A stretch of 64,000 nucleotides of DNA, from assembly GCA_041558875.1 (NCBI GenBank), contig JBFFEL010000004.1, positions 6,980-70,979 of the forward strand, written 5' to 3'. A program made the position numbers and the translations under genes. The DNA comes from Anaerolineales bacterium. GTDB lineage: Bacteria; Chloroflexota; Anaerolineae; Anaerolineales; UBA4823. Below are positions 1-64,000 of this stretch, in pieces (the first letter of the stretch is position 1; every line of letters begins with the position of its first letter). Below the pieces are notes generated by a model. It was not told where the DNA came from. It saw only the letters and a program-made list of their open reading frames with translations, and searched no databases.

Positions 1-744
1 ATGGTGGACCTGGTGACCCAATTCATGTGCCAGGACGGTCTCGATCTCGTCATCGGTGAATTCATCGATCAGGGTATCACCAAGGATAATCCGCCGGGTA
101 TTGCCCAGCCCGGTGATGGCCGCATTGGCCGCCTTGGTCCGGCGGCTCATATCAAACTTGTACACGCCTCGCACCCTGGTACCTGCCTGCTCCGCAAGGT
201 TGATCAACCTGGCTACCAGGTCATCATGCTCCTCCTCCAAAGGCACAAATTTATAAAATATCGGCAGCAAGAGCACCGGTGCCAGGTTCGCCAGGATGAC
301 ATTGAAAAACAACAATATAATTCCCGCCCACAACCACCACAGGTCTGGTGAAATTCGGAGCACAAAATAGATGATCTCAACCACGATCAATCCCAGCACC
401 CCACCCAACAGCACACCCTTGAACATGTCGAAAATCCAATCTTTGAAAGATTGGGTGGAGAGATCATAACGGTGGGGGAGAACAAATCCAGAATAATAGC
501 TTAGCGGCAGGTCGATCACGAAGTAGATACCACCAAATACAACCAAAAATCCAGCCACGATGAGCCACTCATTGGTTGTCAAACTGAGCAAAAAATTTCT
601 TAGATCGACCGACCAGCCGGTCACCAACCAGAGGATGACATAAACACCAGCCAGGGCAAGGTCCACCAGGAACAACCTGCGGCGGATATGTGCATATTCC
701 TTGGCCTGCTCTTGTTTCCCTGGATCCAGAATCGCTTCAGTCAT
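1..744 (-). CDS. M48 family zinc metallopeptidase (Ste24/HtpX-like), C-terminal part cut by window edge
   Basis: Not in ORF track because it has no stop inside the window. Manual minus-strand translation from ATG at 744 (AAGGA upstream) gives MTEAILDPGKQEQAKEYAHIRRRLFLVD..., then hydrophobic helices. It reaches position 1 as ...FTDDEIETVLAHELGHQVHH, an HExxH zinc motif in M48 context. Confidence 0.75.
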   Translation of the reverse strand, partial: MTEAILDPGKQEQAKEYAHIRRRLFLVDLALAGVYVILWLVTGWSVDLRNFLLSLTTNEWLIVAGFLVVFGGIYFVIDLPLSYYSGFVLPHRYDLSTQSFKDWIFDMFKGVLLGGVLGLIVVEIIYFVLRISPDLWWLWAGIILLFFNVILANLAPVLLLPIFYKFVPLEEEHDDLVARLINLAEQAGTRVRGVYKFDMSRRTKAANAAITGLGNTRRIILGDTLIDEFTDDEIETVLAHELGHQVHH

Positions 745-827
745 TATGGTCCTTTTTTCTGATTAGTTCGCAATTATACCCTTTCGAATTATTGGCAGGT
801 GAGCATTCACGAATTGCGGAAGGGTAT

Positions 828-1637
828 TCACATGGCATTAATTGACCTGCCTAACAGCACCACCACTTCTGCGGCTGCCTCTTCAATTGACTTAGTTGTT
901 ACGTCCACCAGCGGCCAGTCGCGCCGTCTTTCGAACAGTCGGAAGGCATAATCCATTTCCTGGTGGATATGATCCAAATCCGCATAATCTTGGCTGAAGG
1001 TACCCATCCGTTGAGCCCGCACCTTCCGCAGCTCGGATAACCGCTCTGGATTGATGATCAATCCGACGACACGACCTTTTGGCAGCTCAAATAGCTCTTT
1101 CGGCGGTTCAATATCCAGCACAATGGGCACATTGGCCACCTTCCAACCGCGATAGCCCAGATAGAAGCTCAATGGTGTTTTCGAAGTGCGGGAGACACCC
1201 ACCAGGACAATTTCGGACTGATCAAGATCTAGATAATTTTGCCCGTCATCATGCCTGACGGTGAAATCGATCGCATCAATGCGCTGCAGGTAGCTGGGAT
1301 CGAAAGGATCAAACAAACCCGGCTCGGAGCGTGGGGCAGTTGCCAGCAGCTCAGCCAACCGAGCCAGGAGCGGTCCCATTAAATCGATCGTCGTAACATT
1401 ATGTTCACGGCCTTCTTTTAGTATCTCCCGGCGCATCTCTTTACTGACGATCGTATGAACGATAAAACTTTCTTTTTTCGCAGCTTCGGCCACTACATGA
1501 GATACCTCTTCCAAAGTCCTCACCCCGCCGAAACGCGTCACGGTAATCTGTGACGCGTCGAATTGGGAAAGTGCAGCTCTTAAGACTCTCTCTGCGGTAG
1601 TGCCAGTTGCATCAGAGACCGCAAATATATGGTACAT
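828..1637 (-). CDS. Pyruvate,phosphate dikinase / PEP synthase regulatory protein (PpsR-like kinase/pyrophosphorylase, DUF299)
   Basis: 269 aa. N-terminus is MYHIFAVSDATGTTAE. P-loop-like VGVSRTSKTPLSFYL and overall length are typical of the PpsR/YdiA family. Confidence 0.85.
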   Translation of the reverse strand: MYHIFAVSDATGTTAERVLRAALSQFDASQITVTRFGGVRTLEEVSHVVAEAAKKESFIVHTIVSKEMRREILKEGREHNVTTIDLMGPLLARLAELLATAPRSEPGLFDPFDPSYLQRIDAIDFTVRHDDGQNYLDLDQSEIVLVGVSRTSKTPLSFYLGYRGWKVANVPIVLDIEPPKELFELPKGRVVGLIINPERLSELRKVRAQRMGTFSQDYADLDHIHQEMDYAFRLFERRRDWPLVDVTTKSIEEAAAEVVVLLGRSINAM

Positions 1638-1656
1638 AAACTTCTCCTCTCACCTG

Positions 1657-2610
1657 TCAGCCCATGCTTGTCTCAGCCTCAGCAACCTGTTTAGTTTCCC
1701 TTCGCCACACGAACACGATCAGGTACATCAGCGTACACATAATCAACAAAGCAATCAATGAAAAAACCGGTTCAAAGTGAGTTGTGGTCAGGATGGCTGG
1801 GGTTGGCAAGACCGATTCAGGAAATGTGACCAGCAGACCAGCTAACAAATTGTTTGCGGCATGAACGCCAATCGCCAGTTCGATCGTGCCATCTTTAAGC
1901 GAAATCCAGGCTAAAAATGCTCCTAACACGAAGAAGGACAGCATGACAACGACCACGTTTTCAGCTACTTCCGGATTGGTGAAATGAGGCAGGGCAAAAA
2001 GAATTCCCGACCAGATCGACAGAAATATCCAATTCCGGCTGATCAGACTGCCACCCTGCACCAGGTAGCCGCGAAAAAATAACTCTTCAGCTGTTGTCTG
2101 GATGGGAGTTAGCAGCAGGGCCAGGATGGCGAAAGGGAAGAATACGCTTGCATCGAAGGTGACAGTAAATGTCTCCGGCCAGAAGAGGTATTCGATAACA
2201 GTGCCCACCAGGATTAAACCAGCCCAAATGGCGAAACCCAAACCAATCCGGGGCCAGCTGATCGATTTCTTCCAAGTAATCAAGCTGCGGAACGTCCTAC
2301 CGTGGATCAACCTGACAGTGAGCCAGATACCAAAGAAAAAGAAGAGAAAACCGACATTGAGCACTAAAAAGTACGGAATGTATCCCAACTGGCTGGGATC
2401 AAAAATTAATTGGGTGATATCCGTCAGATTTAGACCCTGGAGAACGGCAAGTATGATCAACAAGAAGGCCGTAGCAAAGCCGCCAATGATCAACCAGATA
2501 AATAATATTGAAAAAGTACCAGCTATATAACGCCAAACGCTTGCCTTTCCTTCAATAGCGTAATCCAGATACGAGGTTTTTTCTTGAATGAAAATTTCTT
2601 GGTTTTCCAA
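1657..2610 (-). CDS. CPBP family intramembrane glutamic endopeptidase (CAAX protease/Abi family)
   Basis: 317 aa polytopic membrane protein with the family motifs EELFFRG, ...HFTNP... and HAANN. Confidence 0.8.
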   Translation of the reverse strand: MENQEIFIQEKTSYLDYAIEGKASVWRYIAGTFSILFIWLIIGGFATAFLLIILAVLQGLNLTDITQLIFDPSQLGYIPYFLVLNVGFLFFFFGIWLTVRLIHGRTFRSLITWKKSISWPRIGLGFAIWAGLILVGTVIEYLFWPETFTVTFDASVFFPFAILALLLTPIQTTAEELFFRGYLVQGGSLISRNWIFLSIWSGILFALPHFTNPEVAENVVVVMLSFFVLGAFLAWISLKDGTIELAIGVHAANNLLAGLLVTFPESVLPTPAILTTTHFEPVFSLIALLIMCTLMYLIVFVWRRETKQVAEAETSMG

Positions 2611-2723
2611 AATTCAACTCCTAATATTATAGCTATGATTATTCCCAGACCGTCAAAAATACAAGGATAACACCCTTTTAAGCGATCCCTAGAAAGAGTT
2701 GGTGATCCTAATCTTTTTGTCAG

Positions 2724-4184
2724 ATGTGGTTTCGCCAATCAAAAAGGATGCCCAATTTCTATCCCCAAATATATCAAACGCAAATGGTTTTTGAATTGAC
2801 GTATAATTTGGTGGTGATTTCAACTGCCCCCTCCCCTCGACTCTCATATCGGCGAATATTCACAACCTGGTGGCCATTGGCGGCAAGCTGGCTGTTGATG
2901 GGTGTCGAATTACCGGCGGTGAGCGCCTTCGTTGCTCGCATGCCCAACCCAGCCATCAACCTGGCTGCTTATGGGGGCATCGTTTTTCCCCTGGCGCTGA
3001 TCATCGAATCGCCGGTCATCATGTTGCTGGCAGCTTCGACCGCGCTCTCCAAAGACGAACCCTCTTACCAATTAATCCGACGCTTCATGCTCGTCACGGC
3101 CTCCGCCCTGACTGGCTTGCACATCTTGATCGCCTTTACCCCACTGTACTACTTCGTCGCTGAAGGCTTGCTAGGCGCTCCGGAGGTGATCGTTGAGCCA
3201 GGACGGATCGGCTTAATGATCATGACACCGTGGACATTCTCGATCGCCTATCGAAGGTTCAACCAGGGGGTCCTGATCCGCTTCAACCATTCCAAGAAAG
3301 TTGGCATCGGTACGATTGTACGATTGACCGCCGATCTGATTGTACTGGTCATAGGTTACTCAATCGGCTCGATTCAGGGCATTGTCGTTGCCACAGCTGC
3401 GGTATCCGCTGGGGTCATATCCGAAGCTGTATATTCTGGAATCGTAGTCCGCCCAGTGGTCAAAAATCAATTAATCCCCAGGCCACACGTGGACCCCCCA
3501 CTGACCCTGAGAAACTTTCTCCGTTTCTATATACCCCTGGTTTTGACGTCACTCTTAAATCTGATGGTGCTACCCCTGGGCAGCGCAGCTTTGAGCCGCA
3601 TGCCAAGCGCTCTTTCTTCCCTGGCCGTGTGGCCGGTAATTTCCGGATTGACCTTCATGTTCCGCAGCGTAGGTGTCGCTTACAACGAGGTGGTAGTCGC
3701 CCTCCTCGAGGAGCCACGGTCGACGCGCAACCTGCGCCAGTTTTCGGTCATCTTGACCGCTGCAACCACTTCCCTGATCCTCATCATGGCGCTGACCCCA
3801 CTATCAATGTTGTGGTTCAATGTCATCTCTGGGCTTGAGCCGCAACTGGCAGATATGGCATCCATCGGGTTAATGTTGGCCATCCCGACAGCCGGATTTG
3901 CAGTCCTGCAAAGCTGGTTTCAAGGGCTCATCCTCCATGGAGGCCACACGCGCAGCATCACAGAAGCAGTTGTGGTTTTTCTGGGCAGCATCGTGATTTT
4001 GCTTTGGATTGGAGTCACCTTGGGAGAAGTGACCGGCCTCTATTGGGGCCTGGGGTCGTTTACTATCGCGATGCTCTTGCAGACTGTGTGGCTCTGGTTC
4101 CGCAGCCGGAATGATGAACGCCAAGCCCAAGCGAGAGACGATCTGCTCGCAGTTCCCACTCCCTTCCCCAGCTCCACAGACTGA
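2724..4184 (+). CDS. Polytopic membrane protein, MATE/MOP-like transporter candidate
   Basis: 486 aa, about 12 hydrophobic segments, loose resemblance to MATE-like efflux proteins. Family and true start are uncertain. Confidence 0.45.
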   Translation: MWFRQSKRMPNFYPQIYQTQMVFELTYNLVVISTAPSPRLSYRRIFTTWWPLAASWLLMGVELPAVSAFVARMPNPAINLAAYGGIVFPLALIIESPVIMLLAASTALSKDEPSYQLIRRFMLVTASALTGLHILIAFTPLYYFVAEGLLGAPEVIVEPGRIGLMIMTPWTFSIAYRRFNQGVLIRFNHSKKVGIGTIVRLTADLIVLVIGYSIGSIQGIVVATAAVSAGVISEAVYSGIVVRPVVKNQLIPRPHVDPPLTLRNFLRFYIPLVLTSLLNLMVLPLGSAALSRMPSALSSLAVWPVISGLTFMFRSVGVAYNEVVVALLEEPRSTRNLRQFSVILTAATTSLILIMALTPLSMLWFNVISGLEPQLADMASIGLMLAIPTAGFAVLQSWFQGLILHGGHTRSITEAVVVFLGSIVILLWIGVTLGEVTGLYWGLGSFTIAMLLQTVWLWFRSRNDERQAQARDDLLAVPTPFPSSTD

Positions 4185-4219
4185 TCCATAAATCTCCATT
4201 ATTTCCACTGCAGACTACT

Positions 4220-4843
4220 ATGACCAATCCCTCATTCCTGACTTACCTGCTCCAGGGAGCTGCTCTGGGATTTGCTGCTGCGCTCACACCTGGCTCTTTT
4301 CAAACATACCTGATCTCAGAATCTTTGGCAGGTGGTTGGCGGCGAGGGGCACCAGTCGCTTTTGCTCCATTGATCAGTGATCTGCCGATCATCTTGCTCA
4401 GCTTGTTCGTGCTGAACCAGCTGCCGGAAAACTTCCTTAACGTGATCAGCCTGGCGGGGGGAGTATTCGCATTGTATTTGGCCTGGAGGCTTTGGGGAAA
4501 CTGGCGTAAAGGTGATGAGCTTGAGGATACTAGATCAGAAATTTCAAGAGGGAGTCTGCGACGAGGTGTGATCGCCAATTTCCTCACACCGGGACCGTAT
4601 CTATTCTGGGCTTTAGTATCCGGTCCAATTTTACTGACCGCGCTGCGCCAATCCATAGCCTTTGGAGCGGCATTCATCCTGGGCTTTTACGGCGTATTTA
4701 TTCTCAGTCTGCTCGGGATCGCCTTGATCTTCTCTCAGGCCCGCCGGTTAGGACCCAGGGTGGTCCACATCCTGCTCCTGGTCAGCATCATCATTCTGGT
4801 TATCTTTGCCGGGCTGCTCATCAGGCAGGGCATATTCGGGTAA
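4220..4843 (+). CDS. LysE/RhtB family amino-acid exporter
   Basis: 207 aa, 5-6 TM segments. The N-terminus LLQGAALGFAAALTPG is typical of LysE-type translocators. Confidence 0.8.
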   Translation: MTNPSFLTYLLQGAALGFAAALTPGSFQTYLISESLAGGWRRGAPVAFAPLISDLPIILLSLFVLNQLPENFLNVISLAGGVFALYLAWRLWGNWRKGDELEDTRSEISRGSLRRGVIANFLTPGPYLFWALVSGPILLTALRQSIAFGAAFILGFYGVFILSLLGIALIFSQARRLGPRVVHILLLVSIIILVIFAGLLIRQGIFG

Positions 4844-4909
4844 CAATTTCACATTGCGCCATCTTGTTAGACATCTCCTAGCACTTGTTAACGGCAAAGG
4901 GAGGCTTGA

Positions 4910-5207
4910 GCCCAGCCCACAGCTGAGGTGAGCTGCGCGCCATCATCCCCTGGACAGGGAACAAGTCCTGGATGATGTTCAAAAAGCTGGGAAAGTACTG
5001 ATCGTGCACGAAAATACGCTAACGGGTGGCTTCGGGGCTGAGATCAGTGCGGTGATCGCGGCCGAAGCTTTCACCGATCTAGATGCCCCAATTCAACTGC
5101 TGGCGACTTCGGATATCCCCATTCCCTATAATGTAGCTTTGATGGATTCAGTTATCCTCAGTACTGAGAAAATAAAATCAGCCATCAATGATTTGTTAAA
5201 CTTCTGA
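4910..5207 (+). pseudogene. 3' relic of a 2-oxoacid dehydrogenase E1 beta subunit (transketolase C-terminal domain only)
   Basis: The frame of ORF 5004..5207 extended upstream to the stop at 4907-4909 reads AEVSCARHHPLDREQVLDDVQKAGKVLIVHENTLTGGFGAEISAVI...PIPYNVALMDSVILSTEKIKSAINDLLNF. This matches only the last ~95 residues of PdhB/BkdB-type proteins. The N-terminal two thirds and the E1 alpha and E2 genes are absent. Confidence 0.7.
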
Positions 5208-5413
5208 CAACATCTCACAGTAAATATTGGCGAGATCAAGAATAAACGGCCCGACTAATGATTTCAAACCCACCAAAGTATAATCTTCCCTATACCACAA
5301 GAACGTTTGTGCTATAATTGAGGTGTTAAATTTTTTCTAGCAGTTAGGTGAACCATTTTCCCGTTTAAATAGTTGATTCAATATAGATCAAATAATTCAT
5401 AAGGAGAGATAAA

Positions 5414-6622
5414 ATGAGCTCAGACACCTTATCCTTCAGCCAGCTGATCAAGACGACACCAGAAAATGCATATCGCGCTTTCACGAATGCAACTGATCTG
5501 CGAGATTGGCTGTGTAATGTGGCGACTGTAGTCCCCCGGCCTGGGGGGCGATTCTACCTGTGGTGGGAATCCGGGTATTACACAGTCGGCGAGTTCACAA
5601 CCGCTGTTCCGGGGGAGAAAGTATCCTTTACCTGGTTCGGCCGCGGAGAACCCGCCCCCACCCAGGTCGAGGTGACTTTTACCTCTCAAGATGGAGGCAC
5701 ACTCGTTTCCCTCGATCACACGGGCGTCGGCAGCGGAGATCTTTGGTCACCCGTAATTGAAGAGATGGAGAGGGGCTGGAAGAACGCCTTTGAAAACCTG
5801 GCTTCAGTATGTGAGACCGGGGAAGATATTCGCTTTGTCTCCCGTCCCATGCTGGGCATTATGGTCGACGCATTCAATGAAGAGGTCGCAAAAAGACTTG
5901 GCGTCCCCGAAACACAAGGCATCCTGATCAGTGACACTATAGAAGGGATGGGAGCGGAGGCAGCAGGGCTGAGCAGCGACGATGTCCTGATCAGCATGGG
6001 TGGGATGCCAACCAACGATTCGGTCTCATTGAACAGCGCGCTCAATGTGAACAAGGCGGGGGATACCGTTGAAGTCGTTTACTACCGGGGGGCAGAAAAA
6101 CAAAGTGTGATGATGACCTTATCAGGTCGTCCAATTCCGGAAATACCCCCAACTGCACAAGAACTGGCAGATGCGATGGGACGAATATACAAACAGATTG
6201 AATCTAAGCTGGATGATTTCCTCCTCGGAGTCAACGAAGAAGAGGCTTCCTTCAATCCAGGTGATTCTGGCTGGGGTGTGAATAGAAACCTGGCTCACTT
6301 CGTTCAAAGTGAACGCTTCTACCAACAATATATTGGGGAATTGATCGGCGGATACGAGCGCTATGCGGATGATTGGGGGGGCAATATCACCGAGCTGATC
6401 GATGCCACGATTTCCGTATTCCCAACCGTACCAGAATTATTTGACGAATACAAACGTCACATGGCTGAAACGCTCCACATACTGGCCAATCTTCCGGATG
6501 AATTCGTCGCCCGCAAAGGCAGTTATTGGGGTCTGGCATACAATAGGCTCCAAGAATCCTTCCATTTTGACGGTCACCTGGAGATGATGCAGGCCGCCCT
6601 GGATGAAGTTCGTCAAAAATAA
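5414..6622 (+). CDS. Three-domain protein: SRPBCC (AHSA1-like) + PDZ + DinB-like
   Basis: 402 aa. The N-terminus FSQLIKTTPENAYRAFTNATDLRDWL...FTWFG is SRPBCC-like. The middle GILISDTIEGMGAEAAGLSSDDVLISMGG...VEVVYYRG is PDZ-like. The C-terminal helical part is DinB-like. GGAGAG SD lies before the ATG. Confidence 0.6.
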   Translation: MSSDTLSFSQLIKTTPENAYRAFTNATDLRDWLCNVATVVPRPGGRFYLWWESGYYTVGEFTTAVPGEKVSFTWFGRGEPAPTQVEVTFTSQDGGTLVSLDHTGVGSGDLWSPVIEEMERGWKNAFENLASVCETGEDIRFVSRPMLGIMVDAFNEEVAKRLGVPETQGILISDTIEGMGAEAAGLSSDDVLISMGGMPTNDSVSLNSALNVNKAGDTVEVVYYRGAEKQSVMMTLSGRPIPEIPPTAQELADAMGRIYKQIESKLDDFLLGVNEEEASFNPGDSGWGVNRNLAHFVQSERFYQQYIGELIGGYERYADDWGGNITELIDATISVFPTVPELFDEYKRHMAETLHILANLPDEFVARKGSYWGLAYNRLQESFHFDGHLEMMQAALDEVRQK

Positions 6623-6644
6623 TAAAAATTCTTCTGAATGTACA

Positions 6645-6680
6645 AAACGAGCGATGATCTGCGATCGTCGCTCGTTTCTG
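6645..6680 (+). terminator. Rho-independent terminator candidate after 5414..6622
   Basis: Perfect 10-bp stem AAACGAGCGA (6645-6654) / TCGCTCGTTT (6668-6677) with a 13-nt loop, followed by a T-containing tail, 23 nt after the stop. Confidence 0.55.
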
Positions 6681-6783
6681 CTCTCGGTGAATAGAGAAGA
6701 TTCAAGAGTATAATGGGACAAATCTCGTCCTAGATATTGGCATACCAAGCAAGGCAGAAACTTTACAATCTCCGGAGGCATGA

Positions 6784-7164
6784 TTGGCTGAAAAGCGCAT
6801 AATCGGTGAAATCATGGAAGTTATCCTCTATGTTGAGGATATGAACAGACAGGTTTCATTCTATAGGGACAAATTCGGCTTTGAGATTAGGAATCCGGCG
6901 GGATTGGACGATTACAGCAACGAATTTTGGGTTGAACTGGACACCGGTGGTTGTTCGCTGGCACTTCACGCCGGTGGTAAACGCCGTTTTGGAGTAGATG
7001 CGCCAAAATTTGTCTTTCGAGTTGACGACATTCTTGCCGCCAGGCAGCTGTTACTCGATCAAGAAGTCGAGATGGGTGAAATTCGCTCCGCGGCGCCCGG
7101 GATCTGGGTATGTGATGGCGTCGATCCTGAAGGGAATAAGTTTTCGATCGAGTCTCACGATTAA
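6784..7164 (+). CDS. VOC family protein (glyoxalase/bleomycin-resistance fold)
   Basis: 126 aa with the VOC-like pattern LYVEDMNRQVSFYRDKFGFE. TTG start at 6784 with GGAGG 5 nt upstream. An alternative ATG lies at 6814. Confidence 0.75.
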   Translation: MAEKRIIGEIMEVILYVEDMNRQVSFYRDKFGFEIRNPAGLDDYSNEFWVELDTGGCSLALHAGGKRRFGVDAPKFVFRVDDILAARQLLLDQEVEMGEIRSAAPGIWVCDGVDPEGNKFSIESHD

Positions 7165-7325
7165 GGCAGACCTGATTCTTGCTGCTTCAAACCAATCTAC
7201 CCGACAAAGGTTGAATTGAATCTATCTAATTTTCCATCGGAGGCAGATGAGGATCGAGTGGAAAATCATTTTAGGTTCATCTGCAGGTCAATCAACAAAT
7301 TCATTTAAGAACAGGAAATTACAAC

Positions 7326-8303
7326 ATGGAATATCGAAATCTTGGCCGCACTGGACTTAAAGTTTCCGAGCTATGCCTGGGGACGATGCAGTTTGGCTGG
7401 ACCGCGAACGAGGCAACATCATATAAAATTCTCTCAGCTGCAATTGATGGCGGCATAAACTTCATCGACACCGCTGACATATATTCTCGCTGGGCATCAG
7501 GGAATCCTGGCGGCGTCTCAGAGAAGATTATTGGCGATTGGATGAAAAAGAAGGAGATTCCTCGCCATCAGATCATTATTGCTACTAAGGTGCGGGGGAA
7601 AATGGGCGATGGCCCTAATGATGAAGGGCTTTCCCGGGGTCATATCATGTCTGCGGTCGAAGGATCACTCAAACGCCTGGGAACAGACTATATCGATCTT
7701 TACCAGACCCATTGGTTTGACGAGAACACCCCCATTGATGAAACATTATCCGCTTTAGATGATCTGGTTCGCCAGGGAAAAGTCCGTTATATTGGCTGTT
7801 CGAACTATCCGGCCTGGCGATTAATGGAGGCTTTATGGGTTTCAGACCGGGACAGTCTGGCTCGATTTGACTCGCTACAACCGCACTATAGCCTGGTTCA
7901 TAGGGAGGAGTTTGAAGGCCAGCTAGCTGCGGTGTGCCGGACATATGGTCTGGGCGTTATTCCATACAGTCCCCTGGCTGGTGGATTTCTAACCGGCAAA
8001 TACCGACCTGATTCTGACCAAGTTGACAGCCAGCGAGCGAAAGGCGCCCGGCGTCACTTCTCAGAACGAAATTGGGATCTTTTAGCTAAGATGGAAGAGA
8101 TGGGCGGCGATAAAGGAGACAAATCCATCTCCCAAATCGCCCTGGCCTGGATGCTTTCTGACCCTGTAATCACAAGTCCGATTATTGGCCCACGCACGAT
8201 GGACCAGCTGGCGGACAACCTTGGTTCCGCTGGCCTGAGACTCACCAAAAAAGAACTGCAAATCCTGGACGAGGCCACCAAGGCAAAAAGTGAATCTACC
8301 TAA
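7326..8303 (+). CDS. Aldo/keto reductase
   Basis: 325 aa. [24 protein letters not shown]..., IDTADIYS and LYQTHW are classic AKR motifs. Confidence 0.9.
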
Positions 8304-8345
8304 TCTCTTTGGATCACCGTCTGATTTTTCCGTGGAGATCTTACG

Positions 8346-9365
8346 ATGAAATATCTGACCTTTGCCTCCAAGCAGGAAATGCGGGACCCTTGCCTCGGAG
8401 TGCTAATAAACGAAATAATAGTAGACCTGGCTGAACTGCGCACCTGGGCTCAAGGGGCACGTTTCATCCCCAGTGAAGATTTACCCGAATCGATGATCGG
8501 CTTGATCTTCGCCGGATCGGAGGCATGGGATTATGTTAGTAAGCTCGTCAGAGCCCTGGAAGGTGAAGACCCACTGTCCTTAAAAGGCGCCCACCGCAAA
8601 CCGGTCGGATACCCAATGGAAGAGGTGATCCTTTACCCACCACTGCCGAACCCGGAAAGTTTGCGTGATTTCTTCGCCTTTGAAGGGCATGTTCGAAACG
8701 TTTATGCCATCCGGGGGAAAGAAATTCCAGCGGAGTGGTATGAGTTCCCCACATTTTATTATTCCAACCCACACGCGATGTATGGTTCCGGGTCTATCAT
8801 CCCTTATCCACAGAATTCCCAGGCAATGGATTTCGAACTCGAGGTGGCATGCGTGATTGGAAAAGCGGGTAGGGACATTTCCCCAGAACAGGCACTGGAA
8901 CACATTTTTGGCTTCACGATATTCAACGACTGGTCCGCCCGCGATCTCCAACGCAAGGAGATGCGCGTCGGTCTCGGACCCGCCAAGAGCAAAGATTTTG
9001 CTTCTTCGATCGGCCCATGGATTGCCACGCCTGATGAGCTGGAACAGAATTCCACCGATCGACCAGGAGTTTATGACCTGGAGATGCGCGCCCGGCTCAA
9101 CGGCGAGGAAAAAACGCGCGGCAACTGGCAAGAAATCCATTATTCGTTCGGCGATATAATCGCTCATGCCTCGCGAGATGTATTCCTGGTACCCGGCGAC
9201 ATAATTGGTTCCGGGACAGTCGGCAACGGGAGTTTGCTTGAGATAACCAACGGAGAGGGTCCCTGGTTGAAACCAGGAGATCGGGTTGAATTAGAAATCG
9301 ACGGTTTAGGAGTTTTATCGAACCAGGTCGGTGCTGGAACTGGTCACTTCAGGGATGATACCTGA
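8346..9365 (+). CDS. Fumarylacetoacetate hydrolase (FAH) family protein
   Basis: 339 aa. The C-terminal FAH-domain pattern is present (DFELEVACVIGK, FNDWSARDLQ, GDIIGSGT). Confidence 0.85.
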   Translation: MKYLTFASKQEMRDPCLGVLINEIIVDLAELRTWAQGARFIPSEDLPESMIGLIFAGSEAWDYVSKLVRALEGEDPLSLKGAHRKPVGYPMEEVILYPPLPNPESLRDFFAFEGHVRNVYAIRGKEIPAEWYEFPTFYYSNPHAMYGSGSIIPYPQNSQAMDFELEVACVIGKAGRDISPEQALEHIFGFTIFNDWSARDLQRKEMRVGLGPAKSKDFASSIGPWIATPDELEQNSTDRPGVYDLEMRARLNGEEKTRGNWQEIHYSFGDIIAHASRDVFLVPGDIIGSGTVGNGSLLEITNGEGPWLKPGDRVELEIDGLGVLSNQVGAGTGHFRDDT

Positions 9366-9401
9366 GCGTAATTTCTAAACTTCTAAACCACCCAAAAACA
9401 G

Positions 9402-11039
9402 ATGAAAACACGCCTTTTGACCGGATTGACTGTCGGTTTGTTCATCGGTTTGCCATGGCTGGCTTTGATGTATGCTGGCCAGCAGGTTATCGGTACTCCG
9501 CATATCCCTTTCGAATTATTTGAATATCTCACCCGGGTACTGCCCGGTGGGATGATTTCCCTGGGGATAGAGTGGCTGATCGAGTTTGTCACTTTTTTCG
9601 GTTTAGGACAGACTTCAGCATCCGGAAAAATAATCGAAATCGCTGCCGCTTACCTGCTGGCATTAGCGGTGTTGAGCATGCTGGGGGGATTATTCGCAGT
9701 CACCCTGCAGGGACTGAAATCACCCTGGGGAGTTAGAGGGATCTTTGCAGGTCTGATTTTGACCGCATTCACCTTGTTGTTGGCAAACTGGGGTGGTTGG
9801 GGAAGATCCCTATTGGGGGTCAGCCTCACCTGGCTGCTGATCACCGGCCTGGCCTGGGGGATAATACTTGCCTGGTGTGTTGATCGCTTGTTGCTGTCTG
9901 CTGCAGAACCAGCGAATAGCAGCCGGAAAAGAGTTCTTAGTGAGCTGGCAGTTGGTTCACTCGTCGTATCAGGATTGGCAGTCGGTTTAGCTCGCTGGCT
10001 AATTCCCCAACCTGGGAAGCAAGAGGTGGCTGGGACTTCATTTACCCCACAACCAACAGCAATTCCGCCAACAGGTCCCCCTCCCAAGCCGGGTTTTGAA
10101 CCTATACCCGGCACCAGACCTGAGATCACACCGATGGATGATTTTTACCGGGTCGATATCAACCTGCTGCCGCCCGGCGATGAGGAGTTTCTTGACAGCA
10201 GCGATCCGCTTGTGCAAACCCTGCTTCAACAGGGTGGAGAGACAGATCTGCCTGCTGAAACCTACATTTTGATTGTGGATGGATTGGTCAAGAACCCACT
10301 GGCATTGAGCCTCGACGATTTAAAATCCTACCCAGAGGTCGCGCAATTCGCGACGCTGGAATGCATATCCAACCGGGTAGGTGGAGACTTAATCGGCACA
10401 ACCCTGTTCCAGGGTGTACGTTTGAGAGACGTGCTTGAAACTGCAGACCCGGATCCTTCGGTATTAGATATTAAATTCACCTGTGTAGATGGTTACTCGG
10501 AATCACTACTGTTAGAAGCCGCCATGGATCCCGAGACGATCCTCTGCCATTCGATGGGCAACCAACCGCTCACAAAATCGCACGGTGCGCCTCTGCGGTT
10601 GTACACACCCAATCGTTTTGGGATCAAGAATCCCAAGTGGTTGATCAAAATTGAAGCCATCGACACGGATTATCTCGGATTTTGGCAGAAGCGGCGATGG
10701 AGTGAGAGCGGCTTTATTAAATCCACTTCTGTAATTGATACTGTTCAAATTGAACCTGGCGGACTGACACAGGTTGGCGGAATCGCATTCACGGGAGCGC
10801 GCGGCATCCAGGGGGTAGAATGGCGAGTAGATGAAGGTCCCTGGATGACGGCCGAGATCGACCGCGCCCTCTCAAATCTTACCTGGGTTCTGTGGAGGGG
10901 TTCTGCCGAGTTGCCCCCTGGTGATCACAAGATCACAGTACGAGCAATTGATGGCACCGGTCAAATCCAAACCGATAGAATATCCAGGGCGTATCCCAAT
11001 GGGGCAACCGGGCACCACTCAAAGAAAATCACCATCTAA
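9402..11039 (+). CDS. Membrane-anchored molybdopterin-dependent oxidoreductase (sulfite-oxidase family)
   Basis: 545 aa. It has an N-terminal multi-TM region and a Pro-rich linker. The SUOX-type Moco domain carries LECISNRVGG (Mo-ligand Cys context) and HGAPLRLYTPNRFGIKNPKWLIKIEAID. An Ig-like C-terminal domain follows. Confidence 0.8.
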   Translation: MKTRLLTGLTVGLFIGLPWLALMYAGQQVIGTPHIPFELFEYLTRVLPGGMISLGIEWLIEFVTFFGLGQTSASGKIIEIAAAYLLALAVLSMLGGLFAVTLQGLKSPWGVRGIFAGLILTAFTLLLANWGGWGRSLLGVSLTWLLITGLAWGIILAWCVDRLLLSAAEPANSSRKRVLSELAVGSLVVSGLAVGLARWLIPQPGKQEVAGTSFTPQPTAIPPTGPPPKPGFEPIPGTRPEITPMDDFYRVDINLLPPGDEEFLDSSDPLVQTLLQQGGETDLPAETYILIVDGLVKNPLALSLDDLKSYPEVAQFATLECISNRVGGDLIGTTLFQGVRLRDVLETADPDPSVLDIKFTCVDGYSESLLLEAAMDPETILCHSMGNQPLTKSHGAPLRLYTPNRFGIKNPKWLIKIEAIDTDYLGFWQKRRWSESGFIKSTSVIDTVQIEPGGLTQVGGIAFTGARGIQGVEWRVDEGPWMTAEIDRALSNLTWVLWRGSAELPPGDHKITVRAIDGTGQIQTDRISRAYPNGATGHHSKKITI

Positions 11040-11261
11040 ATCAACATTTATTTCTTATTAGAAAGGGTGGAGCAGTCAAGAGTATCGATTGACTTGTCTG
11101 GTTACAGCTTCAACTTCCGGCATTATTTGTCAAAGCAATGTAATGGTACTGAACTAATCATCACAAAATGGAAACGAGTCTGCTTTCACTATAAATGGGA
11201 GCAAATGCTCAAGTAGCCGCTTTTTCTGGCTGACAAGAATTTCCCCCGCAGAGCTTTTCTT

Positions 11262-12248
11262 TTACGGGAAAGCCAGGAGGATTTCTGTAATCTTCTCGGT
11301 TTCCCAGGCGTGCTTGAACGCATCGACCATCAAAGGATCGTATTGGGTGCCACTCCCTGAGACCACTTCATTAAAAGCTTGCTCAGGGGTGAGTTCTTTA
11401 CGGTACGGTCGCTCAGTCGTCATCGCATCGAACGAGTCAGCGATCGCCACAATGCGCGCCATGAGGGGGATATTCTCCCCCTGCAAGCCGTGGGGATAGC
11501 CGCTGCCATTCCACCGTTCATGGTGGGAGAGGATCACCGGCACCGCCGAATCAAGGTAATGGATTCCCTGTACGAGCTCAACTCCCATTTCCGGATGCAT
11601 TTTCATCTCGATCCACTCTTCGTCACTCAATGTTCCTTCTTTACGCAGGATAGTCTCAGAAATGTGGATCTTTCCAATGTCGTGTAATATGGAACCAAAG
11701 CGCAGGGTGTTAATTTCATTCACGGACCAGCCCAGATATTCTGCTATTGTTTGGGCATAGTTCATGACCCGTTCGACATGACCGCGGGTGTAAGGATCAC
11801 GCACCTCGATCGCATTGGCCAGCATGATCAAACTAGCTTCATACGATTCCTGCAATTGTGCCAATAACAGCTGCTGGCTGCGCCCCAAACGTGCGCGAAT
11901 TGCGGTGAGTAAATCTTCAGGCGCGATCGGTTTGAGCAAATAATCTTCCGCTCCCAACCGCTTTCCTGCAAGGATGTGCCTGCGCTCCCGCCGGGCGGTT
12001 AGAAAGATGAATGGAATTGAGATCCATTCTGATTTGCCCCGGACAGCCTCGAACAGTTCGTATCCATCCATTTCGGGCATCAAGATATCTGCCAGGATCA
12101 AATCCGGAGTGGTCTCCTCCATCTTTTCCAAGGCCTCAATCCCATTAGCCCCCGTAATTACCTCGTAATTTTCCTGTTCTAATAATGACTTCAATCCCTG
12201 ACGGAGGACATCACTATCCTCAACCAGTAAGATCACTTCCTCTGTCAT
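11262..12248 (-). CDS. Response regulator with HD-GYP output domain (c-di-GMP phosphodiesterase type)
   Basis: 328 aa. The receiver has ILLVEDSD...DLILADILMPEMDG. The HD-GYP domain has LHDIGKI and HHERWNGSGYP. Confidence 0.9.
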   Translation of the reverse strand: MTEEVILLVEDSDVLRQGLKSLLEQENYEVITGANGIEALEKMEETTPDLILADILMPEMDGYELFEAVRGKSEWISIPFIFLTARRERRHILAGKRLGAEDYLLKPIAPEDLLTAIRARLGRSQQLLLAQLQESYEASLIMLANAIEVRDPYTRGHVERVMNYAQTIAEYLGWSVNEINTLRFGSILHDIGKIHISETILRKEGTLSDEEWIEMKMHPEMGVELVQGIHYLDSAVPVILSHHERWNGSGYPHGLQGENIPLMARIVAIADSFDAMTTERPYRKELTPEQAFNEVVSGSGTQYDPLMVDAFKHAWETEKITEILLAFP

Positions 12249-12254
12249 GTCAGG

Positions 12255-15083
12255 TTACCTTACTATTGTTTTTTCCATTTCCGGGAACCACACCCGAAAT
12301 GTCGATCCTTCACCATCGACACTTTCCCAATCGATTTTTCCCTCGTGTAAATCGACAATCTCCTTAACGATCGCCAACCCTAAACCCGATCCCATGAACT
12401 TCGACTGGCTGACTTTCTGGCCGCGGTAAAACCGTTCAAATAAGTGAGGAAAATCAGCTTCATCAATGCCAATCCCCGTATCTTGCACTTCCACCCAGGC
12501 ACCGTTGCCATCTCCATAGGTCTTGACTTTGACGAATCCCTCATTTGTGTAGCGGAGCGCATTGGTCAAGAGGTTGGTAAGCACTCTGGCGATCTGGTTT
12601 TGTTCACCAAAAATTCGGGGTAAGTTTTCACTGGGTTTAAAAGCCAAGGTTAAGCCGCTCTCCTCCGCCAGCGGGGAGTGAGCCGCGACTACCTGTTCAG
12701 TAATCAGATTCAAGTCTAAATCACTGAATTCAGTTCGTTTAAATTTACCTACCTCCAACCTGGAGAGATCCAGAATGTCCTCGATCATCCTCATCAGCTG
12801 GCTGATCTCTGTCTTCAGGACCCGCATGTATTCTTCTTTCTTTTCTGGTCTTCCACGTTCCAAGAGCTCAGCGAATAAACCCATATTCGTCACAGGTGTG
12901 CGTAATTCATGGGAAACTTCCAGGATGAACTGGTCTTTCAAACGTTCGAGTTCTTTATACTGGGTTATGTCACGCTGGCTGCTGACGTAGCCCATGATCT
13001 CTCCCTGCTGATTGCGCAGGGGAGTGATCGTCAAGAGCACATCGTAATGACGACCACCTTTTTTGGTAGTGTTGAGTTCCCCGCTCCAGTGGAAGTCACG
13101 CTGAAGAGATTCTTGAATCTCGACCGATTTCTCCTGGTTTTCATGCCCATTGAGCAACGAATACAGTGAATGCCCAATCGCTTCATCCGCTTGATATCCA
13201 GACTGCTCTTCAAAGGCCTGGTTTACAGTAAGTATGTTCCCTTCTAAATCTGTGACCACCACGCCGTCAGCAACACTGGATAGCACAGCTTCAACCCTCT
13301 CTTTTGCATCGAACAGCTCAGCTGTCCGTTCCTCGACACGCTTCTCCAGTTCGGCTGCATATTGTCTCAGGCGAGTGACCAGATGAATATTCTCGATCAG
13401 CGGTCCCATCTGCCTGGAAACGATCCGCAAAATATCCATATCCTCCCCGCTAAACATATCACCTCCGGTTTTCGGACCCAGGGCTAACAATCCCAATACC
13501 TGACCATGTCCAATCACTGGAACCCAGAGATAAATCTGTTCGCTTGCCAACAATTCGTGCTCTTCTGGGGAGAGCTCCACCTCAGCGAGGGTTTCACGCA
13601 AGGAATCAATGCCAACGGCGCCGATGTTCAAAAGGTAAGTCAAGCTGTTTTGTGGAAGGGTCTGGAAGGTCAGCAAATCATGATCACCAGGTTTTGGATG
13701 CGGGGCTACTTCGATGACTGAAAAACTACCATCCAAATCACGCAAGAAGACACAGGCATCCTCCAACTGCAAGACGCTCACCAGGCGATCGCCAATCGTC
13801 CTGGCTAACAGCGTCATTTCAGTGATCTGTTCCAAAGAGCGGGTGATCTTCGTTACCGCTGATCGGTAGTCATACCAGCTGCCGTAAAACGCAGTGTCAA
13901 CCAGGCGCTGGACTCGGCGATAAAAAAACGGGAAAATACTAGCCATCACCAGCACCAAAATTGTGTTAAGCAAGGCATCTGGCAGGAAATCGAGACTGAT
14001 CAGGTTGATGATGGCATATAACACGACATAAATGCCGCCCAAGATCGAGAAGACCAGGATGAACGTCGCACCCCGGTTGACATGCCGGTCGATCTCGATC
14101 AACCGGTGGCGGACGATCGCATACCCATAAGTCAGGGGGAACAAGCCCAGGAACAAAAAGGCAGAATTATAAGACAGAATCGGCTGGGCAAAAAGCACAT
14201 CCGGCAGAAGGGTTAATGTTATTATCGGCGCCAGGCTAAGCACCCCACCCAAGACGACGATCCTGATCTGGCTGCGAACACCGGGTGAGGTTGCATTTTG
14301 GTAGCCATGAACCAGTATCGCAATCACCAACGCCAGGTTTATCGTGAGGAAAACGAGTCCCTCGGCATAGTATTGTGCATACCATTCAAAGGATCGAACT
14401 GTGCGCGCTCCCAAAATCAAATAGGGCAAGCCCCCGATGAGAGCGATCGTATATAATGCAATCAATAATGCCCGTCTGTGGCGAAATTGAAATCTTTGGG
14501 GAAAGTAATAGTGCAAGCTCACAGTCACCGGACCAACCACCCACAACAAAAAATTAAACAGATTGGAAGTCCAACCTGGGCCGGCGAAAGAAATCATGCC
14601 GGAGGTCAATAATAGGGCACTGACCTGAGTGAACAAGAAAAACAGGTTCGAGGTGATATCACCAGGTTTGAATGCGAGCACACCAACGCCCATGCCCCAG
14701 AAAACTAGCGCAAGAATCAAGACTACCGCTACGGATAAGATTAACTCAATCCCCGGCTCAGTCAGCTGGATGGACAAAGTAATTAATTCATTATTACGAC
14801 TGACAACAAATTCCGCAGTATCACCTGGATGCTTGTTTTCATAATATAGGGTGGCATCACGATAAGGAACGCCATCAATAGCAACGATAATATCCCCCAC
14901 CTCCAGCTGGTTGATTTCCCTGCCAAAAGTATCTAATTCCCGGATAACACCAGTTGTACTTAAACTAAGGGTGCCATCATGCGGATAAGTAATCACCGCA
15001 TAGGCGCTCCACCCGATGAAGATCAACGAGATCAGCGCCAGTATGAATGGAAAACCTCTCCACCAACGCTGTGAAGTTAACAA
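12255..15083 (-). CDS. Multi-domain sensor histidine kinase (PDZ-like N-domain, multi-TM, GAF, PAS, HisKA, HATPase_c)
   Basis: 942 aa. H-box is SHELRTPVT, N-box LLTNALRY, and G-boxes DTGIGI / GSGLGLAIV. TTG start with GGAGG upstream. Only 6 nt separate it from the downstream response regulator. Confidence 0.9.
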   Translation of the reverse strand: MLTSQRWWRGFPFILALISLIFIGWSAYAVITYPHDGTLSLSTTGVIRELDTFGREINQLEVGDIIVAIDGVPYRDATLYYENKHPGDTAEFVVSRNNELITLSIQLTEPGIELILSVAVVLILALVFWGMGVGVLAFKPGDITSNLFFLFTQVSALLLTSGMISFAGPGWTSNLFNFLLWVVGPVTVSLHYYFPQRFQFRHRRALLIALYTIALIGGLPYLILGARTVRSFEWYAQYYAEGLVFLTINLALVIAILVHGYQNATSPGVRSQIRIVVLGGVLSLAPIITLTLLPDVLFAQPILSYNSAFLFLGLFPLTYGYAIVRHRLIEIDRHVNRGATFILVFSILGGIYVVLYAIINLISLDFLPDALLNTILVLVMASIFPFFYRRVQRLVDTAFYGSWYDYRSAVTKITRSLEQITEMTLLARTIGDRLVSVLQLEDACVFLRDLDGSFSVIEVAPHPKPGDHDLLTFQTLPQNSLTYLLNIGAVGIDSLRETLAEVELSPEEHELLASEQIYLWVPVIGHGQVLGLLALGPKTGGDMFSGEDMDILRIVSRQMGPLIENIHLVTRLRQYAAELEKRVEERTAELFDAKERVEAVLSSVADGVVVTDLEGNILTVNQAFEEQSGYQADEAIGHSLYSLLNGHENQEKSVEIQESLQRDFHWSGELNTTKKGGRHYDVLLTITPLRNQQGEIMGYVSSQRDITQYKELERLKDQFILEVSHELRTPVTNMGLFAELLERGRPEKKEEYMRVLKTEISQLMRMIEDILDLSRLEVGKFKRTEFSDLDLNLITEQVVAAHSPLAEESGLTLAFKPSENLPRIFGEQNQIARVLTNLLTNALRYTNEGFVKVKTYGDGNGAWVEVQDTGIGIDEADFPHLFERFYRGQKVSQSKFMGSGLGLAIVKEIVDLHEGKIDWESVDGEGSTFRVWFPEMEKTIVR

Positions 15084-15212
15084 GATTTAAACACCCTCCA
15101 CCACTCAATCCCGATTTCATTTTAGCATATCTGGCCGATTCAGTATCCACCAAATATTGAATCTATACAATTCTGTTATTTATTTAACGAGGACTAACCG
15201 CGAATAATACAC

Positions 15213-15250
15213 TTAATTCCCAGAATTAGAACTGCAAACCTGGGAATTAA
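15213..15250. promoter_or_regulatory. Perfect 11-bp inverted repeat (terminator or operator candidate)
   Basis: TTAATTCCCAG (15213-15223) and CTGGGAATTAA (15240-15250) are separated by 16 nt. It lies between the stop of 15312..16274 and the start of the kinase gene. Confidence 0.4.
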
Positions 15251-15311
15251 TCATTGAGAGGCTGTATAGAATTTCACAAAAAAATTGGATACGTTGTCTC
15301 CTTGATATTAC

Positions 15312-16274
15312 CTATCCAACCTTTAACCCCCCAATCAACTCCATTAGCTGATCAGCTGCTGGCGCCAGTGGGTCAGCGTCCTGCAAAAATCCCACGCCCG
15401 AATTGTAATGACGCTCCATCTCCGCCAGCAGGTAGAGCCCTGCCCCACTCCTGTCAAGAATTTCTATTATCTCGTTGACCAACTCTGGGTCATCTGAATT
15501 CAACGCAATCAATTCATTCAGCCGGGTTATTTCTGTCTCCGGGAGCACATCAAGTGCATAGGTAAAGGCGAGTGACTGTTGAATGTTTTTGGGCACCTTT
15601 GTGATCCCCTCAGTCAATAAAGATTGCAATTCTTGTATATCATCATGAATTTGCAGCATCAAGCCCAGATGAACGCCATAATTACTAAAAGCAGCGATCT
15701 TCTCTGAGTCGCCAGTACCAAGACGAGCGCCCGACCGACAGGCCAGCGAAAAAAAAGAACCCGTCTTCGCCCCTGCAACCTGCCACCATTGTTTGAGAGA
15801 AAGCTGTGGAACATTTATATCCTGGTGTTGACCGCTGGTCATGACCAGGATCGTGTTGTAGAAATCTGCATTAATTTCACGGGCTTGCATTTTGGAGTGC
15901 GCTTTCTCAAACAAAGCGTTCAGCACCAAAGCGGCGCTTAAAAAATAACCATTGGCAAGATTGATCGCTGATCCCGGTCCGCCTAAGGCGTTAATTTCGT
16001 CCACATTGTCAACATCTTCAACACTATCGACAAGATGGCCGGCCAGATGCAATATGAGCCAGGCTGCAGATACTTCTTTCGCCAGCTGGAATTCTCCGCC
16101 AGCCGCCTGGCAGCAAAGCCCTGGCAGCAGTGCCCAACGAAGGTTCCGATCTGGTTCAATTCCCTCTTCTGGCAGGAGAAAGCGCATGGCCTCGAGAAAG
16201 TCAGGCCACGCGCTTGAAGACTCCCAGTTCTCATTTATGAACTGGATCAATGAGAGAAATTGTTTATCTGTCAA
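15312..16274 (-). CDS. Divergent polyprenyl-synthetase / isoprenoid-synthase-fold protein
   Basis: 320 aa. It aligns by eye to trans-prenyl synthases. AAWLILHLAGHLVDSVEDVD sits where the first DDxxD is expected (here DSVED). GQHQDI and KTGSFFSLACRSGARLG follow, then LMLQIHDDIQEL at the second motif (DDIQE). Confidence 0.5.
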   Translation of the reverse strand: MTDKQFLSLIQFINENWESSSAWPDFLEAMRFLLPEEGIEPDRNLRWALLPGLCCQAAGGEFQLAKEVSAAWLILHLAGHLVDSVEDVDNVDEINALGGPGSAINLANGYFLSAALVLNALFEKAHSKMQAREINADFYNTILVMTSGQHQDINVPQLSLKQWWQVAGAKTGSFFSLACRSGARLGTGDSEKIAAFSNYGVHLGLMLQIHDDIQELQSLLTEGITKVPKNIQQSLAFTYALDVLPETEITRLNELIALNSDDPELVNEIIEILDRSGAGLYLLAEMERHYNSGVGFLQDADPLAPAADQLMELIGGLKVG

Positions 16275-16287
16275 TTGTTATTTGGAT

Positions 16288-16494
16288 CTATCGCCAGCCG
16301 TACCAAAGGAATGGCTTAACGATCCGGCGGATTTCTGTCCGCTCACTGCCCTTTAGGGTTGAAAGAAGAAAGGCAATTTCCTCTTTACTCAGGGACCACC
16401 CGCGTGCGCTCAGAGCTCCCTGGGGATTGGTTTTTAACTGTGATGCGAAATCCTTATCTGTGGAAATTTGGTATACGACCTGTGCGAGTGCCAT
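16288..16494 (-). CDS. Small protein with Nif11/NHLP-like leader-type N-terminus and aromatic C-terminus (RiPP-precursor candidate)
   Basis: 68 aa with GAGGAG SD. The QISTDKDFASQLKTNPQGALSARGWSLSKEEIAFL pattern resembles Nif11/NHLP-clan leader domains. The C-terminal ...RRIVKPFLWYGWR is aromatic. The gene ends 13 nt upstream of 15312..16274. Confidence 0.4.
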   Translation of the reverse strand: MALAQVVYQISTDKDFASQLKTNPQGALSARGWSLSKEEIAFLLSTLKGSERTEIRRIVKPFLWYGWR

Positions 16495-16747
16495 ACTAAT
16501 CTCCTCAATGTGGGTGGGTTATTATATTCTTCCCTGAACGCTCTTCAGCCGCCCTCCTTCAAAACAGCTAAAAACCATCCAGGAAGATGATTTCGTACGA
16601 TGTATCTAGTGGGTTATCTTATGCCTTCACCTCCCTGAGTTTTGATGGACGATTCTGCGCGAATCCTTTCATTTTTGATAACTCGTTAACATTATATTAA
16701 TATTCAAATATTGTCAAGTGATTATTTTAACGTGTTATTTAAAGTTT

Positions 16748-16813
16748 AAAAGTGGACAGTTTAAACCTGAAAAGTGGACTGTTTACGCTTGAAAAGCGGA
16801 CACCTAGAAATAT
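16748..16813. repeat. Three tandem 22-bp direct repeats (AAAAGYGGAC core) in a divergent promoter region
   Basis: AAAAGTGGACAGTTTAAACCTG / AAAAGTGGACTGTTTACGCTTG / AAAAGCGGACACCTAGAAATAT. The period is 22 bp, about two helical turns. They lie about 110-175 nt upstream of the MBL hydrolase start. Confidence 0.6.
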
Positions 16814-16924
16814 AAGAAAAAACAAAAGTGACGGCAGGCTAGACATGAACCCTTTTTTCCAAAATTCTTGCTATAAATTCGATGTATACTTATTCCCGTT
16901 ATCTGGCTCAATAAAGGAAGTTGA

Positions 16925-17848
16925 ATGCAAAACCAGCTCCAGGTGAATGACCACACGATACACACCCTAGATTTAAACTTCATGGGTATTAAGGGAGCGA
17001 TCTCCTGCTTTATGATCCCCCACCAGGACGGCGTGGTGCTTGTAGAATGCGGTCCTGGTTCAACAATACCTGTCCTTCAAGCTCAACTCAATTCATTTGG
17101 ATACAATGCCAAGGATGTCACCGATGTCCTTGTGACCCATATTCACCTGGATCATGCGGGAGCTTCGGGATGGTTCGCTGAACGAGGAGCTCAAATTCAC
17201 GTCCACCCGGTTGGCGCGCCCCATCTGATCGACCCTCAGAAACTGCTGGCCAGCGCGGGTCGCATCTATGGCGATAGAATGGATCTACTTTGGGGGGAAT
17301 TCCTGCCGGTCCCCGAATCCCAGCTCAACATCCACCATGATCGAGAGATCATTGAGATCAATAACCTCGTCTTCCTACCTTTAGATACGCCCGGGCACGC
17401 TTCGCATCACTTTGCCTACCTACTTGCGGGCGCCTGTTTCAGTGGTGATATCGGGGGTGTGCGCATGACAGGTGCCCGGCATATCCGCCTGCCCATGCCA
17501 CCCCCAGAATTCCACCTGGAACACTGGCGATCAAGCCTGGATATCCTCCGATCTCAGGAAATCTTTCACATCCTACCCACCCACTTTGGAATATTTTCAG
17601 ACCCAGATTGGCATCTCGCCGCGGTGGAAGGCGCCCTGGATGATGTTGAAGCCTGGATGGTCCAGTATATGCCCGAAAATCTACCAGCTGATGAATTCGA
17701 AAATGAATTTTTAAAGTGGGAGCGGCAGCGCGCACGCGCCGATCTGATCGATAATCACGACATGAATGTTTACCGGACTGCGAACCCGCCTGAAATTTCC
17801 ATGCTGGGCATCCAGCGCTACTGGCATAAATACCGCCAGCAATCTTAG
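16925..17848 (+). CDS. MBL-fold metallo-hydrolase
   Basis: 307 aa. THIHLDHAG is the HxHxDH motif. AAGGAAG SD precedes the start. Confidence 0.85.
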   Translation: MQNQLQVNDHTIHTLDLNFMGIKGAISCFMIPHQDGVVLVECGPGSTIPVLQAQLNSFGYNAKDVTDVLVTHIHLDHAGASGWFAERGAQIHVHPVGAPHLIDPQKLLASAGRIYGDRMDLLWGEFLPVPESQLNIHHDREIIEINNLVFLPLDTPGHASHHFAYLLAGACFSGDIGGVRMTGARHIRLPMPPPEFHLEHWRSSLDILRSQEIFHILPTHFGIFSDPDWHLAAVEGALDDVEAWMVQYMPENLPADEFENEFLKWERQRARADLIDNHDMNVYRTANPPEISMLGIQRYWHKYRQQS

Positions 17849-17864
17849 ATCATCTTTGGCTGGT

Positions 17865-18614
17865 ATGACAACCCAGGATCAGGAATTTCCCAATAAGATT
17901 ATTGACATCCTCCAATCCAGTCAGCGAGTAGTGGTATTAACCGGCGCGGGGGTTTCAGCCGAGAGCGGCGTGCCTACTTTCCGGCAGGCACAAACCGGAC
18001 TATGGGCTCAATATGATCCCACAGAATTGGCCACACCTGCTGCATTCGAGCGCGATCCTGGTTTAGTTTGGGAATGGTATACCTGGCGCAGGGAGCTAAT
18101 CTCAAACACTGCACCAAATCCAGGGCATTATGCACTGGCTGAGATGGAGAGGTTCTACCCCGATTTCACTTTAATCACGCAAAATGTAGATGGTTTCCAC
18201 CAACTGGCTGGCAGCCAGAAAGTAGTTGAGCTGCATGGGAATATATTTCGCACCAAGTGCACTGGCGAAGGTCAGCTCATCCAGGAATTGCCCCAAACGG
18301 ATGAATTACCTCTCCGCTGCCCAAACTGTGGGGGTCTCTTGAGGCCAGATGTGGTCTGGTTCGGGGAGAGCCTGCCGTCAAATGCCCTCGATTCAGCATT
18401 CAAAGCGGTGAAATTCTGCCAGCTATTCCTCTCAATTGGCACCTCTGCGATCATCGAACCAGCCGCCTCGCTGCCTTTTATTGCACTCAACAATGGCGCC
18501 ACAGTGATCGAGATCAACCCACAGGAAACTCCGCTGACTCCGTTAGCAAGTTATGCTGTGCCTCAACCGGCTGGTGATGTTCTTCCCAAATTGGTCAAGG
18601 CAATCAATAGTTAA
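17865..18614 (+). CDS. cobB: NAD-dependent protein deacylase (Sir2 family, CobB-type)
   Basis: Motifs are VVVLTGAGVSAESGVPTFR, ITQNVDGFH and CPNCGGLLRPDVVWFGE. Start set at ATG 17865 (MTTQDQ...). The ORF-track start at 17766 overlaps the MBL gene and adds non-homologous residues. Confidence 0.9.
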   Translation: MTTQDQEFPNKIIDILQSSQRVVVLTGAGVSAESGVPTFRQAQTGLWAQYDPTELATPAAFERDPGLVWEWYTWRRELISNTAPNPGHYALAEMERFYPDFTLITQNVDGFHQLAGSQKVVELHGNIFRTKCTGEGQLIQELPQTDELPLRCPNCGGLLRPDVVWFGESLPSNALDSAFKAVKFCQLFLSIGTSAIIEPAASLPFIALNNGATVIEINPQETPLTPLASYAVPQPAGDVLPKLVKAINS

Positions 18615-18663
18615 ACAATATCGGTTCGCAGAGTTCCGTCCAAAATCGCAGGCGATTCGAAGA

Positions 18664-18698
18664 CAACCTCCCAGCAGGATGGATTTGCTGGGAGGTTG
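18664..18698. terminator. Bidirectional hairpin between convergent cobB and korB
   Basis: 12-bp perfect stem CAACCTCCCAGC / GCTGGGAGGTTG with an 11-nt loop. The U-tracts are weak on both strands. Confidence 0.5.
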
Positions 18699-18736
18699 CT
18701 ATTAAATTTCTTCAACTGACCTGATGGTTTGAAATC

Positions 18737-19780
18737 CTAGAACATCAGCGCGTTAACTTGATCGATGGACTCAGGCGGCGGCCTCATCTGATGCTCCTTG
18801 AGCCGGTTGAGGGGCACATCAGTCAGATTGTAGATATCAAACAGAGAAGGCTGCTCGGTATCGATGTAGATCAAACCGGTGATCAACCAGTTCTTGCGAT
18901 TAGCTTCTTCCAACAGGGCGATCGCACCGCTACGGTTGGTGGGATCATAATCATGTTCCAATTTCTTAAGCACCACCGTGGAACCATCATGCATGGTGAC
19001 ATCGATCATTTCTCCTTCAGCATAATCCACGATAATATCTTCCATTGGTGGTACGTAGGATAATTCGTGGAGAGCAACCTCGTGATTCCGGCCCCAAGCA
19101 TAGGAATGCATCGACTCATCTGTGTTGTTAAAGGTCACACAAGGGCTGATGATGTCCAGGATGGCAATCCCCTGATGACTCAGAGCAGCTTTCAGAAGCT
19201 CTTTGACCTGTTTTGGGTCGCCTGCAAAGGATCGGGCTACGAAGGTCGCGTTGCCAACCACGGCCTCCAAGGCGATGTCCACCGGCATGTACATATTTGT
19301 TCCATGCCCCTTTAATGTCAAGCCGGATTCCGCAGTTGCGGAGAATTGACCTTTGGTCAATCCATAAACACCATTATTTTCAACAACGTATACAAAGGGT
19401 AAATTGCGTCTAATGATGTGCTTAAATTGACCCATACCGATGCTGGCAGTGTCTCCATCACCACTGACTCCGATCGCCTCCAGGTGATGGTTTCCGAACA
19501 TGGCTCCAGTTGCCAGGGAGGGCATGCGGCCGTGCAGGCCATTGAATCCGAAGGATCTGCCCAGGAAATATGCCGGGCTCTTGCTGGAACAGCCAATTCC
19601 GCTGAATTTAACAACCGACTCAGGCTTGAGATCGAGTTCATAGCTGGCGGCGATGATCTGGCTGGAGATCGAATTATGCCCACAACCCTGGCACAAAGTG
19701 GTTGGTTTACCGCGATAATCACCCTTGGTAAGACCAACGAGATTTACTTTTCCACGTTTTTTTGTATTTTGATCGGCCAT
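18737..19780 (-). CDS. korB: 2-oxoacid:ferredoxin oxidoreductase, beta subunit (TPP-binding)
   Basis: 347 aa with CQGCGH, GIGCSS and GDGD...IG TPP-motif context. The start overlaps the korA stop (TAATG). Confidence 0.9.
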   Translation of the reverse strand: MADQNTKKRGKVNLVGLTKGDYRGKPTTLCQGCGHNSISSQIIAASYELDLKPESVVKFSGIGCSSKSPAYFLGRSFGFNGLHGRMPSLATGAMFGNHHLEAIGVSGDGDTASIGMGQFKHIIRRNLPFVYVVENNGVYGLTKGQFSATAESGLTLKGHGTNMYMPVDIALEAVVGNATFVARSFAGDPKQVKELLKAALSHQGIAILDIISPCVTFNNTDESMHSYAWGRNHEVALHELSYVPPMEDIIVDYAEGEMIDVTMHDGSTVVLKKLEHDYDPTNRSGAIALLEEANRKNWLITGLIYIDTEQPSLFDIYNLTDVPLNRLKEHQMRPPPESIDQVNALMF

Positions 19781-21618
19781 TACTTCTTATCCTCTTCCTG
19801 CATAATCCGGTTCTCAATCCAGCTGGCTGTCAAGGGCAAACCATCCAGATGGGCGATGGAGGTGATTTTTGCACAGACCGCAGCATATTCTAAAGACAAC
19901 AATTGGTGCAACTGGCCATCGCGATTCATCTCAACCACGTAGGATTTTTCATGAGCATAGATGAACTCGGTGACTTCATCGGTAAACGGTATCGCCCTCA
20001 GGCGGAGAAAATCCGTCTTCAATCCAGCTTTCGCCAGGTGATGGCGCGCCTCCTGGACTGCAGGCTCGGTTGAGCCAAAAGCGATAATCCCGACATCAGC
20101 ATCTTCCATGTTATCGATGACTGGTTTTGGCACCAGATTCCGCGCGGTATCGAATTTTCGACTCAAGCGGGCCATGTTGCGCTCGTATTCACCAGCATCC
20201 TCAGTGTAAACTGCATTTTCGTTATGGCCTGTACCCCTGCCGAACCAGGCGCTGGCCGGATGCTGGTTGCCAGGAACAGTCCGGTATGGTATTCCATCAC
20301 CATCGACATCCTTATAACGCGCCCATTTCCCGGATAATTCTTCTAAATCTGCCTCCCAAAGCACCTTGCCGCGGTCCATGGGCTGATCAGGATATTCAAA
20401 AGGTTTTGCCATCCATTGGTTCATGCCGATATCCAAATCGCTGAGAACGTAGATGGGCCACTGCAGCTTCTCCGCCAGATCGAATGACTGCCAACCAAAC
20501 TCAAAGCACTCGTTCACCGAGCCAGGCAGTAGAATCACGTTTTGGGTATCGCCATGACCAAGGAAATAGACCATTGAGATATCGCCTTGAGAAGTGCGGG
20601 TTGGCAAACCTGTACTGGGACCTACTCGTTGGATGTCCCACACAACCACCGGTACTTCGGAATAATAAGCCAGTCCAGCGTATTCCGTCATCAAGCTGAG
20701 GCCGGGACCGGAGGTGGAGGTCATGGCTCGCAAGCCAGACCACCCGGCACCAATGGCCATTCCGATAGCGGCCAGTTCATCCTCAGCTTGCATAATGGCG
20801 TAAGTGTTCTTACCTGTTTCCGGATCTTTTCGCAGCATCGCCACGTATTCCTCAAGCGCTTCAACCAGGCTGGTGGCGGGAGTAATTGGGTACCAGGCTG
20901 CGAAATTTACGCCACCATAGATGGAGCCCAATGCCGCAGCAGTATTGCCATCCGACATGATCAACTCACTGGTCTTATCCATTGCTTCTACACGGTAAGG
21001 ATCCTGCTTTTCCAGATTGTTTCCTGCCCAGTCAGCTGCAGCTTGAATGACACCGAAATTCAAATCGATAGGTTTTTGCTTGCCTTTGAAATGAAAATCA
21101 AGTGCCTGGTAAATTTTGTCATAATCAATCCCCAGCAGCTGGGCCAGGATGCCCACATATACCATATTGGCAATATAGTTCTTCAAGCTGGATGGGGCAT
21201 CCGCACCTTTAACCAGCTGATTGACCGGCATGGGATAGACAACAATGTCGTCCCTGTTGATGGGGAGCTTGATGTCATCAGCATACAAAAACACCCCACC
21301 AGGCAAAACATCGGCTAAATCCTGGGAAAATGAATCCGCATTCATGGCAACAACAATTTCCTGTTCTTCTCTACGGGCCAGGAAACCATCCTTGCTGACG
21401 CGAATGGTGTACCAGGTCGGCAATCCCTGGATATTTGATGGGAAAAGGTTCTTCCCCGAGACCGGGATGCCCATTTTAAAGAGGGCGCGCAGGAGGGTTA
21501 TGTTAGATGTCTGGCTGCCAGAACCGTTCGCTGTGCCAACAGTGATCGAAAAATCGTTGACTATTGAACCTAATTCAACTGCAGACTCTAATGAATTTTT
21601 TACATGTACTGCAGACAT
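19780..21618 (-). CDS. korA: 2-oxoacid:ferredoxin oxidoreductase, alpha subunit
   Basis: 612 aa. The N-terminal gamma-like domain (GTANGSGSQTSN) is fused to the alpha domain (AWYPITPATS). Confidence 0.9.
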   Translation of the reverse strand: MSAVHVKNSLESAVELGSIVNDFSITVGTANGSGSQTSNITLLRALFKMGIPVSGKNLFPSNIQGLPTWYTIRVSKDGFLARREEQEIVVAMNADSFSQDLADVLPGGVFLYADDIKLPINRDDIVVYPMPVNQLVKGADAPSSLKNYIANMVYVGILAQLLGIDYDKIYQALDFHFKGKQKPIDLNFGVIQAAADWAGNNLEKQDPYRVEAMDKTSELIMSDGNTAAALGSIYGGVNFAAWYPITPATSLVEALEEYVAMLRKDPETGKNTYAIMQAEDELAAIGMAIGAGWSGLRAMTSTSGPGLSLMTEYAGLAYYSEVPVVVWDIQRVGPSTGLPTRTSQGDISMVYFLGHGDTQNVILLPGSVNECFEFGWQSFDLAEKLQWPIYVLSDLDIGMNQWMAKPFEYPDQPMDRGKVLWEADLEELSGKWARYKDVDGDGIPYRTVPGNQHPASAWFGRGTGHNENAVYTEDAGEYERNMARLSRKFDTARNLVPKPVIDNMEDADVGIIAFGSTEPAVQEARHHLAKAGLKTDFLRLRAIPFTDEVTEFIYAHEKSYVVEMNRDGQLHQLLSLEYAAVCAKITSIAHLDGLPLTASWIENRIMQEEDKK

Positions 21619-21647
21619 TTATTTCTCGACTCCTTTGAACAATTAAC

Positions 21648-22376
21648 TTAGAAATTGGTCAGCTCTCCAGATGATTGAGCGACCATGATATTTCCATCTT
21701 CTGCCTCAATTACTCTGTGCCGGATCAAATCAGTGTGATCGATAAGTGCCTGATAACCTGCATCCAGGTCTCCACTGCAAATGCTATCTACCATTTGTTG
21801 GTGATAAGTCCATACTTCTTCAAGATACTGGTACCCAGCATAGAGGTTCAATCCTACAGCTTCATAGGCTTCCCAATAGGCCTCGAGGATGCCAGAAACG
21901 AAGGGGTTATCCAATCTCTTGTAAATGGTAAGATGCAGCTGGCGATGTTCATGCTGTGGGATTTGAATCGGAGTACCGCGTAGTTTTTCCCAGGCTTGAT
22001 CTACCAAACTTTTCAAGACCAACTTGTCTTCATCGGTGAGTAGATTGACCGCCTGGTGCCAGTATGCCGCTTCCAGGTTGCGACGCAAATCTGCGAACTT
22101 CAGGAAATACTCGTAGTCAATGGTGATGGCGTAAGACAGGCTCTGCTCCACTGCCGGTGTGAACGAGTATGGCAACCGACGCAACCCGGTGCGGGGTTTC
22201 GCTTCAACCAGGCCCAGGGCACGACCGACTTCCATTTGTTCTCGCAACGACGAGACGCTTACTCCTAAGGTTTTGCTTAGATCTGTCAAGGAAGGCAGGC
22301 GTTCACAATCCTCATCAACCTGATATGTTTCAGCTAAGTAATTCAAGAAATCTGAAGAGAGGTTTTTTGGCATCAT
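21648..22376 (-). CDS. GntR/FadR-family transcriptional regulator (HTH + FCD domain)
   Basis: 242 aa. LPSLTDLSKTLGVSVSSLREQMEVGRALGLVEAKPRTG is a GntR HTH. The C-terminal domain is helical and FCD-like. The gene ends 29 nt upstream of korA. Confidence 0.85.
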   Translation of the reverse strand: MMPKNLSSDFLNYLAETYQVDEDCERLPSLTDLSKTLGVSVSSLREQMEVGRALGLVEAKPRTGLRRLPYSFTPAVEQSLSYAITIDYEYFLKFADLRRNLEAAYWHQAVNLLTDEDKLVLKSLVDQAWEKLRGTPIQIPQHEHRQLHLTIYKRLDNPFVSGILEAYWEAYEAVGLNLYAGYQYLEEVWTYHQQMVDSICSGDLDAGYQALIDHTDLIRHRVIEAEDGNIMVAQSSGELTNF

Positions 22377-22399
22377 GTGGCAAATCCGAGATTATTATT

Positions 22400-22409
22400 T
22401 GATTAATCA
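22400..22409. promoter_or_regulatory. 10-bp perfect palindrome TGATTAATCA just upstream of the GntR-family gene
   Basis: It lies 24 nt upstream of the start codon at 22376, in an AT-rich leader with flanking ATTATT repeats. Operator candidate only. Confidence 0.3.
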
Positions 22410-22625
22410 GATTATTCAGATGATTTGAATTATATCACGCATGAAATTAGCTGTCAAGCAAGTGGTTTTCTTGGAATTACCAGAACAAAGATTGTCTCGT
22501 TTCCCCCTCTCCAAGGATCCAAAAAACAACAATAGACATCAAAAATTAATGAGTTACTTCAATAACAACAATCCCTACAAATTATGTACAGGGACTTATT
22601 AGTGATAATGATCTCTGTTGATAAA

Positions 22626-23804
22626 TTAATTCTTATCAAGAAATTCAACCACTGAAGCTGCCATCAGGGCTGCTGCGCGAGGCAAGGCACTTTCATCGAA
22701 ATCAAACTTTGGATGGTGGTGGGCAGCGTCTAATCCCTGGTCATGGTTTGCAGATCCTACAAAAAAGTAACAACCGGGGATATCATCCATCAAATAAGCC
22801 ATATCTTCAGAGCCCATCGTGCGTTCATCAGTATCCAATTCAGCCTGTGGAAGAATCCTCGAAGCCACTCCACGAACACGCTCTGCCATCTCGAGATCGT
22901 TTACAGTAGCTGGTGTGATTTTGCGCAGGGCAACCTCCGCCTGGCAGCCCATCGCTTCAGATACTCCGACCACAATCTCCTGGAAACGCTCCAAGACAAG
23001 ATCGCGCACCTCGGGTTTGAAAGAACGGATGGTACCGCGCAGCTCGACCGTCTCAGGAATGACATTGAACGCCTCACCACCAGTCATACTGGTTACAGTC
23101 ACCACTGCTGACTCAAGCGGCGGTACATTGCGTGATACGATATTCTGCAAAGCCGATATCACCTGCGCACCAGCAACCACCGGATCGACTCCCAGCTGCG
23201 GTGCAGCCCCGTGACCTCCCCGACCGATTATTTTTACAGTAAATCGGTCTGAAGCAGACATCGCTGGTCCCGGGGTGACACCGATCCAACCAACAGGTTT
23301 CTCATTCCACATATGCATGGAAAGACTCCTATCCGGCCGGGGATTCTCCAGGACTCCATCCGCCACCATTGCTTCTGCTCCTCCCAGACCTTCTTCTGCA
23401 GGTTGGAAGACGAGTTTCACCGTACCATTCAACTCGGCCTTGTGAGCTTCCAAAATCCGGGCTACTGCTAACCCGGCAGCAGTATGTCCATCATGTCCGC
23501 AGGCATGCATCACGCCTGGAGTTTGGGAGGCGTATTCAGCACCGGTCTCCTCCTGGATCGGCAGCGCATCCATGTCAAACCGCGCCAGTATCACCGGACC
23601 GGGGTTGCCACCCTCAAGTGTCGCGACAACGCCGGTTTTCCCCACCCCGGTGCTCACTTCCAAACCAAGCTGGTTCAGTTCCCTGGCTACAATCCCGGCC
23701 GTGCGCACCTCTTGAAAACCCAGTTCAGGGTGCTGGTGAAAATCCCGACGCAGATCACGGGTATATTCAAATAATCCCTGAGCTTCTCGTAAAAAATCTA
23801 TCAT
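22626..23804 (-). CDS. M20 family amidohydrolase (M20D, N-acyl-amino-acid/hippurate hydrolase type)
   Basis: 392 aa with the typical M20D signatures HQHPELGFQE, MHACGHDGH and FQPAEEG. Confidence 0.9.
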   Translation of the reverse strand: MIDFLREAQGLFEYTRDLRRDFHQHPELGFQEVRTAGIVARELNQLGLEVSTGVGKTGVVATLEGGNPGPVILARFDMDALPIQEETGAEYASQTPGVMHACGHDGHTAAGLAVARILEAHKAELNGTVKLVFQPAEEGLGGAEAMVADGVLENPRPDRSLSMHMWNEKPVGWIGVTPGPAMSASDRFTVKIIGRGGHGAAPQLGVDPVVAGAQVISALQNIVSRNVPPLESAVVTVTSMTGGEAFNVIPETVELRGTIRSFKPEVRDLVLERFQEIVVGVSEAMGCQAEVALRKITPATVNDLEMAERVRGVASRILPQAELDTDERTMGSEDMAYLMDDIPGCYFFVGSANHDQGLDAAHHHPKFDFDESALPRAAALMAASVVEFLDKN

Positions 23805-23823
23805 GCAGCCTCCAGGTTTTATA

Positions 23824-24195
23824 TTATGGATATTCTTTCAGTCCAAAATGGGCTGCCCCACAATTGGGTGTATTAACCACAACGGGAGTGGTCGGCCAAT
23901 AACCATCCGGGACATTCAAAATCAGGGCATACTGTCCGCAGGTATCACCAGCTTTGAATGGAAAGGTATTCCCCTCAGCATCGGTCACGGGTCGCATCCA
24001 CAGGTGACCATTTGCCAGGTCAACGATCTGGACAACAATCCCTTCCAGAGGCTGTTCTTCCTCTCCCTGTCTGCCATCCCCATCAACATCTTCCCAAACA
24101 TGAGCTGAATAGGATGGTTCACTCGCTCTGCAAGCCGTAGCGAGACACAACAACAAGATACCCGCAATCAATAATACTTTTCGATCCATAGGCAT
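23824..24195 (-). CDS. Small secreted/lipoprotein with SdrD B-like (Cna-B-type) domain
   Basis: 123 aa with signal peptide and Cys (LLCLATAC). VWEDVDGDGRQGEEEQPLEGIVVQIVD...TDAEGNTFPF matches the SD-repeat B-domain pattern. Confidence 0.55.
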   Translation of the reverse strand: MPMDRKVLLIAGILLLCLATACRASEPSYSAHVWEDVDGDGRQGEEEQPLEGIVVQIVDLANGHLWMRPVTDAEGNTFPFKAGDTCGQYALILNVPDGYWPTTPVVVNTPNCGAAHFGLKEYP

Positions 24196-24621
24196 CCTCC
24201 CTTCTAGCGAGATTCACTTGTTGAAAAAATTTTTCAAACCTTATTGACATTATGATGGATTATACTTTCGATTACCGAATTAAGTTCTATTAGATACATT
24301 ATGCAACACTGCTAAATTCCCCAAAATAGGTGAATTCGTTCCGTAGGAAAGCATGAATTAGCATATCTGGATAAGAGCAAGAAAAAAGTCATAACTCCAA
24401 AATACCAATAATGTTTCGAGTGATAATCTGAGATTCTGACATTGACACTCTTTAATCAATAACTATAAAAATTGATCTCAATCTTATCGATAATAGTAGA
24501 TGTCAAGAGGCTATTAATGGTAAGAAGTTTCAAGATTTCTCAATCCTGTTACTTCCTTTTATTAATTTCGAATTGATTGAAAATTCTCGCCATAACTTGA
24601 GTGCTTGTCAGCTTTAAAGGA

Positions 24622-25530
24622 TTAATTTGACATGCTGTATTCGATTTCATCCAAATACCCACGCCAGTAGGGTAGGTCACCACTAGGGAGGTTCCACTCT
24701 GCCTCGCCCTCAAGGGGGACAAGTATCCCATTTCTAAGTTGGTAGTTTTTAAAATAGCCTGTCCATGGGGTTGGTACGTAATTGCCATCTACTTCTCGAG
24801 GTCTTTCATCAGCAAATATTCGCTCTACATCGTCGTGATTATTGAAGTAGAAAACTAACGATACTTTGTTCCATTTGTCTTCTAAACTAGCCATTGCGGA
24901 GTTGTCATCAATTGGGACCCATTCAATCCCTTGAGCGGGTAAAAATGCTGGTGGATACCAAACAGCTTCCGTTAAATACCTCATTAGCTCCCCGGAATTT
25001 AATTCTGGACTGCTTTTCGAATTGACTATGGACAGAGTGGAGGCGACTTTTGCACATAGAGTACTTTCACCGGCCTTATACAAGTCAACAACTCTCACCG
25101 GGATGAATGGAATAAATTCAATACTGCCATCCCATATGAACCCAGGAGGTTCAACTGTGAAATGCTGGGTCGCTTGGAATGATTTCCAACCAGGAATCTC
25201 ATCACCTAAGCAGAAATCACCTCTCTGGCGAATGTAAACTGTATTAATATACGGTTGTCTTTCAGGGATTACCTTTTTTAGATATCATTGAACGGGTTCA
25301 GGAAGACCTTTAAGATCATTGTAGCTAAAAGCTCTTGATGAAGGTTGAGGATTCTTTGAGAGAAGCTCCTCAAGCAGATCTGCATTTTCCATCTCAAACC
25401 GAAGATAATTCATTGCAACAATCCCCAATAAATAGATAACAGCAAGGCTAAGAATTGTTAGGGGAATCTTTATCCACATCTGGTCAAAATCCTCCGATTT
25501 GATCATTGGGTTTTTAATAAGAATCGTCAA
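24622..25530 (-). pseudogene. DUF6544-like gene interrupted by a single in-frame TGA
   Basis: ORFs 25285..25530 and 24622..25098 plus the sequence between them are one continuous frame. It reads ...GLPEPVQ*YLKKVIPERQPYINTVYIRQRGDF...PPGFIWDGS...VRVVDLYKAGES...RYLTEAVWYPPAF.... The TGA at 25285-25287 sits where the family motif (as I recall it, PEPVQRYL) has Arg. Confidence 0.6.
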
Positions 25531-25857
25531 CTTTTATTATCCAAGAACGTGACATAGCGATTATTGAACGAATCATGACAATATAAACCAGCCGATCAAT
25601 TTTAAGAATCCATCATTACAAAGTATAAGATTTGATTGTCAAAATTCTATTGAATCATTTTAAAAAACAGGTACAAAAATATTGTTAAATGTAGGATTTT
25701 TCATACGGGTTTTTGTTTACCCAGAGGATAAAAATTGTAACTCCCTGCATACCATTATTAAGAAGATACGGAGGAAACTCAACTCAATCTTATATCAAGA
25801 CCTAAGAAAAAGGAAATCCAAGTCATAAAACAGCAACTAATCAAGTGCTTTATACTT

Positions 25858-26871
25858 ATGAATATGACAGACCCAATAATAAAAATTTATAAAGGCTTAG
25901 AAGGCTATAAACAGCTGCTGATAATTCCACATAATGATCCTGATCCTGATGCCATCGCTACAGCGATAGGTTTGCGTTATTTAGTTACTGAAAAGCTTGG
26001 TAATACTGCTCAGATAGGTTATCGCGGCAACATTGGGCGTTCTAAGAACAAGGCACTTGTCCGATATTTAGACCACCCCCTTCACAAACTTGATCAGCAA
26101 GAGATGCGTCAAAATATACCCATAGCTTTGGTTGATACACAACCAGGTGCGGGGAATAATCCATTACCAGAAAACATCCCTGCCACAATTGTTATCGATC
26201 ATCATGAATGGCGAGAAATTTCATCCAAGGCACGGTTTTTTGACATTAGACCTGAAATTGGAGCATCAGCGACAATTTTGACAGAATACCTTCAGATGGC
26301 AGAATTGGATTTTTCTCCTGAACTTGCTACTGCTTTGTTCTATGGGATAAAAACCGACACGATGGGTCTGGGCCGTGGCGCATCCTCCGCTGATGCCGCC
26401 GCTTATTTCTTTTTACAGCCCAAAGTCGATGTTGAAACTTTAGTGCAAATAGAGCGTGCACAGGTTCCGATAACCTATTTCATGAGCCTCGACACGGCAA
26501 TACATGCAGCACGACTGTATGACAATGATCTGGTTATTTCAAATGTAAGAATTCTGAAATGCCCGGATTTAGGTGCAGAGATTGCCGATATACTGTTGCG
26601 TTTGCAGGGTGTAAAATGGTTCATATGTGTGGGGGTATATAAGGATGACTTGATTTTATCTCTCCGGTCCCGCAGCCGGAAAATTGGTGCTGGCAATCTA
26701 GCTAAACAAGTCATCGGGAATCAAGGTGTAGCAGGTGGACACGGGACGATAGCTGGTGGTCAAATCCGAATAAATAATCAAAACCCATACCAATTGTCAA
26801 ACCAAATAACCAAGATAGCCCTTCAGCATTTAAAGGGAGATTCATCTGTGGTTGGAATCCCATTGATTTAG
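25858..26871 (+). CDS. DHH/DHHA1 family phosphoesterase (NrnA-like), paralog 1
   Basis: 337 aa with IIPHNDPDPDAIATA, VIDHHEW and a GGHGTIAGG DHHA1 motif. It is a paralog of 45355..46368, which has the same length. Confidence 0.85.
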   Translation: MNMTDPIIKIYKGLEGYKQLLIIPHNDPDPDAIATAIGLRYLVTEKLGNTAQIGYRGNIGRSKNKALVRYLDHPLHKLDQQEMRQNIPIALVDTQPGAGNNPLPENIPATIVIDHHEWREISSKARFFDIRPEIGASATILTEYLQMAELDFSPELATALFYGIKTDTMGLGRGASSADAAAYFFLQPKVDVETLVQIERAQVPITYFMSLDTAIHAARLYDNDLVISNVRILKCPDLGAEIADILLRLQGVKWFICVGVYKDDLILSLRSRSRKIGAGNLAKQVIGNQGVAGGHGTIAGGQIRINNQNPYQLSNQITKIALQHLKGDSSVVGIPLI

Positions 26872-26881
26872 GAGGTGAAGT

Positions 26882-27562
26882 GTGCAAGCAGTATTAATTT
26901 CGCCTTTCGCAGACGAAGCCAACATCCTGCAAGTAATTTTGCAGCAAGCCGGATTCATGGTTCGAGCCACGCACAATTTTGATCAAGCCATTGAATCCTG
27001 GCCAAACAAACCTGCAGATCTTATTCTGATCGTATTGACTGGGGAACATTCTAAATCGTTAACTCAAGTAAAATTGTTACGGGCACATACCGTGGTGCCG
27101 ATTCTACTCATATCCGATTTGCTTCCTGATGACGAACATGTCAATTATCTCGAAGCCGGAGCTGACCTAGTTTTATTCCGGCCATACAGCGTTCGAGCCC
27201 TTTTAGCCCAAATACGCGCCATATTGCGCCGTAGTGCTGGTGTGCCTTTTTTTAGCCTACCTACTCTGACACAGAAAGATGTCATGCTGGATCCTACCGA
27301 CCGAACCGTTCGGGTTGGGGAGCAAGATCCCAAACGTTTGACCCAATTGGAGTTTCGTCTGCTCTACACATTGATGACCCATGTTGGTCAGATTATCCCG
27401 ACTGATAAGATAGTTGAACATGTTTGGGGATATTCAGGCGAAGGCAATCGGGAATTGGTGCGCGGTCTGGTGCAGAGGGTGCGTTCAAAAATCGAAGCTG
27501 AACCCCACAAACCTGAATACATTCTCACAGAAGTCGGTATCGGTTATTATTTCAGCCGCTAG
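26882..27562 (+). CDS. OmpR-family winged-helix regulator with degenerate (pseudo-)receiver domain, paralog 1
   Basis: 226 aa, GTG start with GGAGG. The C-terminal trans_reg_C pattern is LTQLEFRLLYTLM...VWGY...VRGLVQRVRSKIE...GIGYYF. In the receiver, SPFADE replaces the DD pocket, ADLILIVLTG has Val at the phospho-Asp position, and RPYS has Arg at the conserved Lys. Confidence 0.8.
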   Translation: MQAVLISPFADEANILQVILQQAGFMVRATHNFDQAIESWPNKPADLILIVLTGEHSKSLTQVKLLRAHTVVPILLISDLLPDDEHVNYLEAGADLVLFRPYSVRALLAQIRAILRRSAGVPFFSLPTLTQKDVMLDPTDRTVRVGEQDPKRLTQLEFRLLYTLMTHVGQIIPTDKIVEHVWGYSGEGNRELVRGLVQRVRSKIEAEPHKPEYILTEVGIGYYFSR

Positions 27563-27742
27563 GTAATCCCAATGTAGTTATTACTACGTAACAAATCTCG
27601 GGAGCTAGATTGTTTTCTACGAGGGGGAAAACAAGTATATAAAAATTCACACTGGGGGTCAATTTTTAATACAAATCCTCAATACTCATTAGACCAATTT
27701 TGAATACCAACTTAGTAAACTGCGGCCAGAAAGAATACGATC

Positions 27743-27931
27743 ATGATTACAGCAACCTGTCCGGAGTGTAAGCATTTGATTAATCTGATTTCATTGCCAG
27801 AAATCGGCAAACTATTTATGTGCGAGAGCTGCGACACAAAGCTCGAAGTAACCTGGCTGTTCCCAGTAATCTTGGACTATCAAGAGTATGAAAAACAGCT
27901 GGCCAGCGATGAGGACAAGAACCTGAAGTAA
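27743..27931 (+). CDS. LysW-like C4 zinc-ribbon small protein
   Basis: 62 aa with CPEC-x17-CESC, then KLEVTWLFPVILDY and the acidic tail QEYEKQLASDEDKNLK. Confidence 0.55.
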   Translation: MITATCPECKHLINLISLPEIGKLFMCESCDTKLEVTWLFPVILDYQEYEKQLASDEDKNLK

Positions 27932-27969
27932 TTGGCTCCATATCTTACACGGCTCACTTTATAGAAGGA

Positions 27970-29319
27970 TTGAAAGTGTTCAACAACAAAATATTCTGGA
28001 TTCTCGGTTATTCACTCGCAATCGTCCTGATTTTTGTGAGTATGGTTTTTGCCTCCTTCTCCCTGCTAAACCTATACCTTAGTTATGATGGACCTTCTGT
28101 ACAAACTCCGAATTCGAATTCGATAACAATCTTTGTCGCCCAAACCGTCGAAGCGGAATTGACCAAACAGGCAGCAGGGTCCACTCCGACTTATACAAAC
28201 ATCCCGGGATCGATTGTAACTGCAACCCCAACTGCTTCGGTTACACCAGAAATCATTACAACAACGAACACGGCTGTTCCTCCCAAGATGATAGTCCCCA
28301 CATTCACCCCGAATTCTGCTGCTTGCAATCAGGCTCAATTTATACGAGATTTATCTGTACAGGATAATTCACTCGTTCCACCAGGTGCTCCGTTCGTCAA
28401 AACCTGGCGCCTTAAAAATATTGGATACTGCACGTGGACAACCGGTTACATGCTGGTTTTTCATAGCGGAAATGCCATGGAGGCAAATCGGAGCATACCG
28501 TTACCGAGAAGCGTGGAGCCTAACCAGACTATCGATATATCAGTACCCATGAAATCGCCCCAAAAGGCGGGAACCTATCGAGGGGATTGGATGTTTAGCG
28601 ATGCTTCTGGTACCAGATTTGGCCTCGGTTCAAATGGAGATCAAACTTTCTGGGTGCAGATCCGAGTCAAGAATTTGGTTAATACGAACTTGGTCTACGA
28701 TTTTGCGGAAAACTCTTGTCATGCAGAGTGGAAAAGCAGTAATGGGATGTTGTCTTGCTTGGGGACTTCAAGCAGCAGTGATGGGTTCGTGATTTTATTG
28801 GATTCTCCACAATTAGAAAACCGCCAGGAAGATGAAATAACTCTCTGGACTCATCCCAATAACAGCAACCGTGGCTGGATAAGCGGGATGTATCCAGAAT
28901 TTATCATCCAACCCAACCAACACTTTAGTGCCTGGGTTGGCTGCCTGGTCGAAAGCAAGGGTTGTAACGTCATTTTCAGGCTGGACTATAAAAATCTCAC
29001 CAATGACAATATCCGCAATCTTGGTGCCTGGAACGAAATTTATGATGGAGAAGTGACCAAAATCGCTCTGGACCTCTCTCAACACGCTGGCAAACATGTT
29101 CGTTTCATACTCACAGTGGAGGTCAACGGTGGTGATCCAACCCGGGCAAACGCTTTTTGGTTTGTGCCAGGGATTGTTGCGGTCTTTTCCCCTACTGCTA
29201 CCCAAATTTTCCCTACAGCGACAATAAATCCAACTTCTGCACCTGCAGCCACTGAAACACCGACCGAAACACCCATACTTACAGAGATACCCCTTGGATC
29301 GGCTATTGGTGGAAATTAA
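27970..29319 (+). CDS. Membrane-anchored protein with NBR1-type Ig-like domain
   Basis: 449 aa with an N-terminal TM and a Thr/Pro-rich linker. FIRDLSVQDNSLVPPGAPFVKTWRLKNIGYCTWTTGYMLVF...GTYRGDWMF matches the NBR1-Ig-like pattern. The C-terminus is Thr/Pro-rich. Confidence 0.6.
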   Translation: MKVFNNKIFWILGYSLAIVLIFVSMVFASFSLLNLYLSYDGPSVQTPNSNSITIFVAQTVEAELTKQAAGSTPTYTNIPGSIVTATPTASVTPEIITTTNTAVPPKMIVPTFTPNSAACNQAQFIRDLSVQDNSLVPPGAPFVKTWRLKNIGYCTWTTGYMLVFHSGNAMEANRSIPLPRSVEPNQTIDISVPMKSPQKAGTYRGDWMFSDASGTRFGLGSNGDQTFWVQIRVKNLVNTNLVYDFAENSCHAEWKSSNGMLSCLGTSSSSDGFVILLDSPQLENRQEDEITLWTHPNNSNRGWISGMYPEFIIQPNQHFSAWVGCLVESKGCNVIFRLDYKNLTNDNIRNLGAWNEIYDGEVTKIALDLSQHAGKHVRFILTVEVNGGDPTRANAFWFVPGIVAVFSPTATQIFPTATINPTSAPAATETPTETPILTEIPLGSAIGGN

Positions 29320-29341
29320 TTTTAGATTGGAGGTGATTTTG

Positions 29342-29689
29342 ATGAAAACAAGATACAGATTTACCCTGATATTTATTGCATTTTTGCTTGCACTAGTAAT
29401 GTTCTTCGGAAACAGAAACGTTTCTGAGGCGCAGTCGGCCATATTTTATTTTCATTGGTCAGCTAATTGTGCAAAAGGTGAACCAGTGACGCTCAAACCA
29501 AAATACGACAAGGCATTTGATTGGACAGATCCATACACAGGAGCTGTAGAAAAAATTGTCCCTTATACGATTAGCTGTAAAACAGGTACTACTAGTGTTA
29601 GCAAATTGTGCAAAGGCTTTGTCTACACCAGGGCTTCAAGGACGGATCCCATGAATAATACACTCGTGTCTTGCTATGGAGTTCCGTAA
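29342..29689 (+). CDS. Small secreted Cys-containing protein, unknown function
   Basis: ATG at 29342 with GGAGGTG SD. The signal peptide is MKTRYRFTLIFIAFLLALVMFFG...SEAQS. The mature part has several Cys. Confidence 0.5.
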   Translation: MKTRYRFTLIFIAFLLALVMFFGNRNVSEAQSAIFYFHWSANCAKGEPVTLKPKYDKAFDWTDPYTGAVEKIVPYTISCKTGTTSVSKLCKGFVYTRASRTDPMNNTLVSCYGVP

Positions 29690-29787
29690 CCGATTTAATT
29701 CATAGGAGAAGAAAGAAATGAAAAAGAAACTGAAACAAGATATTTATTTTTCATTCTAGACCAAAAACACTATTACGGAGGTGAGAA

Positions 29788-30747
29788 ATGAAACATATTA
29801 AGAAAGCAACCCTAATTCTTGTGGCTCTAGCCATCTCCATAGGTTTGGTGTTAACCAATTCTCGACCAGTCTCTGCTGCTGTGGAAGAACCTCAAAAATG
29901 CACCCGGTGGCACACAGTTAATAAAGGCGAGTATCTGTCTATGATCGCTGAACAATACGAAACAAATTGGTATTCCCTGGTTGAGATCAATCAATTGACG
30001 AATCCAAGCCTCATTTACGTAGGCAACCGGTTGTGTATTTTCCACAGCGATTTCTCAACCAAGCCACTGGTAAATAATCCAATAAGTAGCAACAGTGCCA
30101 GAGTATTTGCTACCAGTGTTAAAGAAGATCAGACAGTGACCCTCCAGGGAAAATATTTAGTTGCGAATTCTCGTTACGACATTTATCTGGGTAAATATAA
30201 GACCGATCCAGCGATCAGAATTCCTGTTGGCTCAATCTCTACGGATAAAAATGGAGCCTTCCAAACGACAGTCACTATCCCTAAGAAGCTGTACGATGTA
30301 TTGAAGATTCGCGTCAGCCTAACCAATCAGCGCGGTGATACGAAATCAAACTGGTTCATCAATACTACCAGTTCAGGAAATGTCGGAGGTATTGGTTCTC
30401 CAGAGTTGAGCATAGCTGTCAAGTCTGTCAAGAAAGGCCAATGGGTAAAGATTGAAACGAATAACCTGCCAGCAAAAGTTTCCTTCAAGGTTTATATGAA
30501 GAGATCCGGAGCAAATGACAGAAAATGGGTTTTAGTTGGAACACTCCGTGATTCCAAGGGTGGCGAGGTTGTGGAATCCTTTGAAATTCCAGAATCAATA
30601 AAAGATCGATCAAAATTGGAGATTATGGCAGTAAACGATGCTCTAGATATGGATGCGGGAGCAAGGTTCGATAACATAACTACTAAGGCGCAAATAATCT
30701 CATCGATTAGACTCGATCAGGATACTGCAGTGATAGGTTTAAGGTGA
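29788..30747 (+). CDS. Secreted LysM-domain protein
   Basis: 319 aa with signal peptide and GGAGGTG SD. HTVNKGEYLSMIAEQYETNWYSLVEINQLTNPSLIYVGNRLCI is a LysM motif. The C-terminal region is beta-rich. Confidence 0.75.
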   Translation: MKHIKKATLILVALAISIGLVLTNSRPVSAAVEEPQKCTRWHTVNKGEYLSMIAEQYETNWYSLVEINQLTNPSLIYVGNRLCIFHSDFSTKPLVNNPISSNSARVFATSVKEDQTVTLQGKYLVANSRYDIYLGKYKTDPAIRIPVGSISTDKNGAFQTTVTIPKKLYDVLKIRVSLTNQRGDTKSNWFINTTSSGNVGGIGSPELSIAVKSVKKGQWVKIETNNLPAKVSFKVYMKRSGANDRKWVLVGTLRDSKGGEVVESFEIPESIKDRSKLEIMAVNDALDMDAGARFDNITTKAQIISSIRLDQDTAVIGLR

Positions 30748-30896
30748 GGCATCCCTCAGATGCTGACAGTTGATTTGCTTGAGCAAAAACACGTACTGGA
30801 AAAGAAATGTTGCCAGGAAAGTGATTGCTCAAGCACTATCTTTCAGCAATGCTTTAAAGATTTCACCACAAAACCCATTTTCCTAGGATATTCATC

Positions 30897-33287
30897 GTGC
30901 GCATCGTACTTGAACACATTTGGTCGGATTGGCGATTAAGTCTTGCTGTCACAATATTAATGGTAGCGGTTTTTGGTTTGTTGTGCGCTTGGTTCATGCC
31001 TCGAGGTCCAGTAACAACTTCACAAGCACTGGTTTCAATAGTGTCATCCTTATTCATTGGCATATTGGCTGGTTTTGTTATGGGAACCCGGTGGAGCATG
31101 TTGATCACGCCAGTGGCGTTTATATTTGTATTTGAACTCGCTCGAAATGGAATTAAAGGTCCCACGGTGGACAACATCATCCTCAGCTCCATGTATGGCG
31201 TCCTTGCATTTTCCACGGGTCGCTTATTTCATGGTGTGCTTGTCTTAGCACCGATGATATTAGGTGCCGTTTATGGGGCATGGATCGCATCCAGCGTTGG
31301 AAAAGGTCATATCGTGTCTGTGGGCACCTTCGGTTGGTCAATCACTGGTCTTAGCTCCTTGGCAATCATACTTGTTGTTTTTTTGGTTGCACAACCTGCG
31401 ACTACAAATCCAATAATCAATTCCGGTGGGGAGCCAATCTCTGGCAGTATTGCAGAATTGATCAGTGTCCCAATCGGTGGTCATGAACAGGTACTGATGA
31501 TTAGGGGAAGGAGTGTTGATAATCCGGTTCTTTTATATCTGGCTGGAGGACCTGGTGGTACAGACCTTGGTGCCATGCGTGCAGACGTCACTCTGGAACA
31601 GTATTTCATTGTTGTGACATGGGATCAACGCGGCACCGGTAAGTCTTATGCTGCTCTTGACCCGGTTGAAACGCTGACTTACGAACAAATGGTGTCCGAC
31701 ACGATCGAGGTGACAAATTACCTCCGTGACCGCTTCAATGTAAACAAGATTTACCTTGTAGGTAATTCTTGGGGCTCTATCCTCGGTATACTTGCCGTTC
31801 AACGTCAGCCTGAACTCTTCCACGCTTATGTTGGTACAGGTCAAATGGTCAGCCCAAGGGAAACCGATATCATGTTCTATGAAGATAACCTGAAGTGGGC
31901 TGAACAAACGCACAACGGAAACCTAGTTGATGAGCTGCAACAAATTGGTCTTCCTCCATACGAGAACCTCAAAAATTATGAAACAGCACTTTCCCACGAA
32001 CTCGCCTGGAACCCCTATTCCGGACTCGATACAAGCAAGGAAATGCTATTCAACTTGTTTGTACCCGAAAACTCACTCATGGATCGGATCAACGGGATGC
32101 GAGGTTTGCTCGATACTTTCTCCATCCTTTATCCACAACTACAGGAAATTGACTTTCGGAAGGATGTCCAAAGCATGGACATCCCCATTTATATTGTGAT
32201 TGGCAAGCACGAGGCTCGCGGCCGGGCTGTCTTAGCCAAAGAATGGTTCGAAATGCTTTCAGCTCCGTCAAAAGAGATGATCATTTTCGAACATTCAGGT
32301 CATCGTCCAATATTTGAGGAACCAGCGGAGTTCGCTGCTGTGATGACTCGTATCTTGGAGGACAATAATATCCAATTCTCGAATAATCCAACCCATCCGG
32401 TGTGTTTCGATACTTTTCTTGCTCCTATTGCATTTATGCCAGACAGTGAACGAATTTTGGTTCGCGCTGAATCAGGTGTTCAGATCTTTAATCTAGCAAC
32501 GATGGAGGAAGAATTGTTCCTTGAATCGCCAACAAAACTGAAAAGACCAACTGCGGTTCTGTCATTGAAAGGTGATATGTTAGCCTGGGTACTTGAAGAT
32601 AATTCCATCCAAGTAATCCGGTTATCAGATCAGAGCGTAATTTACACCACACACATCCATTCTGATCCAATCACAAAACTAAGATTTTCTCCGGATGGGT
32701 TGAAACTATACTCAGCCTCACATGATGGTTGGGTGAAGGAATTGAACATTGATGGACAAATAGTAAGCGAATTTCAGCCTTATGGTGGAGAGGTACTCGG
32801 ACTAGGTATTTCCGCAGATGGAGAAACCATTGCTACAATACCTTTCGATGGACCTGTAAAGTTGTGGGATACAGCAAACTATCAAATGCTGACAGATTTG
32901 GGGGGATCGGGTGGATATGATACCTCAGATGTGGCTTTTTCCAGCAACGGTCAATTTATCGCCGCAGATCTAGCAACCGGCCTGTCTGCCTGGGATATCA
33001 GTGATCATTCATTACTTTGGAATGGCATCAACAGCAAGGCATTCGCATTTTCGCCACAAGAAAACCTCTTGGCTTATTCAGATATTAGTAAGAATCATGA
33101 CATTATTCTTAGGTCTCTAGAAGACAAACAAATACTAAATACATTGATCGGCCATCAAGGTCCAGTTTGGGAGCTGATATTCTCACCTGATAGTCAATTG
33201 CTGGCATCCACGGATGGAAATGAATTGCGCATCTGGCGCGTGGATGGTGGCGAGCTCTTGTACATTGGAAAAAGCAGCTGTCCGTAA
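30897..33287 (+). CDS. Membrane-anchored alpha/beta hydrolase (proline iminopeptidase-like) fused to WD40 repeats
   Basis: 796 aa with about 5 N-terminal TM helices. The hydrolase core has LYLAGGPGG, nucleophile elbow GNSWGS and a late FEHSGH. The C-terminus has WD40-like repeats (e.g. GHQGPVWELIFSPDSQLLASTDGNELRIWRV). Confidence 0.75.
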   Translation: MRIVLEHIWSDWRLSLAVTILMVAVFGLLCAWFMPRGPVTTSQALVSIVSSLFIGILAGFVMGTRWSMLITPVAFIFVFELARNGIKGPTVDNIILSSMYGVLAFSTGRLFHGVLVLAPMILGAVYGAWIASSVGKGHIVSVGTFGWSITGLSSLAIILVVFLVAQPATTNPIINSGGEPISGSIAELISVPIGGHEQVLMIRGRSVDNPVLLYLAGGPGGTDLGAMRADVTLEQYFIVVTWDQRGTGKSYAALDPVETLTYEQMVSDTIEVTNYLRDRFNVNKIYLVGNSWGSILGILAVQRQPELFHAYVGTGQMVSPRETDIMFYEDNLKWAEQTHNGNLVDELQQIGLPPYENLKNYETALSHELAWNPYSGLDTSKEMLFNLFVPENSLMDRINGMRGLLDTFSILYPQLQEIDFRKDVQSMDIPIYIVIGKHEARGRAVLAKEWFEMLSAPSKEMIIFEHSGHRPIFEEPAEFAAVMTRILEDNNIQFSNNPTHPVCFDTFLAPIAFMPDSERILVRAESGVQIFNLATMEEELFLESPTKLKRPTAVLSLKGDMLAWVLEDNSIQVIRLSDQSVIYTTHIHSDPITKLRFSPDGLKLYSASHDGWVKELNIDGQIVSEFQPYGGEVLGLGISADGETIATIPFDGPVKLWDTANYQMLTDLGGSGGYDTSDVAFSSNGQFIAADLATGLSAWDISDHSLLWNGINSKAFAFSPQENLLAYSDISKNHDIILRSLEDKQILNTLIGHQGPVWELIFSPDSQLLASTDGNELRIWRVDGGELLYIGKSSCP

Positions 33288-33346
33288 ACAAACCCACGGG
33301 GAGATATTAATTGATTTGAGGAAACATTTTTAAAAGGAAACCTTTT

Positions 33347-34063
33347 ATGAAGAAAAAAATATTTCTAATTGGGTTGGTATCTACCCTCCTTTTAGCAGGC
33401 TGCAATACCAGGGAAGCATCAACCGACCAATCAGGTCAATCATCCATAAGTGTCAGCGGAACTGGCACAGCCAGCGCTGCCCCCGATGTGGTTGACATCC
33501 AAATGGGTGTCGATACTGCGGACACCGATCCAGTCGCGGCTGGCAACCAGAATTCTGAGAAGATGAATGCGATTATCACCGTACTCGGAGAAATGGGAAT
33601 TGCTGATATGGATATCCAGACCATCAATTACAGCATGTGGGTCGAAGATGTCTATGATCAGGATAATCAACCCACTGGTGCAAAACGTTACCGTGTTACC
33701 AACCAGTTGAATATCCGTCTTCGTGATTTATCCCAAATTGGTACATTGATCGAAGAAGCCACTAATGCCGGTGCAACTTATGTATCTGGGATAACCTTCG
33801 GTGTCGCGGATACAACTGAACTGGAACAGGCTGCTCTGGATGAGGCCATTGCTAATGCAAGTCAAAAAGCTGAATGGGTTGCCAACGAGATGGGTGTCAA
33901 TATTGGCTCACTAATAACCTTGATCGAAGGTGGGTTTAACACTCCCCCCATGCCTCTTTTCGCGGAAGAAAGAGGAGTAGGCGGTGGGGGTGAGGTGCCG
34001 ATCTCGCAAGGTCAGTTTAGCGTGTCAGCCCAGGTACAGGTGGTCTACAAATTGATCCCTTGA
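33347..34063 (+). CDS. SIMPL-domain (DUF541) lipoprotein
   Basis: 238 aa with lipobox LLAGC. ISVSGTGTASAAPDVVDIQMGV... and ...GQFSVSAQVQVVYKL are typical SIMPL ends. Confidence 0.8.
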   Translation: MKKKIFLIGLVSTLLLAGCNTREASTDQSGQSSISVSGTGTASAAPDVVDIQMGVDTADTDPVAAGNQNSEKMNAIITVLGEMGIADMDIQTINYSMWVEDVYDQDNQPTGAKRYRVTNQLNIRLRDLSQIGTLIEEATNAGATYVSGITFGVADTTELEQAALDEAIANASQKAEWVANEMGVNIGSLITLIEGGFNTPPMPLFAEERGVGGGGEVPISQGQFSVSAQVQVVYKLIP

Positions 34064-34180
34064 CCTAGTTGGCTAGGAGTCTCTCCAGAACTGACTAACA
34101 ACTTAAAAAAATCTCTCTCGAAATGTATTGCACTAAAAGCAGCTGATCAATTCAAGCTCACGATCGATGAGGTGATCACC

Positions 34181-34651
34181 ATGATTAAGAATTATTTTAT
34201 GATTATATTGGCTTTTGTGCTACTCAGTGCCTGTTACCCAGGTAGGAATGACTCCGAAAAAGCAAATCAGGCAATTACTGACTTCTTCAGCGAATTGTCA
34301 AACGGTAATTATGGAAAAGCGGTGACTCTATATGGCGGAAGTTATGGGATCTTGACAAATTTTAATCCGGATTTGGACGCAAATGATCACGTAGCATTGT
34401 TGAAGAATGGCTGCCAAATCAACGGTTTGCAATGTTTGACTATCCGCACGATAACATTCAACGAGCTTTCAGTATCTGGGGAATATATTTTCACTGTGGA
34501 ATTCAACGATCCTGCTGGAAATCTATTCGTTCTCGAGGCCTGCTGCGGCGAAAATCCAACTACGGTGCCTCAATTCCAGTTTGAGTACCGGGTTGTACAA
34601 GGCAGGGATGGGAAAATGCGGGTTTTGGATTTACCAGTTTACACGCCGTGA
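34181..34651 (+). CDS. Lipoprotein, unknown function
   Basis: ATG at 34181 after GAGGTGA. The signal and lipobox are FVLLSAC. No recognisable family. Confidence 0.45.
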   Translation: MIKNYFMIILAFVLLSACYPGRNDSEKANQAITDFFSELSNGNYGKAVTLYGGSYGILTNFNPDLDANDHVALLKNGCQINGLQCLTIRTITFNELSVSGEYIFTVEFNDPAGNLFVLEACCGENPTTVPQFQFEYRVVQGRDGKMRVLDLPVYTP

Positions 34652-34867
34652 ACTTGTCCATTGAAAAATTAGCGATTGCTTGATGATTTTGCATGATGAT
34701 GGAATAACATGGTTCCCATGGAGAGGGATTTATTGTATAAAAATTCATATGCAAGGAAATAACTTAATACTAGTTTGATATTTTAGAAAGACAGTAATTC
34801 CACATATAAGTATTAAACTTGTACAAATCCAATCTGAAATTCGATAAATATTTGGGTCAATAAAATT

Positions 34868-35392
34868 TTGGAATCAAAGGTACCTTATTTCGAAAAAATG
34901 TTAAAACAAAAATCGATCGCTCGTAAGCAATTTTCCCCTCAAAAGTTAACCTATATCACCGCCAAAGGTCTCGGAAAACTTGTAGATGAATTGGATTACT
35001 TGCGCACCTCAAAACGAATGGAAATGTCCCAGCATTTGCATGACACAATGGGCGAAGCTGAAGATAGCGAATATTTGATTGCCCTCCAGGAACAAGCCTT
35101 TATCGAGGGGCGCATCCATGAATTAGAAGGGCTTTTGGCAAATTATCGGATCATCGAGCCAGGCCATAATAGTGGCAATGTTCAACTAGGCAGTACTGTT
35201 GTGATCAGAGAAAATGGCAAGGACACGGAAACCTATACAATTGTAGGTACTGCAGAAGCAAATCCCAGGGAAGGCTTAATTTCGGATGAGTCACCCCTTG
35301 GAACGGCCCTGCTTGACAGCAAAGTTGGCGATGATATAGAAATCAATGTGCCAGGGGGGGTATTAAAATTCCGGATTGTGGCGGTTCAATAA
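34868..35392 (+). CDS. GreA-like transcript-cleavage-factor homolog, paralog 1 (N-terminal extension, start uncertain)
   Basis: 174 aa. It aligns with GreA throughout: LTYITAKGLGKLVDELDYLRT..., ...SEYLIALQEQAFIEGRIHELEGLL, and C-terminal LISDESPLGTALLDSKVGDDIEINVPGG. Confidence 0.8.
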   Translation: MESKVPYFEKMLKQKSIARKQFSPQKLTYITAKGLGKLVDELDYLRTSKRMEMSQHLHDTMGEAEDSEYLIALQEQAFIEGRIHELEGLLANYRIIEPGHNSGNVQLGSTVVIRENGKDTETYTIVGTAEANPREGLISDESPLGTALLDSKVGDDIEINVPGGVLKFRIVAVQ

Positions 35393-35455
35393 GTTTTTGA
35401 AACTGTATCTAAAACGCCTTAAGGCATATTCAGCAGATAGTAATCCGCGGAAAAA

Positions 35456-35647
35456 ATGAAATTTGCACACTGCCCTGCATGCAATATGATCATTCAACTC
35501 CCGCAAAAAATAAAAGTGCGTGAACTGATCAACTGCCCTCATTGTAATTCCATGCTTGAGTTGGCAAGCCAATATCCCCCTACTTTAGATTGGGCTGAGG
35601 ATCCTCTTGTGCATCCTTCACGCAGGGGCATGAAACGATTATTTTGA
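35456..35647 (+). CDS. LysW-like C4 zinc-ribbon small protein (basic tail)
   Basis: 63 aa with CPAC-x17-CPHC, then MLELASQYPPTLDWAEDP. The C-terminus ...SRRGMKRLF is basic. Confidence 0.5.
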   Translation: MKFAHCPACNMIIQLPQKIKVRELINCPHCNSMLELASQYPPTLDWAEDPLVHPSRRGMKRLF

Positions 35648-35673
35648 AACCATAAAAATAAAGGTAATCTCTA

Positions 35674-36918
35674 ATGGAAATTTACCAATCAACCAAAGCC
35701 AGAATTCTTCCACCCCCTCTGGAGAGAAAACAAGATTCCTGGAGAATCGCAATAATTGCCAATCTGATTGATGGATTTGAACGCAATGCCGACGATCCTC
35801 TAGATGCTGGTGCAGAATTCGATCGCTTGCAAACAATTGAAGCTATCGCAGATGCTCTAGAAAGAGACGGGCACAATGTGTTTTTTTTGGAGGCAAACAG
35901 CACTCTTCCTGAAGCCTTGATGGACGTACGTCCAGATATTTGCTTCAACATCGCTGAAGGGATTCGCGGTGATGGTCGCGAAGCCCAGGTACCAGCTTTA
36001 TGCGAATTGTTGGGTATCCCGTATACCGCCTCCCAGGTGGTTGCTAACGCAATTTCCTTGAACAAGACAATGACCAAGCGCATCTGGCAGCAACAGGGAC
36101 TACCAACGGCACCATATTACGAATTCAACTCGCTGGAAGAAGTTGCTCACGCTGATTTTCGCTTTCCTTTGTTTGCTAAACCATCCCGCGAGGGCACCGG
36201 TATGGGTATCAACACCAGTTCAATAATAAGTAATTATGATCAGCTAATTGAACGCGTTGATTGGCTGCTGAGCAATTACCGGCAGCCAGTGTTGGTGGAG
36301 GAATTCCTACCCGGGCGCGAGTTCACCGTTGGTTTTATCGGAAATCGCGGTCATCCGACCTTCAGGAGGCGTCCAGAATTGTATGATAACGATGGTTATC
36401 ACTGGTTTCCCGTCTTAGAGATCGATACTCTGTCCAGCGTGAGTCCTACCATATACGGACACGATGCCAAGGAGTTAGATATCGGTTCGGAAGGCGCTCC
36501 TAGTTATCTCTGCCCAGCAGATATACCTGAATCCTTACGCGCCAGGCTCATTGACCTGACTCGTCGGGCTGCTGAAGCTTTAGAAGTTCGGGATGTATCC
36601 CGGGTCGATTTCCGGGTGGGGGCTGATGGTGAACCCTATCTGCTGGAAATTAACACTCTCCCGGGACTGAACCCGATCTTGAGTGATTTATGCATCATGG
36701 CTGCCGCTGAAGGGATGTCACATCAAACACTGATTACAGAAATCCTATACCTGGCTGCAGAACGATATCACCTTGGAAATATTCCGGTACGTAGCAACTT
36801 TCAACCAGTAAATTCTCGAAATCATTTTGAAGTGGTTCAACAAAGGATCTCAATAAATAATTCAGACTTACCTTTACATCATGAAAGCGCCAGTAAATAC
36901 GAGCTACCAGATTTTTAA
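35674..36918 (+). CDS. ATP-grasp ligase, D-Ala-D-Ala-ligase-like family
   Basis: 414 aa with GREAQVPALCELLGIPYTAS, LNKTMTKRIW, FPLFAKPSREGTGMGI, VLVEEFLPGREFTVG and RVDFRV...PYLLEINTLPGL. Confidence 0.8.
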   Translation: MEIYQSTKARILPPPLERKQDSWRIAIIANLIDGFERNADDPLDAGAEFDRLQTIEAIADALERDGHNVFFLEANSTLPEALMDVRPDICFNIAEGIRGDGREAQVPALCELLGIPYTASQVVANAISLNKTMTKRIWQQQGLPTAPYYEFNSLEEVAHADFRFPLFAKPSREGTGMGINTSSIISNYDQLIERVDWLLSNYRQPVLVEEFLPGREFTVGFIGNRGHPTFRRRPELYDNDGYHWFPVLEIDTLSSVSPTIYGHDAKELDIGSEGAPSYLCPADIPESLRARLIDLTRRAAEALEVRDVSRVDFRVGADGEPYLLEINTLPGLNPILSDLCIMAAAEGMSHQTLITEILYLAAERYHLGNIPVRSNFQPVNSRNHFEVVQQRISINNSDLPLHHESASKYELPDF

Positions 36919-36950
36919 CCTATACAATTCGAGAATAGGAGAACATATAG

Positions 36951-37184
36951 ATGAAATCCCAGATAAAAACAACCCATAAGGATTCGATTGTTAAGTGCCT
37001 GTTATGTAACAGTATGATAAATCTTGGTTTTAATTACAAAGTCGGTAAATTTATCACCTGCAAGAACTGTGAGATGGTATATGAAATCATTAATATCGAT
37101 CCGGTAATGATTGACTGGCCATATCACGATGATGATTACATCGATAATGATGATCTTTACGATTACGATTACGATTATGATTGA
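36951..37184 (+). CDS. LysW-like C4 zinc-ribbon small protein with Asp/Tyr-rich tail
   Basis: 77 aa with AGGAGA SD. It has CLLC-x17-CKNC, then YEIINIDPVMIDW, then the tail PYHDDDYIDNDDLYDYDYDYD. Confidence 0.6.
   Translation: MKSQIKTTHKDSIVKCLLCNSMINLGFNYKVGKFITCKNCEMVYEIINIDPVMIDWPYHDDDYIDNDDLYDYDYDYD
37161..37181 (+). repeat. Hexanucleotide microsatellite (GATTAC/GATTAT x3.5) encoding the DYDYDYD C-terminus
   Basis: The sequence is gattac gattac gattat gat, immediately before the TGA at 37182-37184. Confidence 0.8.
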
Positions 37185-37397
37185 AAGACATCAAAACAAA
37201 CAATCTAATAAGGTTAAATCGATTCTTTTGCCACAAGTTTATTCCGAAATGAGAGAAGTAAATCTGGAATACGGAGGTAAAGCTCATTCAATCCATCCAG
37301 ACAAGCTGCTGATCGAGTGACGCCTTACGGTTACCCTCATTATTGAGAGAAACATCGAATATCTTCATTGCAGATTTCCCTTCTCTAGTGGAATGAT

Positions 37398-38203
37398 ATG
37401 TTAGATGAATATTTTCATGCAATTCCCTGGCTAAATCAGATCCTTCGAATTTCCCCCTATGTCACCCTCGCCTGGGTAAGATCCGCTCCCTCTAATCGGA
37501 TTATTAATCGATTCAATAGTCATTCGGAATTAACCATTGGTGGAGAACAGCTCCTTTCGGAACGCATACGGACAATCAGGGTTTTGATTGCTGGTTCTAA
37601 AAGCCCGATTGCGTTTGTAACGGCAGCTATATTAATCCTGAGCATGTTTTTGGATTCAGTTACATTGATCTGGATGGTTGGATCGTTCAGCGCAGTCTTT
37701 GGTTTAGGAGCCCGCCCATTAATCAGAGATTACCTCCATGGCATTGGTTATATCTTTGAGAACGAATTCACAGCAGGAGAAAAGATTCAGCTTCCAGGCC
37801 TGTATCCCGTCGAAGGAATGGTAGAAGCCAATTGTCTTTGAGCGACAACGTTCAGGGCACCTTCAGAGAGATGTATACTGTGCCAAAAGGGGAAATTCGT
37901 ACAGTCCGAAACTTCAGTCGGGGTAATTACTCGTTAGCGAATATAACACTAAAATTCTCGGCTAACGATTTGAGCCGGGCCTTGCCTCTCTTGGAAGATT
38001 TCGTACGCGAGGCTGTGAATTTGTTGCCTAATCTCCTTAAACCTTGGCAGGTTATCAGCGAATCTGGGATCATTGGGCAGGAAACAGAGCTAACCTTGGA
38101 TGCAAAAGCGAAATTTGGCAAGGCTTGTGAAATGCGTCCAAATTTGATGGCATTGATCCAAGAACAATTATTGGAGAGGAACATTTCATTAGCCAATTTA
38201 TAG
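37398..38203 (+). pseudogene. Small MscS-like mechanosensitive channel gene split by a frameshift near 37832-37841
   Basis: ORF 37398..37841 ends ...FTAGEKIQLPGLYPVEGMVEANCL*, which is pore helix plus the start of the beta domain. The overlapping ORF 37832..38203, in another frame, continues LSLSDNVQGTFREMYTVPKGEIRTVRNFSRG... with the MscS beta/C-terminal domain. A sequencing error has not been excluded. Confidence 0.5.
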
Positions 38204-39183
38204 TGAGTTGTATGATCCGTTCAATTGTGTTTACCGAAGCGGGTGAGACGCAACCCATAATTGTGGAAAAAATCCCGGAGATATTGAAAAATAAGATAGA
38301 TTTCTTCTGGGTAGACGTTGTTGCTGAACCAGATGAAAACTGTAAAAACCTGTTTCAAGGTGTTTTTAATTTCCACTCACTAGCAATTGATGATGCTCTC
38401 CAAGAAACGCATGTTCCAAAAGTTGATGGTTGGAGCACATACCTCTATATGGTATTGCTCACTGCAAGAAAAGCATCTCAAGATTCCTTTGAGATTCTCA
38501 CACCAGAGTTGGATGTATTCTTAGGCTCAAATTATTTAGTGACATACCACAAAGAGGCAATTGCCAGTGTAGATGCGATTTGGGCTCTTTGCCTGCGAGA
38601 TCAAAGATACATGTCAAAAGGACCAGGATTTATTCTCTATCAAATTTCAGATGAGATTGTTAGCAACACAATGTCAGTAATTGAGGATGCAGAAAATCTA
38701 TTAGATCAGATCGAAGATGTGATCTTTACCAATCCACAACCAGCGATCTTAGAACAAATCTTTTCAGTCAAACGTACATTGCTAGGATTACGAAGTTTCC
38801 TGCTTCTCCAAAGGGAGATTTTTAATAAGCTGGCACGTGGTGATTTTGAACTAATCCCAGACCATGACAGAGTTTACTTCCGAGATGCATACGACCATAT
38901 GGTCCGGGTGCAAGAAATCAATGAAAGTTTACGTGATCTTATCAATAGTGTATTAGAAATTTATCTTTCTGTGGTAAACAATCGGATGAATGAGATCATG
39001 AAGTTGCTAACCATTATTGCTACGATTTTTATCCCACTTTCTTTCTTCACGGGAATTTATGGAATGAATTTTACCTTTATGCCGGAGCTGCAATGGCGAT
39101 GGGGTTATTTCTTTTTTCTAGGTTTTATTGGGCTGATTCTCATTGGTATGTTGATCTTTTTTAGGCGAAAACAATGGATATGA
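38203..39183 (+). CDS. corA: CorA-family magnesium/cobalt transporter
   Basis: 326 aa with two C-terminal TM helices and a YGMNF (GMN) motif. An alternative ATG lies at 38212. Confidence 0.85.
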   Translation: MSCMIRSIVFTEAGETQPIIVEKIPEILKNKIDFFWVDVVAEPDENCKNLFQGVFNFHSLAIDDALQETHVPKVDGWSTYLYMVLLTARKASQDSFEILTPELDVFLGSNYLVTYHKEAIASVDAIWALCLRDQRYMSKGPGFILYQISDEIVSNTMSVIEDAENLLDQIEDVIFTNPQPAILEQIFSVKRTLLGLRSFLLLQREIFNKLARGDFELIPDHDRVYFRDAYDHMVRVQEINESLRDLINSVLEIYLSVVNNRMNEIMKLLTIIATIFIPLSFFTGIYGMNFTFMPELQWRWGYFFFLGFIGLILIGMLIFFRRKQWI

Positions 39184-39256
39184 TGTTTGATGATATCTGT
39201 CCACCCATATAAAAAAAACGAGGCAATAATCATCAATCCCTAATTTAGGCGCATAG

Positions 39257-40429
39257 ATGGTAGAAATTTTTGAAAAGAATACAAATATAAGTTAGCCAGA
39301 GATCTTTTGTTTTACATTGTCGTACTTTTAATAGTTTCTGGATTGACATGTACCTACTACCTCCTAATGCGGTCCTTGGTAATTGCAGCGCTTTTGGCAT
39401 ACCTACTTTATCCAGGAGTAACTTGGATATCTGATCATACACATCTAAACAAAGATATGTAGTTCCTGTGGTCTATATCGTATTCGTGGTTGTTTTGGTT
39501 GTTATCATTATCTAACTTTCACCAATAATTTTTCAGCAGGCAAAGATACTCAGCTTTAGGCTGCAAACTATTCCTAATCAAATAGGCAAATTCGAGACAA
39601 ATGTTGAGATTCTGTTTGGTTTTGAGTTACCCATATTAGCTTTTTGGGATGACATTCAATTTGGCGCATACCAACTGCTAAAACCCGAGAGGGTCTTTCA
39701 AATAATTAGGATTACAACCACGAACATAGTTTGGTTGGTCGTTATATTCGCCACAAGCTTCTATTTACTTAGAGATTGGGAACATTTGTGTGTGGGATTG
39801 GTTTATAAGATTAGCTCCGGCGGAATATGAACCTGATATCCTTCACCTTTACCAGGAGATTAAATCTGTATGGCAGATATTTCTTCGAGGGCAACTCCTG
39901 ATTATGTTCCTGGTAGGTTTACTTTCAGGGTTGGTTGCAGCTGTGATTGGACTTCCAGGCGCTTCCATATTAGGGATTCTTGCGGGAACCCTGGCACTAA
40001 TCCCAACACATGGGCCGGCGATAGCAACTATGATTAACGCTATCGTTGCCTGAACACAGGTATCTACCCACCTATCTTGATTTTTCCAATGGAGTGATAG
40101 TTTTTTTGTCAATCTCTATTTTTCAGTTGGTTCAGATAGTTGAAGGAGTTTGGCTTTCAACACAAATCATGGAGAGAAAGCTGCAATTACATCCAGGTCT
40201 TGTACTGGTTGCTATTATTAATACTTTGATAAGTGTAAGTGCGATGATTGCTTTAATGATCACACCACTGATTGGTTCCTTAGAGATAGTTCTTCGATAT
40301 GTTATTAGAAGAAAACGGGCTGGATTAGCACCTTGGTCAAAGGAAGAATCACTTCAATGGGTTGATGATGATACCTTACCTGATATTCCAGTTATTACCG
40401 AAATGTTTTTTTACACGAAAACGACTTAG
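39257..40429 (+). pseudogene. Decayed AI-2E (PerM/YhhT) family transporter gene with several frameshifts and stops
   Basis: The pieces are in different frames. They read MVEIFEKNTNIS*, LARDLLFYIVVLL...AALLAYLLYPGVTW...*, VPVVYIVFVVVLVVIII*, LSPIIFQQAK...FYLLRDWEHL, WDWFIRLAPAEYEP...LIPTHGPAIATMINAIVA*, and ...IFQLVQIVEGVWLSTQIMERKLQLHPGLVLVAI.... Together they trace one AI-2E-like protein. Confidence 0.55.
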
Positions 40430-40686
40430 TATGCGAGAAGAGTACAGAAACTGACCCTAACTAGGTATATCAACGAATGCAGTATTATTTGAATCTACGG
40501 AATTCGTAAGATAGGAGAAACTTAATATCGATAGTAAAAACTTGAATAAACTCGTGCTCGCAAACACAGGCTGCAGTTACAATCCTATCATTCAATGTAA
40601 AATCATCAAACCACTTCACAAAGATCAAAAATTCTAAATATCAATAATATAACTATTTTTTTATCCCAGGAAATTTTTTAGTTGGG

Positions 40687-40998
40687 TTATCTTTCATCAT
40701 GATCAATAAAATGATTTTTCTTGTCACGACCTAATAATTTTGTTCCATCCCAAAAAAATGCAAAAGCGATAAAAATCAAAATAACAAATGTTCGCATTGT
40801 TTGTGATATTTGGTAATATGGTCTAATAAGATTTTGTTCAGCATACAATAAGGTGAAACCAAGTAAGAATATTCCAAAAAAATATATCAATATACTTTGC
40901 CATTTGCCTTGTTTTAAATTTCCCATTCCAGCAAATAGAATGAAAAATAGATTTGTAAGAAAAGAATCTTTTTTCAACTGAATCCCTCTTAGTTTCAA
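40687..40998 (-). CDS. Small membrane protein (about 3 TM), unknown function
   Basis: 103 aa. Its start overlaps the stop of the RimK-like gene by 4 nt, which suggests co-translation. Confidence 0.45.
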   Translation of the reverse strand: MKLRGIQLKKDSFLTNLFFILFAGMGNLKQGKWQSILIYFFGIFLLGFTLLYAEQNLIRPYYQISQTMRTFVILIFIAFAFFWDGTKLLGRDKKNHFIDHDER

Positions 40999-41924
40999 AA
41001 GGAGTGCAAATACATTTTTTCTTTTGAAGGAATCCCTTCTAACCGAACTTGTACATACTGATAAATTTCCATCGGCACGTTAATTCCGGTTGCAAATTCA
41101 AACCCCTCAAATCCTGGGGCGCAATTGATTTCACAAACTTTATAATTATCGCCATCAAACAGCAGGTCCACACCGGCAATATCCAATCCTAACGCCCTGG
41201 CCGATTCGACAGCCAACCACTCAACAGCTGGAACTAACTCGAAATTCGATACCTTCCCCCCTCTTGAGTAATTTGCTTTGTACATACCTTCTCTTGCGAC
41301 TCTCAACATGCCGCCAATCGCCCTCCCTCCCACAACAATCACGCGAATGTCTTTACCTCGACTTGATGAAATGAATTCTTGAATAATCACATTTGCAGTT
41401 GATCCTTTGGATATCTCAATCAGCTCACCCAAATCCTCCATTTGTCCTCGATTCTCGCATAGGAAAATCCCTCTTCCACGAGAACCGGACACAAGTTTCA
41501 CAATCACGGGATAAGTAAATTCCGCATCCACTTTCTCTACATTAAAAGGAAATTTTGCCAGCATTGTTTTTGGAATAGGAATATTATTCCCAGCCAGACA
41601 TTGAATAGTTGCCAGTTTATCTCTGCCAACTTCAATACTCCGGCTGGGATTCAAGGTGAATATTCCCCCTTGCTCAAGATACCGTAATGCAGATAATGAG
41701 AAGTAGGTTGCGCCTGATCCTAGTCTAGGAATCAGGCAGTCAACATTATTACTGGTCTGTCCTTCATACGGCCTGTCATGGCTTGTATCGCTTGGTACGA
41801 TTAAATCAAAATCCTCTATTGCAAGAAAACTGAAATCAATCCCTGCATCAACTGCTTCTTCTCGAAATCGACGATTTTCGTAACTTTCAATATTTTTGTC
41901 TTTATCTAAGAGCCAAATTTTCAT
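40995..41924 (-). CDS. RimK-family ATP-grasp alpha-L-glutamate ligase-like protein
   Basis: 309 aa, collinear by eye with E. coli RimK. Shared segments are MKIWLL, IPRLGSGATYFSLSALRYLE, RDKLATIQCL, PVIVKLVSGSRGRGIF, IIQEFI...GKDIRVIVVG, ANYSRGG and AGVDLL...VCEINCAPGFEG. Confidence 0.85.
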   Translation of the reverse strand: MKIWLLDKDKNIESYENRRFREEAVDAGIDFSFLAIEDFDLIVPSDTSHDRPYEGQTSNNVDCLIPRLGSGATYFSLSALRYLEQGGIFTLNPSRSIEVGRDKLATIQCLAGNNIPIPKTMLAKFPFNVEKVDAEFTYPVIVKLVSGSRGRGIFLCENRGQMEDLGELIEISKGSTANVIIQEFISSSRGKDIRVIVVGGRAIGGMLRVAREGMYKANYSRGGKVSNFELVPAVEWLAVESARALGLDIAGVDLLFDGDNYKVCEINCAPGFEGFEFATGINVPMEIYQYVQVRLEGIPSKEKMYLHSF

Positions 41925-41932
41925 TTCCGGGT

Positions 41933-42400
41933 CTAAGAAACATTCAGAATGTGTACTGGATAAACTCCCCCTGGTGCCCTGATCAGCACATCATCACCAA
42001 CTTTGTGACCGATCAGGGCACTCCCTAAAGGAGATGCAAAAGAAATCAAACCCCGAACAGGCGCGGCTTCTACCGGCCCAACAATTGTATAGCTCACCGG
42101 TTCCTCACCATTTTCAGAAATCATAACCTTTGAACCGATTTCGATCACTCCACCATTTTCTTGATTCTCAATGATGATCGGGTTTGAAAGTAAGATCTCC
42201 AAATCTTGAATGCGGCCCTCAATGAATGCCTGTTGTTCTTTTGCCATGGCAAATTCGGGATCCGTATCACCATCGTTCTCATTACCACCATTTGATTCCC
42301 TCAGCAGCGCGGCAATTTCCTGGCGTTTCACATTCCGTAAGTATTCAAGCTCACCAAGTAATTTTTCATAACCGGATGAAGTTAAATATGTTGGTGGCAT
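41933..42400 (-). CDS. GreA-like transcript-cleavage-factor homolog, paralog 2
   Basis: 155 aa with LTSSGYEKLLGELEYLRNVKRQEIAALL, ...PEFAMAKEQQAFIEGRIQDLEILLSN and C-terminal LISFASPLGSALIGHKVGDDVLIRAPGG. The gene ends 8 nt upstream of the RimK-like gene. Confidence 0.8.
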   Translation of the reverse strand: MPPTYLTSSGYEKLLGELEYLRNVKRQEIAALLRESNGGNENDGDTDPEFAMAKEQQAFIEGRIQDLEILLSNPIIIENQENGGVIEIGSKVMISENGEEPVSYTIVGPVEAAPVRGLISFASPLGSALIGHKVGDDVLIRAPGGVYPVHILNVS

Positions 42401-42484
42401 TTCATCAACTCCTTAACGCTAAATTTCCTGATATTTGTTAAAAACAAGGGAGATACTGACCATTAAATCTTGTTTTACGAAAGG

Positions 42485-42892
42485 TTAGTTTAAGTATTCA
42501 TCCAGATGATCTTCAAAGGTATCTTCGTCACCAAAATAGTAATCAAAGCCCCCATCGTATGGCCAGTCTAGCTCGAGAGGGATCAAGGAGACAATTTCCA
42601 ATTCCGCATCACAACCAGAACACAACACTTTACTACCAACCTTCATTTGCGATGATCCAATCTGAACCATATCCTTACATAACGGGCACCTACCATTACT
42701 CGCTTTTTTTACTCGTTCTCTGCCATTTGAATCAAAATGTTCATCGTAATATATCCAATCCAATTCAATCGGATTGGTGTTGACAACTTCTAGAAGTGCT
42801 TCACAAGATGGACAGATAGCTCGTTCAAGAAACTTAACTTTTTTTCCTAGTTCTATACTCTCTTCGCATATCGGACATTGCGCTCTTATCAT
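42485..42892 (-). CDS. Tandem double LysW-like zinc-ribbon protein
   Basis: 135 aa. Module 1 is CPIC-x17-CPSC EALLEVVNTNPIELDWIYYDEH. Module 2 is CPLC-x18-CSGC DAELEIVSLIPLELDWPYDGGFDYYFGDEDTFEDHLDEYLN. Confidence 0.6.
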   Translation of the reverse strand: MIRAQCPICEESIELGKKVKFLERAICPSCEALLEVVNTNPIELDWIYYDEHFDSNGRERVKKASNGRCPLCKDMVQIGSSQMKVGSKVLCSGCDAELEIVSLIPLELDWPYDGGFDYYFGDEDTFEDHLDEYLN

Positions 42893-42950
42893 CGCTCATC
42901 CTTTCATGGATATCTTTCTCCGAAGGAAACAAACAATCGAAGTATGGGCT

Positions 42951-43178
42951 TTATATGCCTTTCCAGTCTTTATCCCAGAATTCGAATTCATCGAACGCAT
43001 ATCCACTTTCGTCTGGGACATATATTAGATCCAACACAATAGGGTCAAGGTTGATAATCTCTACCTGTTCATCACAGATTGAACAAAGTATATATTGGCC
43101 AATCTTTGGGTTTTCCCCAATAGATATTTTCTCTCCACAGGAAGGACATCGCGACATTCGTTTCTTAATAGATTTCAT
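42951..43178 (-). CDS. LysW-like C4 zinc-ribbon small protein
   Basis: 75 aa with CPSC-x17-CSIC DEQVEIINLDPIVLDLIYVPDESGYAFDEFEFWDKDWKGI. Confidence 0.6.
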   Translation of the reverse strand: MKSIKKRMSRCPSCGEKISIGENPKIGQYILCSICDEQVEIINLDPIVLDLIYVPDESGYAFDEFEFWDKDWKGI

Positions 43179-43210
43179 AGTTAATACTCCTACGAGTAAT
43201 ACGACTGGGG

Positions 43211-43402
43211 CTACTCGATTAAAAGCTTAATGGATTGATCAGGATTAACCGAATTATCCTCAACCAAATCTAGAGTGAGTGGATATAACCAAGTTATTTC
43301 GAAATTGTTGTGGCAATGGGGGCAGGAGATTCGACTATTAATGTATGGTGCTTCGTCTGTGATTTCAAACTCTTTCAGGCAAGAGGGGCAGTTTGTTACC
43401 AT
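43211..43402 (-). CDS. LysW-like C4 zinc-ribbon small protein ending in Glu
   Basis: 63 aa with CPSC-x17-CPHC HNNFEITWLYPLTLDLVEDNSVNPDQSIKLLIE. It is the only member with a C-terminal Glu, as in LysW and ribosomal protein S6. Confidence 0.6.
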   Translation of the reverse strand: MVTNCPSCLKEFEITDEAPYINSRISCPHCHNNFEITWLYPLTLDLVEDNSVNPDQSIKLLIE

Positions 43403-43551
43403 AAAACTCGCGCATTCAACACATTTAGTTTCATAGAATATAGCAACAACCTGTTTTATTTTCGTTGAAAAAATATCCCATTAATGTATAAAATCTCGTT
43501 TCCACATATTAATATTTATACCGATTACACAAACCAATTCAACCCAAATAC

Positions 43552-43582
43552 AAAATAAAAAAAGCCTCTCCGTCAGGAGAGG
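43552..43582 (-). terminator. Rho-independent terminator after the regulator gene 43606..44301
   Basis: The minus-strand RNA is CCUCUCC-UGAC-GGAGAGG followed by CUUUUUUUAUUUUG, 23 nt after the stop. Confidence 0.7.
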
Positions 43583-43605
43583 GTGGGGAAGATAAATTTA
43601 TTAGA

Positions 43606-44301
43606 TTATTCGCTACGATTGAAATAATACCCAATTCCTGATTCCGTGAGAATGTATCTTGGGTTTCTTGGTTCAGGTTCAACTTTCGATCGCAATCGCT
43701 GAACAAGTCCACGAACCAGATCCCGATTACCTTCACCAGAATAACCCCATACATGCTCTACGATCTGCTCCGTAGGCAAGATCTGTCCAACATTGGTCAT
43801 CAATGTGTATAGCAAGCGAAATTCTAGTTGAGTCAAATGTTTTTCCGGATGATTCCCCACTTTCACCGTACGCATTGATGGATCTAACACAACATCATGT
43901 TGGGATAACGTGGGCAAACTGAAAAATGGAATACCAGCGCTTCTTCTTAATAAAGATTTTATTTGTGCATGAAGGAAGCGAATTCCATATGGCCGTTGGA
44001 TTACCAGGTCCGCTCCAGCCTCCAACAATTCAACCTGTATTCCTTCATTTATAGGATCACTAATTATGCAGATTGGAATGACTGTGTGCAATCGAAAGTC
44101 TTCAATATACTTTATTGCTTTGGATATATCTTCTGGAAGTGTGATAAGTACAAAATCGGCTGGTTTTTCAGGCCAAGCATCAATTGCTTGCTCGAGGTTG
44201 TGAACAGTCCTTACATAAAATCCTGCTCTTTGCAGGAGAAGACTCAGGACAGAGGCTTCTTCGATATGAGGGGAGAATAACAATGCTTGCATATTGATCA
44301 T
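43606..44301 (-). CDS. OmpR-family winged-helix regulator with degenerate (pseudo-)receiver domain, paralog 2
   Basis: 231 aa, collinear with 26882..27562. Shared segments are SAG[VI]PFFSLPTL[TS]Q, LTQLEFRLLYTLMT, VEHVWGYSGEGNR.LVRGLVQR.RSK and GIGYYF. The receiver is degenerate: FSPHIEE, ADFVLITLP (Thr at the phospho-Asp position) and QRPYG. Confidence 0.8.
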   Translation of the reverse strand: MINMQALLFSPHIEEASVLSLLLQRAGFYVRTVHNLEQAIDAWPEKPADFVLITLPEDISKAIKYIEDFRLHTVIPICIISDPINEGIQVELLEAGADLVIQRPYGIRFLHAQIKSLLRRSAGIPFFSLPTLSQHDVVLDPSMRTVKVGNHPEKHLTQLEFRLLYTLMTNVGQILPTEQIVEHVWGYSGEGNRDLVRGLVQRLRSKVEPEPRNPRYILTESGIGYYFNRSE

Positions 44302-44394
44302 CCTTTAGAATTTTAGCTACGAAATGGCTCAACATTCTTTCAGCAACATTGTCTGCGATGAAACTAGATTATTTCATTTCACCTTATCATCATG

Positions 44395-44867
44395 TCATGG
44401 AAAGGACAGAGAAATTGCACCTTGAAGATATGCCTGCAGGACTCGTTTTTGGATATCTAGGGTGATTTTAAATCTTTGCTCAGGTAGCAATTTCACCATC
44501 ACTCTCCTCTTGATTGCCCAACGATTGATAATGCCTGATTCAATCACTTCAGGATTCCCAAGTAGATGGGGATTTAATCCAGGATACTCTGCAAATTTCT
44601 CAGCTATCTGAACCAAAACTTTATCATGACAATCCAGATCTTTACCAAAATGAATATTTACTTAAGCTTCGGCTCGAGTCCAATCCTTAATCTGATTTGC
44701 ATTGACTATAACATCACCATTTGGTATTGTAATGAAACTCTCATATATCGCACAAATAGGTTGCTCCATATGTTATCCTCTCTACCTCCCCAGTTAGATT
44801 ATTGAATTGAATGCTATCTCCAATTACAAATCGGTTCTTTAAAAATAGAAAGAAACCACTGATGAAA
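44395..44867 (-). pseudogene. Relic of an MscS-like channel gene (5'-truncated, frameshifted, in-frame stop)
   Basis: There are three pieces. The first is FISGFFLFLKNRFVIGDSIQFNNLTGEVERITYG.... The second, in another frame, is ...SFITIPNGDVIVNANQIKDWTRAEA*VNIHFGKDLDCHDKVLVQIAEKF.... The third is ORF 44395..44616, ending ...LQAYLQGAISLSFP. There are no N-terminal TM helices. The frame is closed by a stop next to the palindromic element at 44871. Confidence 0.55.
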
Positions 44868-44870
44868 TTA

Positions 44871-45037
44871 TTAATTACCCCAAGTTACCACCTACCCTGC
44901 GGATGTCTTTCTGAGGAGCGAAGCAACGAAGACTCTCAGTCCTGAGTGAAGAATCAGCTGAACTAAGGAGAGATTCTTCGCTCGTACCACGATCAGAATG
45001 ACGTGATGTCCGGTTGGTAGCAACTTAAGTTAATTAA
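44871..45037. repeat. Imperfect long palindrome (about 165 nt) with AT-rich termini, MITE/REP-like element
   Basis: The ends TTAATTACCCCAAGTTACCACCTACCCTGCGGATGTC and GACGTGATGTCCGGTTGGTAGCAACTTAAGTTAATTAA are imperfect inverted repeats. The interior arms GTCTTTCTGAGGAGCGAAGCAACGAAGACTCTC and GAGATTCTTCGCTCGTACCACGATCAGAATGAC are also mutually complementary in part. Only one copy is seen in this window. Confidence 0.5.
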
Positions 45038-45354
45038 TGTCTGAGCAACCAAGCGAGAGGCATGACCTGTTATTCATACACAAGCCAATAACGGTATCAA
45101 GTTCACACAAAACGAACTAAGAATCATTTGTAATACAACTCAAACTTGTGATAAGTATATACTCCAGGCTAAGATTTGAAGGAAGGTAACTGTCTGTGGG
45201 ATTTTTTCCTGGTGAGTCTTTACTTTCGAGTCAATGAACTGATAAATCCTTTGGAGTGCAAATTGAACTGGTATCGAAGAAGTGTCGCCAAGGTCACAAT
45301 TAACAAACCGATTACAAGATTAGGAGTCTAATCAGAAATTGTCAAACTCCATAA

Positions 45355-46368
45355 TCAAATCATTTGCTTAAAATGGACTTCAGATTTTCCTTTCAAATGG
45401 ATCAAAGCCGTTTTCTCCAATTCTACTGCCAGTTGTTCTGGATCATCCTCCTTTCCTAATCTAACATGCCCGGCCGCCATATTTCCATGACCACCGGCTG
45501 TACCTTTATGACCAATGATTTTGGAAATCAACATGCCAGCACCGATTTTTTTGTTCCGAGATCGCATGGAAAGGATCAATTCATCGACAAAAACCCCCAT
45601 ACAGAGTACCCACTGGATACCCCTCAACCTCATGAAGAAATCAGCTATCTCGGCGCAAAGGTCTGGATAAGGAAGATTGCCTAAATAAGCAATAACGACA
45701 TCATCATCGAAAATCCGACCAGCATGAATCGCATTGTCGATACTCTGGAAATAAGTTATAGGCACTTGAGCCTGCTCGATTTGTACTAAAGCATGGACAT
45801 CTATTAATGGTTGCAGGTAGAAGTATGCCTCCACATCAGCTGGACTGGCATGACGGCTGAGACCCATAGTATCCGTTTTGATGCCGAAGAAAAGGGCTGT
45901 AGCTAGCTGAGGAGTTGGATTGATCCCGGCTTCTAGCAAATACTCAGTCAGGATAGTGGAAGTGGCTCCTAATTCAGGACGAATATCCACAAAATCACCT
46001 GATTTAGCAGCACTTTGCGAGATGTGATGATCTATTACGATATCAGCCATCCGGTCAGCAGGTAGAGAGTTGTTTCCAGTGCTAGGCTGAGTATCGACTA
46101 AGGCGATCTTAGATTCTGTATGCCAGTCGGAGGGTTGAATAAGACGGAGCGGTTTATCCAAATACTGCACCAGCGCCTTGTTCTCAGCACGCCCGATATG
46201 GCCTTTGTAAATAATTTTTGCATCTACATGAAAGACTATATTGAGGAGATTTTTCAATCCAACCGCCGAGCCAATTGCATCTGGATCAGGATCGTTGTGG
46301 GGAATGATCAGGATGTTAGTTTGGTCAGCCAATACCTTGGCAAGTGCATCAAGATGCTTATCAGACAT
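45355..46368 (-). CDS. DHH/DHHA1 family phosphoesterase (NrnA-like), paralog 2
   Basis: 337 aa with IIPHNDPDPDAIGSA, VIDHHIS and GGHGNMAAG. It is collinear with 25858..26871. Confidence 0.85.
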   Translation of the reverse strand: MSDKHLDALAKVLADQTNILIIPHNDPDPDAIGSAVGLKNLLNIVFHVDAKIIYKGHIGRAENKALVQYLDKPLRLIQPSDWHTESKIALVDTQPSTGNNSLPADRMADIVIDHHISQSAAKSGDFVDIRPELGATSTILTEYLLEAGINPTPQLATALFFGIKTDTMGLSRHASPADVEAYFYLQPLIDVHALVQIEQAQVPITYFQSIDNAIHAGRIFDDDVVIAYLGNLPYPDLCAEIADFFMRLRGIQWVLCMGVFVDELILSMRSRNKKIGAGMLISKIIGHKGTAGGHGNMAAGHVRLGKEDDPEQLAVELEKTALIHLKGKSEVHFKQMI

Positions 46369-46603
46369 TAATCACCTGGTGGATCTGACAGAATTGTAAT
46401 CAAGGATTATCTGATAGAAAAATGTATTGATCAAATTATACAATCGTGATCCAATTTATCAATCAAGAAACCATTCTAAAAAGGAAGAAGAATGATCTTG
46501 TTTGACTGGATGATTTGAATTGAAATTTCAGCAAATTCAATTACATCTGATAGTACTCATTTAGTAAAAACCTAAAAAAATCACCCCCAACTTCGCACCA
46601 AAT

Positions 46604-47353
46604 TCATCCAAGTACTAACCTGCGGAAATGTTCCTCATAGCGTGGAGCTTCCAGACTGCTGTCAGGAGTATGGCGTACACGCAGGCGTTCTTCCAATTGT
46701 GCAGGATCACCTATCTGGCTAGAATGCTTATTCAACGCGCGCAACTTTAAATCAAAGTAATCGGTAATATCAATTGAAATGTTGGCTTCTAACGGTAAGG
46801 AGATCCATACCTCGCGCACGGTGTGAGGTTCCAGATTTTCATCACGCCACAGCTCAATAAAGTTTAAATGATCCCTGGCTGCTGGGAAGACTGCATCAAG
46901 AGTCGCCTGTCCTGCAGCCCTGTGGTCCGGATGATTAATATAGCTGTTTCTTATGTACAGGTTGGTGGGATCGCAGGTGACAATCACATCTGGTTGTTCC
47001 TGCCGAATCACCCTGGTTATTTCCTTGCGTAGTTCTAAATCCGGAACCAGGTAGCCATCCGGGTGATCTAAGAAAATCACATGCTGCACTCCCAAGACCT
47101 CAGCCGCAGCGCGCTGTTCATTCTGGCGGAGATCACACAGAGCATCAGGGGTCAGGTCGCGATTATCGGTGCCCTTATCCCCGCATGTCAGGAGACAGTA
47201 TGAAACATGATGGCCTGCCTTAATCCACCGGGCAACTGCACCCCCACAGAAGAACTCCGGATCATCCGGGTGGGCTAAAACTACCAGAATGCGTTGCGGG
47301 TCTTCCCAATTATCAGGCGTCTCGACCTCGTTCAAATCTATCCCCTGCCGCAA
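46604..47353 (-). CDS. PIG-L/LmbE family N-acetylglucosaminyl deacetylase
   Basis: 249 aa with the VLAHPDDPEFFCGG and HPDH motifs. Confidence 0.85.
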   Translation of the reverse strand: MRQGIDLNEVETPDNWEDPQRILVVLAHPDDPEFFCGGAVARWIKAGHHVSYCLLTCGDKGTDNRDLTPDALCDLRQNEQRAAAEVLGVQHVIFLDHPDGYLVPDLELRKEITRVIRQEQPDVIVTCDPTNLYIRNSYINHPDHRAAGQATLDAVFPAARDHLNFIELWRDENLEPHTVREVWISLPLEANISIDITDYFDLKLRALNKHSSQIGDPAQLEERLRVRHTPDSSLEAPRYEEHFRRLVLG

Positions 47354-48249
47354 TCACATTCACCGTTTTCGTGTTTGTCACACGGCTCTGCAGATTTTCT
47401 GCGTAATTCTTCAAATTCATCCCATGGTTGAATATCCAGCCGGCCATATTCCTCCCGACCCACACCTTCCACTTCCACCATTACCGAATCCCTCAAGGGA
47501 TATACATCAACCACCTTACCCTCACCTTGAGGGGTGATCACACGTTTATTACGTTTTGGGAGAGTCTTACGCGCTTCGACATATTGCTGGTACTCGTAAA
47601 TCAAACAGCACCGCAACCTGCCGCACATGCCGGTGATCTCGGATGGAGTCAGGGAGATGCCCTGCTCTTTGGCCATCTTGATGGAGATTGGGCTGAACTC
47701 GGTCAGGAATATGGAGCAGCAGCGTGATTCCATTCCACAAGCACCCATCCCACCTATGATCTTTGCCACATCGCGAGGGCCAATCTGGCGCATTTCAACT
47801 CTTGATCTTGGATAGGTGCGCTGGACGGCTTTCTTCAAAGATTTAAGGTCGACCCGCTCTTCAGTTTCGGTGCTGTACAAGAACGACAACCGTTTACCAT
47901 CGATGGTGTATTCTGCCGATACGATCTTGACCCCTTCGATCTTCATTTCAGCTGCTTTTGCCCGGCAGTTGATCATCGCTTCAAGCCCTTTACGCTGCCA
48001 GAGCTGACGTAATAAAAGATCTCGCGGGGTCGCTTTACGTTTTATCGGCTTCCATGAACCATGCGGAGGCATCGGCGGATCATCCAGGATTTGGACTATC
48101 TCGCCGAGCTGCTTCCCTCGGCTGGTCTCAACGACCGCAAAATCTCCTTCACGCAGGTCGGTGAATTTTCGGGCGTCAAAGTGGTAGACTTTTCCGACCT
48201 TTTGGAAGCGTACACTGACAACATATGGTTTTGAACTGCTCATGATCAT
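47338..48249 (-). CDS. ricT: PSP1-domain protein (RicT/YaaT-like) with Cys-rich C-terminal tail
   Basis: 303 aa with [16 protein letters not shown]..., [12 protein letters not shown]..., CGRLRCCL and the tail ...[14 protein letters not shown]. It overlaps both neighbouring genes. Confidence 0.8.
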
Positions 48250-49331
48250 CCAACCATGGTAATCGGCACAAAATCGTTACTCTGCATGGCCGCCACGCTG
48301 ACTTTCGCGGCGACATCCAAGGCGATTGAAGTCAAGGCCCTGGAAACTAGCGAGTCGGGATCGCTGACCGTTACTGGCACTCCATTGTCGCCACCTTCTC
48401 GAACAGATGGATCCATTGGAATGGCGCCAATAAACGGCACCCCGCTCTCCTGGGCTAATTTTTCGCCACCACCGGAGCCAAATACATCCATTCGGGTTCC
48501 ATCCGGCAGCTCGAGGTAGCTCATGTTCTCCACCACGCCGAAGATCGGCACATTCATCTGGCGGAACATCTCGAGACCTCGCCGGGCATCATCCAAGGAT
48601 ACCTGTTGGGGTAGCGTGACGATCAACCCACCACTGAGCGGCATAGATTGAGCCAGACTCAATCCGGCATCTCCAGTCCCAGGTGGTAGATCAACGACCA
48701 GGTAATCCAGCTCACCCCACTCAACATCACTTAGGAACTGGCGAATCGCGGAATGAAGCATCGGCCCCCGCCAAATTAACGGCTGATCTGCCTTGACCAT
48801 GAAGCCGATCGACATTAATTTCACACCGTGTGCTTCTGCGGGGAAAAGTTTGTCTTCCCCTGCGGGGGGCAGATGCTCAACTCCCATCATGGTGGGAATA
48901 TTTGGACCATAGATATCCGCATCCAACAAGCCCACCCGGGCACCAGATTTAGCCAGCACAACCGCCAGGTTCACCGCCAGAGTGCTCTTGCCCACGCCTC
49001 CTTTCCCAGAGGCGATAGCGATCGCGTTGCGGATGGGTAGTTTCAAAAGACCGCGCTGCCTACCATCCGTTGGTACATTGGCGTCCAACTTGATGACTAC
49101 CGATTCAACACCAGGTATAGCCTCTACCGCTTCGCGTACCTCACGTTCAATTTGGTCGCGCAACGGGCAGGCTGGGGTTGTCAGCATGACTGTAAAACCA
49201 ACCTCACCCCCGATAATATTCAAATCCCGAATCATGTTCAGGCTGACCAGGTCCTGGTGTAGTTCTGGTTCCTGGACCTGGCTCAAAGCTCCCATGACTG
49301 CTTCTTTGCTTACTGTGTTTACATTTACCAT
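48246..49331 (-). CDS. apbC: Mrp/NBP35 (ApbC) family Fe-S cluster carrier ATPase with N-terminal DUF59/MIP18 domain
   Basis: 361 aa. The deviant Walker A is [16 protein letters not shown]-containing N-domain and a typical Mrp core are present. Confidence 0.9.
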
Positions 49332-49399
49332 ATAAATTTCCTTATCAAAAATACCATCGAAAAATTCTCGAATCCTCTGGATCCAATAGTAGTCACGAT

Positions 49400-50047
49400 C
49401 TATTCCTCTGTCTTCTTCCGGGCAGCTTTTCTGGCAGCTTTTTTCGCTTCAGCTTCGGCCCGGGCAGCCTCCTCCCGGTTGTAATTTGTAGGACGAATTG
49501 AGGCATAATATTCAACCGGGCGTGAGAGGCGCTCCTTGTTATAGATGTTCTTCTCCAACCGATCGTAAACCGAAATCTCGTAATCGTGATCCATCTTGAT
49601 CGCATCGAATGGGCAGAATTCTGCGCACAACCCGCAGTTCATACAGATGTCAACATCGATATAGAATTCCTTCGGTTCTGGAACGGGTCTACCGGTGTCG
49701 GGATCGTTGGTACGCTCTATCCAGATACACTGAGGTGGACAGACTTTGGCACAAATACCGCAGGATGTACAGCGATCTTGCTTCTCCCCATCCCCGTTAA
49801 CTTCATAGATCAGGAACGGGATAAAACGAAATTCCTCTGGTACGGGCAATTTCTCATCCGGGTATTGCACGGTAAAGATACCCTTGGCATCAATGCTCTT
49901 GCGATTTTCAATTCCTTCTTCAGTGTAATATCGGCGTTTTCCGCGTGATAACCAGCGAATGTCTTCCAGATAGGTGTTCATGAAGTGTTTGAACGTGATG
50001 CCTAAACCCTTCAGAAGACCTTTGCCATAAAAATCAGTCATATTCAA
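49400..50047 (-). CDS. nuoI: NADH-quinone oxidoreductase subunit I (2x[4Fe-4S])
   Basis: 215 aa with [12 protein letters not shown] and [12 protein letters not shown]. It has a Lys/Ala/Glu-rich C-terminal tail. Confidence 0.9.
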
Positions 50048-50086
50048 ACTCCGCAGCTAATTCCTCATTGACTTGCAATGTGTGGA

Positions 50087-51832
50087 TCAGCGATCCGTTT
50101 CTCCCAGCACGATATCGATAGAGCCTAAAATCGAGACGACATCGGCAATCTTGTAATTCTTACCCATTACGCCTAGGGCGGTCAAGTTGATGAAAGATGG
50201 CGCCCTGACATGGTACCGCCAGGGATTCGGCTTGCCATTTGAGACAACATAAAAGCCCAATTCACCTTTCGGTCCCTCGACTCGCCCATATGCTTCGCCA
50301 GCCGGCACCCTTACCTGATATTGGGGTTTACCTTCCTGGATCGGACCTTCAGGAATATCGCGGATCACCTGCTCCAATATGCGAATACTCTGGCGAATTT
50401 CATCCAGGCGGATCAGGTAGCGATCGTAAATGTCGCCATGATAACGCACCGCAACGTCAAATTCGAAGCGATCATAGATGCCATAAGGGTCTGCGCGGCG
50501 TACATCATACGGCACCCCCGAGGCCCTCAGCACTGGTCCAACAGCAGAATGAGCAATGGCATCTTCTGCAGTCAGCACACCCACTCCGATCGACCGGGCG
50601 CGAATGATTTCGTTGTTGGTCAGGAAGGTATCCAGATCATCGATCTTGGCCGGCAACCTGTCCAGGACAAGTCCTTTTACCTGTTCAAACACACCTTCAG
50701 GCAAGTCCCTTGCCATGCCAGCGAAGCGATAATAATTGCACATCATGCGTGAACCGCTGACTGCCTCAAATATATCCAGGATCAGCTCTCGTTCTTCAAA
50801 TGCATACAACAAAGGGGTAAAAAACGCGCCCAGATCGTTCAACAAGAACCCGATGGCAGCCAGATGGTTGACAATACGGGTTAATTCAGCCATCATCACG
50901 CGCAGATATTCCGCCCGTTCAGGTGGTTTAGTCCCCATCAGTTTCTCGACCGCCAGGACATAACCAAAGTTGTTGCTCATCGAGTTGAAATAATCCAGGC
51001 GATCTGTGAAGGGTATGTTCATCAAGAAAGTATTGCGCTCGCCGATTTTTTCATGGTTACGATGCAGATAGCCCATGACCGGTTCGAGATCGACAACCGT
51101 CTCACCTTCAAGGCGAACGACCATGCGGAACACGCCGTGCGTTGAGGGATGCTGTGGACCCAAATTAACCACGATCTGGTCGGTGATCAAGGCAGTCTCA
51201 CTGACTGCGTGATCGAGTCTACCCACTCCAGCGTATACCGCAGACTCACCCACCGGTTCCCACAGTGCCGGATCAAAGCCTTCCGGATAATCCACGTTCT
51301 TATTGAAGGGATTGTTGTCTTCGCTGCGGATTACGTCGCCCCCAGGCCATCGGCTTTTAAAAGGCTTGCCATCTTCTTCATAAAATGGTTCTTGCCAATC
51401 TTTTTGCAGCGGGTGACCTTCGAATCCTTCCCAGGTCAAAACTCGTTTAAGATTGGGATGGCCATCAAATCTAATCCCTACCAAATCCCAGGCTTCCCGC
51501 TCCTGGAGATTCGCGCCAGGAAAGACCGGAGTAAGGGAAGGTACCACCGGATTATCGCGCGGCACCTGCACCTTATAGACTAATTCCGACCCACCGGTGG
51601 TCTTATAGGCATGGTAGACCACTTCCAGCTTGTCTTCCGGCAGGTAATCCACACCGGTGACCGAGGATAAGAAATCGTAACCAAATTCATCTCGCAAACC
51701 GGTGGCAAATTCGACCAGTTTTCCTGCTGGCACGATGAAACCTGCATACCCCTTACGCTCATCACGGCTGATCTCCGGGAATCGCTCTTCTAATTCGGTT
51801 TTTTGTTCAACAAGAACTTCTTCACTCATCAA
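50087..51832 (-). CDS. nuoCD: NADH-quinone oxidoreductase fused subunit C/D
   Basis: 581 aa. The N-terminal NuoC-like part is followed by the NuoD signature NLGPQHPSTHGVFR, and the protein ends ...SILGSIDIVLGETDR. No NiFe-hydrogenase Cys motifs are present. Confidence 0.9.
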   Translation of the reverse strand: MMSEEVLVEQKTELEERFPEISRDERKGYAGFIVPAGKLVEFATGLRDEFGYDFLSSVTGVDYLPEDKLEVVYHAYKTTGGSELVYKVQVPRDNPVVPSLTPVFPGANLQEREAWDLVGIRFDGHPNLKRVLTWEGFEGHPLQKDWQEPFYEEDGKPFKSRWPGGDVIRSEDNNPFNKNVDYPEGFDPALWEPVGESAVYAGVGRLDHAVSETALITDQIVVNLGPQHPSTHGVFRMVVRLEGETVVDLEPVMGYLHRNHEKIGERNTFLMNIPFTDRLDYFNSMSNNFGYVLAVEKLMGTKPPERAEYLRVMMAELTRIVNHLAAIGFLLNDLGAFFTPLLYAFEERELILDIFEAVSGSRMMCNYYRFAGMARDLPEGVFEQVKGLVLDRLPAKIDDLDTFLTNNEIIRARSIGVGVLTAEDAIAHSAVGPVLRASGVPYDVRRADPYGIYDRFEFDVAVRYHGDIYDRYLIRLDEIRQSIRILEQVIRDIPEGPIQEGKPQYQVRVPAGEAYGRVEGPKGELGFYVVSNGKPNPWRYHVRAPSFINLTALGVMGKNYKIADVVSILGSIDIVLGETDR

Positions 51833-51843
51833 TTGACTCCAAT

Positions 51844-52497
51844 TCAGGCTTCCTCCACCACAGGGACTTCTTCCTCTTCAACCTGTTTTTCAGCGGTATA
51901 GTCTTTTATCAATTCATATTCACGGGGATCCATCAGGTCTGGACCGAGTACAGGGATCGGGATCGCCTCAACCGGATCCTTGCTGTACCAGCGCACATTC
52001 TTGATCGATTGAATATCGATCTTCTTCTGCAGTGTGATCAATCCATGAAGCAAGGCTTGCGGCGTTGGTGGGCACCCGGGAACATAGACATCCACCGGGA
52101 TGAATTTATCGACACCATCCACCACGCTGTAACCCTCCTTAAACGGTCCTCCTCCAGATGCGCAGGCGCCCATCGCCAGGACGTATTTCGGTTCTGGCAT
52201 CTGGTTGTAGAGGCGCACGATCTGGGGGATCATCTTCTTGGTCACAGTGCCTGATACGATCATCAAGTCGCTCTGACGGGGACTCGGACGCATCACTTCC
52301 ATTCCAAACCGGGAGAAGTCAAAGCGACTGGTCGCGGCGCAGATCATCTCAATTCCGCAGCATGCTAAACCGAACATCATCGGCCAGATCGAATTTCGCC
52401 GACTCCAGTTGTAGACTTTATCCAGCGTGGTAATCGCCACCTGACCTTCCATCTCGGGAGGGATATCGTATCCAGGTGAATTGAAGTCTTCTGTCAT
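51844..52497 (-). CDS. nuoB: NADH-quinone oxidoreductase subunit B
   Basis: 217 aa with [19 protein letters not shown] and VPGCPPTP, the N2 cluster ligands. Confidence 0.9.
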
Positions 52498-52715
52498 TTT
52501 TGAGCTACCTCCTCAAACCATTCTTGGAATATTGCTTCCAGGATGGCATCATTTGCCAGCTCTGGATCATCAGAAAAACCCGGTAAATCCACTGTCCAGT
52601 TGTAAATCATCATCAGAGAGACCTCTTCAAGATTTACCTCCGGTTTTGATTTCGACAATTCCCGTGCGATGGCATAAGAATCGTCCCAGGTCAATGTAAT
52701 CTCTCCGGTTGTCAC
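52494..52715 (-). CDS. iscX: IscX (YfhJ)-like Fe-S assembly protein
   Basis: 73 aa. [62 protein letters not shown] aligns by eye with E. coli IscX ([62 protein letters not shown]). It overlaps the nuoB start by 4 nt. Confidence 0.75.
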
Positions 52716-52809
52716 AATGGCTAATTATACCGGATAAATAATACCTGTCAAAGCAGATTAACGCAAAATATAATTTGCGTTAATACAATTGATGGGTATA
52801 ATTGGGTAG

Positions 52810-53406
52810 ATGAAATCCACTCGCCAACGTTTACTTGAACTAATCGAACATCGACCTGGAATTACTGCAGCTGAACTCAGCCGGGCTCTTCAGCTCACCC
52901 AAGCAGACATCCGCCACCACCTGGCGAACATGATCAAGGAAGGGTTGATCGTGAACTCTGGTCAGCAGCACAGTGGTCGCCGAGGGCGTCCGGCGAGGCG
53001 GTTCAGCCTGGCATCCAGCATTTATAAAGATAATTTTGATCTATTGAGCAGCGCCCTATTGAGCGCCTCCCTTGATCAGCTTTCACCCGAACAAGAGTCA
53101 ACGTTCCTCGAGCGGGTTGCAGGACACCTCCTCCCAGATAAAAATGAAAAGGGTCCCTTATCTCAACGCCTGGTGCAGGTGGTTAACCAGTTAAACGAGC
53201 TGGGATACCAGTCTCGGTGGGAGGCGCACGCGGAAGCACCACGGGTCATTTTCGAACGCTGCCCTTTTGCGGCGTTGCGTGCCCAGCACCCCGAGTTGTG
53301 CCGCATTGACGCCAGGCAAATCGAAATTCTATGCGCGGAAGAAGTTACCCTGGTTGAATCCAGGGCCCATCTGGAGGATGGCTTCTGTATGTTCCTGGTG
53401 GGTTAA
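52810..53406 (+). CDS. Winged-helix (ArsR/DeoR-type HTH) regulator with C-terminal 4-Cys motif
   Basis: 198 aa. The N-terminus RQRLLELIEHRPGITAAELSRALQLTQADIRHHLANMIKEGLI is an HTH. The C-terminus has C-x12-C-x10-C-x17-C. It is divergent from the iscX-nuo string. Confidence 0.6.
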   Translation: MKSTRQRLLELIEHRPGITAAELSRALQLTQADIRHHLANMIKEGLIVNSGQQHSGRRGRPARRFSLASSIYKDNFDLLSSALLSASLDQLSPEQESTFLERVAGHLLPDKNEKGPLSQRLVQVVNQLNELGYQSRWEAHAEAPRVIFERCPFAALRAQHPELCRIDARQIEILCAEEVTLVESRAHLEDGFCMFLVG

Positions 53407-53486
53407 TTCTGAGCCCGGACGATAATTATTGTGGTTAATGAAAGATCCGCTTGCGCCCCCTACAAGCTGCTGCAGATCCTTGGTGA

Positions 53487-53693
53487 TTATTTCTCCCGGG
53501 CAGCTTTTTCCAAATAATCAAAACCCTGCTCTATCAACGCTGTTCCCTGGTCTGAATCTAAATCTCCCGCTTCAATCAGTTTCAGCAACGATCCACGCAC
53601 CCCGCTCGCCTGACGCGCCCAATAGGAATCAGCCGACAATCGCTCCAAGCGAGCGATCAACATTCTCGCCAAACCATCCCTTTGATAGTTCAA
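53487..53693 (-). CDS. Small helical hypothetical protein
   Basis: 68 aa with TTG start. Its composition is protein-like, unlike the Pro/Ser-rich overlapping plus-strand ORF. No family recognised. Confidence 0.3.
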   Translation of the reverse strand: MNYQRDGLARMLIARLERLSADSYWARQASGVRGSLLKLIEAGDLDSDQGTALIEQGFDYLEKAAREK

Positions 53694-53869
53694 TTTTCAT
53701 CCATATTTATAGCTGGTGGGAGTTTATTCTACCAATCCACCAGAAAGATTAAGATTTATCCTGTCTCTCTTCTTCTGGGAGCCTAAAATTTCTGGTTGGA
53801 TTTTCCAGATTTACCTCTCCTGCAACAAATATAACAATTCTTGCACCGCATTTAATTTTATCTCAATAA

Positions 53870-53911
53870 GAAATAAAAAAGCCTTGTGATTATCCGTCCA
53901 CATCACAAAGC
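53870..53911 (-). terminator. Rho-independent terminator after 53949..54974
   Basis: The minus-strand RNA is CUUUGUGAU-GUGGACGGAUA-AUCACAAGG followed by CUUUUUUAUUUCUUAUU. Confidence 0.7.
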
Positions 53912-53948
53912 TCAGGTCAGGGAAATTGAGATTTAAAACAGAGAGGTT

Positions 53949-54974
53949 TTAACGATTTTTACTCTCTACAGGTACGGTCTGCTGCTGTTGGTACACACTG
54001 CGCAGCGAGACATCTGTACCAAATGCACCCCAGATTCCAAGGAAAAACAACGGAATGACCTGCAGAACATGGATCATAATTGCGTACGCAGTCATCAATG
54101 CAGGGTTGAAGCCAGCCACTAACGACAAGGCACCGACGATGGTTGCCTGGTACAAACCAGGCGTACCGGGTGCAGAGGGAGGCGCAACTGCCAGGGTGAG
54201 CAACGCGATGGCGGCCATCTGTTCAATGGGGAGATATATATGAAGACCCAGCAAAACCAGATAAGCGAAGGCAAAAAATGCACCCCAGATGGCAAAAGAC
54301 ATCAACCAGCCGTAAGTCAGCTGTTTAGGACCGCCCGCCATCCTCAAGCCAGTGACCAGATCCGTGAGGGCTTTCTCGACCTGTTTTTGATCCAATCTAG
54401 GAAAACGACGCAGAAGAACCTGGACCTTTCCCACAATACTTTCCGCATTGCGGATCAACCAGACCATCAAACCCAGAAAAGCCAGGATAAGACCTGCGTT
54501 GACCAGCATGGATTCAGTTTTGAAGGAGATCACGTATCCCGTGAGCAGGGCCAGCAGAAATGCCAGCACCCGCATCACCTGTTCCAGGGAGCGCTCGACG
54601 AGCATGCCGGAGGTCGCCCCTGAAATGGACATATCTGCGCCGCGTCCGGTAATCAACACCCTCACGGCTATCTCGGGGATGGGCGTCAAACTGTTTACCA
54701 GGTTGGAAATATTAATCGCATGAAACGATGGCAAGAAACCAGTCCTATTGGCCAATAAATACCGCCAGCGGACGGCCATCAGCATGTAAGCAACCAACAA
54801 TGCCCCTATCCCAGCTGCCAACAGTCGCCAATCAGCTTGACGCAGCAATGTGATAACCTGGTTCAGATCGACCAGCCAGAAAAATGCTGCCCCGATGACC
54901 AGCGTCACCACAAGGGCTAAAAACAATCGTTTCTTCAAAGACTTCTCCCTGCAATCCCCTGCTGGGGAACGCAA
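53949..54974 (-). CDS. Flippase-like / lysylphosphatidylglycerol-synthase TM-region family membrane protein (UPF0104)
   Basis: 341 aa polytopic protein with the family pattern ...LLRQADWRLLAAGIGALLVAYMLMAVRWRYLL. A likelier start is TTG at 54938 (MKKRLF...) with AGGGAG upstream. Confidence 0.7.
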   Translation of the reverse strand: MRSPAGDCREKSLKKRLFLALVVTLVIGAAFFWLVDLNQVITLLRQADWRLLAAGIGALLVAYMLMAVRWRYLLANRTGFLPSFHAINISNLVNSLTPIPEIAVRVLITGRGADMSISGATSGMLVERSLEQVMRVLAFLLALLTGYVISFKTESMLVNAGLILAFLGLMVWLIRNAESIVGKVQVLLRRFPRLDQKQVEKALTDLVTGLRMAGGPKQLTYGWLMSFAIWGAFFAFAYLVLLGLHIYLPIEQMAAIALLTLAVAPPSAPGTPGLYQATIVGALSLVAGFNPALMTAYAIMIHVLQVIPLFFLGIWGAFGTDVSLRSVYQQQQTVPVESKNR

Positions 54975-55063
54975 TTAATCAGCAAATGATTATAAGCTCA
55001 TTTGGGAAAAATTTGCAAATAATATTTATTTCTAACAGGGTTTTCATTTTTGTTGAAACGGGA

Positions 55064-55087
55064 GGGAAGCTCTTCAATAAGCTTCCC
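55064..55087 (-). terminator. Hairpin after glmS (weak terminator candidate)
   Basis: 8-bp stem GGGAAGCT / AGCTTCCC with an 8-nt loop. The downstream U-tract is poor. Confidence 0.35.
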
Positions 55088-55113
55088 CGCCGATAGCAGC
55101 ATGAAAATGCACC

Positions 55114-56955
55114 TTATTCAACGGTGACGGATTTTGCCAAGTTGCGCGGTTGATCCACATCCAATCCGCGCAGTGCGGCGATATGGTAGGCCAAAATTTG
55201 CAGGGGGATCACCGTGGTAACCGGGCTCAACATCCAGGGAGTTGGAGGTACCCATAGGACATGGTCAGCGATGGTTGGGATTACTTCATCCCCCTCCGTC
55301 GCCACAGCCACGACGATACCACCACGAGCCTTGGTCTGTTCGATCTGGCTGAACATCTTCTCATACCAGGGATCGCGCGGAGCGATGACTACAATCGGCA
55401 TCTCTTCATCAATCAACGCGATCGGGCCATGTTTCATCTCGCCTGCGGGGTATCCCTCAGCATGGATGTATGAGATCTCCTTCAGTTTCAGCGCACCTTC
55501 ATAAGCAGTAGGCATGTTAATCCCTCGTCCTAAATAGAGACAGTGCGAGAAATCTTTCAACGCCCAAGCCACTTCTTCGACCTCAGCCTCACGGTCCAGA
55601 CAGCGGGAAGCCAGGTCAGGTACCAGCCTCAGATCTGAGACCAGCTCGCATCTTTTCTTCTCATTCAGGTCACCGCGCAGGTCCGCTAGAAGGACTGCGA
55701 GCATGTAAACATCCACCAGAGGCGCGGTGTAAGCCTTCGTGGAGGCCACGCCGATCTCTGGCCCAGTCTGCATGGAGATATAGCCATCTGATATGCGCAT
55801 GGCTTGGGATCCAATCACGTTGACGATCGACCACAGGATCGCATTTTTCCGCCGAGCTTCCTCCATTGCGGCTAATGTGTCCGCAGTCTCACCAGACTGG
55901 CTGATGGCCAGCACAGCTGTGTTTTCATCCAGAATCGGATCCCGGTAGCGGAATTCGGAGGCGATATCCACCTCCACCGGTATGCGCGCGATGCGCTCGA
56001 TGAGGGCTTTGCCGACCATACCAGCATGGGAGGCTGTACCACAAGCCGTGATAAACACCTTATCAATCCGTTGGGCAAGTTCGGGGGTCAAATTCAGCCG
56101 CTCCAGGTGGACGCGACCAGAATCAAAATCAACCCTGCCCCCAATGGTATCGGTTAACGATCGCACCTGTTCATGGATTTCTTTGTGCATGAAGTGGCGA
56201 TATTCCCCCTTCTCAGCGGCCACCGGATCCCAGGCGACAGTGTGCTCCTCGATCTCGGCTGGTTCTCCATCCAGATTGCTCACTTCGACCCCATCGCGCT
56301 TGACCACCGCCATCTGTCCTGATTCCAGGAAAACCATCTGACGGGTGTGTTCCAATATAGCGGGCATATCCGAGGCTACGAACATTTCTCCCTCACCTCT
56401 ACCAACAACAACGCCGCCGGCGTTGCCGATCCTGGCTGCCACGATTTTGTCAGTCTCTTTGGTAGATAACATGACGATGCCATGAGCCCCTCGCAGGTGA
56501 GAAATCGCCCTTTGGGCTGCCTCCTCAAAGCTCATCTCCAACGAGAGATAGCGATCGACGAGCTGCACAATCACTTCAGTATCCGTGTCGGATTTGAATT
56601 CCACACCTTCAGCGCTGAGTTCCTCGCGCAGGTCGAGATAGTTTTCAACAATGCCGTTGTGAGCCAGGACTACTTTACCGCTGGTGCCTAAATGCGGGTG
56701 GGCATTCCTGGCACTCGGTTCTCCGTGAGTCGCCCAGCGAGTATGCCCGATCCCGATCTGGCCATGCAAAGGGACTTCTTTTACCAGTTCGGCCAGGCGA
56801 TCCAGCTTGCCCGCATCACGGCGTACTTCAATATTGTCATCCTCAATCACCGCGATGCCAGCAGAGTCATAACCCCGGTATTCCAAACGTCGCAACCCGT
56901 TAAGGATGATCGGGGTGGCATCCTGGGGTCCAATGTATCCAACGATTCCACACAT
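55114..56955 (-). CDS. glmS: Glutamine--fructose-6-phosphate aminotransferase (isomerizing)
   Basis: Start set at ATG 56955 (MCGIVGYIG) with GGAGGG SD, because the Ntn-amidotransferase needs Cys2. Two SIS domains follow. The C-terminus ...LAKSVTVE is canonical. Confidence 0.95.
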   Translation of the reverse strand: MCGIVGYIGPQDATPIILNGLRRLEYRGYDSAGIAVIEDDNIEVRRDAGKLDRLAELVKEVPLHGQIGIGHTRWATHGEPSARNAHPHLGTSGKVVLAHNGIVENYLDLREELSAEGVEFKSDTDTEVIVQLVDRYLSLEMSFEEAAQRAISHLRGAHGIVMLSTKETDKIVAARIGNAGGVVVGRGEGEMFVASDMPAILEHTRQMVFLESGQMAVVKRDGVEVSNLDGEPAEIEEHTVAWDPVAAEKGEYRHFMHKEIHEQVRSLTDTIGGRVDFDSGRVHLERLNLTPELAQRIDKVFITACGTASHAGMVGKALIERIARIPVEVDIASEFRYRDPILDENTAVLAISQSGETADTLAAMEEARRKNAILWSIVNVIGSQAMRISDGYISMQTGPEIGVASTKAYTAPLVDVYMLAVLLADLRGDLNEKKRCELVSDLRLVPDLASRCLDREAEVEEVAWALKDFSHCLYLGRGINMPTAYEGALKLKEISYIHAEGYPAGEMKHGPIALIDEEMPIVVIAPRDPWYEKMFSQIEQTKARGGIVVAVATEGDEVIPTIADHVLWVPPTPWMLSPVTTVIPLQILAYHIAALRGLDVDQPRNLAKSVTVE

Positions 56956-57587
56956 GGGATACCCTCCAAAAACGTTCTGATCGCGTCCTGGGGCAACCCC
57001 AGGACACACGAGTTAATAAGTATTCCGTCACTCCCAGTGGTTTTGTCCGGCTGATCACCCAGCCGGCATTGTCTCTGGGTTCTTGTGGAGGGAATGGAGT
57101 TGGGCAGTGACTTGCCCAGAGGGCTTCCGCTGATCTCTCGATTTTCTCCCGGAATCTTCAACCATCTCCCGAGATTAACCCGACCTCGCGGCCAGGAACC
57201 CTCTTCCTCGTCAACTCAATCCACGGCATTTACTGAATGATAATCCATGCAAGTAATGTTCCAACCTAGGGGATGAATTTAATCACGATGCATGCCGGTT
57301 GAGCCCGTGCGCTGGTCTTCCCTCGGTTATAAATCAGTTATAATTTTCGCTAATAAATCCACCTCCATATGCATTTTTAATAATTGGAGGCCAATTATAC
57401 TTTGATTCTAAGCCGAAAAAAGGGTTAAAATCATCACTTAGATTAGAAAATTCCCGAAATTGCCTGGGCCAAAGGTACTACCTGTAAGATGGTATAATCG
57501 CGCTGAATTTGCAGGTGTGTGAGGAGCTCATCGAATTTCGCGGGATTTTATAGACACCTTCAAATCCGTTCGCAAAGGAGCCCCAAT

Positions 57588-58655
57588 TTGGCTTTCAATC
57601 CACTCAACTGGCTACTGGGGTTTTTTTCACTAGACATTGGCATAGATTTAGGCACTGCCAACACCCTAGTCAGCGTACGCGGCAAGGGCATTGTTATACG
57701 CGAGCCTTCCTGGGTCGCCATAGACAAACGCTCCAGGGAGCCCAAAGCCATTGGTGCAGAAGCCAAGGAGATGGTCGGGCGCACCCCGGCAAACATCATT
57801 GCAGTGAGACCCCTGCGGGATGGCGTGATCTCTGAATTCGAGATCACCGAAGCCATGCTGGAATACTTCATTGGCAAAGCCCACCAGCAGAGCATCGTGC
57901 CGGTACCCCGACCACGGGTTGTCATTGGCATCCCGTCTGGGGTAACGGAAGTTGAAAAAAGAGCGGTTTATGATGCAGCCATGTCAGCTGGAGCTCGAGA
58001 AGTTGGTCTAATTGAAGAACCTGTAGCGGCCGCATTGGGAGCCGGTTTACCAGTAGCGGAAATACGCGGCAGCATGATTGTCGATATTGGTGGTGGAACC
58101 ACTGAAGTAGCCACCTTGTCGATGGGTGGGGTGGTCATCTCCCGTTCCTTGCGGGTAGCTGGCGACGAGATGGACGAAGACATTATCCAGTATATGCGTA
58201 ATAAGTACAACTTGTTGATCGGCGAGCGCATGGCGGAACAATCAAAGATCAACATCGGCTCTGCTTACCATTTGCCTGAGGAGATGACTCTCACTTTGCG
58301 CGGCCGCAATCTCGTCACTGGATTACCGGAGGCAATCGAAGTATCCTCCGTTGAAATTCGGGAAGCGATTTCCGGCTCAGTCTTGACCATCGTTGATACG
58401 ATCAAAGATGCTCTGGACGAATGTCCCCCTGAGATCGTCTCCGACTTGATGGAATCTGGGGTCACCCTGGCAGGAGGCGGCTCACTCTTACGGGGCCTCG
58501 ATCGTCGTCTCACCGATGAACTTCACGTCCGGGTCTGGGTTGCTGAAGATCCCATGACTTGCGTGGTGCGGGGGGCGAGCATGATTTTGGAAGATTACGA
58601 TCAACTGGCCCAGTTCTTGGTAGGGTTAGAGCGAGGCAGTACCCGCCACGTCTAA
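57588..58655 (+). CDS. mreB: Rod-shape-determining protein MreB
   Basis: Motifs are IGIDLGTANTLV and DIGGGTTE. The preferred start is TTG at 57588, 7 nt after AAAGGAG. The ORF-track GTG at 57519 adds a non-homologous basic extension. Confidence 0.93.
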   Translation: MAFNPLNWLLGFFSLDIGIDLGTANTLVSVRGKGIVIREPSWVAIDKRSREPKAIGAEAKEMVGRTPANIIAVRPLRDGVISEFEITEAMLEYFIGKAHQQSIVPVPRPRVVIGIPSGVTEVEKRAVYDAAMSAGAREVGLIEEPVAAALGAGLPVAEIRGSMIVDIGGGTTEVATLSMGGVVISRSLRVAGDEMDEDIIQYMRNKYNLLIGERMAEQSKINIGSAYHLPEEMTLTLRGRNLVTGLPEAIEVSSVEIREAISGSVLTIVDTIKDALDECPPEIVSDLMESGVTLAGGGSLLRGLDRRLTDELHVRVWVAEDPMTCVVRGASMILEDYDQLAQFLVGLERGSTRHV

Positions 58656-58667
58656 CCTGAATGGTGC

Positions 58668-59510
58668 ATGAATATCCCCCGCTCGATTCAAACAATCGCC
58701 CTGGCGATCCTCGTGATCGGTATCCTGCTGCTGGCATTAGGAGGGTACCTGACTCCGATTTCGCGGGTTGCTTTTTCCCCCTTTATCTCTACCCAAACCT
58801 GGTTGGCAAGCCGCTACCTGGCTGTCCGTGATTTCATGACGGCTCCCAGGGATGTGGCCCGGTTATCCCAGCTGAATGACCAATTAGAAGCTGAAATTGC
58901 CCGTTTACAGTCACAAATCATCGAGCTCCAACAGGAGAACGCCGAGCTGGAAGTACTGTCCGCGCTGCTTGATTTTGCCCGGACGCACGCCGAAAATGAA
59001 TATATCACCGCGGCAGTCATTGGGCGGGATATCAGCCCATTTTTGCATTACATCATCATCAACCGGGGTTCTGATGATGGATTACGGCGTGGGATGCCAG
59101 TTGTCTCCTCTCAAGGTCTGGTTGGCAGAGTTGCTGCAGTTACAGCGGATGGTGCCCGGGTCCAGTTGATCAACGATCCAGGTACTGCCATAAACGTGCG
59201 CATCCAGCCCTCTGGCGCAGAGGGTTCTCTTGCAGGTTCGATCACCGGCGACATCACGGTTGAAAACATTCCCCAGGATGCGAATATTCAAACCGGCGAT
59301 CTCGTCTTGACTTCAGGATTGGGTGGCAACTTTCCCCCAGACATATTGATCGGACAGGTCAGCGGTGTGCGCCAGCGGCCGGTGGAACTGTTCCAAACCG
59401 CGATCATCGAACCAGTAGTAGATTTTTCCCGGCTTGAGATCGTGCTCGTGATCGTGAACTTCCGTCCGGTGAACATCGGTCCACTCATCCCAACAACTGA
59501 ACCCCCCTGA
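58668..59510 (+). CDS. mreC: Rod-shape-determining protein MreC
   Basis: 280 aa with an N-terminal TM, a coiled coil (LNDQLEAEIARLQSQIIELQQENAELE) and GMPVVSSQGLVGRV. Confidence 0.85.
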   Translation: MNIPRSIQTIALAILVIGILLLALGGYLTPISRVAFSPFISTQTWLASRYLAVRDFMTAPRDVARLSQLNDQLEAEIARLQSQIIELQQENAELEVLSALLDFARTHAENEYITAAVIGRDISPFLHYIIINRGSDDGLRRGMPVVSSQGLVGRVAAVTADGARVQLINDPGTAINVRIQPSGAEGSLAGSITGDITVENIPQDANIQTGDLVLTSGLGGNFPPDILIGQVSGVRQRPVELFQTAIIEPVVDFSRLEIVLVIVNFRPVNIGPLIPTTEPP

Positions 59511-59575
59511 TCACGAGAAATGAGATCATTAATATCCGGTGAACGCCTCATTTGGTAATTTCCTGATGGTGTAGA

Positions 59576-60076
59576 ATGGCAATCCTCCTGGCAATCCCAA
59601 TCCTTGGCCTGATGGTGATCGTCCAATCCGCGATTTTCAGCCAGGTCCACCTGCTTCACGGGACAATCGACCTGGTATTGCTGATTGTGGTCGCCTGGGC
59701 GGTCCAGGAAAGAGTGACCACTGCATGGCATTGGGGAGTTATCGCTGGCGTGTTAGTCAGCCTGGCAACAGCAGTCCCAGCCTATGCCGTCATCCCGGCC
59801 TACGTGGTGGCCACAGGAGTGGCGATCTATATGCGGCGAATCTTCTGGCAGCGCCCCTTATTAGCGATGATTGCAGCAACATTACTTGCGACATTGATTG
59901 TTCAGGCAATATCAGTTGTTGCGCTCCTGGTCAGCGGCACCCCAATTCCATTGATCGAGGCGTTTTATCTGATCACCATACCCAGCGCCTTGCTAAATTT
60001 GCTGCTGGCTGTGCCGGTGTACGCCTTGATCGGCGATCTGGCCAACTGGCTGTATCCAGAAACAATCGAAATTTAA
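59576..60076 (+). CDS. mreD: Rod-shape-determining protein MreD
   Basis: 166 aa with 5 TM helices, positioned between mreC and the PBP2 gene. Confidence 0.7.
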   Translation: MAILLAIPILGLMVIVQSAIFSQVHLLHGTIDLVLLIVVAWAVQERVTTAWHWGVIAGVLVSLATAVPAYAVIPAYVVATGVAIYMRRIFWQRPLLAMIAATLLATLIVQAISVVALLVSGTPIPLIEAFYLITIPSALLNLLLAVPVYALIGDLANWLYPETIEI

Positions 60077-60129
60077 CAATAAATTCGCCATGATGACTTT
60101 TTTAGCTGAAAAAATACTGGTAAACTAGT

Positions 60130-62235
60130 TTGAGTGATAGTAAGTACTCAATGAACGGCAACGCGAAATTAACTAACCAGCTCCAAGGCTGGCGAATCCT
60201 TGTCTTTGGAATCGCCATCATTGCTGTGTTCCTGATTTACACAGGGCGGTTATTCTCATTACAGATACTTGAAAGACCTAATTGGCTCCTGCAAGCGGAA
60301 GAAAACCGGATCAGCGAGATCAACACCCCTACCCAACGGGGCATTATTTTCGATCGCAATGATTACATCCTGGCTCGCAACATACCGTCCTATAACGTGG
60401 TCATCACACCAGCGGATCTCCCAGATGATTTGGGCGCCATCCAGGAGATATACCGCCAGCTAAGCCAGATGATCGATGTCCCCATTAACTTGAATGAGGT
60501 GACCCCGGAAAATCCATACGTCCCTTGTCTATCTGAGCATGGCATCACACAAATTGTTGAATATGGGGAGACCACCGCTCCCTTTTCACCGGTCAGAATT
60601 AAATGCAATATTGACCGGACCGCTGCCATGATAATAAACGAGGAGGCGGTCGATCTCCCCGGCGTGGGTATTGAGATTGAATCGGTCAGGGATTACCCAA
60701 CCGGCTCACTGACGGCCGGTATCATCGGTTTTCTAGGTCCTATCTCTGCGGCAGAAGAAGAATACTATCGGGAGCGTAACTTTATCCCCAACCGCGATAA
60801 AGTCGGCTACGCAGGTGTGGAGCGTTATTTCCAAAGCATATTGAGCGGTCGCAACGGGCGTAGATTGGTTGAAGTTGACGTCGGCGGTCAGATCAAACGC
60901 GATGTCGTCCCGCCAATCGATCCATCGCCGGGACTGAACCTCCGCCTGACGATTGATTCGCGCTTTCAAAACGCGGCTGAATCGATCCTGGTGCGCGAGA
61001 TTGATGAATGGAACGCGTATTACGGCGAGATGCGGATGAACAGCGGGGTGGTGATCGCACTGAACCCCAAGACCGGTGAAATTCTGGCGATGGTTTCTTA
61101 CCCCAGCTATGAGAATAACCGCATGGCGAGGGTTATTCCACAGTATTATTTCGAGCAGCTCTCAGAGGATGAGCGCAATCCTATGCTGAATCATGCTGTC
61201 GGCGATGAGCTCCCAGCGGGATCGGTCTTCAAGCTGGTCACCGCAGTCGGCGCCCTCAACGAAGGGGTCGTCACCCCGGAACAAATCGTCGAAGCACCAC
61301 CAAAGATAGTCATCGATGAGAAGTTTTCCGCCAATGTGCTCAATCCTCGCCCACGAGAATTCATCGACTGGAACGAGGCCGGGTTTGGTGAAATCGCCTT
61401 TGTTGAAGGATTAGCCAACTCAAGCAACGTCTACTTCTATAAGCTCGGTGGCGGCTACGAGGATGAGGTTCCCGATGGACTCGGTATCTGCCGTTTAGGC
61501 ACCTATGCCCGAGCTCTTGGCTATGGAATTGCCCCAGGCATAGAACTACCGCTGGTCGAAGATGGACTTATTCCCGATCCCACCTGGAAGCGGATAAACC
61601 AGGGCGAAAACTGGTCAAGCGGTGACACTTACATTGCCAGCGTCGGTCAGGGTTTTATGATCGCTACCCCGATCCAGGTTCTCCTATCGGCAGCAACTAT
61701 TGCGAATGATGGCGTATTGATGCGCCCGACCATCCTGAGCGAAATTCAGGACAGTGATGGGAACATCATTAAATCCTTCCTGCCAGATCCTGTCTGGGAT
61801 GTCACCAGCGACCCTGTGTTGGATATTTTTGATGAGCCCGCCAGCCCAGGAGGTTGTGAAGGTAAGCTGACCGGCGAGAAGAAATCTGTCGAACCGTGGG
61901 TGATCGAAAAGGTACAAGAGGGGATGCGACAGGCAGTGCTGGATGGCACACTCACCGACCAGTTCGAAAATGTCAATATTTCCGTAGCAGGGAAGACAGG
62001 TACTGCCGAGTATTGCGACAAATATGCCAATGAAAAGAACCTGTGCATCCCCGGAAATTGGCCCACCCACTCCTGGACAACGGCCTATGCTCCTTATGAA
62101 GATCCAGAAATTGCGGTTGTCGCCTTTGTTTACAATGGTGGTGAGGGTGCATCGGTTGCGGGACCGATCGTGCGGCAAGTTTTAGAAGCTTATTTCGATA
62201 TAAAAGCGGGAGACACCGCCGCTCAAAATCCCTAG
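60130..62235 (+). CDS. mrdA: Penicillin-binding protein 2 (class B transpeptidase)
   Basis: 701 aa with an N-terminal TM. Motifs are SVFK (SxxK), SSN (SxN) and KTGT. The start is uncertain (TTG at 60130 or ATG at 60151). Confidence 0.9.
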   Translation: MSDSKYSMNGNAKLTNQLQGWRILVFGIAIIAVFLIYTGRLFSLQILERPNWLLQAEENRISEINTPTQRGIIFDRNDYILARNIPSYNVVITPADLPDDLGAIQEIYRQLSQMIDVPINLNEVTPENPYVPCLSEHGITQIVEYGETTAPFSPVRIKCNIDRTAAMIINEEAVDLPGVGIEIESVRDYPTGSLTAGIIGFLGPISAAEEEYYRERNFIPNRDKVGYAGVERYFQSILSGRNGRRLVEVDVGGQIKRDVVPPIDPSPGLNLRLTIDSRFQNAAESILVREIDEWNAYYGEMRMNSGVVIALNPKTGEILAMVSYPSYENNRMARVIPQYYFEQLSEDERNPMLNHAVGDELPAGSVFKLVTAVGALNEGVVTPEQIVEAPPKIVIDEKFSANVLNPRPREFIDWNEAGFGEIAFVEGLANSSNVYFYKLGGGYEDEVPDGLGICRLGTYARALGYGIAPGIELPLVEDGLIPDPTWKRINQGENWSSGDTYIASVGQGFMIATPIQVLLSAATIANDGVLMRPTILSEIQDSDGNIIKSFLPDPVWDVTSDPVLDIFDEPASPGGCEGKLTGEKKSVEPWVIEKVQEGMRQAVLDGTLTDQFENVNISVAGKTGTAEYCDKYANEKNLCIPGNWPTHSWTTAYAPYEDPEIAVVAFVYNGGEGASVAGPIVRQVLEAYFDIKAGDTAAQNP

Positions 62236-62315
62236 CGTTCGTGCTATAATCAATCATTATTTGGGTTCGGATTATCATTGAATTGGCCTGATCTGACCTC
62301 AGCCTGATAAAAAAT

Positions 62316-62999
62316 ATGGATGATCGCGTCAAGGTACAAATCAAGGGTATCCGCGAAGGGTTGCTGATTACCGTTCGGGATGATGATTGGCCCAAAGCCA
62401 AAGCCGCATTGCAGGATCAAATCAAGGAGCAATCTGAATTTCTGCAGGGTGGGAAGTTGATCTTGGATGTCGGGAATCATGTCATCCGCGCCGCAGAGTT
62501 GGGGCAGCTGCGAGATATGATCACCGAAGACGGGCTCGCGCTTTGGGCAGTGATCAGCAACTCACAGGTAACTCAGCAAAACGCCCAACTGCTCGGACTG
62601 GCGACCCGGATAAACAAACCCAGTCCTGAGAGAACCACCCACACGATTGAAACAGCCTTGACCGGCGAGGAAGCGGTGCTTGTGCGCCGCACCCTGCGGT
62701 CAGGATTCAGTCTCCAATATTTTGGGCATGTGGTGGTGATTGGTGACGCAAATCCCGGCAGTGAAATTGTCGCTGGAGGCGATGTCGTCGTATGGGGTCG
62801 CCTCCGGGGGATGGTTCATGCCGGAGCTGAAGGCAATATGGATGCAATTGTTTGCGCGATGGATCTCGCCCCAACCCAGCTGCGCATTGCAGACAAGATC
62901 GCGACGACGCCCAAGCGTAAAGGAAGTCCGCAACCCGAGGTAGCACGCATCATTGATGGGCAGGTAGTGGCTGTCCCCTGGCAGCCAAAGATGAAGTGA
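62316..62999 (+). CDS. minC: Septum site-determining protein MinC
   Basis: 227 aa. The C-terminal beta-helix pattern is GHVVVIGDANPGSEIVAGGDVVVWGRLRGMVHAG. It lies upstream of minD. Confidence 0.85.
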   Translation: MDDRVKVQIKGIREGLLITVRDDDWPKAKAALQDQIKEQSEFLQGGKLILDVGNHVIRAAELGQLRDMITEDGLALWAVISNSQVTQQNAQLLGLATRINKPSPERTTHTIETALTGEEAVLVRRTLRSGFSLQYFGHVVVIGDANPGSEIVAGGDVVVWGRLRGMVHAGAEGNMDAIVCAMDLAPTQLRIADKIATTPKRKGSPQPEVARIIDGQVVAVPWQPKMK

Positions 63000-63039
63000 G
63001 GAGTAGTGTGTTGGATTTAGTGGATTTCGGGGTTTCTAA

Positions 63040-63843
63040 ATGACCAAAAAAGTGATAACGATTACCTCAGGGAAAGGTGGTGTAGGAAACACGACCGCCA
63101 CCGCAAACATTGCGACTGCCTTAGCAGTGGATGGCGCCCGGGTGGTCTGCATCGACGCAGATATTGGATTACGCAACCTTGACGTTGTTTTAGGGCTTGA
63201 AAACCGCATCGTATACGACCTGGTTGACGTGGTTGAAGGACGCTGCCGGTTGCGCCAGGCGATGATCAGGGATAAAAGACTGCCCAATCTCTTCCTGATC
63301 CCCGCGGCTCAAACCCGGGATAAGACCGCCGTTTCCCCAAGTGACATGGTCAGGTTGATCGATGAGCTGCGCTCAGAAAGTGATTGGGTACTGATCGATT
63401 CTCCAGCTGGCATAGAGCGTGGATTTCGCAACGCAATTGCACCCGCTGATGTGGTCGTCGTGATCACCAATCCGGAAATCTCCGCCGTGCGCGATGCTGA
63501 CCGGATCATCGGTTTGATCGAAGCGGAAGAAAAAGGACCGGCTCGCCTGGTATTAAACCGGCTGAAACCAGATATGGTCAAGCGGGAGGATATGCTTTCT
63601 CCCGACGACGTGATAGAACTACTGGCTGTCGAGTTGATCGGCATCGTGCCAGAAGATGAGAAAGTCATTTTAAGCACCAATAGGGGCACACCCATCGTCC
63701 TGGATGGCAAAAGCCAGGCTGGTCTTGCCTTCAAAAATATCGCGGCCCGGCTTGAAGGCCAAACCGTTCCATTCTTAGATCTCGAGAGCAGCGACGGCTT
63801 CTTTGGTCGTATCTCTCGCATCATGCGTTCAGGAGGTGATTGA
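63040..63843 (+). CDS. minD: Septum site-determining ATPase MinD (Walker A reads GKGGVGNTT)
   Basis: 267 aa and MinD-like throughout. It has a C-terminal amphipathic helix (FFGRISRIM). Confidence 0.9.
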   Translation: MTKKVITITSGKGGVGNTTATANIATALAVDGARVVCIDADIGLRNLDVVLGLENRIVYDLVDVVEGRCRLRQAMIRDKRLPNLFLIPAAQTRDKTAVSPSDMVRLIDELRSESDWVLIDSPAGIERGFRNAIAPADVVVVITNPEISAVRDADRIIGLIEAEEKGPARLVLNRLKPDMVKREDMLSPDDVIELLAVELIGIVPEDEKVILSTNRGTPIVLDGKSQAGLAFKNIAARLEGQTVPFLDLESSDGFFGRISRIMRSGGD

Positions 63844-63844
63844 A

Positions 63845-64000
63845 ATGAGCACATTTTTCGATCGGATCCTGGGCAGAGATAAGAGCAGCGCCAAACAGGC
63901 GAAGGATCGCCTGCAGCTGGTGTTGATCCACGACCGGATAGACATGAATCCTGGCACGATGGATACGCTGAAAGATGAATTGATTGGCGTCATTTCCAGA
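63845..64000 (+). CDS. minE: Cell-division topological specificity factor MinE (N-terminal 52 codons, cut by window end)
   Basis: Not in ORF track because it has no stop. ATG at 63845 gives MSTFFDRILGRDKSSAKQAKDRLQLVLIHDRIDMNPGTMDTLKDELIGVISR, the canonical MinE N-terminus. Confidence 0.85.
   Translation, partial: MSTFFDRILGRDKSSAKQAKDRLQLVLIHDRIDMNPGTMDTLKDELIGVISR

Follow-up and report, generated by a model that had tools for sequence, protein, structure and literature searches.

The window, i.e. the whole stretch of 64,000 nucleotides of an Anaerolineales bacterium that was analysed, carries two paralogous gene modules, here called A and B (Table 1). Module A is composed of six minus-strand genes: three encode LysW-like zinc ribbons (ZnA1, ZnA2 and ZnA3), and the others the Gre-factor paralogue GreA_A, a RimK-type ATP-grasp ligase and the small protein Mem103. 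ORF calling recovers all six genes that the earlier note had claimed for positions 40687-43402, and the gaps given there, 32, 58, 84 and 8 nt followed by a 4-nt overlap of the Mem103 start with the RimK stop, match the ORF coordinates exactly. The module had also been described as separated by a terminator from the upstream regulator gene RR_A; a hairpin (CCTCTCC-TGAC-GGAGAGG, 43582-43565) followed by a T run is indeed found directly 3' of the RR_A stop codon. The proposal of a separate promoter region agrees with the compactness of the unit and with an upstream control region of its own, which contains a conserved inverted repeat.

Table 1. Features of modules A and B in the window.
Feature	Position	Strand	Basis
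DHH_B, DHH/DHHA1 phosphoesterase	25858..26871	+	
RR_B, OmpR-family pseudo-receiver regulator	26882..27562	+	
Inverted-repeat element, second copy, 5' of ZnB1	27635..27672	+	
ZnB1, 62-aa LysW-like zinc ribbon	27743..27931	+	PF21344
Inverted-repeat element, third copy, 5' of GreA_B	34735..34770	+	
GreA_B, second Gre paralogue	34868..35392	+	
ZnB2, 63-aa LysW-like zinc ribbon	35456..35647	+	PF21344
Ddl-like ATP-grasp ligase, 414 aa	35674..36918	+	PF07478
ZnB3, 77-aa LysW-like zinc ribbon	36951..37184	+	local profile
Mem103, 103-aa small putative membrane protein	40687..40998	-	hydropathy
RimK-subfamily ATP-grasp ligase, 309 aa, intact	40995..41924	-	TIGR00768
GreA_A, 155-aa Gre-factor paralogue	41933..42400	-	Pfam domains, AlphaFold model
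ZnA3, 135 aa, two LysW-like modules	42485..42892	-	PF21344
ZnA2, 75-aa LysW-like zinc ribbon	42951..43178	-	PF21344
ZnA1, 63-aa LysW-like zinc ribbon	43211..43402	-	ORF, local profile
Conserved 36-nt inverted repeat, operator-like	43486..43521	-	~85 nt 5' of ZnA1
Terminator-like hairpin and T run, after regulator gene	43555..43582	-	
RR_A, OmpR-family pseudo-receiver regulator	43606..44301	-	Pfam, KdpE alignment
DHH_A, DHH/DHHA1 phosphoesterase	45355..46368	-	

The zinc ribbons, recognised as such before, are members of the LysW-fold family, which is known to partner with RimK/LysX-type ligases. On the Pfam model Zn_ribbon_LysW (PF21344, cut-off 27) ZnA2 scores 30.2 bits and ZnA3 52.8 bits, the latter in two stretches, one for each of its modules, each of which aligns to a solved LysW structure (5k2m_E and 3wwl_A); ZnB1 and ZnB2 score 27.0 and 34.9 bits. 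ZnA1 (17.9 bits) and ZnB3 (20.4 bits) are sub-threshold on this model and score 76-78 bits (75.8 for ZnA1) on a local LysW-like profile, the seed of which contained the window proteins scored with it, including ZnA1. The LysW-like family counts about 650 clusters (50% identity, E <= 1e-10) and is distinct from true LysW. On TIGR01206 (lysW) scores of 14.6, 30.3 and 40.3 bits were obtained, below the equivalog cut-off of 53.2. No signal peptides or membrane anchors are present in the LysW-like proteins, and amongst the top 150 family representatives there is no domain fusion joining components of the modules.

The C-terminal tails of these proteins differ. In ZnA1 the CxxC...CxxC pattern is followed by WLYPLTLD and a mildly acidic tail with Glu at its end, ZnA2 has a conserved aromatic-acidic tail (DEFEFWDKDWKGI), the motif EYEYWEKYW of which is kept in its orthologues, and ZnA3 ends in an acidic-aromatic tail (...DEDTFEDHLDEYLN) with a conserved DDYxN motif. 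Acidic residues account for 4/18, 7/25 and 9/26 of the respective tails. Of the four acidic-tailed modules announced in the earlier note, the acidic or aromatic character stands, to varying degree, but the N-module of ZnA3 runs into an internal linker, which leaves three modules with a free tail. In module B the tail of ZnB2 is basic and that of ZnB3 poly-acidic/Tyr (DDDYIDNDDLYDYDYDYD). The six LysW-like proteins of the window end in E, I, N (ZnA1, ZnA2 and ZnA3, respectively), K, F and D, and the terminal residue varies amongst orthologues. LysW and ArgW carry a C-terminal EDWGE whose terminal Glu is the attachment site onto which LysX and ArgX ligate, the motif being recognised by a C-terminal GSWGR of these enzymes (PMC10433800). 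No EDWGE/terminal-Glu acceptor motif was found in the LysW-like proteins of the window or in their orthologues, which argues against the canonical LysW mechanism, and a W[GAS]E ending occurs in only one of 141 family representatives.

GreA_A has the GreA_GreB_N and GreA_GreB domains (Pfam) and scores 122.9 bits on TIGR01462, below the cut-off of 139. Its tip loop, GGNENDGDTDPEF, replaces the canonical GDLSENAEY and contains a two-residue insertion. In the AlphaFold model (pLDDT 86.8) a ten-residue tip loop is found at positions 38-47, and comparison of the model with GreA and with RNAP-bound Gfh1 gives TM-scores of 0.80-0.84. GreA_A is a paralogue of GreA in which the tip of the coiled coil is remodelled and enlarged, unlike that of the GreA proteins labelled Anaerolineae, which have the canonical tip. 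The canonical GDxxENxEY with its two catalytic acidic residues is not matched; activity is nevertheless possible, as the tip is still acidic. GreA_B, 50% identical to GreA_A, has a shortened tip (GEAEDSEY).

Assignment of the module A ligase to the RimK family, made already in the earlier note, is confirmed by 226.8 bits on TIGR00768 (rimK_fam, cut-off 143.4), with 149.5 bits on Pfam RimK and 47.4 bits on the pre-ATP-grasp domain Rimk_N; a Pfam TTL match is of negligible weight (E = 0.059). Compared to solved structures it scores 163.7 bits with E. coli RimK (5zct) and 62-93 bits with LysX/ArgX-type ligases, and it is a member of the RimK subfamily, to which E. coli RimK is a closer relative than LysX. 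It is below cut-off on both the RimK equivalog NF007764 (169 bits, cut-off 331) and LysX_arch (153 bits, cut-off 275.6). The gene has been under purifying selection (dN/dS 0.05 relative to locus L004). A homologue with 65% identity sits in loci without LysW-like or Gre genes, and homologues of about 60% identity are present in archaea and other phyla; both observations argue for a more general RimK substrate. Annotation of parts of the window yielded no rpsF gene. The module B ligase, flanked on both sides by LysW-like genes, is closest to D-Ala-D-Ala ligases (PF07478, 101 bits) and remains under every NCBIfam Ddl cut-off (best 171.9 bits versus 243 for NF002378). Direct reading of the translations showed no GSWGR in either the RimK-like or the Ddl-like sequences. 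Mem103, for which no family match was obtained, is basic (pI 9.85) and contains a conserved GMGNxK motif; its hydropathy profile shows two peaks, as would fit two membrane spans. Its orthologues lie 3' of GreA_A or of a RimK remnant in L005-L011, L092, L094 and L095; at L004, where RimK is 83% identical, there is no Mem103 downstream.

Module B is located at 25.8-37.2 kb and is interleaved with genes for LysM, Ig-like membrane-anchored, SIMPL and lipoprotein products. Both modules are accompanied by a DHH phosphoesterase (DHH_A and DHH_B, 55% identical) and an OmpR-family regulator (RR_A and RR_B, 64% identical); L005-L007 have kept the DHH-RR_B pair. RR_A has a winged-helix Trans_reg_C output domain (75.2 bits) and a receiver domain below cut-off (Response_reg, 26.2 versus 30.2 bits), in which alignment places Thr at the position of the KdpE phospho-acceptor Asp (in DLIILDLGLP) and Arg at that of the conserved Lys. 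The inverted repeat (GTATAAA-N22-TTTTATAC in the module A copy) occurs at three sites of the window, with 0.01 expected, and precedes all three transcription units, two of which are directly downstream of a pseudo-receiver regulator of this type. Taken together the three units encode six LysW-fold proteins with seven modules and mostly acidic-aromatic tails, two Gre paralogues, two ATP-grasp ligases and one small membrane protein. In every module A locus spanning the intergenic region between regulator and zinc ribbons the repeat lies 5' of ZnA1 or, in L094 and L095, which lack ZnA1, 5' of ZnA2; 623 kb of control loci contain a single match.

The gene order regulator, LysW-like genes, Gre paralogue, (RimK) and Mem103 is kept in nine Anaerolineales lineages, which are 57-79% identical over GreA_A and ZnA3. 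The neighbourhood survey suggested in the earlier note for RimK-like, GreA-like and zinc-ribbon genes gave a divided answer. Gre and small zinc-ribbon genes co-occur in 9/9 lineages, while a LysW-like ORF is found in 0/80 canonical greA loci (the 623 kb control set); the full trio did not hold, as RimK is intact only in the window and one other lineage. ZnA3 is present in all nine lineages and RR_A is conserved 5' of the zinc-ribbon genes in all loci; ZnA1 has orthologues in L001, L005, L008, L010, L092, L093 and L096, and ZnA2 is missing from L008 and has decayed to a pseudogene in L005. In the other lineages RimK is deleted, frameshifted, fragmented, absent or replaced by a Ddl-like ligase, with zinc-ribbon and Gre genes intact, and remnants occupy the same slot in L010, L092, L094 and L095. 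Inactivation occurred independently at least five or six times. The slot, intact or remnant, is occupied on both sides of a midpoint-rooted NJ tree, and the position of RimK in the operon is ancestral. Since zinc-ribbon and Gre genes survive its repeated loss, the core works without RimK, which is probably an ancestral but dispensable accessory ligase; this recurrent decay amounts to a natural experiment separating a core of zinc ribbons, Gre paralogue and regulator from an accessory RimK. The Ddl-like enzyme seems to be the more constant partner: it is conserved in L005-L007, L010, L011 and L092, a copy with 63% identity lies directly 3' of GreA_A, in the slot of RimK, in L093, and a copy with 54% identity adjoins an acidic-tailed LysW-like gene outside the clade (L097). 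In two of three outgroup LysW-like loci (L099 and L101) no ligase is found within 8 kb. Outgroup genes of this type adjoin those for a YkuD L,D-transpeptidase, CBM9 and GT87, and in L101 an acidic-tailed one is paired with a pseudo-receiver regulator (48% identical). Amongst PADLOC defence models no component was matched, apart from one marginal match of a zinc ribbon to a methyltransferase model (E = 8.5e-4).

The closest known systems are LysW/ArgW with LysX/ArgX of Thermus, Sulfolobus, Thermococcus and haloarchaea, which share the four-Cys PF21344 fold, an acidic C-terminal extension and a carrier gene adjoining a gene for a RimK-superfamily ATP-grasp ligase. Unlike them, the modules described here lack EDWGE/terminal-Glu, GSWGR and the downstream LysZ/Y/J/K enzymes, have several paralogous carriers including two-module proteins, and are linked to Gre paralogues, pseudo-receiver regulators and a Ddl-like ligase. 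To our knowledge LysW-type carriers are known only as covalent handles in amino-acid biosynthesis, and RimK essentially for one substrate, ribosomal protein S6. With this S6 L-glutamate ligase, which extends an acidic C-terminal protein tail with Glu (PMC10375531), the window ligase shares full-length similarity including the pre-ATP-grasp domain; it differs from RimK proper in scoring below the equivalog cut-off, in its LysW-like/Gre operon and in its repeated loss in relatives. Gfh1 of Thermus and Rv3788 of Mycobacterium resemble GreA_A as lineage-specific paralogues with GreA fold and an altered, still acidic coiled-coil tip (PMC4598747). The GreA_A model superposes on RNAP-bound Gfh1, but its tip has the two-residue insertion and a conserved DGD, and there are two paralogues, both surrounded by LysW-like and ATP-grasp genes. 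We know of no such gene context for Gfh1. RR_A resembles atypical OmpR-family regulators, which combine a winged-helix output with a pseudo-receiver without phospho-acceptor Asp; it differs in its pairing with DHH phosphoesterases and LysW-like genes, and the candidate element downstream is palindromic, not a direct repeat. Tubulin tyrosine ligase and TTLL enzymes are ATP-grasp-fold ligases which tune partner binding by attaching Tyr or Glu to C-terminal tails that are acidic and rich in aromatic residues; the likeness is of logic only, TTLL being eukaryotic and the substrates unrelated.

Our main reading, to which we give a probability of about 0.4, is that the operon forms one branch of a gene set, conserved and under common regulation, which is specific to Anaerolineales (Chloroflexota) and in which ligases modify zinc-ribbon tails and Gre paralogues direct the output to RNA polymerase. 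Through binding to the inverted repeat the RR regulators would turn expression of the set on or off. The ATP-grasp ligases would attach amino acids to carboxylate groups of the zinc-ribbon tails, much as RimK modifies the tail of S6 and LysX modifies LysW; RimK itself may attach Glu in alpha linkage, for which ZnA1, with its terminal Glu, is the most plausible acceptor. The Gre paralogues would dock in the secondary channel of RNA polymerase, and the zinc ribbons, acting with them, could modulate transcription. Tail modification by the ligases and an output on RNA polymerase are plausible predictions. In favour of this reading the same logic is duplicated: LysW-like and Gre genes accompany an ATP-grasp ligase twice, and the two ligases come from unrelated families. 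Also in its favour are the family identities, the gene order kept in nine lineages in contrast to the greA control loci, the common inverted repeat, the slot of RimK and its purifying selection, the Ddl-like ligase in that slot in L093, the pairings in L097 and L101 outside the clade, and the known activities of RimK and of LysX/ArgX. Against it are the basic tail of ZnB2, the non-conserved C-terminal residues, the absence of EDWGE, the repeated loss of RimK, its neighbour-free homologue, the ligase-free outgroup loci and the lack of domain fusions. A more far-reaching version, in which RimK-type and Ddl-like ligases write the tails of LysW-fold regulatory proteins and this "tail code" is read in Anaerolineales on RNA polymerase via specialised Gre paralogues under pseudo-receiver control, is quite unlikely; if true, it would be an undescribed bacterial transcription control made of carrier parts from amino-acid biosynthesis. 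We found no published description of a LysW-like/Gre/ATP-grasp association. The LysW fold and its ligase superfamily recur here order-wide, without the biosynthetic enzymes in the loci analysed, tied to Gre, regulators and a common operator-like repeat, and if the coupling is real, ATP-grasp tail modification would extend to transcription control and a large uncharacterised family of acidic-tailed zinc ribbons would gain a function.

Alternatively the zinc ribbons may be unmodified acidic-tail adaptors or decoys binding regulators, Gre or RNA polymerase, with RimK a passenger acting on its usual substrate, be it S6, free poly-alpha-glutamate or another general acceptor. We consider this rather unlikely, even though it would fit the retention of zinc-ribbon and Gre genes after repeated RimK loss, the proximity of the ligase to E. 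coli RimK, its near homologue without LysW-like neighbours, the ligase-free loci L099 and L101, and the tails of ZnA2 and ZnA3, which have conserved motifs yet do not end in a Glu of the acceptor type. A random passenger would hardly be expected at an ancestral operon position with junctions of 8 and 4 nt, and further points against this reading are the embedding of two different ATP-grasp families among LysW-like genes, the Ddl-like ligase taking the place of RimK in L093 and the recurrence of the LysW-like/Ddl-like pair outside the clade.

Very doubtful is a cell-envelope function. Here the wall would be remodelled with amino acids or dipeptides produced or attached by the Ddl-like ligase (and RimK), LysW-like proteins would serve as carriers or chaperones, and Gre paralogues and regulators would control expression only. 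The envelope-type genes within module B, the YkuD, CBM9 and GT87 neighbours in outgroups and the similarity to D-Ala-D-Ala ligases are in line with it; the ligase is however under every Ddl cut-off, the LysW-like proteins are without signal peptides or anchors, other wall-precursor enzymes are absent and two dedicated Gre paralogues are left unexplained. A genuine amino-group carrier pathway of the LysW/ArgW type, for lysine, arginine or a secondary metabolite, is suggested by the LysW fold and the RimK/LysX-superfamily ligases and is highly improbable, given the missing acceptor and GSWGR motifs and the scores below the lysW and LysX cut-offs. Moreover, neither the called genes of L005-L011 and L092-L095 nor those annotated between 24 and 46 kb of the window include LysZ/Y/J/K-type enzymes (AA_kinase, semialdehyde dehydrogenase, aminotransferase class III and M20 deacylase). 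Finally, that the adjacency is meaningless, GreA_A being a housekeeping GreA among unrelated neighbours, would agree with a metagenome scan which yielded only canonical greA loci, and is strongly disfavoured by the order conserved in nine lineages versus 0/80 controls, the duplication of the module, the upstream element common to its units and the remodelled tip of GreA_A compared to the canonical tip of GreA proteins labelled Anaerolineae.

Module A is composed of six co-directional ORFs on the minus strand: the zinc-ribbon genes ZnA1 (63 aa), ZnA2 (75 aa) and ZnA3 (135 aa), the Gre homologue GreA_A (155 aa), a RimK-type ATP-grasp ligase (309 aa) and Mem103 (103 aa). Their positions and spacing, with gaps of 32, 58, 84 and 8 nt and a final 4-nt overlap, are those described in the earlier note, and the terminator it had proposed corresponds to a G+C-rich hairpin and T run that immediately follow the stop codon of the OmpR-family regulator. 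No convincing sigma-70 promoter could be assigned in the conserved region upstream of ZnA1. The gene identities were borne out: ZnA2 and ZnA3 score above the cut-off of Pfam Zn_ribbon_LysW (PF21344), GreA_A contains both GreA domains, the ligase reaches 226.8 bits on TIGR00768 (rimK_fam, cut-off 143.4), and Mem103 is a basic protein with two hydrophobic spans, for which a family search returned no match.

ZnA1 is sub-threshold in Pfam and is assigned to the family by its 75.8 bits on a local family profile whose seed included ZnA1 itself. The Thermus LysW sequence added to this profile agrees with the 3wwl_A alignment. ZnA3 carries two LysW-like modules (Pfam), which align to the solved LysW structures 5k2m_E and 3wwl_A. 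Of the four zinc-ribbon modules counted in the earlier note, only three have a free tail, ending in Glu, Ile and Asn. All three proteins score under the lysW equivalog cut-off. A profile search across the window put the totals at six LysW-like genes, with seven modules between them, and two Gre paralogues. The C-terminal residue varies among orthologues, and conserved stretches are found inside the tails (EYEYWEKYW in ZnA2, LDWPYDGG...DDYxN in ZnA3, poly-Asp/Tyr in ZnB3 of module B). A correlation of RimK presence with a terminal Glu on ZnA1 was considered and dropped, as it concerns one lineage only and ZnA1 of L096 ends in Asp. LysW and ArgW are defined by an EDWGE/terminal-Glu acceptor, and LysX and ArgX carry a GSWGR motif (PMC10433800); both are missing from the LysW-like proteins and ligases of the window.

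Among 1.84 billion cluster representatives the LysW-like profile has 3,017 relatives (650 at E <= 1e-10), in one-, two- and three-module forms. The best representatives shorter than 200 aa (n=141) include one with a LysW-like ending, 108 with [LIVM]D[WYLF] and 57 with a strongly acidic tail. No fusion to Gre, ATP-grasp or regulator domains was seen among the best 150 of the 3,017 relatives, where the long proteins are generic multi-CxxC repeat proteins.

GreA_A falls within a tight clade whose members are 155 aa long (63-98% identity) and are assigned to Anaerolineales or Chloroflexota where named. Its tip loop, GGNExDGDxDPEF, has a two-residue insertion with respect to the canonical GDLSENAEY; the canonical tip is kept in proteins 51-57% identical to GreA_A, one of them labelled Anaerolineae. 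The AlphaFold model (pLDDT 86.8, 10-residue tip loop) superposes on GreA and on RNAP-bound Gfh1 with TM 0.80-0.84. The paralogue GreA_B of module B is 50% identical to GreA_A and has a shortened tip.

Contigs encoding members of the GreA_A clade were compared, which gave eight further lineages (L001, L005-7, L008-9, L010-11, L092, L093, L094-95 and L096, with L004 close to L096). In a metagenome scan with the clade alignment the degenerate patterns proved too general, and the 80 canonical greA loci it returned (at most 51% identity) were used as negative control. The order regulator, LysW-like genes, GreA_A is kept in all these lineages, and no ORF in the 80 control loci matches the LysW-like profile. 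The synteny check suggested in the earlier note thus came out in favour of a conserved, clade-specific association of Gre and LysW-like genes. Most lineages also have Mem103 after these genes and portions of module B in the vicinity; L004 lacks a downstream Mem103. Three outgroup loci show the association in part, with no Gre gene within 8 kb in any of them: L097, with a LysW-like gene and a Ddl-like ligase 54% identical to that of the window; L099, with YkuD, LysW-like and GT87 genes and no ligase; and L101, from a more distant, higher-GC lineage, where a regulator-LysW-like pair occupies 7106-8258, with rpoD and dnaG as neighbours. Its pseudo-receiver regulator shares 48% identity with RR_A/RR_B, the regulators of the two modules, and precedes a LysW-like gene whose acidic tail is long. 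Pairs of this kind are therefore not confined to the clade with Gre genes.

Module B, on the plus strand at 25.8-37.2 kb, was spotted by comparison with L001 (Chloroflexota MAG CP070785.1), a 96%-identical relative and the only locus found when a genome collection was scanned with the RimK protein. The set of LysW-like genes, Gre paralogue and ATP-grasp ligase is thus present twice in the window, with ligases of two unrelated ATP-grasp families. RR_A has a winged-helix output domain and a receiver that has Thr at the phospho-acceptor Asp position and Arg instead of the conserved Lys; RR_B is 64% identical to it. Each regulator is linked to a DHH/DHHA1 phosphoesterase (in module B the two genes are 10 nt apart), a repeated pairing from which a nucleotide input to the regulators (c-di-AMP, pApA or pAp) may be suspected.

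Module B genes and the shared 36-nt inverted repeat (GTATAWA-N22-TWWATAC)
Feature	Window position	Strand	Remark
DHH_B phosphoesterase (DHH/DHHA1)	25858-26871	+	55% identical to DHH_A at 45355-46368 (-)
Inverted repeat	27635-27672	+	upstream of ZnB1
N_BRCA1_IG Ig-like membrane-anchored protein	27970-29319		between ZnB1 and GreA_B
LysM protein	29788-30747		between ZnB1 and GreA_B; position kept in L005-L007
Alpha/beta-hydrolase-WD40 fusion, 796 aa	30897-33287		between ZnB1 and GreA_B
Inverted repeat	34735-34770	+	upstream of GreA_B
Zinc ribbons ZnB1, ZnB2, ZnB3			ZnB2 and ZnB3 flank the 414-aa Ddl-like ATP-grasp ligase; ZnB3 tail DYDYDYD
Inverted repeat	43486-43521	palindromic	upstream of ZnA1
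Module A	40687-43402	-	ZnA1 to Mem103
Terminator-like hairpin and T run	43582-43565	-	after the regulator stop

The 36-nt inverted repeat, with about 60 conserved bases behind it, is common to the two modules; it has three sites in the window against 0.01 expected by chance. It precedes ZnA1 in every module-A locus spanning that intergenic region, or ZnA2 in L094 and L095, which have no ZnA1, and the control loci (623 kb) have a single copy. Rfam giving no meaningful family match, its identity as a known RNA element was rejected; for this reason, and because the stem positions are invariant, we read the repeat as a putative DNA operator. It looks like an operator that would define a small regulon, and the adjoining pseudo-receiver regulators are obvious candidates for binding it.

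The module A ligase aligns to E. coli RimK over the full length, including the pre-ATP-grasp domain, with 163.7 bits, as compared to 62-93 bits for LysX/ArgX-type ligases, and scores under the RimK, LysX, MptN and CofF equivalog cut-offs. Its fate in the related loci was read by tblastn. Besides the window, L004 alone has an intact gene (83% identity; dN/dS 0.05). The L096 gene, 96% identical to that of L004, has lost 19 residues in frame and carries a further, frameshifting deletion; L010 retains residues 1-117 and the last 38; L094 and L095 retain residues from about 184/205 to 304, with frameshifts in L095; L092 has a 25-residue trace, and L005 and L008 have no trace. In L093 a Ddl-like ligase, 63% identical to that of the window, occupies the RimK slot. 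L001 carries a 3.9-kb deletion (window 37655-41559; junction at L001 8351-8364, where the aligned blocks overlap by 14 nt) which removed RimK residues 121-309, Mem103, the CorA gene and decayed genes. As these lesions are scattered on the GreA_A plus ZnA3 tree and differ in kind, at least five or six independent inactivations are indicated. Most related loci being metagenomic contigs, some lesions could be assembly errors, an unlikely general explanation given how many and varied they are. RimK thus already belonged to the operon in the ancestor that these lineages share, but is dispensable, a core of zinc-ribbon, Gre and regulator genes persisting without it. ZnA2 is a pseudogene in L005 (7265-7483; Cys ligands lost, internal stop) and absent in L008 (7220-7542), and may have been lost together with RimK. 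As these two lineages are sisters the losses were probably one event, and the co-loss is only weakly suggestive.

Our best-supported reading (confidence about 0.4) is that of a gene set of Anaerolineales under common regulation. Its ATP-grasp ligases, RimK as an accessory one, would modify LysW-fold proteins at their acidic tails, and RNA polymerase would then be acted upon by these proteins together with specialised Gre paralogues. The idea of a ligase acting on the neighbouring tails, put forward in the earlier note, gains from the LysW fold, the duplicated module and the Ddl-like ligase that substitutes for RimK in L093. Against it stand the repeated RimK loss, the affinity to RimK proper, the missing acceptor motif and a 65%-identical RimK homologue elsewhere that has no LysW-like or Gre neighbour; homologues about 60% identical are present in archaea, Actinomycetota and Spirochaetota. 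The same points would suit the main rival, somewhat less probable, in which the zinc-ribbon proteins would need no covalent modification and RimK, acting on some general substrate, would be a mere passenger, a role which the Ddl-like replacement does not favour. The other alternatives are less likely than these two. An envelope-related role, to which the Ig-like, LysM, SIMPL and lipoprotein genes of module B might point, is improbable beside two dedicated Gre paralogues. A true carrier-protein pathway is very improbable: the known pairing of a carrier or tail substrate with an ATP-grasp ligase recurs here, but with no biosynthetic pathway among the called genes of the loci compared or in the annotated parts of window 24-46 kb. 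Adjacency without meaning is the least credible given the conserved order. A known defence system was rejected, PADLOC giving no meaningful match. New with respect to the known pairing is the coupling to Gre paralogues, to pseudo-receiver regulators and to a putative operator common to both modules; our literature search (LysW, RimK, zinc ribbon, GreA, Gfh1, Chloroflexi) found no description of LysW-like genes linked to Gre factors.

The G+C content of window 24000-46000 is 0.38-0.44 as compared to about 0.50 in both flanks; this stretch coincides with both modules and the genes between them and could be an island of some age or a region of distinct composition. Gene decay is evident between the modules (37398-38203 and 39307-40429), with an MscS-like gene broken into ORFs 37398-37841 and 37832-38203, which overlap, and an AI-2E/PerM-type transporter present as fragments only. 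Further left in L001, a 100-N gap connects to window 6581-11044, so the arrangement is not the same in the two strains or assemblies. Genes for cation transport are found repeatedly between the modules or next to them, namely CorA (window 38203-39183, plus strand, and L010 9405-10376) and a P-type ATPase (L092 6152-8689); poly-acidic tails could bind divalent cations.
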